From Nemertoderma westbladi (Eukaryota; Animalia; Xenacoelomorpha): a stretch of DNA of 64,000 nucleotides. A program made the position numbers and the translations under genes. Each line of letters begins with the position of its first letter. Position 1 is the stretch's first letter. Under the pieces are notes generated by a model, which saw only the letters and a list, made by a program, of their open reading frames with translations, ran no database searches and was not told the DNA's origin. The DNA is taken from the NCBI GenBank assembly GCA_032718475.1, contig JAUCBJ010000859.1, positions 1-64,000 on the forward strand, in the 5' to 3' direction. Shown in pieces: positions 1 to 64,000 of the stretch.

Positions 1-301
1 ACACTGTAAAGTACTTTGCAACAAGTATGTATGTAGTTCTATTCCCAAATTTGTAACATTACGAAATGATTGTATATATATTATAAGTGATAGAAACTGC
101 ACAAATTATATTAGTTGCTGTATAATAATTGTAAAAATGACATAAATTATGTTATAAATAAGTTAGCTTATATTTATGGTGGCGTTTGGAGCCATGTTAT
201 AATAAAATATAGCTAGGCCCTAGTGGTTATTAACAGCTATACCACGCCTACCGGTAGGTAATGCAGTAGGCCTATTTGGCTGTCACGAAAATTTCCCCCT
301 A

Positions 302-398
302 AGTACTCTGCGTTGATACCACTGCTTNNNNNNNNNNNNNNNNNNNNNNNNNNNNNNNNNNNNNNNNNNNNNAAGCAGTGGTATCAACGCAGAGTACT
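302..398. other. Library artefact: back-to-back amplification adapters (AAGCAGTGGTATCAACGCAGAGTACT) flanking a 45-N masked block
   Basis: 373-398 is the SMART/PacBio ultra-low-input primer and 302-327 its reverse complement. The N run (328-372) is 45 nt, the length of the SMRTbell hairpin. Flanks 1-301 and 399-680 are imperfect inverted copies. Confidence 0.95.
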
Positions 399-447
399 TA
401 GGGGGAAATTTTCGTGACAGCCAAATAGGCCTACTGCATTACGGACC

Positions 448-790
448 GATAGCTATTGATAACCAGTAGCTATAAACTATTAACATGGCTCCAAACGCCA
501 CCATAAATATAAGCTAACTTATTTATAACATAATTTATGTCATTTTTACATTTATTTATACAGCAACTAATTTAATTTGTGCAGTTTCTATCACTTATAA
601 TATATATACAATCATTTCGTAATGTTACAATTTTGGAATAAAACTACATACATACTTGTTGCAAAGTACTTTACAGTGTTCTGATCCTCGTGGCTTTATT
701 TTCACTCACTCACTAACGTTCGTTCGTGTAACAAAGCCACTCGGATCATCACACTGTAAAGTGCTACTTTTAGTTTGTAAATAGTTATTA
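448..790. repeat. Dispersed palindromic (MITE-like) repeat, copy 1
   Basis: Near-identical to ~23778-24135. Internal hairpin ctttacagtgt.ctgatcc..gtggcttt ... aaagccac..ggatca..acactgtaaag around a cactaacgttcgt loop. Confidence 0.75.
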
Positions 791-848
791 CAGATTATAT
801 GATTATATAATGATTATACGATTTTATAGATGATTTTTTTTTTTACAG

Positions 849-969
849 TAACATAGGCGACACTAACAACGGAAACACATTGTTAAATCCGGGATATTAC
901 ATAATGACAGAGAGTTTGGCACCCATGTACGAAGATGTCATGTCTTATGCAGTACGTGAATTACAAACG
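849..969 (+). CDS. Beta/gamma-crystallin-like gene, internal exon A (end of a Greek-key motif)
   Basis: Poly-T+CAG acceptor ending at 848 and CG|GTAAGT donor at 970. Reads NIGDTNNGNTLLNPGYYIMTESLAPMYEDVMSYAVRELQT, resembling LLxPGxY...DxxS. Ends in phase 0, matching exon B. Confidence 0.6.
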
Positions 970-1064
970 GTAAGTGATTCGAATTTCGTCTATAAACGGA
1001 CTGGTTCCTTTATCGAAAAGGTCGACAAAGGAACCATGGTAACTTGGGAAACAAACTGGAATGA

Positions 1065-4000
1065 TTTACTGTGGAAGATCAGCCATGGCGGTGAACAGGC
1101 ATTCCTTTAGGAAACAGAATGGAAGGGTTTACTGTGGAAGATCAGCCATGGCGGTGAACAGGCATTCCTTTAGGAAACAGAATGGAAGGGTTTACTGTGG
1201 AAGATCAGCCATGGCGGTGAACAGGCATTCCTTTAGGAAACAGAATGGAAGGGTTTACTGTGGAAGATCAGCCATGGCGGTGAACAGGCATTCCTTTAGG
1301 AAACAGAGTGGAAGGGTTTACTGTGGAAGATCAGCCATGGCGGTGAACAGGCATTCCTTTAGGAAACAGAGTGGAAGGGTTTACTGTGGAAGATCAGCCA
1401 TGGCGGTGAACAGGCATTCCTTTAGGAAACAGAGTGGAAGGGTTTACTGTGGAAGATCAGCCATGGTGGTGAACAGGCATTCCTTTAGGAAACAGAGTGG
1501 AAGGGTTTACTGTGGAAGATCAGCCATGGGGGTGAACAGGCATTCCTTTAGGAAACAGAGTGGAAGGGTTTACTGTGGAAGATCAGCCATGGGGGTGAAC
1601 AGGCATTCCTTTAGGAAACAGAGTGGAAGGGTTTACTGTGGAAGATCAGCCATGGGGGTGAACAGGCATTCCTTTAGGAAACAGAGTGGAAGGGTTTACT
1701 GTGGAAGATCAGCCATGGGGGTGAACAGGCATTCCTTTAGGAAACAGAGTGGAAGGGTTTACTGTGGAAGATCAGCCATGGCGGTGAACAGGCATTCCTT
1801 TAGGAAACAGAGTGGAAGGGTTTACTGTGGAAGATCAGCCATGGGGGTGAACAGGCATTCCTTTAGGAAACAGAGTGGAAGGGTTTACTGTGGAAGATCA
1901 GCCATGGCGGTGAACAGGCATTCCTTTAGGAAACAGAGTGGAAGGGTTTACTGTGGAAGATCAGCCATGGGGGTGAACAGGCATTCCTTTAGGAAACAGA
2001 GTGGAAGGGTTTACTGTGGAAGATCAGCCATGGCGGTGAACAGGCATTCCTTTAGGAAACAGAGTGGAAGGGTTTACTGTGGAAGATCAGCCATGGGGGT
2101 GAACAGGCATTCCTTTAGGAAACAGAGTGGAAGGGTTTACTGTGGAAGATCAGCCATGGCGGTGAACAGGCATTCCTTTAGGAAACAGAGTGGAAGGGTT
2201 TACTGTGGAAGATCAGCCATGGCGGTGAACAGGCATTCCTTTAGGAAACAGAGTGGAAGGGTTTACTGTGGAAGATCAGCCATGGGGGTGAACAGGCATT
2301 CCTTTAGGAAACAGAGTGGAAGGGTTTACTGTGGAAGATCAGCCATGGCGGTGAACAGGCATTCCTTTAGGAAACAGAGTGGAAGGGTTTACTGTGGAAG
2401 ATCAGCCATGGGGGTGAACAGGCATTCCTTTAGGAAACAGAGTGGAAGGGTTTACTGTGGAAGATCAGCCATGGCGGTGAACAGGCATTCCTTTAGGAAA
2501 CAGAGTGGAAGGGTTTACTGTGGAAGATCAGCCATGGCGGTGAACAGGCATTCCTTTAGGAAACAGAGTGGAAGGGTTTACTGTGGAAGATCAGCCATGG
2601 CGGTGAACAGGCATTCCTTTAGGAAACAGAGTGGAAGGGTTTACTGTGGAAGATCAGCCATGGCGGTGAACAGGCATTCCTTTAGGAAACAGAGTGGAAG
2701 GGTTTACTGTGGAAGATCAGCCATGGTGGTGAACAGGCATTCCTTTAGGAAACAGAGTGGAAGGGTTTACTGTGGAAGATCAGCCATGGGGGTGAACAGG
2801 CATTCCTTTAGGAAACAGAGTGGAAGGGTTTACTGTGGAAGATCAGCCATGGGGGTGAACAGGCATTCCTTTAGGAAACAGAGTGGAAGGGTTTACTGTG
2901 GAAGATCAGCCATGGGGGTGAACAGGCATTCCTTTAGGAAACAGAGTGGAAGGGTTTACTGTGGAAGATCAGCCATGGGGGTGAACAGGCATTCCTTTAG
3001 GAAACAGAGTGGAAGGGTTTACTGTGGAAGATCAGCCATGGCGGTGAACAGGCATTCCTTTAGGAAACAGAGTGGAAGGGTTTACTGTGGAAGATCAGCC
3101 ATGGGGGTGAACAGGCATTCCTTTAGGAAACAGAGTGGAAGGGTTTACTGTGGAAGATCAGCCATGGGGGTGAACAGGCATTCCTTTAGGAAACAGAGTG
3201 GAAGGGTTTACTGTGGAAGATCAGCCATGGGGGTGAACAGGCATTCCTTTAGGAAACAGAGTGGAAGGGTTTACTGTGGAAGATCAGCCATGGGGGTGAA
3301 CAGGCATTCCTTTAGGAAACAGAGTGGAAGGGTTTACTGTGGAAGATCAGCCATGGGGGTGAACAGGCATTCCTTTAGGAAACAGAGTGGAAGGGTTTAC
3401 TGTGGAAGATCAGCCATGGCGGTGAACAGGCATTCCTTTAGGAAACAGAGTGGAAGGGTTTACTGTGGAAGATCAGCCATGGGGGTGAACAGGCATTCCT
3501 TTAGGAAACAGAGTGGAAGGGTTTACTGTGGAAGATCAGCCATGGGGGTGAACAGGCATTCCTTTAGGAAACAGAGTGGAAGGGTTTACTGTGGAAGATC
3601 AGCCATGGGGGTGAACAGGCATTCCTTTAGGAAACAGAGTGGAAGGGTTTACTGTGGAAGATCAGCCATGGGGGTGAACAGGCATTCCTTTAGGAAACAG
3701 AGTGGAAGGGTTTACTGTGGAAGATCAGCCATGGGGGTGAACAGGCATTCCTTTAGGAAACAGAGTGGAAGGGTTTACTGTGGAAGATCAGCCATGGGGG
3801 TGAACAGGCATTCCTTTAGGAAACAGAGTGGAAGGGTTTACTGTGGAAGATCAGCCATGGGGGTGAACAGGCATTCCTTTAGGAAACAGAGTGGAAGGGT
3901 TTACTGTGGAAGATCAGCCATGGCGGTGAACAGGCATTCCTTTAGGAAACAGAGTGGAAGGGGTTTACTGTGGAAGATCACCCATGGTGGAGAACAGGCA

Positions 4001-5465
4001 TTCCTTTAGGAAACAGAGTGGAAGGGTTTACTGTGGAAGATCAGCCATGGCGGTGAACAGGCATTCCTTTAGGAAACAGAGTGGAAGGGTTTACTGTGGA
4101 AGATCAGCCATGGCGGTGAACAGGCATTCCTTTAGGAAACAGAGTGGAAGGGGTTTACTGTGGAAGATCACCCATGGTGGAGAACAGGCATTCCTTTAGG
4201 AAACAGAGTGGAAGGGTTTACTGTGGAAGATCAGCCATGGCGGTGAACAGGCATTCCTTTAGGAAACAGAGTGGAAGGGTTTACTGTGGAAGATCAGCCA
4301 TGGCGGTGAACAGGCATTCCTTTAGGAAACAGAGTGGAAGGGGTTTACTGTGGAAGATCACCCATGGTGGAGAACAGGCATTCCTTTAGGAAACAGAGTG
4401 GAAGGGTTTACTGTGGAAGATCAGCCATGGTGGTGAACAGGCATTCCTTTAGGAAACAGAGTTGGAAGGGTTTACTGTGGAAGATCACTCATGGTGGTGA
4501 ACAGGCATTCCTTTAGGAAACAGAGTGGAAGGGTTTACTGTGGAAGATCAGCCATGGTGGTGAACAGGCATTCCTTTAGGAAACAGAATGGAAGGGAATA
4601 CTGTGGAAGATCACCCATGGCGGTGAACAGGCATTCCTTTAGGAAACAGAGTGGAAGGGTTTACTGTGGAAGATCACCCATGGTGGTGAACAGGCATTCC
4701 TTTAGGAAAAAGAGTGGAAGGGTTTACTGTGGAAGATCAGCCATGGCGGTGAACAGGCATTCCTTTAGGAAACAGAGTAGAAGGGTTTACTGTGGAAGAT
4801 CAGCCATGGTGGTGAACAGGCATTCCTTTAGGAAACAGAATGGAAGGGAATACTGTGGAAGATCAGCCATGGCGGTGAACAGGCATTCCTTTAGGAAACA
4901 GAATGGAAGGGTTTACTGTGGAAGATCACCCATGGCGGTGAACAGGCATTCCTTTAGGAAACAGAGTGGAAGGGTTTACTGTGGAAGATCACCCATGGCG
5001 GTGAACAGGCATTCCTTTAGGAAACAGAGTGGAAGGGTTTACTGTGGAAGATCACCCATGGTGGTGAACAGGCATTCCTTTAGGAAACAGAATGGAAGGG
5101 AATACTGTGGAAGATCACCCATGGTGGTGAACAGGCATTCCTTTAGGAAACAGAGTGGAAGGGTTTACTGTGGAAGATCACCCATGGTGGTGAACAGGCA
5201 TTCCTTTAGGAAACAGAATGGAAGGGAATACTGTGGAAGATCACCCATGGCGGTGAACAGGCATTCCTTTAGGAAACAGAGTGGAAGGGTTTACTGTGGA
5301 AGATCACCCATGGTGGTGAACAGGCATTCCTTTAGGAAACAGAATGGAAGGGAATACTGTGGAAGATCACCCATGGCGGTGAACAGGCATTCCTTTAGGA
5401 AACAGAGTGGAAGGGTTACTGTGGAAGATCACCCATGGTGGTGGAACAGGCCATCCTTTGGGAAA
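1065..5465. repeat. 63-bp tandem minisatellite, ~70 copies, with higher-order structure
   Basis: Unit TTTACTGTGGAAGATCAGCCATGG[C/G/T]GGTGAACAGGCATTCCTTTAGGAAACAGAGTGGAAGGG. It generates the 982/81/330-aa repeat ORFs. Confidence 0.98.
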
Positions 5466-5789
5466 CAGATCTTCCATGTATAATAATGACAAAATACCAC
5501 AAGTAATAGATAGTTAACCAGTAATAGCTCAAAGTCTGAGTCCAAAGTGATGCTCAAAGAACTCTGTGTCGAAATCGGTACCAAACATACGGCTACACCA
5601 AGGTGCAACCTACACCTAATCATGTTGTCCTACACCGTAAAAACTATGCGCTATCTCAATTGAAGATATTGCTAACATTGAACTATTAGACGCGCAGACG
5701 TTATTGCGCCATATAGTCTGCGTATCGCTCGAGCATAGCATTATATTAAATTAGTATTTACAATTATTACTGAATAATATTCTTCCAGC

Positions 5790-6505
5790 TCTGGGGTACG
5801 TTCCGCAGTACTGCCCTCCTAAATCAAAACCATGTAACTAACAATTTTGCAAAAATGATATTTTGGTATCATCTGATAGCTGAAGACGAGCTCTATCAAT
5901 TAAATTGGCAATGGTTAATAGCCTCAATATAGAGCCATTTTGTAGAAATCACCAATTAATGTAACTAACAATATAAGAGTTTGTTAAAAGCCTGCTAAGT
6001 CAAAAACATGTAACCCACAATTTGTAAAAGAAAAGCATGTTAGATGACTATGTAATTGTGTGTAAGTGATTATGTAACTGATAAGTTACATTCCTTTAGC
6101 TTGGCATTGGATCATTAATACCTTACAGTCACATCAGGCAATACATGGGTGCATATAGAACTTTATAGCAACAATTGTGAAGCTTAGTAAACTTGCAGAG
6201 CTAGAAAAAGAGCTAAAAAAAAGCTTGAAAAAAGTTCAAAAAAAGCTTCAAAAAATGCTCAAAAAAAGTTTGAAAAAAAGCTCAAAAAAGCTTGAAAATG
6301 CTAGAAATACAGCTCAAAAAAAAGCTCAGAATACCTCACATAAAAAATGGGCGAGTAATATATTGATTTTAAATGCAACGACTGTGTGTCCAGTGCTGAT
6401 AGTGGTTGCAAACATGCGGCCATTAGAGTATGGCCTGGGTTGGTTACCTACTTTTTTACCAAAATTTTACATGCCTTTTTCATAGCCCGGTACTAATAGG
6501 GTTAA
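5790..6505. mobile_element. Probable non-autonomous TTAA-type DNA transposon fragment with A-rich internal repeats
   Basis: Ends ...CCCGGTACTAATAGGG|TTAA, like the piggyBac-type ends at 22730 and 51385. Carries (AAAAAAGCTC)-like repeats at 6190-6330. Left TIR not found. Confidence 0.35.
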
Positions 6506-6539
6506 GCAATACATGTTATGTTGTCAATAATTTAGTGAT

Positions 6540-6955
6540 TTGATTATTTAAAATTTGATATTCGCCAATGTTAAAGTCTCTTTGATTAAATATCCGGTAA
6601 ATGGATTATGGAAACATATTCCTATTAGAATGGAATGGGAGCTAACTCGCCTCATGGCCAACACTTTTCTCCCCTCAACATTTGATTAGATCCATTGTGA
6701 CAGTAGTACAGTAAGTCTGGAGGGTTGAATCATTCTATAATCCCAGTCCAAGGTCACTTTCTTCCGTGATCTATTGTAGACAGTCCGCTTTTTCATTATC
6801 TATGTCCATTCTAGCATTAAATACTCCTGCTAGAATAACAAATTGGTCCTTTGTAATTGGCAGGGATTGATTCAATTAATTTCCGTAAACACTCCATCAA
6901 CTAGTTCATCGATATTGGTATCGGGATCACAATAACAACAGATAAAAAGGCATAT
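6540..6955 (-). pseudogene. Degenerate LINE apurinic-like endonuclease, 3' part
   Basis: Minus strand ICCYCDPDTNIDELVD followed, after a frameshift, by VILAGVFNARMD (GDFNA motif). Continues from 17779-18090. Confidence 0.55.
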
Positions 6956-9299
6956 GGGCATATCCACAGAAAATGGGACATGATATGAAAAAAATAAAAC
7001 TTTAAAAAATAAGCAATATGTCATGATGTATTGGGTAAAATTAAATAAATTTTTCGAATTTGACAAAATTTGCATTGATTTGAGGGTATAAAACAGAAAA
7101 TTTTGCGATTATATCGACCATCATCAAGAAAAAACGTAAAAGACGTAAAAACGAAAAAAATACCAAAATTCAAGGCGAAATATTTTCTTTTACTGTTTAT
7201 CAATATAGGCTATCCTTGGTATCATTGTAATCAGCCGTAAATGCACATTCCAACGAGGTAGTTCTACGCCATAAACATAGAACGCTTCTCATACAATAAG
7301 CATTAAAAGCTACCTGTACCCAATTGTAACGTCCGTCATTTTTTTTACATTTTTTCTCAATTGCTTGTCTATTGTTTGGCAAACCATATCGAAATTACTG
7401 TAAAATTACTCAATGCCGACGTAAGAAGGCGTCTCTTGGGCCATTTACAGCAATCCAGGCTACCATAAAGGCTGTGATTTCAGTGAATGAAGTTTGTAAC
7501 GTCCGACACATTGTAACGTCCGACACTATTATTATTTAATGTACAGTATTTAAAGTCTAAATTGCAGTGTATAGTGTAAAATGCATAAATAAATAAAAAT
7601 ATGTTTCAATAATTACGATTTTCGACTCAAAATTCACATCTTAGTATTTTGATGATATATTTGGCAATTGTTGGTGAAATTTAAAATGGTTTTTAGATTC
7701 GGAATCAGCAGATGAAGGCGGTTCTAATGATATCTAGAGTACATTCCAAAGACGAAAAATAAAGCCGACAGAAGTGGCTAAATATTGCTAATTTGTATGT
7801 AACGTCCAACACGTAACGTCCGAAACCATTCCTCACAACTTTGAATTGCAAATGTCGGCTTCAAAAGATCTGCAGTGCAATTTAGAAAACTTTTTCGAAA
7901 AATAGAATAGTTGAGCTATATTTTGAGCCCAAAAATAATAACATACCAGTCTTCGGCATTAATTGCAATCAAAAGTAAAATATGTACAATAAAAAGTGTC
8001 CTATTTTTGTAACGTCCGACACCTTTTTAAAAGTAAAATGTTTAAGAAGAATAACGTTTCCCAATGTAGGGTATTTGCGATATTCTGAATTATATCCGCG
8101 ATATAATGCGATATTCTTTGTTTAATTTAAAAATTTGTTTAATTTGAAAATTTAAAAATCAACTAGAGTACTGCAGTACTGCTAAATCTGTACCAATAAG
8201 TGTGACATATATAATTAAGTATTGGTTGATTATTACTGGCTGACTGCCTGCCTGGCTGTATGCTGCTCTACGGTATAGGCCTAGCTACATTGGGATATAC
8301 TGGCTAGCCCGGGTCCAAGTTTGAGTTCAGTCCGCGGAAACGACAACCATAGCACAGCCGCGTCCACGACACATCGGGATCCGGTTTCCCCCAAATCAAG
8401 GTCAAACCATCCGCCAGGCCTGAGGCCTCATGTGTTCGCCAAGCAAGAGAGAAGTCTCAGCCCGAACAACGAGCCACTCACAATTCCCAACTCTGCAACT
8501 CTGCAACTCCTGGTCTATTCCTCGTGGAAGGACGGACAGGAAGGAAGGACATACATTGCATAACCGGTTAACCCAGTGCAGTATTCTCAGAACCTAGAAA
8601 CTGGGGTTTATCTCCACACCACACCGACAGGGGTCCAGGTTTGTTGTCTGTGTCGCATCCTACTCTACTGCTTGCTTCGTTTATTCTTTAACCGTTTATT
8701 CTATCAAAACTGCCTCATACAGTCATGTGTTTGATTTAGGTTGTATGTTGTCGGTATTAATGCATTCACTTAATTTGCTTTTTACTTCATCACCAATCAA
8801 CTCAGCCAACAATTGTTGCTAGCTGCCTAATTGCACATCATTGTTTCTTGCGTTTCTTGCCATACTGCTGCATTTAGTGTACCAATTCACAATTACACTT
8901 AATTTTGTCTGCCAGCCATAATTAATCAAAGTAATTATTTCCCATACAATACCGTTTATTATATAGCATTATCATACTTTGTACTGTATTATTGTACTGT
9001 TTATCATTCATATAACGCTGCAATTTTTATTTTTTTTCTTGACTCTCATACTTACTTATACCGCATCGTCCTATCCAAGTATGTTGAGCTCAACATCCCC
9101 TTTTAACTCCACTATTGAGCTTTCTGATACACTTATCCTCAATGACATCTCCAGCCCAACTGACTCACATCGCAAGCTTGCAGGCATTCCAATATCAGAT
9201 GGAGACTTGATCCCTATGCGGTACGGCTGGAAACCCAAAAAGCTTCTGGTTAACTGGCAGTATTCTAGAAGCCATTCTCCACCACTTTGCTAGCAATTC

Positions 9300-9750
9300 C
9301 ACCAACGGCCCTGTCAAAGTGTTCAATTCCCAGTTTACTGACTTCCTCCTCTCCCCTTCACATGGCTAAGATATAGTCAAGAGGTGGACTAAGAACTCTG
9401 ATGTTCATCGGTTTGCCATGATTCTATTCCCTATCAACCTGTGTGGTGCCCACTGGACACTGGGTGTTTACTTTCCTTCAAAGAAATTAATCTCGTACTT
9501 CGACTCATTTGGGGCTAAAAACGCAAGACATGTCAATGCGCTAAGTGAATGGGTGTTGCTCGAGGCCACCAAATGGGGACATAATGCAGAACGCATTACC
9601 ATCGAATTCCCGATAGTCTCTCGCATGCAGAATAACAACTATGATTGCGGAATCTATGTATGCCACTTTGCAAAAGTATGTATTGAAGGTGGATTGCAAT
9701 TTTCAACCAATGATACGGCAATGAAGTCCTTTAGGGAGGAACTCCAGACC
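9300..9750 (+). pseudogene. Ulp1/SENP-family (C48) cysteine protease domain of the non-LTR element
   Basis: FNSQF...VKRWTK..D...ILFPINLCGAHWTL...YFDSFG...QNNNYDCGIYVC, with the H-D-Q-C catalytic residues in order. One upstream stop. Confidence 0.85.
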
Positions 9751-10699
9751 ATGGTTGAAGGGAACTTGGTGAATGTCAATGCCCCACCTAGACCAACCCA
9801 ACCGGCTCACACTGCACCGGGCCCCATCCTGTCAGCATCAGATCCACCACAGTCCACCCCTTGCGCTGAAAATGTCCAACAGAACAGCTCACCCGTCCCC
9901 TGTGATGAAGGTGTCCCTCAGGGCAGCTCACCCCCCATTAGTAGTCAGCCCATTGGAAATGGCCAATGTTGCTCTGGGAGTCCTTTGGTTGAGTCTGACG
10001 GAGTCATTGACCTCCCCCCAATGACAAGCATTCCATGTGAGAGCCCCATTCTCGCGCGGTCCACACCCCTGACAGGCACACAGCCCATCCCATTGCCTTC
10101 CCTCCCCAATTCGCAACCCCTGAACCATCCACCATGCCCCTCCCCAAGTATTCAAGGGATTTCCCCCACAGTTGGCTCCATCCACTCAACCACATGCCCA
10201 GCATGCTTATGACCAATGTCAGCCAACCCCTCAGGGGTTATCAGATCACACAAAACAAAGTTGAAAACCAGGTGCCCTGGATCGGGCCAATCCCCCTTGC
10301 TCCCATTCTTTCCCTAACAACACAACCCCGACTCGTCCACCCAACCTTTCAGTGCTCCAACCAGTCATGTAACCACTCCCACACTACCCGGTCACGTCCC
10401 GCTCCCACTGCCTAACCCGCCACATTATCCACACACCCACCCGACCCCCGATGCCCCAAGCCCCGAAGCCACTTTACCTTCCATTGACTCCATTCTTCAG
10501 ACTAAGATCCCCACCCTCCGCCATATACCCAAGTCCACCTGGGACCTATTGGCTGGAGCTGTTGCTTCAACCCTTGAAGAGATATCTTCTGACCCCAGCA
10601 ACACCAACTCCTGGTCCAAGGTATTCCTACTGGCTCCCTGTACCCTGGCCAATCCCAAGAAGAGGACGATGTCACTGGAGGGACACCAAGCAGCTTGTG

Positions 10700-11756
10700 A
10701 AGAAGTCACATCTTCGTAGGTGGTTGTTGGGTGACTATCTGGGTCTCTGGAATGAGGCTGTCGCTTCTAGTGCAAGTGCAAGCCAGCCAAGTCTTCCCCT
10801 GACTCTATTAGGGAGTCCAATGCCAGGCGGGCCCATCCGGCCATGGCAGATGGGCAGTACCGGAAGGCAGTGAGAGCCTTGTTGTCAGAGGGTCTAGCGG
10901 ATACAAACGAGTCCACTTTCCTGTCCATGCTGGACAAACAGCCGCAGGCTCCTCCTCCGGTCCTACCGACTGGCCCAGTCCCATAACCCGCAATGATTTC
11001 AACCGAGTCTGTGGCCAAGGCTATCAGCTCATTCCCGCTTGGCTCCGCACCGGGCCTGTCTCAGCTGAGACCGACCCACTTAAAGGAATGTATTTCCTAC
11101 CCATCTCCCGCTTGGGCCACCCGGGCGCTTTCCGCATTAAGTCGCTTCACCACGCAGTTGGCTGTGGGAGAGGCTCTACCCGACATCATGAAATACCTTT
11201 GCGGTGCATCCCTCTTCCCTTGTAAGAAGAAGGATTGTGGTCTCCGCCCCATCGCTGTGGGTGAGACCCTAAGGAGACTAACATCAAAGTGCCTCGCTAC
11301 CGGGGTCGCCCCCATCACTTCCACATACCTATCTCCCTTACAGGTGTGTCAGTACGCCTTTAGGATGTGAGGCACTAGTTAGAGGCATCTCCGCTACTTT
11401 GGACGACTCTTCTATCCCCCCGGACTCGAAGTGGATATTGCTGGTTGACTTCAAGAATGCGTTTAACTCTATCGACCGAGCAAGCATGTTCACTGAAATC
11501 TGCCAGAACATCCCTTCAATCTCAGCTTGGGTTGAGTCCTGTTATGAAGTACAGGCCATCTTGTGGCTGGGGGATCGGAAGATCCTAAGCTGCTGTGGAG
11601 TCCAGCAGGGAGACCCTCTTGGTCCTCTTGCGTTTGCCTGCACCCTTCACCCAGTGGCTGTTCTCATTCAGAAGGAGGTTCCCAACCTCATGTTCTCAGG
11701 TTGGTACCTGGACGACGGTACACTCTGTAGCCCACCTGTGGACATACTAAAGGCGC
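10700..11756 (+). pseudogene. CRE-like reverse transcriptase, 5' part (frameshifted)
   Basis: ORFs 10993-11370 and 11399-11761 carry SAPG, RPIAVGE, DFKNAFNS, QQGDPLGP and YLDDG. Confidence 0.9.
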
Positions 11757-11835
11757 TGTAGTATGGGCCTAAGGAGGCCATGGCCTGACTGGAGGATATA
11801 GATGTAATATACAACTCGCCGGCTGGTATACTACA
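11757..11835 (+). repeat. 5' LTR (79 bp)
   Basis: TG...CA with an 8-bp terminal inverted repeat; 4 differences from the 3' LTR. Confidence 0.9.
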
Positions 11836-11856
11836 TTGACCTACTTGATTGGTCTT

Positions 11857-13241
11857 ATGGCGAAATGCTCCGTAACCGCACCTCTAGATTGCAACGCCGA
11901 CAATATGGCTTTAGAATATGATGAATGGCGCCAGTCTTTCGAGTTCTGGGCCGACGCTACAAAACTTAGGGCTGACGACCATGCAGCTGCTGAGCAAGTA
12001 GGCGCTTTTATGACCTGTATTGGGAAACTGGCCCAACATATCGCTGCTCAAAACTTCCAGTACACTGATCAGCGCCCAAGAATGTTAGACAACTTACTTG
12101 AAGACTTTGCTCAACATTTTGCTCCTCAACATAACTTATTGGTAATGCGCCACAGGTTCATCTCTCGGCGACAAAATGAAGGTGAGTCAATTTCTACATA
12201 TCAATTTCTGCACTTCATCAATTATTAACCCTGTGTGAGCTCGATAAGGAAACACCCCAGACTCAAATTAGGGATGCTTTCATATGTGGAGTTCGTGATG
12301 AGGAGCTACATAGGCAACTACTTCCGCAACCTTCAGAATCAACACTTATTCATATTAAAGGTATAGATAGTGCATTTGAGGCAGCATTCTCTGGTGATGT
12401 AGAAATCGTTAGGCGTGATGCAGTACTGGTAGCTAACCAGGGAGCAGTCTGTGCAATGCAACAACGGCAATCACAGTCTTATCAAATTAATGATTGCCAA
12501 TTCTGTGGTGGTTCCCATAGGAAAGGATCTTGCCCAGCCTATGGATGCCATTGTAAAGCTTGTGGAGAGTTACACCATACTCCTCTCTCCAATCTATGTA
12601 AAAGATCTAATGGAACTAAACCTAGGTTTGCTTCACGACCTCAAACTATCCAACGCCAGCAACCACCATCTTGGCGTAACAATGCCGGGGGCAACCGGTA
12701 CAGACCCTCTAATATCAAGTTCATTGAGCAACCGTATTATAATGAGGCTGATAATAATGAGGGTGAGCCTCTTGTAGATCCTATGGATATGGATAATGAA
12801 GAGGATGGTTGCGATATTTCTCAAATTAGTGATATTATGGCAGTAACAAACGCATCAGAAAATTTCTGGCGGATTGACATTTCTGTTTCAGGCAAAGTAA
12901 GGTCAAAGATATTAAATTTTCTTGTAGATAGTGGAACTCAGCATACAATAATTCCTGCACAGTATATCAACCATAGTATTATTGATCCTGGCAATGGCCA
13001 GAAACTTTATGGGTATATGTCAAGCCATTGTTTTCCGGTAGTTGGGAAAGCAAATGTAAATCTTACTTATAATTCATCAACAGTCCAATCAGATGTGTTT
13101 ATTATCCATGATGCCGCATTTCCTTTATTGGGTCTGAATGATAGTATTAAGTTGGCCTTGCTTTCATTTGATCCACTTCCTGAACCAAGGGGTTACTTGC
13201 ATTCAATCGGCTCAGTGCTTGATACTAAAGAGGCAAAATGA
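11857..13241 (+). pseudogene. gag: Gypsy gag (Cys/His knuckles) and aspartic protease, disrupted
   Basis: RHRFISRRQNEGESI, CQFCGGSH..CPAYG..CKACGELHH, FLVDSGTQH. Internal stop/frameshift near 12228. Confidence 0.85.
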
Positions 13242-13247
13242 ACAGAG

Positions 13248-15702
13248 TTGGGAGATCATGTTTTACCACCAATGAAGGTCCCTCCACTTCATATTAATAT
13301 AAACCCTAATGTACAGCCTGTTCAACAGCCTCTTCGAAGAATTCCCTTTGGGCTGATTGATGAGCTTAAAGCTGAGATAGATCGGTTATGTAGGGAAGGA
13401 GTTATTATAAAGGTTCAAAGTGATGAGTCTCCAGCAGAGTGGCTGAGTCCTGCTGTAATATCAAGATGTAAAAATGGGAAGATGAAGTTATATGCCTAGA
13501 TTTGCGTGAAGTTAAGGGGGGGTACACCATTTTGCTCAAAAATATGTCGAAATTTTTTTTATTATCTATTATAATGCACCATTGAATGGTGTTTCCAAAT
13601 CTGAAAACCGAAAATAGCTCTTTTAGTTTTTAAGTTATAACAATTTCCATTTAGGGATTCCTATTGAAATTACTATTACTATATATAATGAAAGGTCGAA
13701 TATCTCAAAATATTTTTTTTATGAAATTGTCAACTTCAAAACCCTACTACTTCTACAATTTTTGAGCAATTAGTCTGAAACTTTCTGTGGGTGTCTCAAT
13801 AGCCACCCTGCATAAAAGTATCAGACAACTTTTCGAAATTTTTTGTTAATATAATTTAATACTATTTATAAAAAAACCTAAAAATTAGCATAAATTTGCA
13901 GCGCCACCTAGCGGTGCAGAATTATTTTAACAAAATTTCGCCTGATAGTTATATTGCCCCATCTTTGATCTATCATATAAAAAAACTTTCATGTGATTAG
14001 GTTCAAAACTGTAAAAGCCTTAGGGTTTTAAGCGCAACCAAGTTTTTTTTATTGTTAACTAATATTAAATAGCGAAAAAAAAAATGTTTCTGACCTGTCA
14101 TGTAGAATAGCATCTTAGGCACCTATATTCCAAATTATAGCCAAAACCAAACAATTTTGAAATGCTGAGAGAGATAAATCGAAGAGTTGACCGAAAATGG
14201 TGTACCCCCCCTTAATAAGGCAGTAATTCGCCGTCGGGTAATTATCCCAACCCCAGAAGAACTATTTATTAAACCTGCAGGTTGTATGATTTTTTCAAAA
14301 TTGGATGCATATTCCGGTTTTCACCAGATACTATTGGATAAAGAATCTAGTCGGTTGACAACTTTCATACTTCCCTTTGGCACTTATAGATACATACGTC
14401 TTCCCTTTGGCATTGCCAATGTCCCTGAAGATTACCACAGTACTATGTCGAATGCCGTAGCTGATATTTCAGGATGTGCTGTGATTGAAGATGACATATT
14501 GATTTATGCAAAATTCCAATCTGATCATGACAATATTTTGGATAGAGTCCTCAAGCGATGTGATGACATGTCTATTAAACTGAATAAAGACAAATGTGAA
14601 TTTAATAAACCAGAGATATTATATCAGGCAAAGGATTGAGGCCAGATCCCGATAAAGTGACATCAATAGAGAATATCTTCCACCAACACAACCAATGACT
14701 CAGTCTGATGTATTTGGGCCCTGGGAATGGTTAGCTATTGATTGTGTTAAAATCAAAGGAGAGAACTATATGATCCTTATTGATTATGGCTCCCGGTACC
14801 TAGAAGTAGCACCGATTACAAGTTCCAAGAGTAGGAACATCATCAGTCATTTAAACACAATTTTTGCTCGTTTTGGGGTCCCCAAATCTCTAGTTGGTCC
14901 TAAGGCACTTGTATCTGATAATGCACAGGAGTTTCGATCGGAAGAGTTCCGAGCATATTTACATTCAATCAACTGCAAACTTGTTGAAATCTCAGCACGA
15001 TAAGCACAATCAAATGGTATGGTTGAACGTTGCCATCGCACCATTAAGAAGATCATGAAAGCCTCTTCAGAACAAGGGGGGTCATTTCTTTCCCACCTTT
15101 CTACAGTATTATTCACATTGAGGAATGCTCCTCATCGGATAACTGGAGAAATGCCATCAATAGTGTTGTTTCAACACATTTCCCGCTTCCCTCCAACTCT
15201 TCTTCCTCAAGTGATTGGACCTCCAGCAACCCCATCAGCTAAGTATGTGAAAAACCGTGAGCGCATTGTTCATGATTATGATCGACAGCGTAGTTCCAGA
15301 AGGTTGGACCCTATTACTGAGCAGCATCCAGTGATGGTGAAAAATTTTGATAATCGTGGATACTCTTATCAGGGCCATTGGATTAAAGGCTCCGTAGGCA
15401 ATAAAGTTATATTGGAGAGTCCTACTGGTAAAATTATCACTAGAAATCACCATATGATTCGCCCAGTCGCAGAACCACACCAACTTCAGTATCAGCGACA
15501 GATACCCTCTGGCATATTTACACCATCCACAAGTTGTGGTAACCAAATGCCCAATGAGACCAACCCAGAAGATCCTGGAGACACTACACTACATCAAGAC
15601 ACTACAGAACTCGCTACCTCGCAACGGGAGAGCTGCTGTGGGAGTAAACGATATCCATCACGCCAACGTCGACCTCCCGAATACCTGGGATTCGAGGATT
15701 GA
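13248..15702 (+). pseudogene. pol: Gypsy pol: RT (split by a MITE) and integrase; RNase H and HHCC region deleted
   Basis: PVQQPLRRIP, WLSP, LDLREVN|KAV, FSKLDAYSGFHQI, RLPFG, IEDDILI. Then directly PWEWLAID, VSDNAQEF, NGMVER. Confidence 0.88.
13516..14211. mobile_element. Non-autonomous Kolobok-like DNA transposon, copy 1
   Basis: TTAA TSD (13512-15 and 14212-15). TIR GGGGGGGTACACCATTTT / AAAATGGTGTACCCCCCC with RR...YY termini. Second copy at 27967. Confidence 0.88.
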
Positions 15703-15863
15703 CTCTAACAGAGGGATAGAACTGTTAACAAGGACTCATTAGGAATATATATATATATATTGAGGCATGGACTCTAACCATAACTGTTATCATTAACTCT
15801 ATGACCTTTTGTCTTTGTTAAATCTATTATATAGTTTTTTGTTTTGAGTAAGGAAGGGAGTAG

Positions 15864-15942
15864 TGTAGTATGTACCTAAGGAGGCCATGGCCTGACTGGA
15901 GGATATAGATGTAATATACAACTGGCCGGCTGGTATGCTACA
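15864..15942 (+). repeat. 3' LTR (79 bp)
   Basis: Matches 11757-11835 and is preceded by a polypurine tract. Confidence 0.9.
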
Positions 15943-15947
15943 GGAGC

Positions 15948-17392
15948 TAGACATCCTCGAGCGCTTGAGTTTTCTCATGGGCCTCACTTTAAACCGGTCC
16001 AAGTCCCAGATCTTCATCCCGCAGTGTGCAGATCCAGCCCTGAATGTTCTTCCAACATCGATCCCCATCCTGTCAGTTGGTATAACTCTGTTGGGCTCCC
16101 CTATTGGCCCAGCATCATTCTGTGAGATTGCAGTGTTGCATCGAGTCAGCAAGCTCAGGGAGATCATCACCCGCCCAACTGATCTGAATGATTCCCAGAT
16201 GGAGACTACTCTGTTGGGGTCATGCCTGTCTCTGCCAAAGGTTGTGTTCGCCCTCCGCTGTTGCCCTGAAAACTTTATCATGGGGGCCTCAGCGGAAATT
16301 GACTCCACCATTTGGGAGGCACTTTCGGACTTAGTCGGTGGCTCTTTATCCGACTGGTCCTGGGAGAAGGCTGCTCTCCCAACCTCACTGGGTGGCCTAG
16401 GTCTACGCAAAGCGGCCGATCATGCCTCCGCAGCCTACATCGTGTCCTCCTGTCAGTCTGGTCAACTGGTCAGCCGGATCCTCGGCCATCCCCCCTCTGA
16501 CCCCAACCTCTCTGGAGCCCTCGACCTACTGGCAATTTCTGCCAAGAACCCCGAGTGGACCTCTACCAATGCACTCCCCACCCCAATCACTCAGAAGAAC
16601 CTCTCTCATTCCATTGACTTGGCCAACCATGAGAACCTACTGTCCACCACTCCTGACAGCCGCTCCATCGCCCAGCAAACTCCACCGCACTACCTCATGC
16701 TGGGGATTGGCTACAAGTAATACCGTCCACCTCCCTCGGCCTCCACATTCTGGACAGGGAGCACCAGACTTGCATGCAGTACTGGCTAGGTGTTCGGATG
16801 TCATCAGAGCCTACCCCCTGTCTGGTCTGTGGTTCAGTTTCGGACACCTATGGCGACCATAACGTGGCTGTGGTGGTTCGGGTGATTGTATATGTCGCCA
16901 TGACTCCGGGATGCACTCTACTCTGCAGCCCAATCCGCGGCCCGGAGGGAGGTACCAGGCATAGTGGCCGGTTCCCGCAGCAGGCCTGCCGACGTCTATC
17001 TACCAAACTGGCGCTGGGGGCAACCCATGGCACTGGACGTCACTGTCATTTCGAGCCTTCAGGCCCTCACCAACCAGGGCGCCGCTTCAAACCCCGGCCA
17101 TGCTCTGACAGTAGCTCGGGACCGCAAATTGGCTGCCCACGCCACAGAATGCAGGTCCGCAGGGGTGGGTTTCACCCCACTCGTTATCGAAGCCCTGGGT
17201 GGGTGGGAGGCCTCATCCATCTTAGTCATCCGGGAGGTCGCCCGCCTTCAGGCCATTCACCATGTCCTCAGGCTCAGTCATGCCTCTAGGCAGATTTTTC
17301 AACGCCTGGCCGTCTGTCTCTGGAGGGGCAATGCCGCCATGTGGCTCTGCCGTTCCCCTACTGTCGCCCCTTTCGTGGACGGGGTACTGTAG
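15948..17392 (+). pseudogene. CRE-like RT C-terminus, zinc knuckle and restriction-like endonuclease
   Basis: GLTLNRSKS, LLGSPIG, AALPTSLGGLGL, CLVCG...GDH, RPADV...ALDVTV, FTPLVIEALGGW, RGNA. Two frameshifts. Confidence 0.88.
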
Positions 17393-17434
17393 CCCGAGTC
17401 CCATGCACTATGTCTGATTTTCTGTAGTTTTTAA

Positions 17435-17565
17435 TATGTAACTATATGTAACAATATTGTAACTGTATGTAATATGTAACTGTACATAATATGTAACTGT
17501 ACGTAATATGCAACTGTACGTAATATGTAACTGTATGTAATATGTAACTGTACCTAATATGTATC
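17435..17565 (+). repeat. 17-bp tandem repeat (AATATGTAACTGTACGT-like) in the 3' UTR of the CRE-like element
   Basis: About 7 imperfect copies directly visible. Confidence 0.85.
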
Positions 17566-17778
17566 TGTGTTGCTTTGTGTAATTTGTTTAAAAGCCAACA
17601 GTAGATTATAATATATTATATGACAACAATAAATTAAAAAAAATATTCTGAAAGATTTATAAATTGTCTCATTTATTCAACGCAATCTGATGTCAAAAAT
17701 TCAAGTAATTTCGTAAATTTAAAGAAAAACATTCAAAAATAGAGAATGTCCGTAACGTCCGACACCGTGGAATTGCCC

Positions 17779-18090
17779 AATATCAAACGTGATATTTACA
17801 TACGAAGCGGAAATTACTACTTCCGGATTTAAATAAGGTTCAATTACCATGGTTATATCCCCTTTGCCTTCCTCTAAACAACAGGTTTAATTCGGTAAAT
17901 ACGATAAATCCGGTTCGCTGGTAGCAAACATCTCCGTCACTCTGATAGTAAATTATTGGAAGATAATTCGATGACTGAATTTAGTCCCTCCACATTCGAC
18001 AGCAGGGTTGAAACAGTTGCTGGCAGTTCCGTAGTTGGTGGAGAGTCACTGTTGTCTGCATTGTTCGTATCATCGCGTCAATCCGAACTC
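17779..18090 (-). pseudogene. Degenerate LINE endonuclease, 5' part
   Basis: Minus strand LLSNVEGLN (APE N-terminal NxxGL motif) and an RGR-G motif; contiguous with 6955 once the TIR element is removed. Confidence 0.5.
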
Positions 18091-18555
18091 TTTTTATTAT
18101 TATTACTTTACTATTTTTTTATTATTTTTATTACACCAGGGATGATAATCTACATTGTTATATTACATAATATAACATGTAAAATACAAATGGGTTGACT
18201 GTTTCGGTGTTTATTAATGCAAGCTGTAGAATGTAGATAAATATATTACTGTACTGTATTATTATTATTATTATTGTAGGTAAATTAATTAATTATAATA
18301 AATAGTATACTGTAGACTAATAAATAGTACAATGACTACTGATGCTTATTATCAGCGTTAATGCAGCCTGTAATTTAATTAATTATAATTGTTGCAGTTT
18401 TTATGGGAATAAAATATTAATTGATTATTTTTATTATTATTATTTATCAATCAATTAATTTTAAATACTTATTTTACTTGGTTACTTATATGCCAAACCC
18501 ACGGTGCAATTGAATTAAATAAATAATAACAATAATGTATCATTAACTGGTTTAG

Positions 18556-18710
18556 GTTGAAGGAGACTGTGTAGCACCTGAGATTACTTTCTACAATGAC
18601 GAAAACTTTGGCGGAGAGTTTTTCACAATCAACGGAGCTAGTAGATATTATGGGTTTATAAATGCTCACCAGGACAACGCCGTTTCATCTTTCAAAATCC
18701 GATGTGGAAT
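18556..18710 (+). CDS. Beta/gamma-crystallin-like gene, exon B
   Basis: TTTAG acceptor and GTGAGT donor. VEGDCVAPEITFYNDENFGGEFFTINGASRYYGFINAHQDNAVSSFKIRCG is a Greek key (FxxxNFxG...SS). Ends in phase 2. Confidence 0.9.
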
Positions 18711-19015
18711 GTGAGTTAAATAATTATACATAGCTTAATTTATTAACGTATATGAAATATATTACAGGCATTACAGGGCTACAACACTGTAATTCTATAA
18801 TGAATAATTTTTCATCAAAATCTTTATAAATAATATATTCTTGCCACCACCATGTAATCCACAATTGGCATATCATTGCTTTAATACAGAGGATTGAGTC
18901 AGATTTGTATGGATAACCGAGATTTTGTGACATTTCCTAAAATTTAAAAAATCTAACAGAGCAAAAGCCACTTACTTGGCAATGTTAATTTTCGTGCTGT
19001 GATTCCTTTCTGGCA

Positions 19016-21752
19016 ATTGCCTATTACTTCTGGCCAATTACTGAGAAAGTTGAAACCATTTCAAATTTTGAATAACCAACAACAGTCAAAGCTTTGAAGA
19101 CATTTTTTGGAATGGCCGGATTTTATCACCGGTTCGTTCCCAATTTTTCAAAGATTGCAGCGCCTTTAACGGATATGACCCGTGTTTCCAATGATACTGG
19201 AACTGTGAGTAAGTCTAAAATCCTCCAGTGGGATGAAAGCTCTATTATAGCCTTCCGTGATTTGAAGGACGTATTAAAAAATTATGTTACGCTCTCATTC
19301 CCAGAGCCAAACGCGAAAATTGAACTCACAACTGATGTCTTGGGTGTCGCCGTTGGTGCAGTGTTACACCAAATTGTAGGAGAAAGCAAACAACCTTTAA
19401 CATTTGTCTCGACTAAAATTACCCCCCTAGAAGCGAACAAATCAGCGTTTGATCGCGAACTTTTGGCGATATTTTTATCGCTTATACATTTTCACTGGTT
19501 GATTGGTACAGCATTTGTGATAAAAACAGATCACAAATCATTACTTCATGCAATTCAAACGAAGAAACCAATTCCACAGCAAGCAAGATGGTTGTCGTAT
19601 ATTTCAAAATTTAATTGTTCTATAGAACATGTGTCAGGTGCCTCCAACGTGGTGGCTGATTCATTGTCAAGAAACTGCGAAAATATTAGTGTGGAATTTG
19701 ACGAGGCGTTAGCTCAAGCTCAGTTAAAAGACAAAACTTTAATTAATTTTTTCAATACCACCACTTTACCGTTGAGTAAGGTAAAGATCGGTCATTCAAT
19801 TCTCGTGTGTGACAATTCAAAGGAATATCTCCGACCTTATGTGCCAACGGATATGCGGTTTCAATTGTTTAAACAAATGCATGAATTAGCCCACACCGGG
19901 GCGCGGCCAACTTTAAACATGGTATCAGATGATAATACATTTGGCCTGGAATGAGAAAGGATATTAGAAAGTAGTTTAGACAATGTTTATGTTGTCAACA
20001 ATGTAAATTACTCGAAAAAAGACAAAATGTGACAGTGACTTAAGACATACGACTCATGAGTTACCAGTGAGTCGCGAGCCTACGTAATCTTAAATATCAT
20101 CGAAACATTAAACTAATAAAGACCTACTACCCTATGTAATGCAGCATCGATCTACTTAGAAATAAACAATACCAGAGAAGTGTGGGAGTTTATTGCATAT
20201 TATAGAAGTTGGTAAATATGAAGCTGATGGAGATGAATCAGATTTAGAGGATCACTATTAGATTCTGGTGAACGAACAACGAACAAACAACATTACATAA
20301 TAAATTAAATATGGTTAATATTAAATTTTGATTTACAGCTGTTTTTATTTGAAACGCTGTAATAAAGTTTATATTTTTCAATTCATTGTTTGCAATATTT
20401 AGTTTTAGAAATATTTCTAAACAAGTTTAAAAAATTTAGAAATCACTATTTTTATTTATAAATTTCACCAACATATTTAGAAAAAAAAAACCCTGGCCCA
20501 CAGAAATCGTGTCGGATAGTGTGCTCAATTCGAATCGGCTGTCTGGGCCGAACTAATGCGATTATTGGGAATAACCCGGAAACGAACTACTTCATATAAC
20601 GAGCAATGTAACGGTGCTATAGTACAGAGCGTTTTCATCGAACTCTAAAAAACCCTTTACGATGTCACGCAACGAACTCAACATGGTCGGACTCATTACC
20701 TTTGACATTACTTGGGGTACGTTATAGTATATCTCCAGATGGGTTCAGTCCGAAGCAAATGGTGTACGGCGGAACAGTAGATCTCCCTTATTAATCATTT
20801 GCACCTGTTGAACCAGTTTCAAATCCTAGAAATTTACCGGATTATATGAAAGATCTATTTAATACTATAAATTCTTTCGCAGCACCAGTTAGAAACTACA
20901 ATGCGCCAACCTATGTGTCCAATGTGATGACAGATATAAAACACGTTTGGATACGTAATGACCGTCTTAAATCATCGCTTAGCGAAAGATATACTGGTCC
21001 ATATGAGATCATCGACCGTGATGAAAATACTGTTACCATCGAAATAAAAGGCAAACCAAATATAATTTCTATTGATAGAACAAAGATCTTATAAATAATG
21101 AATTTAAACCTGGAACTGTTGTCATGCAAAACAACCTTGTTGGCCTTGTTGGGGATTATCCTTGTTGGCCAGGAGTTACTAAACCGAATCCAGACTGCCA
21201 ATCATCTAAAGTGGTGGTGTCGTTTTTTGGAAGCGATCGTGAAGGGTTGATATCAAGGAACAGTTTAACATTATTCAACTCAGATGGAAACATCATGGAA
21301 ACATCAACTCACAATGGAAACATATCAAGTATGAAATCCGAGCTTTTAAGAAAGCGATAGAACTTGCCCAACGTGATTTACTAACTAGAAATACTAATAT
21401 TGTTGTAAGGAAACAAAAAAAATTGTGAGATTTAAAGTACAACCGTCGTATAAATTTTTTTAAAGTATCTCACGTTCCGCTACTAATAAGAGGGGTCATG
21501 TAAGGTCTAGAATTAGTAATACTGTAATACTTGTGGTGGAATAACGCACAGTCGCCCCACAGAGTGTACCGTAGGCCTATGTCCCTGATGGTAGGAGATT
21601 AGTGAATACTGTCTACAGTTCTGGGATTCTGTGAGTCAGTGATTTATTTATGCTTTATATTGTTACACGTGTTGTCTTAAATACTACTAACTATTAAATA
21701 TGATTAAATTACATTTATTGATTATGATATTATTATTCATACATCACTTATA
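19016..21752 (+). mobile_element. 5'-truncated Gypsy relic: RT end, RNase H, integrase, PWWP domain, PPT and 3' LTR
   Basis: FFGMAGFYHRFVPNFS, LTTD..GVAVGAVL, DRELLAI, TDHKSL, NVVADSLSR, HELAHTG, CxxC, ERFHRTLK, RYTGPYEI. PPT AAGAGGGG, then putative LTR TGTAAG at 21499 to ~21752. Unrelated AT-rich insert at ~20010-20500. Confidence 0.85.
21082..21400 (+). pseudogene. PWWP domain at the C-terminal end of the Gypsy integrase
   Basis: EFKPGTVV...GDYPCWPGV...KVVVSFFGSDREGLISRNSLTLF, then after a frameshift KYEIRAFKKAIELAQ. Confidence 0.75.
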
Positions 21753-22789
21753 GTCATCTCCATCCAGTATTTTTCGTGATAAAATTTTCAATTTTTTTAC
21801 GGTTCAATAAAATTAAATTATTTGCTGGGGCACGAAAAAACAAGTAGTGGAAATACGATATAATGAAAACTTAAAACCAAACTAAATTTATTTTATGAGT
21901 TTTGATATAAAGGCATTTAATTTATCCAACGGATAAGTAAAATAAGTAGTTTATAAAAATTAATACAGTAATAGGAAGCACATTATGGTAAAAGTAAATA
22001 AAATAGATATAAATATTAATTACACAGCCACATATTAGGGGGTTATTATTTAAATAAAATCGGGTATTGTAATATTTATATTTTATATATTTTATGAGTT
22101 TTATGGCCCATATGGGTTTTTTGGGATGCTAATATGACGCTTAAAATTATCGTACCTTGTTGATCACGGCATTTTTAGATACGTGTCAATGTTCAACACA
22201 CGAAAATACAAGTCTAGCACAAATTTGATTATCAAAAATAATTATCAAATCAACCTGATTTTATGACATTATGGGTTTTCTGGGATGCTGATCACGAATA
22301 AGACACTCAAAAATGTCGCATTATCCAACCAAATTCGATTTTTGCCGTTTGAATTTTTATGCTAGGCCTACTTGTTTTATTCGTCCCACCAGACAAGCAG
22401 CACAAATAATAGTTGCGTTACCAGGAATGATTTTTAACGAGTCATATCGTGATTAGCGGCCTCGAAAACCAGTAGCTTCAGAATAATCATCAAGATAAAC
22501 ACAAAACCTTGTGGTTTGACATTTATTACTTGTATTTTTCGTCCTGGGGGATTAAAATAGCACCAAAAATTATGGTTGCATTCCCAAAAATATTTTTAAC
22601 AAGTTGTATCGCGATAAGCGTTCTTGGAAACCCTTATACAATCAAAATTGAAAATTTTGAGCCAAGAATTAAAAAATTTATAAAATGACCCACCCCCCCC
22701 CCCCCCCCCCCGCCCCGCCAGATAGGGTTAAGAAATATAAAATCTAATCAAATCTAAAATTTTGCGCCGCCACCACACCCTATACCTAA

Positions 22790-23215
22790 CACCCTATACC
22801 CCACAATTTTGCGAGATTATCCGCATCATCAGGGCTAGTGTCATTTAAGATGCGTCTCAACAAAGTCATAGACAGTCAAAGCAAGACTGGTGCTAATGGC
22901 AAATCAATGCCCTACGAAGTGGAGACGGCCCCATTAAAGTGTCAAGTTTGGGGGGGGAACAATGAGAAACTTATAATGCTGTACAGTGGTTTTTCATGGA
23001 TAATAATGTATTTATTGTACTTGACACAGTAAACCCGACATAGCATTCTTAGTGCCATACAAAGATTAAGGGGTCATCAACACAACAGTTGAGCCAAGCA
23101 TGGAATTCAATAGTCAATAGCAGCCAATTCAATGGCCCTCAAACCTTCTTCCCCTAATGTATTGGAATGTCTTCACCCTGACTTCCGCACCCATGATCCA
23201 AAGTAGCTGGGTGTG
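22790..23215 (-). mobile_element. Old RTE-clade 3' fragment related to the RTE at 39693-41124
   Basis: Colinear similarity, e.g. 23170-23210 YFGSWVRKSGED versus 40275-40310 YLGSWIRKSGED, and 22820-22878 versus 39817-39875. Confidence 0.75.
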
Positions 23216-23437
23216 CCAGTGCACCACAAAATTATACACCATGCGGCAAATAATAATTTTCATGTAAATAGCATTAATAGTCTAGATCAGATTATATTCG
23301 CACTCCTTTTCTAACATAAATTCTATCGGCATGCCATACTGTATACACAACACAATTCAATATTTTTGATGGGTGACATGCTCAACACCATCTATCTAAC
23401 ATTATTGATGAACATTATTCTTATTTCCACTTTTTAG

Positions 23438-23578
23438 GTGGATGTTATATGATAATGGCAATTTCAATGGCGATTCCATTACTAATGCCCATTTACCTCG
23501 AGAACTGCTTGGGCCAGGTGAATATACTGGTGGAGCCTTCTGGTCAACTTCTATACTCTCTGATAACACCATCTCCAG
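23438..23578 (+). CDS. Beta/gamma-crystallin-like gene, exon C
   Basis: TTTTTAG acceptor and AG|GTAGGT donor, phase 2-2. (M)WMLYDNGNFNGDSITNAHLPRELLGPGEYTGGAFWSTSILSDNTIS(S). Confidence 0.9.
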
Positions 23579-23777
23579 GTAGGTAATAGAGTAGAACAGA
23601 TTTAGTTAGTAATAGCCGAGGTTTAGTTCCTCCTTTATTTGGTATTGGTTGGCTCAATGTTTATTTACAATCGCCACCCAATTGCAGCCAGCAAGTTGGC
23701 TGAGATCAAACCTAACCTGTTATTTTTTTACAATATACAATTTCTTGTTGACAGCAGTATTGGTACGTTGCAGGATA

Positions 23778-24135
23778 TAGCTATTAATAACCAGTTGGGC
23801 CTAGCTATATTATTATAACGTGGCTCCACACGCCTCCATAAATATAAGCTAACTTATTTATAACATAACTTATGTAATTTTTACATTTATTTATATAGCA
23901 ACTAATATAATTTGTGCAGTTTCTATCACTTATAATATATATACAATCATTTCGTAATGTTACAAATTTAGAATAAAACAACATACATACTTGTTGCAAA
24001 GTACTTTACAGTGTTCTGATCCTCGTGGCTTTATTTTCACTCACTCACTAACGTTCGTTTGTGTAACAACGCCACTCGGATCATCACACTGTAAAGTGCT
24101 ACTTTACACACAAGTATGTAAATAGTTATTACTCT
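23778..24135. repeat. Dispersed palindromic repeat, copy 2
   Basis: Near-identical to 448-790. Confidence 0.75.
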
Positions 24136-25123
24136 AATTCATTATTATCATTTTGGAGGTGCATTTCTTTCAGATCTTTTATATATTATTTTATAAAGCC
24201 TTTACAGATATTAAATTTTATAACTAGAACCCAAATCCTCATCTAATAGATTTCCAACTATTAAATATCTGCGAAACAAACCACTTCACACTTATTCACC
24301 ATATCTAAACTAATCAACCTATTTTTAATTCACTGTGCCATTCATAAACACGTTCATATCTTTGATCTGCTATAATTGCAAATATACACAATACTTCATA
24401 TAAAAAGTGTAATTTTAGCATGGAGAATTCCTTCTGGAGTAAATAAATCTTTCCAGAACGTCTTCCATACCAAATAAAATCTTAACGTTTTAGATAGGCC
24501 GTGTAGGTGACAGCCAGACATATATTGATTATTGAAACAGTTGTCAGGGCATCTTCCATAGACCTAATGGTACCAGGATCCGGCCCCAACCGGAAATATT
24601 ACAGGTGTTACTGCTGTAGAGCGCAATCGCTATACTATACCTGTACGTTTCAATCCCTTTCCCTCTAGCGGAATAATAGGATCGCTTCCTTTGGCATTCT
24701 GCCCAATAGCTGCTCGATTCACCTAAGTTGTTATAATCTTTTCTTTACTTTATTGGTTAATAAGAATTCAATATATATTTCTCCCGAATTTCTCTTAACG
24801 TTTCTTGTCTACAATAATTCAACTTCCTGGGTGCTGTCACTGTGTTGCGACACCCTACGGCGATGGGCTCCTTCCATTCAACTTCCATTCAGTCACTTCA
24901 AAGGCCTAGCTAGGCCTACTTAAACTCAGATATCGCTACGCGAAACCTCCCTTCCTAGCCCATGTCCGCCACAATAAATAATTATTATCAACATACAATA
25001 TGTATGATTAATTATTGGGTTAAGTATATGTTTCCTTTGGTATTAAATTTTAAACCCTATTCGACAATTTTTTACATTCGACATGATGATAAACATATAA
25101 ACTCCATTACACTTTGTTTACAG

Positions 25124-25300
25124 TGCGCAACCAATCACTGTGCGCAACAGTGATGTTTCTATTGCGCTGTTTGATCATCATTTGTTCCGTGGTTGGAGCT
25201 TGGTTCTCGATTATTCCATTCCAAATGTACTCCTTTGGACAAACAGATTCGGATCCGCTATAGTGGTTGGTAATTCAACAAACTGGAAAGCATATGATAA
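25124..25300 (+). CDS. Beta/gamma-crystallin-like gene, exon D
   Basis: TTTACAG acceptor and GTAAGT donor, phase 2-2. AQPITVRNSDVSIALFDHHLFRGWSLVLDYSIPNVLLWTNRFGSAIVVGNSTNWKAYD. Confidence 0.85.
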
Positions 25301-28300
25301 GTAAGTTGTAATTTATTTATAAACTTATAAATCTAACTGTAAGCAGGCGTCTAGTGCAGACACCAATAAAAAATGGTACATCCTGCACTTGGTGCAGATG
25401 CAGACCACAGTACAAAAAGAGAAAACACTAAATTCTACATATACTAACTGGCAAGGTAAATTATATAGTTTGAAAATTTACAATACATTTGCAGTTGATC
25501 CGACTCAATTATTATTATTGAATTGGATGTCCAGGATTTGTAAGTCACATAGAAAAATTTGGAAACTTAATTTACTTAACTTAACTTATTTAGAGCAGCG
25601 GTAGAACCATTACCATTACTTCTATATGGGAGTCAATGCTGTGCTCTTAGCTTAGCTCTTGCTCAGAGGATACAAAATCTCTGCATGGAATTTATACAAG
25701 AATTCCACATCAGTTTCTCTATGACAAGTGTTGAACTATGTACGTCTCTGCCAATCATACACGCTCCTTTCTCTGTCGAAATTCCAACAGATCTAATCGT
25801 TGACGAGCTAAACAGACGAGCTAATCGTTCTAATTTATAAGTCAAACAGAAATAACCAAAACAATAAATCTGATTGGCTTCCAAAGCTACTTAACATGAG
25901 TGCGGATGTCTTAGCACTCAGCGTTCACTTTCCACAGAGAAATACAGGTAGTTTGCTGGGCGGAACAATGTCGAATGTGAGAATATTTTAATATGCAAAA
26001 GGTGTGATATTAATTTCCCTAATGTCGAAACCTGTCCTTGGGCTGATTGAATTCAGCGATTTTTACTACTGTGCTACCCTAGCTACCGCTGTAAACTGCT
26101 GACCCGCTACTTTCAAATAACCGCCTAACGTCGAATATTGTAAGGTATTTCTAAACGTAATTTACCCAACTATTCTCCGCTATGCAGCGTACAAACTCTT
26201 AATTTTATTCTAAGTGCTAAAGTGCCTCAAATACACAGAATTGCATACTAATTACTAAGTATTCCAGAATGCGTATTACTAATTAATTACGCTACTGAGT
26301 TATTCTAGCAACAGCCTAAATTCTGTATTATTGACCTAAAATCAATTAACAAGCATAAATTAGAAATAGAAACAATCAAGAAAATAGCGCCTATCTAAAC
26401 ATCACAATCGATAATCAGGCACTTTCTAAACAACACAAGATAAAGCAGCGTTAGCAACAGTAATCCGCCAATAACCTTACAGTGTTAGTGGCGGTTGTCA
26501 AACTGGAGTAGCATTAGTGTAGCACTAGTGTAAGAAGCCAAGGACACCCAAACTAAATGCGGTCTTCCTAGCTAAACCCACTAAATAGCGCTACAGCCCA
26601 ACAACACTGAGACGAAATCTTGTTCGCCAGCCCCCTAAAGCCGTATTGACGACCGGTCCCCGGTCCTCTACTTTATTTGATTCGCCCGACCACAACTACT
26701 GGCCCACGCCAGCGTTGCCACACATTGGATCCTCCACCTCTCCTTCCATCGCTTCCAACAGTGCGCCCGCGACGCCTACCGGTACCCTTAGCCCGACATC
26801 CTAAAGTGAGTAATTACCGTATAGGCACAAGCATAACAAACAGTCTGACAGTCGAAAATAAATCTTTATTAGGATTGCTACATTGCAAAGATTAAAGAAA
26901 ATCAAGAGTCAGTTTAAGCAGTCATCATTATTCAAAGTCATAAATCATGTAACAGTAACAGCAGAAATCACCAATTTTTACAATCAATGGAAGTACAAAA
27001 TCACAAGAAGAATTAATAATTCACAACAACAAAACTGTAAGAATGACGCAATATTTTAACCATTGGTCGAACAAAATCCTACTGCTATTAAACCAACCTA
27101 AATAGCTAAACCAATGAGAGAGCCGGATTATGGCTCTCGCCTCTCGAAATCCCTAAACCATTACCATATATGGTAATAAATCTGTCTCGGTGGGCTTATA
27201 GGTCCATCGCCGTAATATTAATTTGGCGATTATTAAAGCTCAATTTTGACGTTAATTTAGTATAACATTGATTTATAGAGAAATACAAATGAAATTAATA
27301 CAAACACACATCAGATTCAAACAATATCAAGAAACGGCAAATTCATATTTTTGTTTTATAAAAGTTTGCCACTGTAAATTAATATGCTAAGGTTTTATTA
27401 TAAAAATTACGTAGGTAGGGCTACATACTGTATAAAATCGGTTGAATATAATGAACTTGTATATTTTATTTTCCCTATCTAATTACGGCTGTACATCAAT
27501 ACGACTTATCTAAATTATTATATACTGTATGATGAGTTGTTTTAGTACACTACGCCATATATCGTAACAACAAGTATAATGCACATATGTATCTCCAACC
27601 CGACACGATAAATCATTGAATGTGTAGCACTATTAGTCTCAACAAGCTGCATTGCTTCACTCGAACAGGGAGAGCAGCCTCCGCTTTAAAGGTACACAAT
27701 CTTGTACTTCCAGCCTCATGGAGAGAATAGGCTATGTTGACAACCCACACCTCTCGGACATAATTCTTTGTTTCGGATCTCAGAAATGAATTCAGCATAC
27801 ACGAAAACCTAAATATATATTTTTTGGACGGCCTAATCTGTGGTACTGTAGAAATTTTTCAAAAAATTTGACTACTTGTAATTTCGAGGTGCACCGTATC
27901 CCGGTAGGAGGCCCTAATCAAATCCCCCCCCCCCCCCCCCCCCCCTTCCGAGTTTAATAGCGTTAAGGGGAGGGGTACACCATTTTGGTCGAAAATATGT
28001 CAAAATTTTGTTATGGTTATACTGCACCATTGAATGGTGTTTCCAAATCTGAAAACCGCTATTTAATAGCTCTTTTAGTTTTCAAGTTATATAAATTTCC
28101 ATTTAGGGAATCCTATTGAAATTACTATTACTATTATGTATAATGAAAGGTTGATTGATTATCTCCAAATATTTTTTTTATGAAATTGTCAACTTCAAAA
28201 CCCTACTACTTCTACAATTTTTGAGTAATTAGTCTGAAACTTTCTGTGGGTGTCTAGATAGCCACCCTGCATAAAAGTATCAGACAACTTTTCGAAACTT

Positions 28301-28694
28301 TTTGTTAATAAAATTTAATACTATTTATAACAAACCTAAAAATTAGCATAAATTTTCATGCGCCACCTAGCGGTGCAGAAATATTTTAACAAAATTTCGC
28401 CTGATAGTTATGTTGCCCCATCTTTGATCTATAATATAAAAAACATTTAATGTGATTAGGTTCAAAACTGTAAAAGCCTTAGGGTTTTAAGCGCAACCAA
28501 GTTTATTTTATTGTTAACTAGTATTAACTAATATTAAGTATCGAAAAATTTTTTTTTCTGACCTGTCAGGTAGAATAGCATCTTAGGCACCTATATGCCA
28601 AATTTTAGCCAAAACCAAACAATTTTGAAACGCTGAGAGTGATAAATCGAAGAGTTGTCCGAAAATGGTGTACCCCCCACCCCCCCCCCCCCCC

Positions 28695-29802
28695 TGTTCG
28701 CGCTTTTAGACCTTTAGCAGTTTAACCTGCTAATTTTAGTTGTCTTCTTGTTTATAAATCGACTTTAACCTAGACCAATTATTTAATGTACTGAAGTTAC
28801 ATCCGCCGAAGCCAGTCTGTGCGCGATCTTTCACCCACAGTTAAGGGAGACTGGATTCGGGTGCTTTGAAGTTATTGCGGTGCAGACCTACTGTATCATT
28901 CGATTGATCGTTACTATATAATCTCTGACAAATATATTTACTTTCGGGGAAATATTAACAGTTCCTTTAGGACGTGGCGCTTTAAGTATAAAAACAGAGT
29001 TATGACTTATACTAATCACAACTAGATGGCTACTGAGTTTCGTAAATAGCGCATTCTTTAGGAGATGCTTTATTATCAATCACACTACTTCACACGACTT
29101 CACACTACTTCACACTGATCTGCCGACCGTCACTGAATTTGATCATATATAAGGAAGATCGCAACTGACACTTGTAGGGATTATGAAATAGCATTTAATT
29201 CACACAAAAACCACTATAATGTAAGTCGCAGTTGCTACCGGTAACCTGTTCCTCTCACCTTCAGTAATCAAGAAAATTGGGGGTTTTATGATTATTCATC
29301 GGTATTCTCCAAATATATCAGCAATATACATCAACAAATAACAACAATTAATAACAGAAGTAAATTAATGCGGTGAACAATCATCATGTGTTACGTAAGT
29401 CAGTCGTGCACAGTACTTATGTGTTATGAGCAGATAATAGATTTACGTTCTTGTAATCAAAGCCATCAGATGTTTAGGCCAAAGTCTGAAACTTCCAAAA
29501 TCAGAAGTACAGAAGATTTCCAAGCAGTTCTCTCGCTCAGAAAGGTAAACAAAGACCGTAATGCATTGCGCGGTTTTCCATAGGCCCCTGTTCAACATAA
29601 AATGAAAATCGCTCTGATTGGCTGACTAGGACAAAGAGGTTCCACGTTTACAGGAAACCAGCTGACAGATTTCGTCATCTGAGCTCCAATCTTTTAGAGT
29701 ATTATGCGCATTGCGGCAAAAATGACTTGTTATGTCCGCTAAAGCACCTACACTGTGCATTGCAGGGAAAAATGACTTGTTATGTCCACAAAAGCTTTTA
29801 CA
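28695..29802 (-). repeat. BEL/Pao 3' LTR
   Basis: Direct repeat of 41439-42546. Confidence 0.97.
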
Positions 29803-29879
29803 CCGCTCCCAGAAAATGGGATTTAATTCTATAAAATATAAAAATCACAGTTTCTAAAATATAAAAATACTCTAAACAG

Positions 29880-32081
29880 TTAGTCCTTCTTACGTGAACG
29901 GCGTTTACGAAGTTTTTTGAGGCTAGCAAGAGTCCTTTTCTCTTTGGGGCGAGCCACTTTACTAGGAGGGCTATAACTCCTGGGTGAAGGGTGCAATACA
30001 ATTGCATCGGAAGGTTTAGGGTTACGGTCGGTGTATCCGCCGGTCGAGGTACCCGGTTGATCGATATCAACCTCAGTGGAACGAGGTCGAACAACCTTCA
30101 GAGTGCGTTTCAAGACAGCAGCTCTTACTGGTCCCTAACGAGTCGTCAGCACGAGAGTGGTAGGCAGACCGTGAATAGTGAGAAATTTCCTCGGTTTGAT
30201 GGTTTTTCTAACTCGCGTTCTCGGGCTCTATATTCATAGGGTTGTCTATGAACTTCTTGTAGCTCTGGATACGAGTTTATGAACAAGTCACCGCGTGATT
30301 TATCAATGGTAGAAACTTTAAACTGTATGTAGGATCTTCCAGTTTCACCATATAATATTGAGTTAAATTGACATAATAAGGGTGGTCTTTGCTCCCATAA
30401 AATGAGTTAGGTAAAGGTCTAGCGCGTAGGTTGACCTCGTGTACCATACGACGGACAAGATCCACTCGATTGTCCGGAGGTTCAACGAGTATACCGTCGA
30501 CACGAGCGGCCACGATTGGCGGACGTTGTAACATAGAAGCATCAGCGATAAGATCTCTAGATCTTAGGTTGATATCAACCGGTTGGGGTTGTACCGTGGT
30601 GAAGAGTTTGTCTCCGAAATGGGGAACCATTGAAGGATGAATAATGGTTTGGAATAGAGATCAGTCATAAGGATTTGAGCTTCTAGCTGGGCTAAAGCTG
30701 CTTCTTCTCTCTCATCCATTTCGATATGCTTCTCCTCGAGCTGATTTTCCTCCGCTTGTCGTTGGAAGCGTTCGTCCAAAAACTCTTGCAGAGAGTAAGT
30801 TCGTCCAAGTTCGATGTCTTCCTCGAGATCCTGAATTTCTCGATCGAACTGAGGTAAAGCTAATTATTTTACCGCTTGGACTTGCTGCTGCAATTTACGT
30901 TAATCTAAACAATCGTAAGTTCCTTTTCCGATCTTTTGCCGAATAGCATCTAACGCATTTCGTACAATGCCTTCCTCAACTTCGGTGACGGGTTGTATCA
31001 GGGTTAAACCGGGACGATTATACGGGTTAAACGGCGATATTAAATGTCCGCATCCCAATCCGGCTAGGTAGGATGGGCGAATATCTAGAGAGCCCACTAC
31101 CGGAGTGCCACCGATTAATTGTTCGGGTAACACTAGATCTTTGAACAGTGAGTACAGTTCGGGAGGATCCGTGATACTATTAGGATCAAGAGGCTGAGGT
31201 CTCACTAGGTAATGAGGAGGTCGGACCGAGTATTCCGGAACTCTGATCATCGGTTTATTTAAGGATCGTTTGAGCCGAGCGAGCGTAGGTGATACATCGA
31301 ACAAGTTTCGCTCGAAACTCCCGTAAGTATAGCAAGTAAAACTGTGTTTAGCGCAACGTCTCCGCGGATGTTTATGTCTTTCCATTTGTTGGTTGGGTCT
31401 AGGGCATTCATCGCAATAATACCAAAGACGCACGTCTTGTAGGGGAAATGCGGGTGATCTTTCTCCAGTTTTACAATATTCCTCCATCTGTTCGAAGCTA
31501 TCCGGTACAACAGGTAGAGGTCGATCGGCGGTAAGATACATCATAGTGAAATAGAGTCGTTTGAGTTCCATCATAGGGTCAGGATGTATACCTTGAGGAT
31601 ATCGAGTTTCTAGGTTTTGTTGACTGGCTACATTGAGATATGTTTCTCTCAAGAATTCCAAATAGTCGTTGAAGTCACTACGTTTATCCGGCTCTTCAAC
31701 ATCTTCTCTTTCGAGTCGGTTTCGAATAGAATTTTCGTGTTCTATTCTCAGTTTATCGTTCCGACTCCGCTGGGTATGATATTTAAAGAGGATCATTTCC
31801 CTTTCAGTGTCTACATCGTCCGTATCGTGTAAATCGATAGGGTGACCAGTAGTTAAGAAGTCCATATACGTACCATTACGATGCGTATAGCGAGCGGTGA
31901 ATTTTCTATAGTCCAATTCACGCGTGAGTTGTTCCTTTGACATTGGCGGTTCGATATAACGGCCATCGCCCTCCGTAGTAGGTTGACTAGCGTCGCCGCG
32001 TATTAAACTATCAACAAACGCTTGCAATGGTAGGGTATATCGCTCCCTGATACCAAGATCATCTTCAATCAACTCAGTCAT
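29880..32081 (-). pseudogene. Extra ORF of unknown function in the env position (393-aa open part; about 700 aa if reconstructed)
   Basis: 30900-32081 reads through two TAA stops in frame into 30564-30779; frameshifted segments 30277-30630 and 29880-30113 follow. Cys/His cluster and a K/R-rich C-terminus. Confidence 0.65.
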
Positions 32082-32902
32082 AGCTGCTATATGAGTTTAT
32101 CGATATTATAATTAATTGTAATTAAGCTAGCGGTCGTCGCTGCCTCCCCCTCAATGCCCCCGGACAGCGCAAGATCCTCAGCGCTGATGTACTGTCGTCG
32201 CTGTGCCTCTCGCCAACGTAGTAGCTACACAACGACAACAATAACCAGCGCGAGTCACTCCACTGTCCGTCCCAAGGGCTTAGAATTACGTCAGGTTCTT
32301 GCTACAGAGGTAGGGCAACTTTCACAACTGCGACTCACTACTGTAAACACACTTTAGTAGTAACATTCACCTATAAACGCACAAATTCCACACAACTGTC
32401 ACAAATTGTACACATTCGGGCCATTTGTCCGTTAGTCAAGTGCCTTCCAGAATGCCACGTTATTATTATGTATCCCTGGATACTAGCAGTGTGCCATTTA
32501 TTCCGTATGCTATTCAATGGGGCAAGCTTTCTATTGTTCTTTAACTCGCTTCTAATTCTAGCGTGGTTGTTGCTATGGTGACATTATGGAAAGCTAGCAG
32601 TAGAATTAGGGTAATGCTCATGCATACAGATCTGGGATGCTATTTAATAGTAATTCTTTAGTTGTCAATATTCCCCTTTATATATGATTTTATGAATTTT
32701 ATCGGCTATTGACTATATGTTGGAGATTCTCGCACACTAATATAATTAATAGGGTGAATCTCCGCTCCCATGATCTATTAATTAATGGAATTTTGGGAAT
32801 GTTATAAATTGTATAAAATGACAATTTATCAAATTCATGAGAGGATATGAATTTAAATTTATTCCCGTAAATTTTATTATTTAATATTAAAATAGACACA
32901 AT

Positions 32903-33285
32903 TTTATTCCAGAACATGTCTGGGGACTAGGATCCTTAATTCTAGGAAATTTGTCCTTTTAAGAGTATCGGTAAGTGCTACGATATCTTAATCGACTAGA
33001 ATTTTAAAGGATCTGAATTTTAACAGATTTTGGATTTCTAGATTTTCTTAGTTTACAAACTCCTTAGAATTTATTTGTCTGCATTTACTCTATTATAACA
33101 TTTGTTTTAATAGATTTTGGTAAATATTAATTAGTTAATATTTAAGATGGGCACCGATTTATTCCAGAACTTGTCTGGGGACGTTAACCACTGATTCTAG
33201 AATTTTGTCTTTCAAGTATATCGGTGGGTGCTGCGATATCTTAATCGACTAGAATTACAGATGGTCAAAGGATTTAACAGATTTA
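32903..33285. repeat. Imperfect ~125-bp direct repeat pair between pol and the extra ORF
   Basis: TTATTCCAGAAC.TGTCTGGGGAC...CGATATCTTAATCGACTAGAATT...TTTAACAGATTT at ~32904 and ~33159. Confidence 0.8.
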
Positions 33286-33546
33286 TTTTGCGTTTTACGC
33301 TACTGTTAAAGGGACATCACGATACTATATGTATTATTTAATATATGGCATGAGAGCAATATTGCAAGAAGCAATGTCAGTGAGAAGAGGCAAGTCGTTT
33401 CCAAGGTCTACCCAGAGCTTGGTTAAGCCGAGACACGAGGATCTGAACTTTGCATTCCTAATACTCTACTTACCAATAATACCAATAATACCAATAATAC
33501 TAATAATACAGTGAAATGCAGTCTTCACGCTCCTTATTAATGTCTC

Positions 33547-36500
33547 CTAACTTCTTCCCCACCAAGGGGCGTCGGCGGCGTTGAAGGTCCAGCTACATGC
33601 TGTTACCCTTAGCTGATCGTCCACCTGTCTTTGGTTCCAATCTTTAACGTAAGCTTTGATCTCATTATTGGCGCCAATGAAGTTCGTTCCCTTATCAGAT
33701 CTCATTGTGTTGCTAGTTCCAAAGCGAGCGATCTGTCGGCGTAAACTCAGTATGGAGCTGTTGGTAGATAGATCGTTCACCATATCTAGATGGATCGCTC
33801 TACAAGTCATACAGACAAAGATGACACACCATCGCTTGACTATAGTCCTAGCATGATATACTTCAATAGGGCCAAATAAATCCACACCGGTATTAGTAAA
33901 GGGTGGTTCATAGAAGCTTACTCTGTCCCTAGGTAATTCTGCCTCTCGCTGTGTTAAAGGCCTACTGAATGCTTTCCTACAGGGTATACAGTTCCTAAGA
34001 ACTTGGTTCAGAGCTCTACGGGGTTTATGGAAATAATAGCGAGTTCGAATTTCGCTCAGAACACGTTCTCTACCAGCATGGTAAAGCCTACTGTGAACAT
34101 CTACAATCATCTTGATTTGTATTTCAAGATTTCTAATGAGTATGGGAAATTTAGTGTCAAAGGACAATGGAGCATTAGTTAGTCTCCCTCCAACACGTAT
34201 TAACCCATCTATCATTGTGCTAGAGAAATGATCCCTTAAGCGCATCTGTGGATTTCTCAACAACAAGAAATACTTATCGGAATCTTCATAGCATTGCAGG
34301 AGTCTCAGTATCTGCTTATTGGTTTCTTCATGCTCCTGGTAACTGATCTTCTCCATCAGAAACCTATCTGACACTTTGTATTTGGGAAGATCTTTAATAG
34401 CATGGACCTGCTCGGATGTCAGTGGAGCGGTATCACTAGCGATCTTCGTCCTGGAGTAGTGATGATGGAAGCATCGCTTCAAATACACGACAGCCTTACA
34501 AAGCCGATTCCAGGAGCTATAGTGATTTATCGCTCTCTGCAGGAGAGGTGAGAGTCCCTGCGAGACGTCTGGTGTTCCAGATTTCCAGTCTATTTCTCTG
34601 ATTTCTTCAACAGATTTATTTGCGGCGGGGGAGTTTAGATCCACAGTGTCGTCCCCGGAGATGTGTAGTACAGACAGATCTATCACTGGTTTAAATAACT
34701 TTGATTTACTCGTCCGGGTTTTAGGTTTGACTTTCTCCGCTCCCTTGGCTTGTCTAATCTCAGCTGTGGTGAGATGAGGAGGCCATTCATCCTCTTCTTT
34801 ACTTAGGAAGTCGGGTCCACCTAACCAGTCTGGAGTATCTATCAGTTCTTGAGGAGTTGCTCCTCTGGAGGCGATGTCGGCTGGATTAATCGTCCCAGGG
34901 CAATGTCTCCATTGATCTACATTAGAGCGACTAAGTATAATGGCTACTCTGTTGGTAATGAAGACGCTGAACTGACAGACTTCATTGGTTATATACTCCA
35001 AAACAAGTAAAGCATCGGTCCAATAGACAGTTTTCTCCAGTGGATAGTCGATCTGTTCAGTAACATTCCGGCCGATGGCTGTAGCGTATAGAGCCGCCTT
35101 TAACTCCGCTCGAGGAACTCGTAGTTTGTTGTTTATCAAGGCCTTAGAGGTGACCAAGGCAACTTTAATTTCATCCGGAGTTTCAACCCTCAGGTAGGAA
35201 TACGTGGGGAGAACGTGACCAAAATATGAACGGGAAATCGTAAAGTTCTCGATGGAAGGTAGAGAATCTTCCCATTTCATCCACTTCATTAGTAGTTCTC
35301 CCTTAAGTGGATCATCCCACGAGTGGTTTTCAAGCCACATTTGTTGCACTAAGCTCCGAGCAATCAATATAACTGGGCTAATAAATCCCAATGGATCGAA
35401 ATAAGTGCTCAGGATACTTAGACAAATCCATTTAGTTCTAACTGGATTATCTCGCTGTTTTAACTGGAAAAACAGGATATCTCTCTCCGTGTCCCATTTC
35501 AAACCAAGCGTCTTGGTTTCCGGAAGATCGTCCTTGATAAGGTCCAGATCTTTAACACCTCAGTCTTCTACCGGGATCGATTCCAGAAACTCATGGGAGT
35601 TCCTAGTGAATTTGGTTAGTCGAAATCCACCGCGTCGCAAACACTCTACCGTTCCCTTGGCAACATCAATGGCTTCTTCAACCGATGGGAGGGACTTTAA
35701 ATTGTCGTCCATGTATATATCCCGTTTAATGTTGTCGATAACCGCTTTAGAGAAGGCATCTCAGTTGTCATCAGCAGTGGTACGCACTACTGAACAAGCG
35801 TTCGAGGGGCTCAAGATGATCCCGAAAGCCTGGATGGTCATCCAGTACTCCACCGGTTTTAGGTTGAGATCTCCTTCAGGCCACCACAGAAATTGTAGGC
35901 TGTCTCGATCCCTATCCAGCGCCTTGACTTGTAAGAACATGCCTTCTATATCCGAAGCGAAAGCGATAGAATATTGCCGTAATCTTAATAGTATTCCCAA
36001 CAAGGATTGGAGTAAGTTGGGTCCCGGCAACAATTCGGAGTTCAGGGATTGGCCCATGTAAAGGGCGGAGCCGTCGAACACTACCCAGACTTCATTGGGT
36101 TTACCGGGTTTGGGAACGTAATGATGTGTTAGATAATACATTCTCTTTGTGGTGGGTGTTTCTTCCGGTACTCGCTCCGCGTATCCCCTATTGATGAATT
36201 TCTTCAGCTGGGTCTTATACATTTCCCTGGCTGAGACATTGGCCATAAGACGCTGAAGTAGTTGCGCGATTCTCTTCTCCGCTAAGGGTCGGTTATTTAT
36301 AAAGTTGGGCTCTCGCCGTCGGAACGGAAGACCAATCTCATAGCGACCTTGATCTTTAAGAAAACGGGTAGTCGTTTCCTGAATCTGCTTGGCTCTCTCT
36401 TCCTCAACGGACATGGCCTTGTCATAGGAATTAGGCTCTACGGCTTCTTGAGTAAAGAATCGTACGGCGTGTTCATCGCGAATCTTATTGTTGTATCGAT

Positions 36501-37389
36501 CTATCACCTCGTTCAATTCGTCGTTGTAGTCGAATTGTCCGCCATGATTGATGAGATGGCACAGGTTTACTTGGTTTCGCCAAGTTTAATTTTCGGTGAG
36601 GAGGTCTATTGTATTTTCCTCGTCGAATAATTGATTAATATCGTCATTATCTGAGGAGTATGGTGTTCCCTCAGTTGTGGTTTCTCCCTCACTAATTTTT
36701 TCTTCCCATTCACTCACTTGATGTATCCTCTCTTGAGGAAGTCTTTCCATCAGCGTCCTACGGGAAGGTCCAGTGAAGTACCAACCTACACTCGTTCTTC
36801 CCGCATACGTTTGTAATGGTTGCGGTCGAGCAGGCCGTTTTTCTAATGTATCTAGCGCCTCATGCGCATTTTGGCCGATCAATATCTGTACCCCTGGGTA
36901 GTCGGTGTTGAATCTAGGGATATCATGCTGCTGGGTGAAATGATCTTCATCCCAGTTATAAGGTTCCACTTGGCTGGTAGCAAAGTTCTTTATTGCCACC
37001 ATTTTTACTGACCTTATACTATGTTCTCCTAGTTCATCCTGGGGAGTGGACGACGAGCCTACATAATAATCTGTAGCTACTGTGGATTTCCAAACCTGCA
37101 TAATTCCTGAAAGGTTCAACTTAGTTCGGAACTTGGGTTGTCCAGCAAAGATATCTTCGGCTAGTTCTTTGTCGATGAATGTACCTGTGCTGCCGGAGTC
37201 AAGGAGGGCGTTTACTATTAAACTTTTCCCTAATCCATGGACTCTTAGCTGCACTACAGGGAATTCCAGAATTCCGATGTTGGAAGTTGGCGCTTTCCAA
37301 GATGGTTGTCGGTCCGGAATAGTCGGTTGCGCTTCGTTATCGGTTTCAGTCTCATATGTAAGCGCTCGATATACTGCGGTGTTTATCAT
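33547..37389 (-). pseudogene. pol: BEL/Pao pol: protease, RT, RNase H (peptidase A17-like region) and integrase (C-terminus truncated)
   Basis: LLDSGSTGTFI, VVFDGSA, SLNSELLPGPNL, DIEGMFLQV, YMDDN, FDPLG, NPADIASRG, H..H..C..C, GVDLFGP, SDKGTNF, APWWG. Several stops/frameshifts. Confidence 0.93.
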
Positions 37390-38635
37390 ATAACAGGAGA
37401 CAGGATAACAGGAGATAACATGTAGAATCCTTCCATCTCAGAGCTGTGGTCAGTGTCGTTCACATCACTGAATTGGACATGTAGTTCGGGCTCACTTACC
37501 TGACTCGTGCGGGTTCTTTCAAATTCTGTGTGCAGCAAGATATGATGTTTCGCGCCGCACTTAGCGCACCTCGTGTCGGAGTAACAGGTCCGCCGGTGGT
37601 GTCCTTGTCTGAGACAATTATAACACAAACCACTTATTCCACATGACATCACGTCTATCCTTTAGGGATTTCTTCAAGAATTCATCACATCCACTCAAAC
37701 GATGGGGCCCGTCGCACAATGCACATTTGGGTTTGATGTTACTTACTTTTTACCCTGTGTGGTGTTGTGCACACTTGTTCTTTCCTCGGGCTTTCTTCCA
37801 TGAATTCTCTTAGGAGACGTGGGAGGAGTTGTTGTTACCTGTTCTCTCCTGTCACTGGTTCGAGACTTAGATTTACTTACGTCTTTACGTGTTTTGTTGA
37901 CATAATAAGATCTTTCAGTGTCTTTCCCGCTGTTCTCCTCATGGGAGGTCTGGCTTTCGCCGTCGTCTGTATAACACACTGGCGTTACCTTTCTCCTAGA
38001 AACGGGTCTTCACTCACCTTATTTTCTGGTGTCTTCTCTCGGGACTGCTTTAGGAGCTGTAATCTTACCTCTCCATTTAAGAATGACATGAGATCAGCCA
38101 TGGTAGGGTCTCTTTGTTGCTGGTCCATCATATAGAGAACTCTTTTGTCCAAACGAGTACCTACTCCACCCTTTGGCAAAGTAGATGCTACGGCTCCAAC
38201 AACCATGGAACTCTGATATTCATGAGACTTACCTAACCAATCTAGTTGCCTACAGATCTCCTGAATCTCATCGGAAAACTCTATAATCCCGCTACTAAGG
38301 AACTTTCGGGGCGCTACTAATTTCGCATACAAATACCTAGCTATGTTAGTCCTATTACCATACCTGATGTTTAGTGTATCCCAAACTTGTCTTCATCCAT
38401 CTGGATGTCCAATAAACTTTAACGCCATTAACTTGGGAGGTCCTTCCAAGCACTCGATGAGGAATCTAAGTTTCTCTCCGTCAGATAGTACAGAGTTCTG
38501 TATATTATCTTTATAATATTCATTAAAAGTTAACCATTTCATCTCATCTCCATTGAACTTGACGATCTCTCCCACCTTTACCACTTGACGAGCTTCGGTT
38601 CTAGCCATTTGACGCGTAAAACTTTCTTGGGCCAT
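37386..38635 (-). pseudogene. gag: BEL/Pao gag (DUF1759-like region and triple Cys/His knuckles), disrupted
   Basis: KFNGDEMKWLTF...LSDGEKLRFLIECLEG; CYNCLRQGH...C...CAKCGAKHHILLH. Confidence 0.88.
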
Positions 38636-39692
38636 CGTATTATTTAATATCGAGTTATCGGTATATAAATTTCTCGGATTATTTTATTTTTTGACAATAT
38701 TTGAAATAAATGTTATTATTTCTGGGAAAGGAGTCACTGCACAGAAGCTGAACGCTCTCAGTGGAGTGCTACTTATTGGATTCTACTTTACTAAGTTACT
38801 TATCACTACAAATTACTTACAATTACAGTTTGAGATTACAATCTCTAAATAAACTCTAAAAAGTTACACATACAAATTTTAGGGTAATTTTACAGGAAAT
38901 CTACAAACCAGTCTAACAAGGAGATAGAATTTCTGGTTCTTACAAATGGACAGGATACTACGGTATTTGAAAACAATAAAGCAGTAGTAAGTAAATTGCG
39001 TTGTCCAGATAAGAAAATACCACCGTCTGACGACTTATAGACTTAGCTCTATAAGTACTACGTTATGTACCCGGAGTGTCCTTACCTAGAAGTTAATTAC
39101 CGCAGCCAACCAGAGCTAACGTGCCTATTAACCACTTTACAACACAAATATACTGCCTACACACTAATTACTTTCGGAAAGCACTGTACGCTAAACCCTA
39201 AATTAGGTACAAGTACTTATACAACAAATAACCAGCAGTTAAATATACTTGAACAGCCAAAAGAACCACGGTATCTGCTGGAGTGACCGGAACATAAAAT
39301 CACCAGTCTTTACCTACGCCAAGCAGCCCTGATGTATTACCGGGGTTAATTTAACTATAGCGGTATGTATAACAAGCACAATTACTGTAGGATTAAACTT
39401 GGGGGTTGTAGGTTGCGAATACTCGCATAGACTCTGAATAATAAATATTACGCTACCCGTGCAGACTATACAAACAAAATACAGACCAAATGCTGGCAGA
39501 CTACTGTCAAGCCTAAATAAAATACAGTATATGCAGACTCCGAAATGGTTAGTTAGTAGGCGTCTAACCGAGTAGTACGACTTATTCTTTCGGGGGGATT
39601 TAACTTACAACACTGGATGCCCCCACCTTCCTAACTAGCACTTTATCGGACATACACTCTACACACACTGCAATCGCTTCAGACCTAACAAC

Positions 39693-41124
39693 TACTACTA
39701 CTACTACTACTAGGATCGGCATGCTGCATTGCAGCTGCATTTTTAAGAATGCTGTGCCGGCTTGTCAACAAAATTGCACCGCCACAACTCCCTATCACCC
39801 ATGACATTTGCTAGATCATCCGCATCTTTAAGGCCAGTGTCCTTTAAGATGCATCTCAAGAAAGTCATGGGCTGTCCACCATGCTTATTCACTCCATGAG
39901 GCTGCCAAAGTACAAGATTATGCACTGGCTGGTCCTCACGGCGAAAGCAATGTCCTGCAAAGTGGAGGCGATTTTGTTCTAGTCTCAAGCTTGGGGGAAC
40001 CAATGAGACACCTCCAATGTTATATAGTGTCTGGTTGGAGATGTGTGCATTGTACTTGACACAATGAACCCGGCATAGCATTCTTGTGAATGTGCCATCC
40101 AGAGATTTGGTGTCCTCAGCAGTTAGAGCCCAGCATGGACTCCCGTAGAGGAGTACTGGAACTACTGCTGCTCTAAATAATCGGACCTTAAGTTTCCGAT
40201 TAATTCTCGGTGACTTCCAAATCCTGGAAAGCCTATTCAAGGCTGCCCATGCCTTTCCCTTACGTATTCGAAGGTCCTCACCTGACTTCCGGATCCATGA
40301 TCCCAGGTAACAGAAGTCGTCCACATGCTCAAGCATACCATCCTTTGAGCTTATGCTCATCTGATCAGAGACTTGCTGAGGACTTTCAAAGTTAACTGTC
40401 AGAATTTTGGTCTTTCTGGAGTTAATAAAAAGACCAACACTAGAAGCAGCATGTTCTAATAAGCTGAGGAGCCATTGGGCTCCCTCTAATGATTCTGAGA
40501 GTACTCCTAAGTCATCAGCAAAGTCTAGATCAGTTAGGTACTTGGCAGGATTTCCTCGACTTCTGGAGCCAGTAGGTGGAGTTATCATCACCCCATCATC
40601 ATTATAATGATCTAAGGACATGCGTAGAACATAGTCAACCACAATAATGAACAAGAATGGTGCAAGTGTGTCTCCTTGGAGGATGCCCCATAACACTTCA
40701 AATGGTTCTGTTTCACCGTCAACAGTAGACACAAATGTTGTCGAACCATCATATACTGATCTGATTGCTGCAATAATTTCATCAGGAATCCCATATAATG
40801 AAAGTATGCTGAACATACATGAGCGAGAGACTGAATCAAAGGCCTTGAAGAAGTCAACAAAGATAACAGTCAGATGCCTGTCTTTCTTTTTTGATAACTC
40901 TTCAATTATCCTTCTAAGTGCCAAAATGGGCTCCATAGTCCCACGACCTTTACGGAACCCATTCTGATTTCCACGGAGCAGTCTCTCAATGGGATCCCTG
41001 ATGCGATTTAATAGAATCCTATTGTATAGCTTTGCAGCAATCGAGATCAATGAGATTCCCCGAAAAGAACCATAGAGTGTTAGGTTGCCCTTCTTGGGAA
41101 CTGGCACCAATTTATTTGTTTTGG
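39693..41124 (-). mobile_element. 5'-truncated RTE-clade non-LTR retrotransposon inserted in the BEL 5' leader
   Basis: (TAG)n 3' tail at 39693-39711. TSD TAACAAC at 39686-92 and 41125-31. Confidence 0.9.
39743..41124 (-). pseudogene. RTE reverse transcriptase, open but lacking its N-terminus and endonuclease
   Basis: PVPKKG, RGISL, QNGFRKGR, FVDFFKAFDSV, GILQGDTLAPFLF, LDFADDL, YLGS. Confidence 0.92.
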
Positions 41125-41438
41125 TAACAACAGTCCGACAACAATCCAACCTACAAATTATTTATACAATCTGAGCAGGCTTACACGCCTTCTGCTCAAT
41201 ATTACACTTACAGATAAATAAAACTGACAGAAATAAGTAAAATCCCAATAAAAAACCAGGGCGGCCATCCCTGATTAAATATCAAGACCTACTGGTATAT
41301 AATTATCAAAATCGAATAATACTGTTATACCTGTAAGTACCGGTTCGGGTAGTTGGGCAGTTAGGCCTACAGCTTACCGTTCGGCCGGTACCTTCGACTT
41401 TATTGCCTACGGTGCAATAAAGAAACTAAATCTATTAT

Positions 41439-42546
41439 TGTTCGCGCTTTTAGACCTTTAGCAGTTTAACCTGCCAATTTTAGTTGTCTTCTTGTTTATA
41501 AATCGACTTTAGCCTAGACCAATTATTTAATGTACTGAAGTTACATCCGCCGAAGCCAGTCTGTGCGCAATCATTCACCCACAGTTAAGGGAGACTGGAT
41601 TCGGGTGCTTTGAAGTTATTGCGGTGCAGACCTACTGTATTATTCGATTGATCGTTACTATATAATCTCTGACAAATATATTTACTTTCGGGGAAATATT
41701 AACAGTTCCTTTAGGACGTGGCGCTTTAAGTATAAAAACAGAGTTATGACTTATACTAATCACAACTAGATGGCTACTGAGTTTCGTAAATAGCGCATTC
41801 TTTAGGAGATGCTTTATTATCAAACACACTACTTCACACGACTTCACATTACTTCACACTGATCTGCCGACCGTCACTGAATTTAATCATATATAAGGAA
41901 GATCGCAACTGACACTTGTAGGGATTATGAAATAGCATTTAATTCACACAAAAACCACTATAATGTAAGTCGCAGTTGCTACCGGTAACCTGTTCCTCTC
42001 ACCTTCAGTAATCAAGAAGATTGGGGGTTTTATGATTATTCATCGGTATTCTCCAAATATATCAGCAATATACATCAACAAATAACAACAATTAATAACA
42101 GAAGTAAATTAATGCGGTGAACAATCAGCATGTGTTACGTAAGTCAGTCGTGCACAGTACTTATGTGTTATGAGCAGATAATAGATTTACGTTCTTGTAA
42201 TCAAAGCCATCAGATGTTTAGGCCAAAGTCTGAAACTTCCAAAATCAGAAGTACAGAAGATTTCCAAGCAGTTCTCTCGCTCAGAAAGGTAAACAAAGAC
42301 CGTAATGCATTGCGCGGTTTTCCATAGGCCCCTGTTCAACATAAAATGAAAATCGCTCTGATTGGCTGACTAGGACAAAGAGGTTCCACGTTTACAGGAA
42401 ACCAGCTGACAGATTTCGTCATCTGAGCTCCAATCTTTTAGAGTATTATGCGCATTGCGGCAAAAATGACTTGTTATGTCCGCTAAAGCACCTACACTGT
42501 GCATTGCGGGGAAAAATGACTTGTTATGTCCGCAATAGCTTTTACA
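41439..42546 (-). repeat. BEL/Pao 5' LTR
   Basis: Direct repeat of 28695-29802. Confidence 0.97.
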
Positions 42547-43504
42547 CCCCCCCCCCCCCTTAAGTTATGTAGTGACCACACTTAGGAGTTAGTCTGGCTC
42601 CAACATCAGCCATCACCTTGAAGTTAAACCGCAAGAGAAAGGAGCATATTGGTTGTTTGCAGTGTTTATTGTTCACTATGACATAAGTCATAGTAATCAT
42701 AGTCACATACTTGCTCTATGCACTAAAATTGGGATGCTGAATTCAAATATAACCTCTAAAATATCTTAAAGTTGACACAAATATGATTTTCTTGGCAAAT
42801 TTTTACTTCGTAATTTTTTTTCATTGAACATTGAATCTTTCGATTTAGAATACTCGCAGTATATTCTATATAAGAGCATATAATGTTAAATCATCTTAAC
42901 CTGCCGAGGACCATTTTGGTCAAATTTACCCAAAATGAAGTTGACATGTACTGTACAAATTCAATATAATGATTGGGTTTACAATATTTCATGAATTCTC
43001 CTACTTTTTTATACTCTATCCAAATGTAACCGGGTAACAACTTTTACTTTAACACTTTTTTTAAATTTGACTTTTATTATTTAGGCAACACCAAGGGCCG
43101 TTTGGGTCAAAATGACCCATTGTAGTTTTACTCATAAATAACAGTTTTGCAAAGTCGAATTCTGTAAACACATCAATTTTCCAAGTCAGGGCGATGTTAA
43201 ACAACATTGAAAAGTCAATTCGTCTGTTTGTACAGTATGTCTGTTTGTATGTCGGTGCGTGTGTGTGTGTGTAATATGGAAACCTAGTATCATCCATGAA
43301 CCATATTTCCTGTATGGAACGTCTTCTAATTAGGCCTAGTCAGTGGTAATGTACAGTTAGGTTCAAACTGGTATACTTTAGTTCCTGTAACACATTATAT
43401 TAAATTATTCATAACTCTCGTTTATTGTTTTGGTTACTTTCAACTCTCCTCTATAACCTTCTCCTTTACTAACCTGCCTGGTTATTGAGGCAGACTGACC
43501 AAAT

Positions 43505-43895
43505 GGCTCGGTCCTAACGCTAACAGGCTGCCAGGACCTAATGCCACGGACCTAATGCTCCGGACCTAATGCTACCAGGTTGCCAGGACCTAAAGCTACC
43601 AGAACTGGTGTCTGGCTATATTGCCGTAAATATACTGTATAATCAAGCTGTCTAGGCATACACCTACCGGCAACCTGTAGTCATTCTGTCATTAGCCTAT
43701 AGGCCTATAAATTAATAAATTGGGCTAATATATAACAGTTGTGTGCAAAATGGAAACATTTTTGAGAATCTCTTTTGTGGGTAATATGTACAAAACGGCC
43801 TGGTTGCAATAGGTCCAAATCGGTATACTTTAGGCAGTTACTGAGTTAGGTCAGTAGCAGTAGATCCTGTAGTGTTTAGGTCCCGTAGCTTTAGT
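43505..43895. repeat. Small element with inverted arrays of GGACCTAATGC-like motifs
   Basis: GGACCTAA[T/A]GC repeated at 43510-43600, with reverse-complement-like TTAGGTC motifs at 43845-43890. Confidence 0.45.
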
Positions 43896-44301
43896 AGTAA
43901 CATATTTATGATATATTTACTTCACTATTTATTTGGGAAACAAATAATATTATCTCTAGAATTCTTCTATACAAGTATATGTAAATGTATATCAGATGGG
44001 AGTAAGGTGCTATCAGAGATTATCATTTGTCGCAGTTGTTTAGCCTTTTCAGCGCCACTCAAATGTTTTCTCATTGTTTAGGAATAAATATTCAATTAAA
44101 GTGGACTCGGTTTTTGTGTCACTCGCTTCGCTCGTTAATTTAATTTAATTTAATTGATATTCGTACGTATCAATAAACAATAAACATAGTACACGGTACG
44201 TAGACATATTATTAGTAAAGTAGCACAATATTAATGACGCAGGCCTATGTAATGAATAACTGACAGAACACGCAGTAAATGACACGGCATCGAACAAATA
44301 A

Positions 44302-46855
44302 TTATAGGCAATAATATAAAGAATATTTAACTAACATAGTAATATAATTAAGGATATCAGTAATCTCATCAACATTAAAACCAGGTATATCAATATTGCT
44401 ACAACGACAATTAATTAATTCCCTACACAATTCTAATTTCCATCTATCAGCTACATCAAAAGGAACGTAGTTCAACTTATTAACGTGCGTAACATTGATC
44501 GAGGTAATGAGAGGTATTTTACACAGATTTGCGATAGAACGTAAATTGCACCCACTTCGCGAACGACAATCATATAAAAATAATTTTGCTAAATAACGAA
44601 TGCTTGATTTTTCAGACTGCACTAAACTGGTACAAAATCTTATAAAACGTGAATATAACATAATACTGGGGTGTTTAAACTGCATTAAATTTTCTACAAT
44701 ATATCTATGTGATGTAAAAGGCAATCTGAAAATAATCCTAATATTAATATTCCATGAACTGTATATACGAGTACACGATGCAGAAAAAAGATCCCATAAA
44801 TTACTACCGTAGAAGGATGTGCAATAAATACGCTGAATTTTACTCAAAACATACGGATCAGAAAAATAGAATTCTTGTCTAAGTGCATTGAGCTTTCCTA
44901 TAAATTTTCCCCGTTTTCGTATAATATCAGACTCCATTGTGTTCTGGAAATCTAACATGTTTCCTAGATGCAACGCCTCCCTGACCCAAGGAAGTGGTCT
45001 CCCGTTCAGCACTACTGACGCTGTGGGTTTAAACCACACTCTCCCAAAAGGAATGCATTTGGATTTGGATTTATCCGGATTCGGGTTTGTACTAAACACG
45101 AGATGGTTTTCGGTTGCGAACTCCTCGCATAACTTGACCATAAACCGTAGTCCCAATATGGAAGAGCATAAAAGCAACATGTTTGATTACTATAGATCCA
45201 TAGCAGGGTTCGTAAGAAAAAAGGAGAAAACCCCTTCTTAATAAGTTCTAGAAATAGCTTGCACCATTCAACCATATCGAAGGCTTTCGATAGATCGAGA
45301 AGACATCCAAATACAGGAGTTACGTCTGTTTTAGAGTTTTTTAGCCTATGTAGACCTTCACTGACCAAATCCGGAGTGATATGCGGGAAATCAGCTGAAT
45401 CACATCCTTCGAGTTTATCGGTAATCTGCGATCTAACGAACTCTAAATCGGAATCACACGGTTGATTATATAGATCCGAATATATACTGGCGAATCGGTC
45501 GGCTATCGATTGTGGGTCTGTACAACCATCAATGGTCGAAGTCACAGTGTTCGTTAAGTTTCTTTATTTCTTTAAATATATCACTAGTATTCCTTAAACA
45601 CGCCTGTAGGAGTTTATCTCGACGCACATTATCTACTGAACGTTTGAGCAATCGGACGGCATAGTTATACTGCGCGCGAGACACCGGTCGCATGTGAAAA
45701 AGCTGACTATTTTGTGAAGCATTTGAACACCCCGCTGAGACCCACAAGGAATGCCATAGGATAGCTTCATCTCTAAATGGTTTAACTCGCTCCGACCAAC
45801 CGGAAAGTTTAGGGCCATTATTAGTAGCACGGGGCTCACCATTATAATTATTATTTAAACTACTACAGCTGATATCAATGCATTCAAGAATATCTAAAAC
45901 ATATTTTTCAATAAACAGTCTATGAGTAAGGTCCGCACAAAAAATATTATCACATGTTATACAACCTGACTCAACCTCAATGTCATCCAATTTATTATGT
46001 AGATTGTTTACAAAGTCATGTTCCTGTTCAATAGTAGCTAGCTTAAATTTAATTTTACCCTGAGCTATAATTAACACGTGGTAAATCTACACCACTATCT
46101 TTCAACTTCAAAAATATTGGGTCATGAAAAGATAAATTAGCACCAGAATGTACTACACCAGAATCAGTAACATTTTCTACCAATTTACTCGAACTGAAAA
46201 AGTGATCTAAAATTGAATGAAAAGATGCCTGTTCTCTGTAGCACGTGTAAGTATAATCAATAGGATTAAAATCCCATAGACGTTCTAATTTAAATTCCTG
46301 TAAAAATTGACTAATTACACGAACATGCATAGATACACGCGAAAAATCAGCATTGAAATCCCCTGCAAGTATAACATTACAAAGCTGCTCCGATAAAATA
46401 GTATGTTTGATATCATTGGTAAGAGTAAGCAAATCGTCTGATACATTAATGTTGTCCCGCGTATCTACTGGAAAATAACAATTAATTATCACAAAAGGGT
46501 TAACATTGGGCAATTCAACTCGTACAGCTTGCAATCGGGGATTCGTAACGTTAATTCTAGATATATATTTAGACAAAGATGGCCTATAAATAAAGCAGAG
46601 TCCGCCGCTAGGCCTACCTGCAGATACTTCATTTACTGTGCTAGACTGCGCAGGTTGTATTAAACATTTAAATGCAGGGAAAGCTGCTGTAAACTTATAA
46701 GAATTATCAAGCAATAAGAAGTGCTCTTGAATACAGACAATATCGCTTCCAGCTAATAATACATTGATAAAGTCAAGTTTATCAGGTGACAAACCAGTAC
46801 TGTTATATGACGTCATACAAAATGCACCATTGTGTAGTGATTGTGAAGTATCCAT
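44302..46855 (-). pseudogene. ORF2: APE endonuclease and a partly deleted RT
   Basis: SYNSTGL, CIQEH, GRPSGG, AGDFNAD, LDHF, SFHDPI and LLDLSKAFD are present. The QGG and YADD motifs are absent. Frameshifted. Confidence 0.9.
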
Positions 46856-46895
46856 TGTATAAAATATTTAAAAGAAAAATATATACCAAACTTTA

Positions 46896-48740
46896 CTAGT
46901 TACTGGAATTCGCGCTAGGAACCTGTGTATTATCTCGACCCCTGGGACCAACAATAGGAACCCGAGTATTATCTGAACCTCCAGAACCTGCATTCTCTGC
47001 ATATGGAACCTGAGTATTATCTGGCCCACCGGAACCTGCATTAGGAACCCGAGTATTATGTGGCCCACCGGAACCTGCGTATGGAACCCTAGTATTATCT
47101 GGACCACCGTATCCTGCATATTTATTATCTGGACCACCGTATCCTGCATATCTATTATCTGGACCGCCGTATCCCGCATATCTAGCTGTATTATCTGGAC
47201 TGCCGTATCCCGCATATCTAGCTGTATTATCTGGACCGCCGTATCCCGCATATCTAGCTCTATTATCTGGACCGCCGTATCCTGCATTAGGAACCCGATT
47301 ATTATCTGGACCGCCGTATCCTGCATTAGGAACCCGATTATTATCTCGACCGCCGTATCCTGCTTTAGGAACCCGATTCTTATCTTGACCGCCGTAACCT
47401 GGTGTAAAGCGGCTGTAATGCCACTCGCGAACACAAACCCCGGATGGCCACGTCTCTGGATCGAGCGCTTTCTTTAAATCAACCCGTTGAACAGCAATCT
47501 GAAAACCATTCGACGTCGACCACGATTCGTCGTGAGATTTCTTTTCTATATCTGCTTCTTTGATAGTAATCCCCATCTCAGCCAGATCCGCCACCATATC
47601 CGCCAGAGTTACCGAGATGTGAACGCGAAACACATATATATGTGCTGGGGCCGCACGAGTGTTTCGAGCGGTTCCCCCAGATGAACTAGCGGATCCTCCG
47701 CCCGTACCAATTACATGCTGCCGCTGCAGCCTCGGCTTCCGTTCGACGAGATTATAACCCTCATCATCTATTCGACGCCTCGGAGTTGGTATCTCTTTGA
47801 CATCCTGTTGGTAATCGACTTGTCCACCACCATCCCCAGTAGACGCCTGCCGGGGGTGCTTAGTGCTTCCTTGACCTTGGCCACTGTAGCGCCCATCCAA
47901 TACTGTGTACATATTTCTGGTCTTTACATCCGGGGATGGAGGATGACGCAATGGATAACGCCCTGGTGGGGCTGGAGAATATAACCTCTGCGCGAGCACT
48001 TTCGGACGAGTATCTTGTGACTCCCGTCCACGGATAACTGGACTACCCACTTGGTTAGGGGCTGACGCTTTGCTTATAGCCTCCCGATACGGGAAATAAA
48101 TTGCTGGTCTGTTGTTTTGATCAATGCTACTTACCGGTAACGGTGGGAATTCCCGCCCTACCGATGGCGGATCTCTGAACCGAACCGGTATTTGTGACTC
48201 TGTCGATTTAGTCGACATCACAAGTTTCTCCAATGATTGCATTCTCTCGACTAAATCTTTCTGCAATGACCGTAAACCCTGGTCAAATTTCTCCTCAAGA
48301 CGTGACTGCTTAACTTGTAACCCCGTTTCTGACTGGATAATCAAGTTCGGTAGAGACAAGGCTTCCAATGCCTCAACTGCTATTACAGGCATGCTTCCAT
48401 TCATATCCATTGCTCTTACTTTATCAAACATATCACTTACATTCGCCTTTGCCGCAGTGCGTCCCGCGGAATCCTGCCTCTCGATTGGATCAAATCCACA
48501 ATAATTAAACAGTTTGTCTTTCGCAAAAAGAATATCCGAGGGAGTGTACCGAGTTAAACACGATTCCTGTACCATTGCAGAACAGCTAGAGTATAAACCT
48601 TGGACTAGCAAAGCTAAACACCCATTCACGATGGTGATACCCGATCTGTCCTCTGGAGCAACATCCATGGCCCCCGACTGCGGCTGAGAGGCCAACGGGG
48701 AGCGCCTCCCTGCCGAATCAGGACCACTCATCCCTTGCAC
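46896..48740 (-). CDS. LINE ORF1 protein with coiled coil, RRM-like region and C-terminal GYGGPDN repeats
   Basis: Open 614 codons upstream of ORF2. AHIYVFRV...FQIAV...LDPETWPSGVCVREW resembles CR1/L2-group ORF1 C-termini. Confidence 0.8.
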   Translation of the reverse strand: MQGMSGPDSAGRRSPLASQPQSGAMDVAPEDRSGITIVNGCLALLVQGLYSSCSAMVQESCLTRYTPSDILFAKDKLFNYCGFDPIERQDSAGRTAAKANVSDMFDKVRAMDMNGSMPVIAVEALEALSLPNLIIQSETGLQVKQSRLEEKFDQGLRSLQKDLVERMQSLEKLVMSTKSTESQIPVRFRDPPSVGREFPPLPVSSIDQNNRPAIYFPYREAISKASAPNQVGSPVIRGRESQDTRPKVLAQRLYSPAPPGRYPLRHPPSPDVKTRNMYTVLDGRYSGQGQGSTKHPRQASTGDGGGQVDYQQDVKEIPTPRRRIDDEGYNLVERKPRLQRQHVIGTGGGSASSSGGTARNTRAAPAHIYVFRVHISVTLADMVADLAEMGITIKEADIEKKSHDESWSTSNGFQIAVQRVDLKKALDPETWPSGVCVREWHYSRFTPGYGGQDKNRVPKAGYGGRDNNRVPNAGYGGPDNNRVPNAGYGGPDNRARYAGYGGPDNTARYAGYGSPDNTARYAGYGGPDNRYAGYGGPDNKYAGYGGPDNTRVPYAGSGGPHNTRVPNAGSGGPDNTQVPYAENAGSGGSDNTRVPIVGPRGRDNTQVPSANSSN

Positions 48741-49461
48741 AGTAGGCTAACACTTTCCTACCGGTATGCAGTTCAGCACTTTAAGCAGATAAATTCAGTA
48801 ATTGGCAATTGTATATTGGCAGTACGTCAGTACTGCACGTATATCAGTATACTCAATCCCAGTTTGATGTAAATAGTCTGAGTACTTAAGTAAATGATAT
48901 TATGAAACTCATATTGATACGCACGCTTATTGTTCAGGTAGAGTTGTCAACATTTCTATGTACAGTTCATATCTGAACAAAATGAGAAACCCTCGTTTCG
49001 TTGTGTCACTCGCTACGCTCGTTATTGAAACCAAATCGGATGTAAATAGCCTAAGTAACTTGCCCGTAAGTCGCAAATGAGTTTCCACACTGATAAAACC
49101 TCACTGTTTTTCATTTTGATTGATAATATTATCAATAATATACCGTGGGTCAATTTGACCCAAACGCTCCTGGATGTAACCTGAGGCAAACGGTCTTCAG
49201 CGGGTTAATGAGATTTGCTCTAACACCGCTCCCCCGCCCCCCCACCCCCCCCCCCCCCATTTCCGGGTTTAATAGCTTTAATTTATGGAGTGACCACACT
49301 TAGGAGTTACTCTGGCTCCACCATTGCCTTACATTTTAACCGCCGCGCAAGGGAAAGGAGCATTTTAGTTGTTTGCAGTGTTCCATATACACTGATATCG
49401 TTACTTATTTAACATTGTCAAAAATTATCAACATACCAATTTATATTTTTATATTTTCTAG

Positions 49462-49609
49462 TATTAATTACGCAGCACTATTGTACGAATTTGACTGCGA
49501 CACTATGAATGCTGACAATGAGTACGTATGCCTTTACGAAAATTTACATGACGCACAATTCGGCGCTGGAGATAAAATACAGTCAGTGGAGAGAGTCGAC
49601 CAACCATAG
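49462..49609 (+). CDS. Beta/gamma-crystallin-like gene, terminal exon E
   Basis: TTTTCTAG acceptor; phase 2 joins exon D to give WKAYDNINYAA...YENLHDAQFGAGDKIQSVERVDQP*. AATAAA at ~49724. Confidence 0.75.
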
Positions 49610-50201
49610 TGATTAACAGATCACATCATGTACTACAACTATGAGAAATATACAATAATTATTTTGATGGAGTGGTGACATATTATTATATTGTATTGTT
49701 TATTTTGGTTTGGACACATCGTCAATAAATTATATCAGATATATAATATGATATAATATTTAATGTGGAAAAAATTATATCGTACTTAAGTTTCTTATAT
49801 ATAAAATATGATGTTATCATATTAAATAATGTGGCATTTCATAGTGATCAATTCTTGTTTGTGATACGAGTTCACATAAATTTTGAAAGTACTTCCTTAC
49901 TCAACGCTCCACAGAGCTGTTCTCGCCTGGATTAAAACATGAAACGCAAAACTGAAATTCAACAATCCTTGCAATTAGTCATACATGAAAAAATTTATTT
50001 GCAAACCTTAGACCATTATATTTAGACTTACTATACTGTATTATTTTTGTTTTAAATAATTTATTGTCAAGAAGGTACTTTAAGTAACGTGTGAACCACT
50101 AGTGTAGGTTGTTGATTATATTTTTTCCATGTCACGCTATTTATTTTATTGGTATTTAGGTAGTAATTACCATTGTTAATTAATTTAATTATATATATTA
50201 T

Positions 50202-51385
50202 TTAAACCTATTTGGCCCGGGGGGTCATTTTAGAAATTGTTTTGTAATTTATCTGTATCTTTGAGTCAGGTTTGTGGGAAAACCAAGATTTTGTGAATTT
50301 TCTAACATTTAATGGGCTATCCAACAGAGCAAACGCCATTTACATGGCGATGTTACTTTTCGTGCTGTGGACCGTTTGTTTCTGGCACCCATCTCCAGTA
50401 TTTTTCGTGTTGAAATTTTCAAAAAAAATTATCGTTCACTAAAATTAATTTTTTTTGCGGTATTTAAAGGTTTTTTAGGATTCTGATCACGATTGTAGAA
50501 CTCAAATATAACATTCGAAAATTTGGTAATTTTGAATGTGCCCTATGGGACGAAAAATACAAGTAGTGTGCAAATATGATGATGAAAAATGATGAAAAAT
50601 AACCACAAATCAAATTGATTTTATGACCATATAGTTTTTTTGGGATGTGGATCACGAATATGACACTGAAATATATCTTACATTGTTGATGAGGGAATTT
50701 TTGGATATGTGACAAGGTGCGGCACGAAAAATACAAGTAGCACAAATTTGATGATCAAATATCATTACCAAATTACCCTGATTATTTAGACATTTTGGGT
50801 GTTCTGGGACGCTGATCACGAATATGACACTAAAAAATATCGTATTATCCAACCAAATTCGATATTTGCCGGATGAAATTTTGTGCTTCTTGTATTTTTC
50901 GTCCCCCAGACAAGCACCAAAACAGATAGTTGCGTTACTGTACCACGACTATTTAATCGTACATTGACCAGTACAGCTTCAGAATTACCAAAACAAAGGC
51001 AACATTTTACAATTTATAATTTTGTGTTACTTGTGGCACCAAAATTGGGTCTGCATTACCAAAAATATTTATAGCTAGTTTCATCGTGATCAGGGACCTC
51101 TAGAACATTTTTTTTATTTTGACATTTTTTTACTTGTACTTATATTTGTTCTGGGGGACCAAAATTGCACCAAAAATTATTGTTGCATTGCCAGAAAATA
51201 TTTTTAACAAGTTTTAGAGTGTTCAGCGACCTCGAAAACCCTTATACCATCAAAATTGTAATTTTAAACGAAACGAAACTAAAAATAATTTTTGATCTAA
51301 AAAATTTCTAAAATGACCCCCCCCCCCCCCCCCCCCCCTCCCCCCCGGGGGTGGGGGGGCAATTACGTTGAAAAATACGGGCCAG
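50202..51385. mobile_element. piggyBac-like MITE with TTAA ends
   Basis: TTAA(A)CCTATTTGGCCC ... GGGCCAGATAGGGTTAA, internal modular repeats, and a second copy at 18890-22730. Confidence 0.8.
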
Positions 51386-54035
51386 ATAGGGTTAATGGGA
51401 CTATTGCCCAAAATCTTTTTTTTATTTATAATTATTATTCTGAAACTTTAACAAAATGATCTGTGATCTTTTACTTTGAACTATCGGTATTTTTTCAAAA
51501 GTTGTATATTTAAAAGTAATTTTCGGGCTTTTTTATGTAATATATCTATCTCATATAGAAAGATGTGTAATACCACCTTGGTTGAAGTTATCGGTCCAAA
51601 AGTTTTGCACCATGGACATGTAGGTGATCTTTTATGACAACTTCAGAACAAAATTGTTGTTTTTGAAGAATTTATAGGGGGTCCTTAGTATTTTCGGACT
51701 ATATTTTGAGGATCATATATTTTGAGATAGACAAAGGGTTGCAGTTACAATATCGATTCTAGAACATCCAAATGGCCATGTTTTACAAATGAAATACTCA
51801 TGATTTTAGCCATAAAACTGTTAAATATTTTGGTTTCTCTTTGATGAAAATTGAATGAAAAATAAAAAGTAGAAAAATGAAAAATTTAGGAATCTACAAA
51901 CTGAGAAAATGAATATTAGCTTTAAATTCTGTTGTTGAAAAGTGCTGTTTTAGTGATGAAAAAAATCATTCCATGATGAAAACCGATGTCACCACATGAA
52001 AGCCTCTCCACTATGACACTACAAAAATAGATGAAAAAATTATTTATTTTTAATTTAAAAAATTTTCGAGAATTTCACTTTCATTATTAATAATTAATTC
52101 AGCCATTATGCAGTTAATTATCAAGTACTTCTCAGCTCAATATTGAGCTCGATATTTATTGCAAATCTGTGTATATTAACTGTATCTATGTATCTATGTA
52201 TAATGTAGAGTATCATTCAAACTGTAATAATGTTCTTATCACAATCAATCAATAATATAGCACAATTCACAATGCACTGTCGTGTATAGATTTCATTATA
52301 TGTGCACTAAATAATAATCTATTAAAACTGAACCATCATGTTCTAAGAAGTACTATTTTTTTTATTGCAAATATAACTAACCATTTGTAATTCGTTATAT
52401 TATATATCCAGATAGGGAGGGAACTGGTCGCAATAAAAATTCAACCCTCTCCAAGGAAAATTCGACGCAAATAACCGCTGATTGCACTCAAAAATAAAAC
52501 TGTAGCCTGTTCTATTGTGTTTAGTTTCTTATTTTGGTTAAGATAACGTGCCACTGTAACCTGATCCTTTCCCTAAATTTAGAATTTAATATTGAGGCGG
52601 GATATTAATTCGCCAAGACGGGATTTGCGTCCAGTTTCCAACCCTGTCGCTATATATCACTAATAACGTTGGATAGGATGGTGTACTGTATACACACACG
52701 TACCGTTCATATCACTACGTGATAGGCGAATATTGAGCCAGACTAAGCCCAATTTCGTTGAGAATATTGTTATTAATGAACTTTATTTACAGATGTTAGT
52801 ATAACTGGTTGTCACTACTACTGAGAACGAAAGCAATAAATAATAAATAGACTTTAGACTTTACAGTAATAGGGGGAGAGGAATTCAATAAATAATCGAT
52901 GTTTGTCCTACAGAAGTTTCATACCCACCCCATTAGGCGGATTGTCTGGCTGTCCGTCATACATTGTGACGGTCAGATTCATAGACAGAGATACTCCACG
53001 ATTACTCTAAAATTAAATTATATATCTCTAGTAAAGCCGTTTTCAGATTTGAAATACTCATTAAATTCTACTCTATAAATGAAATAAAATATCAAATATA
53101 CAGTATGAAACTTTGACCCTAGGGTGGCTACCTCCTTAGTAGTATACATTACATGGCCCCTCAACCAAGGTCACCCGTAGTCCATCATTACCATCCATTT
53201 CTGGTACTGCAGCCAATCAGAAGCCACCATTTCAACCTTTTGCAGTGGTCGTTATTATTTCAACCAATCAGATGTCAGCATTTCATCCGTAACCATGGTA
53301 ACTTCTCAAGTTCCCGCTTATTCCGCTAGAGGCGTTATTAGTCACCCAACGCTAGTACTGCATCCAATCACCAACCTTTATTTTACAGGTGTTCGGGTGT
53401 CTACACTTAGCATCAGGTAACTTCTATTATTTTTCAAATCGCAATTTTTCACCAACCATTGCATATTCATCTTCACATAGCCTAACCTCACGATGCATGG
53501 CTAGCCCCCATCCCATTGCTACTCAATCCACAGCTGTTACCCACTCAACCAACCAATCAACAGCGATGTTTGCCTAACCCTACGGTTATTCACCTTTTCA
53601 CCACGTTACCGCCACTGCCACGTTACCACCACCACTGTATACTGTATATGGTGACGACGTGGCCACCAACTATGTGCATCATGCATATATTATATTATAT
53701 CGATTGCCAACTCCACGACAACCGTCGCCAAACCAACAAACCAACCACTCAGTATGATACATGAGATTCCGTCACGTTCCAGCTATGCGTATACGAGTAT
53801 TAGTGATTATTATTACGCAATAATTTTTTTTGATTATCCAGTAGTTCCCTACCGGCTAATCAACCAATCAATAAACCGAATTTAGGCTATTTTTCAGTTG
53901 AAGACCTGTATTATTTTTGAAAATATCTTATATATAATCTCTTGCTTTAATCGCAATTAATCATTTGTATGTAATGGTTTTAGTTTAAAAAGTTTTTACT
54001 TTGTTTGTTTGATTTACAATAAAATTAATTAGATA

Positions 54036-54479
54036 ATGTCTTCTGATTCCAATATGGTTATGCCAATAGTAAGGCATTCATTTTTCGCAGAAGATGGTGA
54101 AGCCTATATTGTTATTGATCATACAATTTACCGTCAAGGAGATGATAAATATAAAATTGAATTTTCTGAAAAAGCCAGGAAAGTTTTAAGCTCAATTGAT
54201 ATTGATGCTTCTGATAATAGTATTCATCTTTTAGATTACAACCTGAAAGCTGAGCATGGGGGAAAATTAACCAACATCTTACTATTATCCATGATAGAGG
54301 GGTTTATTGTTATTACACAATACAACGAAGCTGGTGAAAAGTTTGAAATACGGCTAAATCGGCATAGCCCCTACGAAATTATGTCTTTCTTTATTGTAAT
54401 GATTTCAAAAGAATCCTTTGTCGAACCTGAAGAATCAGCGGATAATGTTGAATATGTTGATAATATCATTGATTCTTGA
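54036..54479 (+). CDS. Polinton hypothetical protein (147 aa)
   Basis: Clean ORF in AT-rich context, co-oriented with the viral genes; no recognisable motif. Confidence 0.6.
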   Translation: MSSDSNMVMPIVRHSFFAEDGEAYIVIDHTIYRQGDDKYKIEFSEKARKVLSSIDIDASDNSIHLLDYNLKAEHGGKLTNILLLSMIEGFIVITQYNEAGEKFEIRLNRHSPYEIMSFFIVMISKESFVEPEESADNVEYVDNIIDS

Positions 54480-54644
54480 CTTTTCCCCCTATATTATAAA
54501 TATTTTATGATTATATATAAAATTTTGTTGTTTTTAAATAATCGAAAATTGTAGTAGTATTTGTATATACAGTATAACAGTTTTGTTTGTTGTTGTTGTT
54601 GTGTATTGTGGTAATTATTTTCAATTTACTTTAAAATTTGGAAA

Positions 54645-55097
54645 ATGGATATTTTAAATGAAAAATGTCCAGTTTGCTATTCTAAGTTATTGCAACAACA
54701 TCGAGATTATTATAAATGTGAAAATAAACATGCAACTTGCGTACAATGTATTGTACAATATTCCGAAATGAATAATTATTGTTCTAAAATTTGTCCTATT
54801 TGTCGCGCACCCATATCTAAGTTTAATATAAAGTTGGCAAGATACCAACCCTATTATTGGAAAGAGCTTCGCAATATAACTTATATTTCTGCGAAAAGTA
54901 ATGATCCGGGAGATTTATTTACAATCTTGGAGAATATTTTTTATAGAAACGTAGTACGACGCTGTTGCTACTATATTCCTTATTTTTTTAGCAGCGAACA
55001 TAAAAAAATCATTAGCGCGAAATTTTCGGGAAGTGATTTCCAAACCGCCGATGTTACCTATCATTATTTCGCGTATAAAGATGCTCACCATGCTTGA
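54645..55097 (+). CDS. RING-finger protein (putative E3 ubiquitin ligase)
   Basis: CPVC-x13-CENKHATCVQC-x13-CPICR, a C3HC4-like spacing. Confidence 0.8.
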   Translation: MDILNEKCPVCYSKLLQQHRDYYKCENKHATCVQCIVQYSEMNNYCSKICPICRAPISKFNIKLARYQPYYWKELRNITYISAKSNDPGDLFTILENIFYRNVVRRCCYYIPYFFSSEHKKIISAKFSGSDFQTADVTYHYFAYKDAHHA

Positions 55098-55314
55098 AAT
55101 TACATCAGTCTATACTATAATTGGAAATAGCACCTTTTGCTGCAGCGAGCGTCACATACTGTAGTGGCGTCATATGTTAATTAAATATACAGTACTCTAA
55201 TATTGTAGTTGCATCAATTATTGTTATATACATAGTAATGGTGTTGGTTTATTGATATTGATATTGATATTGATATTATATTATATTGTTGATATATCTT
55301 AATAATAATAATAA

Positions 55315-55995
55315 ATGGCTGACTTTAATTCAGGTCCATATAATTTAAACTTTCAAATGGGCACAAGTATGATAATTTCAGGGCCATCTGGTTCCGGAAA
55401 GTCAACCTTTGTAAGCAATTTAATTAAACACAAGAATGGTTGTTTCAACGAAGCCCCCTTGCGAGTATTGTATTGTTACGGGAGCAATCCCCCGACTATT
55501 CCTGGTATTACTCACCTTTACAAAGGCTTGCCTGAAAATATAGATAGTTTAGTGAATAGTCGAGATTTATTAATTATAGATGATTTGTTAACAGAAACTG
55601 AGTCCAGTACAGCTTTAACTGTATTGTTTACTAAGGTAGCTCATCATTCCAATATATTTATTTGTTTTATAACGCAAAACATGTTTTACAGTGGGAAGCA
55701 TAACAGCACAAGATCAATTAATAGCCATACTTTAGTATTAATGAAAAATCCGAGAGACAGTCTATCGGTTTTAAATTTCGCGAAGCAGATGTTACCAGGG
55801 CAGACCAAATTTTTAGTTGATTCCTATCAAGATGCGACAATTCAACCATTTTCACATTTCTTAATTGATTTACGACAGGAAACACCCGAACATTTAAGAT
55901 TTAGATCTGATATATTTCGTAATCATAATTGTTACATTAAAAATTACACTGACTATAAACGTAGCGAAAATAATAATAATAATAATGATAAATAA
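55315..55995 (+). CDS. FtsK/A32-type DNA packaging ATPase
   Basis: Walker A GPSGSGKS, Walker B LLIIDDL, HHSNI..ITQN. Confidence 0.93.
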   Translation: MADFNSGPYNLNFQMGTSMIISGPSGSGKSTFVSNLIKHKNGCFNEAPLRVLYCYGSNPPTIPGITHLYKGLPENIDSLVNSRDLLIIDDLLTETESSTALTVLFTKVAHHSNIFICFITQNMFYSGKHNSTRSINSHTLVLMKNPRDSLSVLNFAKQMLPGQTKFLVDSYQDATIQPFSHFLIDLRQETPEHLRFRSDIFRNHNCYIKNYTDYKRSENNNNNNDK

Positions 55996-56032
55996 TTAAT
56001 ATTTTGTAACAATTTTCAATAATGTTGCAACA

Positions 56033-56416
56033 ATGAATAGAATTGTGCAGAAATATCGTAACGAACTGGAATTTCTACGCAGCGCTACCCCTCAACAAAG
56101 AACTTATTTTATTAACCATACCGCCAGTAACGAATTAATACGGCTCATTGTAAATACTGCATTAAATGTTCTAAAAGGTAATGTACAATTGACCCCTCAT
56201 TCATTTAGAAATATTCGCCGCTATAAGAAGGTATTGAAATCACTCAACCGTAAAACAAAAAATATATCAAGTTACAGAAAAAAGTTAAGCAATCAATCTG
56301 GAGGCATACTACTGTTTCTAATACCCTTACTCGGCATTGGTGCGAAACTCGCCGCGAGTGCCGGTGCCGCTGCCGCTGGGGCTGCTATTGCGAAAAAAAT
56401 TTACCGTGGACGGTAA
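56033..56416 (+). CDS. Basic Polinton virion/core protein with a putative adenain cleavage site
   Basis: NVLKGNV, K/R-rich, QSGG followed by a hydrophobic/Ala-rich tail as in Polinton small conserved proteins. Confidence 0.75.
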   Translation: MNRIVQKYRNELEFLRSATPQQRTYFINHTASNELIRLIVNTALNVLKGNVQLTPHSFRNIRRYKKVLKSLNRKTKNISSYRKKLSNQSGGILLFLIPLLGIGAKLAASAGAAAAGAAIAKKIYRGR

Positions 56417-56418
56417 TA

Positions 56419-56589
56419 ATGGTTAAAACGGGAGTAACATTTAGAAAATTATATTTAGTATCGAGTAAACCGTTAGCTGCTGATTTAAAACCACAAGATA
56501 TACCTAGAGTAAATACTACAAAAAGAAAACCCTTTAAAACATCAACTTCGAAGAAAATAATTAAAAAATTTCAGTTGTTCTTACGGTGA
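56419..56589 (+). CDS. Small basic ORF (56 aa), possibly truncated
   Basis: ATG in a TAATAATG junction after the previous stop; MVKTGVTFRKLYLVSSK... Confidence 0.4.
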   Translation: MVKTGVTFRKLYLVSSKPLAADLKPQDIPRVNTTKRKPFKTSTSKKIIKKFQLFLR

Positions 56590-56640
56590 TGCCCTTTATA
56601 AGAGATTTGAATATACATATTACTTGCGGTTGTCGAAAAG

Positions 56641-57731
56641 ATGCCTCGCAAGATGAAACCGATTTTAAGCCGAAGCTTAGACAAAAAACTGTTAAGAATT
56701 TATTTAGATCCTTCATCCCCCGCGGGATTTGCAAGTGTTGCAAAATTAGCAAAAGCTGCAAACATCAAACCAGCGCAAGCCCAGAAATGGTTGAGCAGAC
56801 AAAAGACATACACCCTTCACGCTCCACGTAGACAACATTATCCAACATCTAAAATATTTACGGGAGGCATAAAAGATATATATATGATAGATCTGGTGGA
56901 TATGCAGCAATATAAGTCGCAAAATAATAATTATAACTATATATTAATGTGCATTGATGCCTTCAGTCGGCTTGCTTTTGGCTATGGTATGAAAACAAAA
57001 AAGGGTGTTGAAATTATTAGTATATTGCAAAAAATATTCCAGAAAGGAAAACCAAACAGAATCGCCACGGATCAAGGTTCTGAGTTTCTAAATAAATCTG
57101 TAAGGAAATATTTAGATACGTTAGGTATACAGTATTACGTAATGTATTCTGTGAATAAGGCGGCTATTGTCGAGAGATTTAACAGAACCTTAAAAACAAA
57201 GATGTTCAAAATTTTCACGCAAAGGGGAAATAATATTTGGATAAAAATTTTACCTAAGCTTATCTCAGCTTATAATAGGTCGTATCATAGAACAATACAA
57301 ATGACACCTATTGAAGTTAATAAATTTAATGAAACTGAATTAATGAATAGATTATATGGGAAATATAGACAGATAAATCACAAGAAAATAAAATTTAAAG
57401 TTGGAGATACAGTACGATTATCTATTGCTCGTACTGCTTTTGCTAAAGGCTATCGAGAACAATGGACACATGAATTATTTATTATTCATCGGGTCAGGTT
57501 GGATAGAGTACCAGCGGTAATGTTCGATATTAAGGACAGCACCGGAGCTATAATAAAGGGCTCATTTTATTCTCACGAACTCCAAAAGGTCCACCCGAAT
57601 AGTAATATTTATCTAGCAATTGACAAAAAAATATTGGCAAACTTAAAGAACGTGTACGCAATGGGAAGAAAGAATATTTAGTCCGATTCATCGGATCCAA
57701 GAAACAGTCCTGGGTACAGCATATTCAATAA
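56641..57731 (+). CDS. Retroviral-like (c-)integrase; chromo-like tail in the -1 frame after ~57630
   Basis: DDE triad IDLVD, TDQGSEF, VERFNRTLK; FKVGDTVR, FAKGY..W. Tail RVRNGKKEYLVRFIG..SWV to TAA 57729-31. Confidence 0.92.
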
Positions 57732-57979
57732 GCTTAGGTTTATACTGTATATTAATTCATTTTGGTCGCATATGACCGTAATTAATCAATAATATTAACT
57801 CGAATGATATTACTATATCTATAGTTCATCCGCTTTAAATAAAGCCAGTAAAATATTGATCCCTCGCATATACTGTAGAAGATGCGGCAATGAACGTGGT
57901 CACAGATGTCTATAATTTAACATTATACTGTATGTACAAAGGAGTCAAGTAGAGAGAGCGAGCTTAAATAATAATAATA

Positions 57980-58852
57980 ATGGCCACAGATACATATATC
58001 ACTCTACTTTCAGATAGCTCATTGAACACTTATCCCAATAATAATCCTAGTGAGTTTACTGTTGATTTAGCCGAAGAATTATATATTGGTCCAAATGCCA
58101 AAATTGGACTTGCCGAACTTCAATATCAAGCAACATACAGTAATATTACGCTGCAAACTCAAATTTCGCTGTCAATCGGGGTAGATGCAAAAGATGCCAA
58201 ATTATATAGTTTATTTCCTGGTATGCATAACTCTATTCAAGTGATTATTGATGATATAAATAAACTGTTTAATTCTGAAGCGAAATATAGAGATTTCGAA
58301 TTCATTTTTAATACAAATAATTCTAGAATTAAATTTAAATTTCCTAAAAAGTTGAAAAAAATACAATTAAGTCTACGCGGCGATTTAATACAAATTCTAG
58401 GCTTAAAACCGTTATTGGATCGGAATCATCCGGATATTCCAAATTGGGATATATACAGTACCACTACAGTAGATGAATTAAGCAATATAGAACAACCGAT
58501 ATTAATTTTAAATTATAGTGGACCAAAAATTTCGGAAATTGGCATTTTAGATTTTCCAGCTCCCACAAATATAACACGTAATAAAGATACAATTTTCATA
58601 TACACAGATATTATTAAGAGCTCATTTGTTGGCGACGCTTTAGCTCCGCTCTTAAGAACCTGCCCTTTAACGCAATTAAATCGAAAATATATTAATCACG
58701 AATACGAGAGCATTTGCTATTTCCCATTGTTGAATAAAAAACTAAAAACAATCTTAATTACTTTACGTGACGGCCAAGGCCAATTAATTAACTTCAGCGG
58801 AGGTCGCACTGTTATAACACTTAAGTTAATACGGGGTGGCGGTGATGGATGA
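57980..58852 (+). CDS. Minor capsid (penton) protein 1
   Basis: YITLLSDSS..YPNN..SEF; IYTDII..FVGD..PLLR; ITLRD..G..INF.GG..TL. Confidence 0.85.
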   Translation: MATDTYITLLSDSSLNTYPNNNPSEFTVDLAEELYIGPNAKIGLAELQYQATYSNITLQTQISLSIGVDAKDAKLYSLFPGMHNSIQVIIDDINKLFNSEAKYRDFEFIFNTNNSRIKFKFPKKLKKIQLSLRGDLIQILGLKPLLDRNHPDIPNWDIYSTTTVDELSNIEQPILILNYSGPKISEIGILDFPAPTNITRNKDTIFIYTDIIKSSFVGDALAPLLRTCPLTQLNRKYINHEYESICYFPLLNKKLKTILITLRDGQGQLINFSGGRTVITLKLIRGGGDG

Positions 58853-59702
58853 GTTCTACGTTAGACTACCAAGTAATTCCTGTCCAATTGATTTTCCCCG
58901 CAATAGCGCTAGTAATTATCAGATAAATTTCCACGGCGCCTTACCTATAAATCCAAACGAAAACTGGGTGGTAGGTATAAAAAGTATATTTTACTTAGCA
59001 ACGTTGCCGTCCATGTATAACAATGTAGAGAATGTTATTTTATTAAAAAAAGGGAAAAAAATTTTTGAGGATACACTTCCATCTGGTTTATTCTACAGTA
59101 TCAATGACATTATAGATTATTTTAACACAGGGGCGTTGAAAGATAAATTACAAATAGTTGAAAATACTCAGCAAAATAGATTGCAATTTATTTTAGGGAA
59201 AACTGTGCGAGAGTTATTTATAGGCCAACTATTAGCCTATTATTTTGGAATTACTGAAAATAATCTCGGCGCGAATTTAAATCCAAATTTTAAAATTATT
59301 TTGAAGACGAAAAATAATATAAAGGGTTATTTAATAAAGGTTATCGGAAATGGAGAAAAGGCTTACCAGATGGTATTTTTATGCCCTCAACCACCCAACT
59401 CTATTCCAGAACCTAAATCGAACATGTACGTGACTACTAATATAATTGAAAATCAATATATTAACGATTTTGGTTTAGCTTTACTTCGTCGTGTTGCGAT
59501 ACCTGATGATGTGAAATATGGTAGCGTAATAAATAAAGAATTTGTCAAGGATACAATTCATTATATCCCTGTAAAAAAATCATATAAGATAACATACATT
59601 CATATTGAAATAACAGACAAAGAAGGAAAAGATTTGAATTTTGAATACGGCACAACTTCTATTACATTACACTTTAAACGAATAAATTCAAATGGATTCT
59701 GA
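58845..59702 (+). CDS. Minor capsid (penton) protein 2
   Basis: FYVRLPSNS..FPRN.AS.Y; YVTTNII...LLR; IEITD..G..LNF..G.TSITLHFKR. ATG overlaps the previous stop. Confidence 0.82.
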   Translation: MDEFYVRLPSNSCPIDFPRNSASNYQINFHGALPINPNENWVVGIKSIFYLATLPSMYNNVENVILLKKGKKIFEDTLPSGLFYSINDIIDYFNTGALKDKLQIVENTQQNRLQFILGKTVRELFIGQLLAYYFGITENNLGANLNPNFKIILKTKNNIKGYLIKVIGNGEKAYQMVFLCPQPPNSIPEPKSNMYVTTNIIENQYINDFGLALLRRVAIPDDVKYGSVINKEFVKDTIHYIPVKKSYKITYIHIEITDKEGKDLNFEYGTTSITLHFKRINSNGF

Positions 59703-60252
59703 TTTATTTCAAAGATACAGTAAACCTCAATATGGGGGTTCAGACTCTAATCTTGCTGTTTTTAAAGGCGGAAGAAGTACCAGAGGCTCGACGCAAGTTC
59801 CTGTTTTTCGTGGTGGTTCATATATTGACCCTTACGGTCAACAAATTGGTGCATTTGGTCCAAACTTAAAACAACGTCGTTTTCAACGTTATCCTAGAGG
59901 TATGCGGGCAAATCAACACGGAGAAGGTATATTTACAGACGCTTTATCTACATTGAAAAAATTTGGTAAGCCATTAGCTAAAAAAGTTTTACAAAAAGCT
60001 TTACCATTTACCACAAAATTTATGAGACAACACGTAATACCAAAAGGTAAGCGGGTCTTACATCAGCAGGCTAATACGGTTATTAATAAAGCATTAAATA
60101 AAATGAAACCATCAACAAGATCGGTTGTAGAAAAAGTTTATAGAGATTTAAAGCGACCCGCTAGACCAATGTCTATGAACATACAACATCGACGTAGTAA
60201 AAAGAGAAATATAAAAGGCAAACTGAAACACTGCGAAAAAAGTATTTTTTAA
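59692..60252 (+). CDS. Basic core/pX-like virion protein with QxGG / QxGxG processing motifs
   Basis: QYGG, PVFRGG, QHGEGIF, K/R-rich, ends IF immediately before the major capsid gene. Confidence 0.75.
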   Translation: MDSDLFQRYSKPQYGGSDSNLAVFKGGRSTRGSTQVPVFRGGSYIDPYGQQIGAFGPNLKQRRFQRYPRGMRANQHGEGIFTDALSTLKKFGKPLAKKVLQKALPFTTKFMRQHVIPKGKRVLHQQANTVINKALNKMKPSTRSVVEKVYRDLKRPARPMSMNIQHRRSKKRNIKGKLKHCEKSIF

Positions 60253-60254
60253 TA

Positions 60255-61514
60255 ATGTCAATTATTAAGGAATTAGATTTATTTTCTACACAGCCAATAC
60301 AGACTGAATTTAAAGCAAAGCATTATGAAACAATTTACCCCGTATCTAATCTCCGTAGTGAATCTAGGGAGGTCACGTTCCTTGTACCGAGATCCAATGA
60401 ATTCTATACGAAACTGCAAGATGCGTTATTAATTACAAAATGTACTGTACGCTGGGATAGACGACTTGAAAACTCTCATATATATATGCTGAATTACCCA
60501 GCTGAAACTATGTGGAGTGATATTAAAATAGACCTTAATGAGAAGCAGGTTGAAAATAGCAATAACCATTATTTCTACAAGTCGTACTTATCCAATTTAT
60601 TATTTACAACTTACGAGGATAAAAATGGGCTACTGGGTGCGGGTGGCTTTCATCAACCTTTATCTGAGCATGGAAATGAAATTGATCCCAACGCGCATCC
60701 TATTGCCGATGCCTTTAGTAAACAAATGCAATTTGTAAGTGGATTGACGATTGATTTTGATACTGAAACTAAAATAATACAACCCGGGTATGATTTAAGA
60801 ATGCATTTTAGAAAAGTATCAAATTCGTTTATTTTTAAAATCACTCCAAACGCAAACGCTGTGACAAATCTTCGACTAGAATTAGATGAAATAAAGATTC
60901 TAATCCCTAGAATGGAGGTTAATCCTGTAATAGAAAGCAGTCACCTAAAAGGTTTAGAGAGTTACGATATTGAATATCAATTCCAAAAAAAGGAGGTGAC
61001 AACATTTACTATTCCCGCTCAAACCACAAATTACACCCAAACAAACATATTTGATGGTAAAAAACCCAAATTAGTTATTATTGGCTTCATAACAAATAAC
61101 GCTTATTCGGGAGAATTAATTTGCAATCCCTTGAAATTTGAACATTTTAACCTTAGACGCGCGGAACTGATTGTAGACGGTCTTCCAGTAGGGGGTGTAA
61201 TATACGAGCCTAATTTTACAGATGGAACATATATTTTTGAGTATACTCAATTAATGAAGAACATTAATACATATATTAACGGTTATGGAGGTAATAATAT
61301 AGACCATGAAACCTACTTAGGTAATTGCCCCCTCCTATCCTGGGACCTAACCGCCGACGGGTATGTTAGAGATCCGCAACCCTCGATATATACTAACGGC
61401 CAATTAAAATTAAGATTTGCCGAACCGTTGGTTGAAACCATAAATGTAATCGTTTTTAATATTTATGATCAATCATTAAGTTTAAATAGCAGGAAAGAAA
61501 TACATATCGATTAA
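60255..61514 (+). CDS. Double jelly-roll major capsid protein
   Basis: ELDLF...Q, Y.YKSYL..LL, P..VIIGF..N.AY.G....NP.KF.HFNL, L.LRFAEPL: Polinton MCP pattern. Confidence 0.9.
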   Translation: MSIIKELDLFSTQPIQTEFKAKHYETIYPVSNLRSESREVTFLVPRSNEFYTKLQDALLITKCTVRWDRRLENSHIYMLNYPAETMWSDIKIDLNEKQVENSNNHYFYKSYLSNLLFTTYEDKNGLLGAGGFHQPLSEHGNEIDPNAHPIADAFSKQMQFVSGLTIDFDTETKIIQPGYDLRMHFRKVSNSFIFKITPNANAVTNLRLELDEIKILIPRMEVNPVIESSHLKGLESYDIEYQFQKKEVTTFTIPAQTTNYTQTNIFDGKKPKLVIIGFITNNAYSGELICNPLKFEHFNLRRAELIVDGLPVGGVIYEPNFTDGTYIFEYTQLMKNINTYINGYGGNNIDHETYLGNCPLLSWDLTADGYVRDPQPSIYTNGQLKLRFAEPLVETINVIVFNIYDQSLSLNSRKEIHID

Positions 61515-61516
61515 GT

Positions 61517-61972
61517 ATGTTATCTACAGAGGACCTTGATATGTTTCCAGTGGGTGGTCACTATTTGGGAGCGTTTCCAGCTAACAAATTACCTAAATTA
61601 GATAATAATAATAAGCGGCGGGATTATGGGTTAATAGTAAATACCGATAAAGAGCATCTGCCTGGGATTCATTGGATCGCGATATATATACGAGATAATG
61701 AGGCCGAAGTATTTGACTCGTTTGGACCAAAATATCCAAACAGATGCATCGAAAAATGGCTTGAGAAAAATTCCGCGAGGTGGCGTACTACACGCAAACA
61801 ATTTCAAGACCCCCGGAGGACCACATGCGGTCTGTACTGTCTTTATTATTTGGTAAATCGTATTCACACAATCTATCCAATGAGTGCGTTTACAAATAAT
61901 GTGGAAATAAATGAAATTATATTATATAAATGGCTTGTTAATTATTATAAATTAAACCAACAAACTTTGTAA
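61517..61972 (+). CDS. Adenain-like cysteine protease
   Basis: VNTD...PGIHWIA, FDSFG, Q....TCGLYC (H-D-Q-C). Confidence 0.93.
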   Translation: MLSTEDLDMFPVGGHYLGAFPANKLPKLDNNNKRRDYGLIVNTDKEHLPGIHWIAIYIRDNEAEVFDSFGPKYPNRCIEKWLEKNSARWRTTRKQFQDPRRTTCGLYCLYYLVNRIHTIYPMSAFTNNVEINEIILYKWLVNYYKLNQQTL

Positions 61973-62003
61973 TTAATTATTTAAGTTTTGTTTATCAGAT
62001 AAA

Positions 62004-62513
62004 ATGGATAATATTATTTTTGTTGATTTTCAATATTATAAGATAGACAATAAAGAGTATCCGGTAGTATTTAAAGAATTTGCTATTTTCGATTCTAATT
62101 ACAACAAAACTAATATAAAGACGTTTTTAATTAAAGGCCCACCTAATATTAAATTATCAGCATTAGATGCTGCCCACGTAAACAATTTACGGGATATGAC
62201 TTCTCACTTGCCCTGGAACTATGGAGACATTTCGCAAGACGACTTTAAAAAATATATGAAGAGACATTTAAAATATAAAAAAAATATTCATGTATTTGGG
62301 TTGATGAAGCGGGCAATATTAGTTTCCCAACTCGATGTTCTCGAGCCAAATTCGGTGGAGAAATTGGGAATATATAAGCAATATCACGATTATTTAACCC
62401 CTTGTCGATTTCACGACCGATTCACTACAGTGGAAAGTAAATGCACGTTCCACTTAAACATAAGGGATAACTGTCTGCGATACTGCTCAGCAAAACGCGT
62501 TGGGGGGGTTTGA
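62004..62513 (+). CDS. Polinton accessory protein, possibly DEDD-exonuclease-like
   Basis: IFVDFQ...FKEFA, LPWNYGD and a C-terminal C/H cluster. Assignment tentative. Confidence 0.55.
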   Translation: MDNIIFVDFQYYKIDNKEYPVVFKEFAIFDSNYNKTNIKTFLIKGPPNIKLSALDAAHVNNLRDMTSHLPWNYGDISQDDFKKYMKRHLKYKKNIHVFGLMKRAILVSQLDVLEPNSVEKLGIYKQYHDYLTPCRFHDRFTTVESKCTFHLNIRDNCLRYCSAKRVGGV

Positions 62514-63039
62514 GGCTCTACACTTTTTCATGAGAAAGCGTTTAACTGCGACTGATGATGATGATAAACAGAAAGAAATAACTGCAGTGGAAGATGTACT
62601 GTAGGTTTACTCTAAGCATGTAATGTGATGGGATAATATAATTTTATTTTGGTGATGATCTTGATGTTAATATAAAAATATAATAAAATATAATTTTTTT
62701 TACAACAAGTTCTCTAAAAGAGTCAATCGCGGTAGGTTAACCATGCACATTTAACAATATGACGTAGACGTAACATGTACAGTAAGTATTCTCGATATCG
62801 TTCTAATATAGATATACTGGTATTGCGAAACATCCTATACATCGCAAACTAATAACACATACAGTAGTTGACTAGTAATATTAGTCAGAAATGCAACATA
62901 AACTGTATAGGATGTAGTGTTAACCTGTTGGTACCGGTACTGATAAATTCAATAATTTATTATAAGCCTAACCACAACTGTTATCCGCTTTATCAGCACC
63001 GGTAGTGTTTTACTCTTCCAACACTGTAGTCACAGTCTA

Positions 63040-64000
63040 CTGGTATCAGTACAGCAGTAATCTGAAGCAATAGCATACTGCTGTCATGATCTGGATTACA
63101 CGCAGGAGTCTCTCATATAGGGATTAGATCACCTATCCAAACAATACAGTACTGCAGTACTGTCGTTGTTCTTGATGTAACAGCATAATCAGATAGAGCA
63201 TACTGATTTCCTTTGATTAGCATTGTACCGCAGTACCAGTACTACAGTATTAATGTAACAGTACCCGCAGTAACAAACTAGGCTAATGTATACAATATCG
63301 TGAGTCAGTTACAATCAGATGTGTACGCAGTCAGCCACACTGCGAGGGATGTGGTCAACCTCGCAACTCCTATCCACAACTGTCATCCATTTTATCAGTA
63401 CAGCAGTAATCTGATGTAATAACATTTGTTTTTTTTTTTCAACTATAAGGATACTGCTGTCTACCCGAACCTTGATTAGCATACTGCTGTCATAACCTAG
63501 AAGGGACGCGTAGCTCTCACATATAGGGATTAGATCACCTATCCAAACAATACAGTACTGCAGTACTGTCGTTGTTCTTGATGTAACAGTATAGTCAGAT
63601 AGAGCATGCTGATTTCCTTTAATTAGCATTGTACTGCAGTACGGTACTACAGTATTAATGTAACAGTACCCGCAGTAACAAACTAGGCTAATGTATACAA
63701 TATCGTGAGTCAGTTACAATCAGATGTGTACGCAGTCAGCCACACTGCGAGGGATGTGGTCAACCTCGCAACTCCTATCTACAACTGTCATCCATTTTAT
63801 CAGTACAGCAGTAATCTGATGTAATAACATTTGTTTTTTTTTTTCAACTATAAGGATACTGCTGTCTACCCGAACCTTGATTAGCATACTGCTGTCATAA
63901 CCTAGAAGGGACGCGTAGCTCTCACATATAGGGATTAGATCACCTACCCAAACAATACAGTACTGCAGTACTGTCGCTGTTCTTGATGTAACAGTATAAT
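63040..64000. repeat. ~405-bp tandem repeat, more than 2 copies, running off the window
   Basis: GGATTAGATCACCTA recurs at 63121, 63527 and 63932. Confidence 0.92.

What the first reader, a model, noticed from the sequence alone, without database searches (positions are those of the whole stretch)
20846..21498. Gypsy integrase followed by a PWWP chromatin-reader domain
Seen: directly after the GPY motif and ISIDR of the integrase, and before the PPT/3' LTR, lies FKPGTVV..GDYPCWPGV..VVVSFFGS..ISRNSL.LF..AFKKAIELA, separated only by frameshifts. Known: this matches the PWWP pattern (F.pGd.Vw.k..gyPwWP; V.FFG; C-terminal helix f.kA..eA). PWWP domains read H3K36me2/3, and HIV borrows the LEDGF PWWP for gene-body targeting, whereas chromoviruses use a chromodomain at this position. 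Inference: a Gypsy lineage with a built-in PWWP targeting module. This copy does sit in an intron. This is the best candidate for an undescribed system in the window.
Basis: partly seen in the sequence, partly recalled or inferred. Interest (0 to 1): 0.82.

Follow-up and report, generated by a model that had tools for sequence, protein, structure and literature searches.

The report
Retrotransposon integrase with built-in PWWP reader
This is a broken copy of a lineage of jumping genes whose DNA-inserting enzyme ends in a PWWP chromatin-binding module, the kind HIV borrows from its host, which likely anchors the enzyme to chromatin and may steer insertions into active genes; that role is untested.

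Summary
Observation confirmed and extended. Window 21097-21357 matches Pfam PWWP (E 4e-4, under the curated cut-off) and lies between a Ty3/Gypsy integrase GPY motif and a PPT plus 254-bp 3' LTR. This copy is dead: 5'-truncated, integrase core interrupted, four frame breaks at the 3' end. Sister copies in DNA runs that hold this stretch carry the same segment, and their lengths put integrase, PWWP core, helix and tail in one frame. Eight database proteins have integrase-PWWP in one ORF (five also hold RT and RNase H; 7 of 8 pass Pfam's cut-off). On RNase H alone, the window and the seven testable ones form a clade (100/99); none of 115 other Pol proteins or 83 loci has a PWWP. A member's domain folds as PWWP (pLDDT 93; nearest NSD3 PWWP2, TM 0.79). 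The methyl-lysine cage is complete in 5 of 8. Targeting is inferred, not shown: the acidic residue beside the cage is usually Lys/Arg, and NSD1 PWWP2 reportedly does not read H3K36me2. One intronic copy is no evidence of targeting. Six literature searches and four look-ups of this scan's notes found no description; a key supplementary table could not be read. New variant of the chromovirus design; interest 0.75.

The parts
18556..18710 (+). Putative host exon upstream of the intron, first half of a beta/gamma-crystallin-like domain
   Evidence: AG and GT boundaries; Pfam Crystall E 0.044, weak, Inhibitor_I36 E 0.011; a 3953-nt contig of run X5 matches 18555-18713 only
19028..20010 (+). End of RT, RNase H and integrase zinc finger of the element; 5' part of the element is missing here
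   Evidence: Pfam RT_RNaseH E 1.5e-20, Integrase_H2C2 E 0.007; tblastn 49-53% to five full-length PWWP-bearing Pol proteins
20008..20495 (.). Unrelated high-copy repeat DNA standing where about 85 residues of the integrase catalytic core are absent
   Evidence: Gap between Pol residues 714 and 800 in tblastn; high contig depth, and sister contigs skip it in X1, X2, X3
20523..21085 (+). Integrase C-terminal half with GPY motif (20996-21004) and SH3-like end; one frame change and one in-frame stop
   Evidence: tblastn 39-46% to the 8 PWWP proteins; Pfam SH3_Tf2-1 E 0.015
21097..21283 (+). PWWP beta-barrel core, with a short in-frame duplication before the YPCWP motif
   Evidence: Pfam PF00855 E 3.9e-4; hhalign 82.7; alignment to relatives; fold model; local duplications
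21330..21377 (+). PWWP C-terminal helix (AFKKAIELA at 21342-21368), out of frame behind a local duplication
   Evidence: Aligns to the family helix (weak alone); duplication
21401..21463 (+). C-terminal tail of Pol with KKIVRF motif and stop
   Evidence: Translation; K-x-V-x-F/W in the last 60 residues of 7 of 8 PWWP proteins and 59 of 115 others
21484..21495 (+). Polypurine tract
   Evidence: 10 purines in 12 letters, three letters before the LTR
21499..21752 (+). 3' LTR, 254 bp, TGTAAG start, imperfect inverted end; no second copy in the window
   Evidence: Sequence; related contigs in X3 begin at 21498 and leave the window at 21752; self-blastn shows no partner
23438..23578 (+). Putative host exon downstream; closes a 4727-nt GT-AG intron that holds the element
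   Evidence: Pyrimidine tract and AG; the joined frame is open and reads as a crystallin-type motif by eye (motif recalled); no Pfam hit for this exon alone

Best explanation
This is a decayed copy of a Ty3/Gypsy retrotransposon lineage whose integrase ends, after a variable linker, in a PWWP domain that likely tethers the integration complex to nucleosomes and likely biases insertion towards H3K36-methylated, transcribed chromatin. Shown: the fusion in one ORF, its restriction to one clade, the PWWP fold, the cage residues in 5 of 8 members and the basic surface. Inferred: one capture from a host gene, probably of the NSD methyltransferase type; release of integrase-linker-PWWP as one protein from Pol; two-point binding, cage to methyl-lysine and basic patch to nucleosomal DNA, as for LEDGF; several PWWP copies per integrase multimer giving avidity; insertion near the bound nucleosome. 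I put tethering to chromatin of some kind at about 0.75 and the H3K36me preference, given tethering, at about 0.6.
For: IN-PWWP in one ORF in P0001, P0002, P0007-P0012; PWWP 26.9-53.6 bits in seven, 16.5 in P0001. The window's RNase H and integrase pieces, which hold no PWWP, pick these proteins first: 7 of the top 8 and 8 of the top 8 among 123. RNase H tree: window plus 7 members, 100/99 (28 rows), 100 in FastTree (123 rows). No PWWP in 115 other Pol proteins or 83 related loci, 30 of which have 450 letters or more behind the integrase. Domain kept across members only 45-63% identical over Pol; mean identity PWWP 31%, linker 19%, RH-IN 55%; PWWP similarity tracks RH-IN similarity (Mantel 63 of 5040). 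Fold: pLDDT 92.7, five strands and a long helix; Foldseek best 2daq, TM 0.79, E 9.5e-7. Cage positions M15/Y18/W21/F44 of LEDGF (PMC3663649, passages) read F, Y/W, W, F in 5 of 8; pI 8.3-11.7. Same position as the chromodomain of chromoviruses, which steers integration (PMC5053271, passages).
Against: No binding or insertion-site data. The residue matching LEDGF E49, whose loss removes specificity for the mark (PMC3663649), is Lys or Arg in 4 of the 5 cage-complete members and in the window, Asp in one. Three of 8 members have a partly or largely degenerate cage. The nearest solved domains are NSD3/NSD2 PWWP2; NSD1 PWWP2 is reported not to bind H3K36me2 and to bind the protein NONO (PMC12539602, passages), and NSD2 PHD5-PWWP2 to bind other marks (PMC12870971, passage). 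The integrase-only tree supports the clade at just 74. The window's own PWWP scores only 11.7 bits against the family profile and lacks the family's loop insertion, so a second capture or replacement in this sub-branch is not excluded.
Confidence: 0.47

Rival explanations
1. The PWWP is a mark-blind anchor: it holds the integration complex on DNA or nucleosomes through its basic surface, raising efficiency without choosing a histone mark.
For: All 8 domains are basic; basic residues precede the C-terminal helix where LEDGF has its DNA-contacting K73-K75; cage degenerate in 3 of 8; cage-flanking acid mostly replaced by Lys/Arg.
Against: Five of 8 keep all four cage positions aromatic although their domains are only 27-46% identical; M15- and Y18-type positions matter for specificity more than affinity in LEDGF (PMC3663649), so keeping them suggests a ligand.
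Confidence: 0.24
2. The pocket reads another mark or a non-histone host protein, as reported for NSD PWWP2 domains, and so targets a different chromatin class.
For: Best sequence and fold matches of P0007 are NSD3 and NSD2 PWWP2; reports on NSD1 and NSD2 PWWP2.
Against: The family profile scores NSD2 PWWP1, HRP-2, HDGF and LEDGF nearly as well (31-37 bits), so the donor is not settled; identity is only about 27%.
Confidence: 0.17
3. The domain has no part in choosing sites: it serves another step (particle assembly, nuclear retention, evading silencing) or is a captured passenger now decaying.
For: Cage erosion in P0001, P0010, P0012; PWWP diverges faster than RH-IN; every member is a singleton cluster.
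Against: Kept in frame in 8 of 8 clade members across deep divergence, better conserved than the linker, and placed where chromoviruses carry their reader.
Confidence: 0.1
4. The adjacency is an accident of this locus: a host PWWP gene fragment beside or inside a dead element, or a mis-assembly.
For: The window's pieces are in three frames and the Pfam score is under the cut-off.
Against: Sister contigs bridge integrase to PWWP; eight independent ORFs hold the fusion; the segment lies inside the PPT and LTR; identical contigs confirm the window's letters.
Confidence: 0.02

Closest known systems
Chromoviruses (Ty3/Gypsy elements with a chromodomain at the integrase C-terminus, e.g. MAGGY)
   Same: Histone-reader domain fused after the GPY motif of integrase, before PPT and 3' LTR; reported to steer integration (PMC5053271 passages, citing Gao et al. 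2008; bioRxiv 10.1101/2021.11.30.470311 section 10).
   Different: Reader is a PWWP, not a chromodomain; backbone groups with CsRn1-like elements; predicted preference would be transcribed chromatin rather than H3K9-methylated heterochromatin.
CsRn1 clade of Ty3/Gypsy elements (CsRn1, Boudicca, PwRn1, AgCR)
   Same: The nearest PWWP-less relatives carry the CHCC Gag signature (58 of 80 loci) and the tRNA-Trp primer site (28 of 80) defined in PMC2582038; same Pol order and GPY motif.
   Different: PMC2582038 found no chromodomain in these elements; the PWWP clade has a C-terminal extension of 131-225 residues against a median of 54. Gag and primer site of the PWWP clade itself were not available.
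HIV-1 integrase with host LEDGF/p75 (and HRP-2)
   Same: A PWWP domain linked to an integrase; in lentiviruses it tethers integration to H3K36me3 chromatin (PMC5053271 passages).
   Different: There the PWWP is on a separate host protein bound through an integrase-binding domain; here it is encoded by the element in the same polypeptide.
NSD2/NSD3 PWWP2 domain (PDB 2daq, 4rxj)
   Same: Best fold and sequence match, including the loop after the PWWP motif.
   Different: About 27% identity; sits in a methyltransferase; donor status not tested by a tree.
Other retrotransposon captures of chromatin domains (PHD fusions in cnidarians, MBD in arthropod elements, DNMT and DAM methyltransferases)
   Same: Same general strategy of recruiting host chromatin modules (bioRxiv 10.1101/2021.11.30.470311 section 10 and reference list; bioRxiv 10.64898/2026.05.21.726589 passages).
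   Different: Neither text names a PWWP fusion; the second has no occurrence of PWWP. Supplementary Table 6 of the first could not be read.

Membership tests
Ty3/Gypsy LTR retrotransposon | Pol order RT, RNase H, integrase | tested here: met
   Window: RT end, RH, IN in order; five relatives with RT-RH-IN in one ORF
Ty3/Gypsy LTR retrotransposon | PPT followed by a 3' LTR with TG...CA-type ends | tested here: met
   PPT 21484-21495, LTR 21499-21752, start TGTAAG, end imperfect
Ty3/Gypsy LTR retrotransposon | Paired LTRs, primer site, target-site duplication | tested here: inconclusive
   5' end missing in this copy; no second LTR in the window; no genome held
CsRn1 clade | CHCC (CX2HX9CX3C) Gag signature and tRNA-Trp primer site | tested here: inconclusive
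   Present in close relatives (58 and 28 of 80 loci); no Gag or 5' DNA available for PWWP-bearing members
CsRn1 clade | Grouping with named CsRn1 references in a Pol tree | not tested
   No named reference sequences were fetched; trees hold unnamed relatives only
Chromovirus | Chromodomain at the integrase C-terminus | tested here: not met
   Pfam finds PWWP and no Chromo in all 8 proteins; fold is PWWP
PWWP domain | Profile match to PF00855 above the curated cut-off | tested here: met
   7 of 8 intact relatives pass; the window's broken piece does not (21.3 against 25.6)
PWWP domain | Five-stranded barrel plus C-terminal helix | tested here: met
   Predicted model of P0007, pLDDT 92.7; Foldseek top rows all PWWP
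H3K36me-reading PWWP (LEDGF type) | Aromatic cage at M15, Y18, W21, F44 positions | tested here: inconclusive
   Complete in 5 of 8, three of four in P0012, degenerate in P0001 and P0010; window has Y, W, F, first position obscured by a duplication
H3K36me-reading PWWP (LEDGF type) | Acidic residue flanking the cage (E49) | tested here: not met
   Asp in 1 of 8; Lys or Arg in 4 of 8 and in the window
H3K36me-reading PWWP (LEDGF type) | Binding to H3K36me2/3 nucleosomes | not testable with these tools
   Needs a binding assay

The most novel reading that the evidence does not exclude
An undescribed clade of animal LTR retrotransposons has hard-wired the solution that HIV borrows from LEDGF: an element-encoded PWWP reader, captured once from an NSD-type gene, that aims integration at H3K36-methylated bodies of transcribed genes. 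It would be the active-chromatin mirror image of chromoviruses and the first self-encoded H3K36me targeting module in a retroelement.
Probability: 0.4. Interest if true: 0.88.

Novelty: new variant of a known kind. Interest (0 to 1): 0.75.

Why it matters
Known element-encoded readers on integrases point insertion at silent chromatin, and one survey argues that readers of active marks are rarely fused to transposons because such targeting should be harmful (bioRxiv 10.1101/2021.11.30.470311, section 10, said of bromodomains). A lineage that has kept a PWWP through deep divergence would be a natural test of that idea and a case of convergence on the lentiviral LEDGF strategy. It makes a clean prediction that genome data alone can test: young copies should be enriched in H3K36me3 gene bodies compared with PWWP-less sister families in the same genome. 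The cage-intact and cage-eroded members give a built-in comparison.

Tried and rejected
No whole genome is held, so copy number, full-length elements and intron enrichment could not be examined. Searches with the window's 87-residue PWWP piece found nothing useful: no hit among 31 candidates, two unrelated repeat proteins, P0005 and P0006, judged spurious, no PWWP among solved structures by sequence. No RNA holder was listed; this is no evidence on expression. Locus searches found no PWWP-bearing element: none with P0007, 80 metagenome and 3 viral loci with the Pol alignment, all without PWWP. Hosts of the eight proteins are unknown: no names or accessions. ESM Atlas: integrase-plus-PWWP part gave only scores of 0.80 or less, leads only; the PWWP alone hit generic PWWP clusters. 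No viral PWWP-like match with E under 0.001 in BFVD. A first large IQ-TREE run timed out and was replaced by FastTree on 123 rows and IQ-TREE (LG+G4, no mixture) on 28 rows; P0001 has no RNase H and is absent from those trees. Three long-tailed outgroup proteins (P0100, P0120, P0121) show no reader domain. The wrong frame of the downstream exon was scanned first, then the right one, without a hit. Contig depths are not copy numbers and were used only to tell two variants apart. No complex prediction was sent: a methylated ligand cannot be modelled as partner.

Full report
What is in the window. The region is a repeat-rich stretch of an unnamed eukaryote, most likely an animal (spliceosomal-type introns, a Maverick-like element, BEL-like and LINE-like fragments). 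The finding lies at the 3' end of a Ty3/Gypsy element. Five full-length relatives align to 19028-20010 (end of RT, RNase H, integrase zinc finger) and 20523-21085 (integrase C-terminal half). Pol residues 715-799, the first part of the catalytic core, are absent, and unrelated repeat DNA stands at 20008-20495. There is no gag, protease, main RT or 5' LTR. Behind the coding part come a purine tract (21484-21495) and a 254-bp LTR (21499-21752). The copy is dead.

The observation. The core piece, 21097-21357, hits one Pfam family, PWWP, at 21.3 bits and E 3.9e-4, under the cut-off of 25.6. It ranks first among 2164 six-frame pieces of the window against a profile of relatives' domains (E 0.028); none of 2000 shuffles reached its score; hhalign gives 82.7. 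The helix piece is weak alone (3.8). A model of the core, folded with five relatives in the alignment, has five strands at pLDDT 82-87 outside the duplicated spots, and every Foldseek row shown is a PWWP, best E 4.5e-3; this leans on the alignment and is not independent of it. A sequence search of solved structures with the window piece alone found no PWWP.

Sister copies. Three DNA runs from two studies hold the stretch; one may be the window's own source. Their contigs show two variants: one identical to the window, also across the integrase-PWWP joint (X1, 21033-21209), and one a few percent different at roughly twice the depth. In the second variant a single 689-letter contig of X2 runs from the integrase into the PWWP core with about 100 more letters at the joint, and a single 401-letter contig of X3 spans core, helix and tail. 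The window's surplus letters are local tandem duplications. From contig lengths alone, all 3 of 3 frame changes between integrase, core, helix and tail are matched by the sister variant's length differences, about 1 in 27 by chance, and the fourth difference keeps the frame. I could not see whether the extra letters at the joint hold a stop, and the contigs may come from different copies.

The lineage. The window's integrase end found 4 proteins among 186 candidates; the best two carry a PWWP after the integrase. A search with residues 800-1128 of P0002 gave 136 hits among 1056 candidates; of the 120 listed, the top 7 (query included) carry PF00855 and the other 113 do not. In all, 8 of 123 proteins have integrase-linker-PWWP-tail in one ORF; five include RT; seven pass Pfam's cut-off (26.9-53.6 bits), P0001 does not (16.5). 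That search favoured PWWP carriers, so I re-ranked with window pieces that hold no PWWP: the RNase H piece puts the 7 testable carriers in its top 8 at 45-54% identity, against 41% or less for the others shown, and the integrase piece puts all 8 first. On RNase H the window and the 7 carriers form one side of a branch at 100 (FastTree, 123 rows) and 100/99 (IQ-TREE, 28 rows: window, 7 carriers, the 14 best non-carriers and 6 chosen others), with the window sister to P0008 and P0009 (97/93). The short integrase tree gives the same group at only 74. The family profile finds no PWWP in the other stored proteins (next E 0.44) or in 83 related loci, of which 61 reach the integrase end and 30 have 450 letters or more behind it. 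Those relatives carry CsRn1 hallmarks as defined in PMC2582038 (passages): CHCC in 58 of 80 and the tRNA-Trp site in 28 of 80 metagenome loci. Members are 45-63% identical over Pol; the PWWP averages 31%, the linker 19% (rough alignment), and PWWP similarity follows RH-IN similarity (Mantel 63 of 5040 permutations). One capture, long kept, is the simplest reading. The window's own domain is the outlier: 20-30% identical to five members and without their loop insertion, so a later replacement is not excluded. Hosts of the eight proteins are not named.

The domain. The P0007 domain folds with pLDDT 92.7 into five strands and a long helix; Foldseek's best match is NSD3 PWWP2 (2daq, TM 0.79, E 9.5e-7), then HRP-2. 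Sequence searches agree: NSD3 and NSD2 PWWP2 first for P0007; NSD2, NSD3, HRP-2, HDGF and LEDGF within a few bits for the family profile. LEDGF's cage is M15, Y18, W21, F44, with H48 and E49 beside it and basic residues binding DNA (PMC3663649, passages). Mapped through the HRP-2 alignment, the four cage positions are F, Y or W, W, F in 5 of 8 members, three of four in P0012, and eroded in P0001 and P0010; the E49 position is Asp in one and Lys or Arg in four, and Arg in the window. All eight domains are basic, pI 8.3-11.7.

How it most likely works. Inferred throughout: Pol is cut by the element's protease, giving an integrase that keeps linker and PWWP; in the integration complex several PWWP domains bind nucleosomes through the cage and the basic surface, holding the complex where the bound mark is; insertion follows nearby. 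The place of the domain is that of the chromovirus chromodomain, and the chemistry is that of LEDGF, which tethers lentiviral integrase to H3K36me3 chromatin (PMC5053271, passages). I give tethering about 0.75 and the full H3K36me model 0.47. [quoted passage not shown] Rivals: mark-blind DNA or nucleosome anchor (0.24), another mark or protein (0.17), no role in site choice (0.10), accident or artefact (0.02).

The intron. The element lies between two putative exons, 18556-18710 and from 23438, with GT-AG ends; the joined frame is open and looks like a beta/gamma-crystallin motif (motif recalled; Pfam Crystall only E 0.044). A contig of X5 matches the first exon and not its flanks. No RNA holder was listed. 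The same intron holds several unrelated repeats, so this one site is no evidence of targeting.

What is in print. Six full-text searches aimed at this fusion (PWWP with retrotransposon, integrase, gypsy, Ty3, chromodomain, reverse transcriptase, transposable elements) listed no paper whose title or abstract start describes a retroelement-encoded PWWP; I saw listings only for most. The survey of transposon-chromatin fusions (bioRxiv 10.1101/2021.11.30.470311; passages and section 10) names Chromo, PHD, SNF2_N, SET 'and others' among 823 candidates; its Supplementary Table 6 could not be read and may hold PWWP cases. The DAM-LTR preprint (10.64898/2026.05.21.726589, passages), a lead from scan note e1-9703972, has no occurrence of PWWP. 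The supplement of PMC12062965 was unreadable; PMC3978060 (passages) concerns an insertion into a host PWWP gene. Repbase, Dfam, GyDB and subscription journals were not searched. Four look-ups of this scan's notes showed no earlier report of the fusion.

Verdict. The fusion and its lineage are real and, as far as these searches reach, undescribed; the function is a well-grounded but untested inference. New variant of a known kind; interest 0.75.

Noticed in passing
window 54033-62510: Cluster of intact-looking ORFs of a Maverick/Polinton-like element: P-loop ATPase (Pox_A32 E 7e-4), rve integrase (E 1e-10), adenovirus-type protease (E 3.5e-5), and a 437-aa ORF without a Pfam hit that may be the capsid.
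   Followed up: partly
window 11757-15942: A second, unrelated Gypsy-like element with short direct repeats of at least 79 bp (95% alike) at its ends, itself interrupted by a repeat also found at 27969-28678, and sitting inside a non-LTR element. No PWWP at its integrase end.
   Followed up: partly
window 9370-11761 and 15896-17392: Non-LTR retrotransposon-like ORFs (RT and restriction-like end, recalled as CRE/NeSL type) preceded by an Ulp1-family protease ORF (Peptidase_C48 E 1.5e-15); whether the protease belongs to the element was not tested.
   Followed up: partly
window 931-5480: Very homogeneous 63-bp tandem array, about 70 units at 98-100% identity, with open frames over most of its length.
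   Followed up: no
window 18556-18710, 23438-23578: Putative beta/gamma-crystallin-like host gene with a paralogous exon seen in all four runs laid; rest of the gene not traced.
   Followed up: partly
window 33500-38400 (minus strand): BEL/Pao-like LTR element fragments with long open frames (family label recalled).
   Followed up: no
window 39700-48750 (minus strand): Two LINE-like elements with endonuclease and RT frames.
   Followed up: no
P0038, P0124, P0131-P0133: Retrotransposon Pol proteins named 'cleavage and polyadenylation specificity factor subunit 1' by their source, an apparent annotation error.
   Followed up: no
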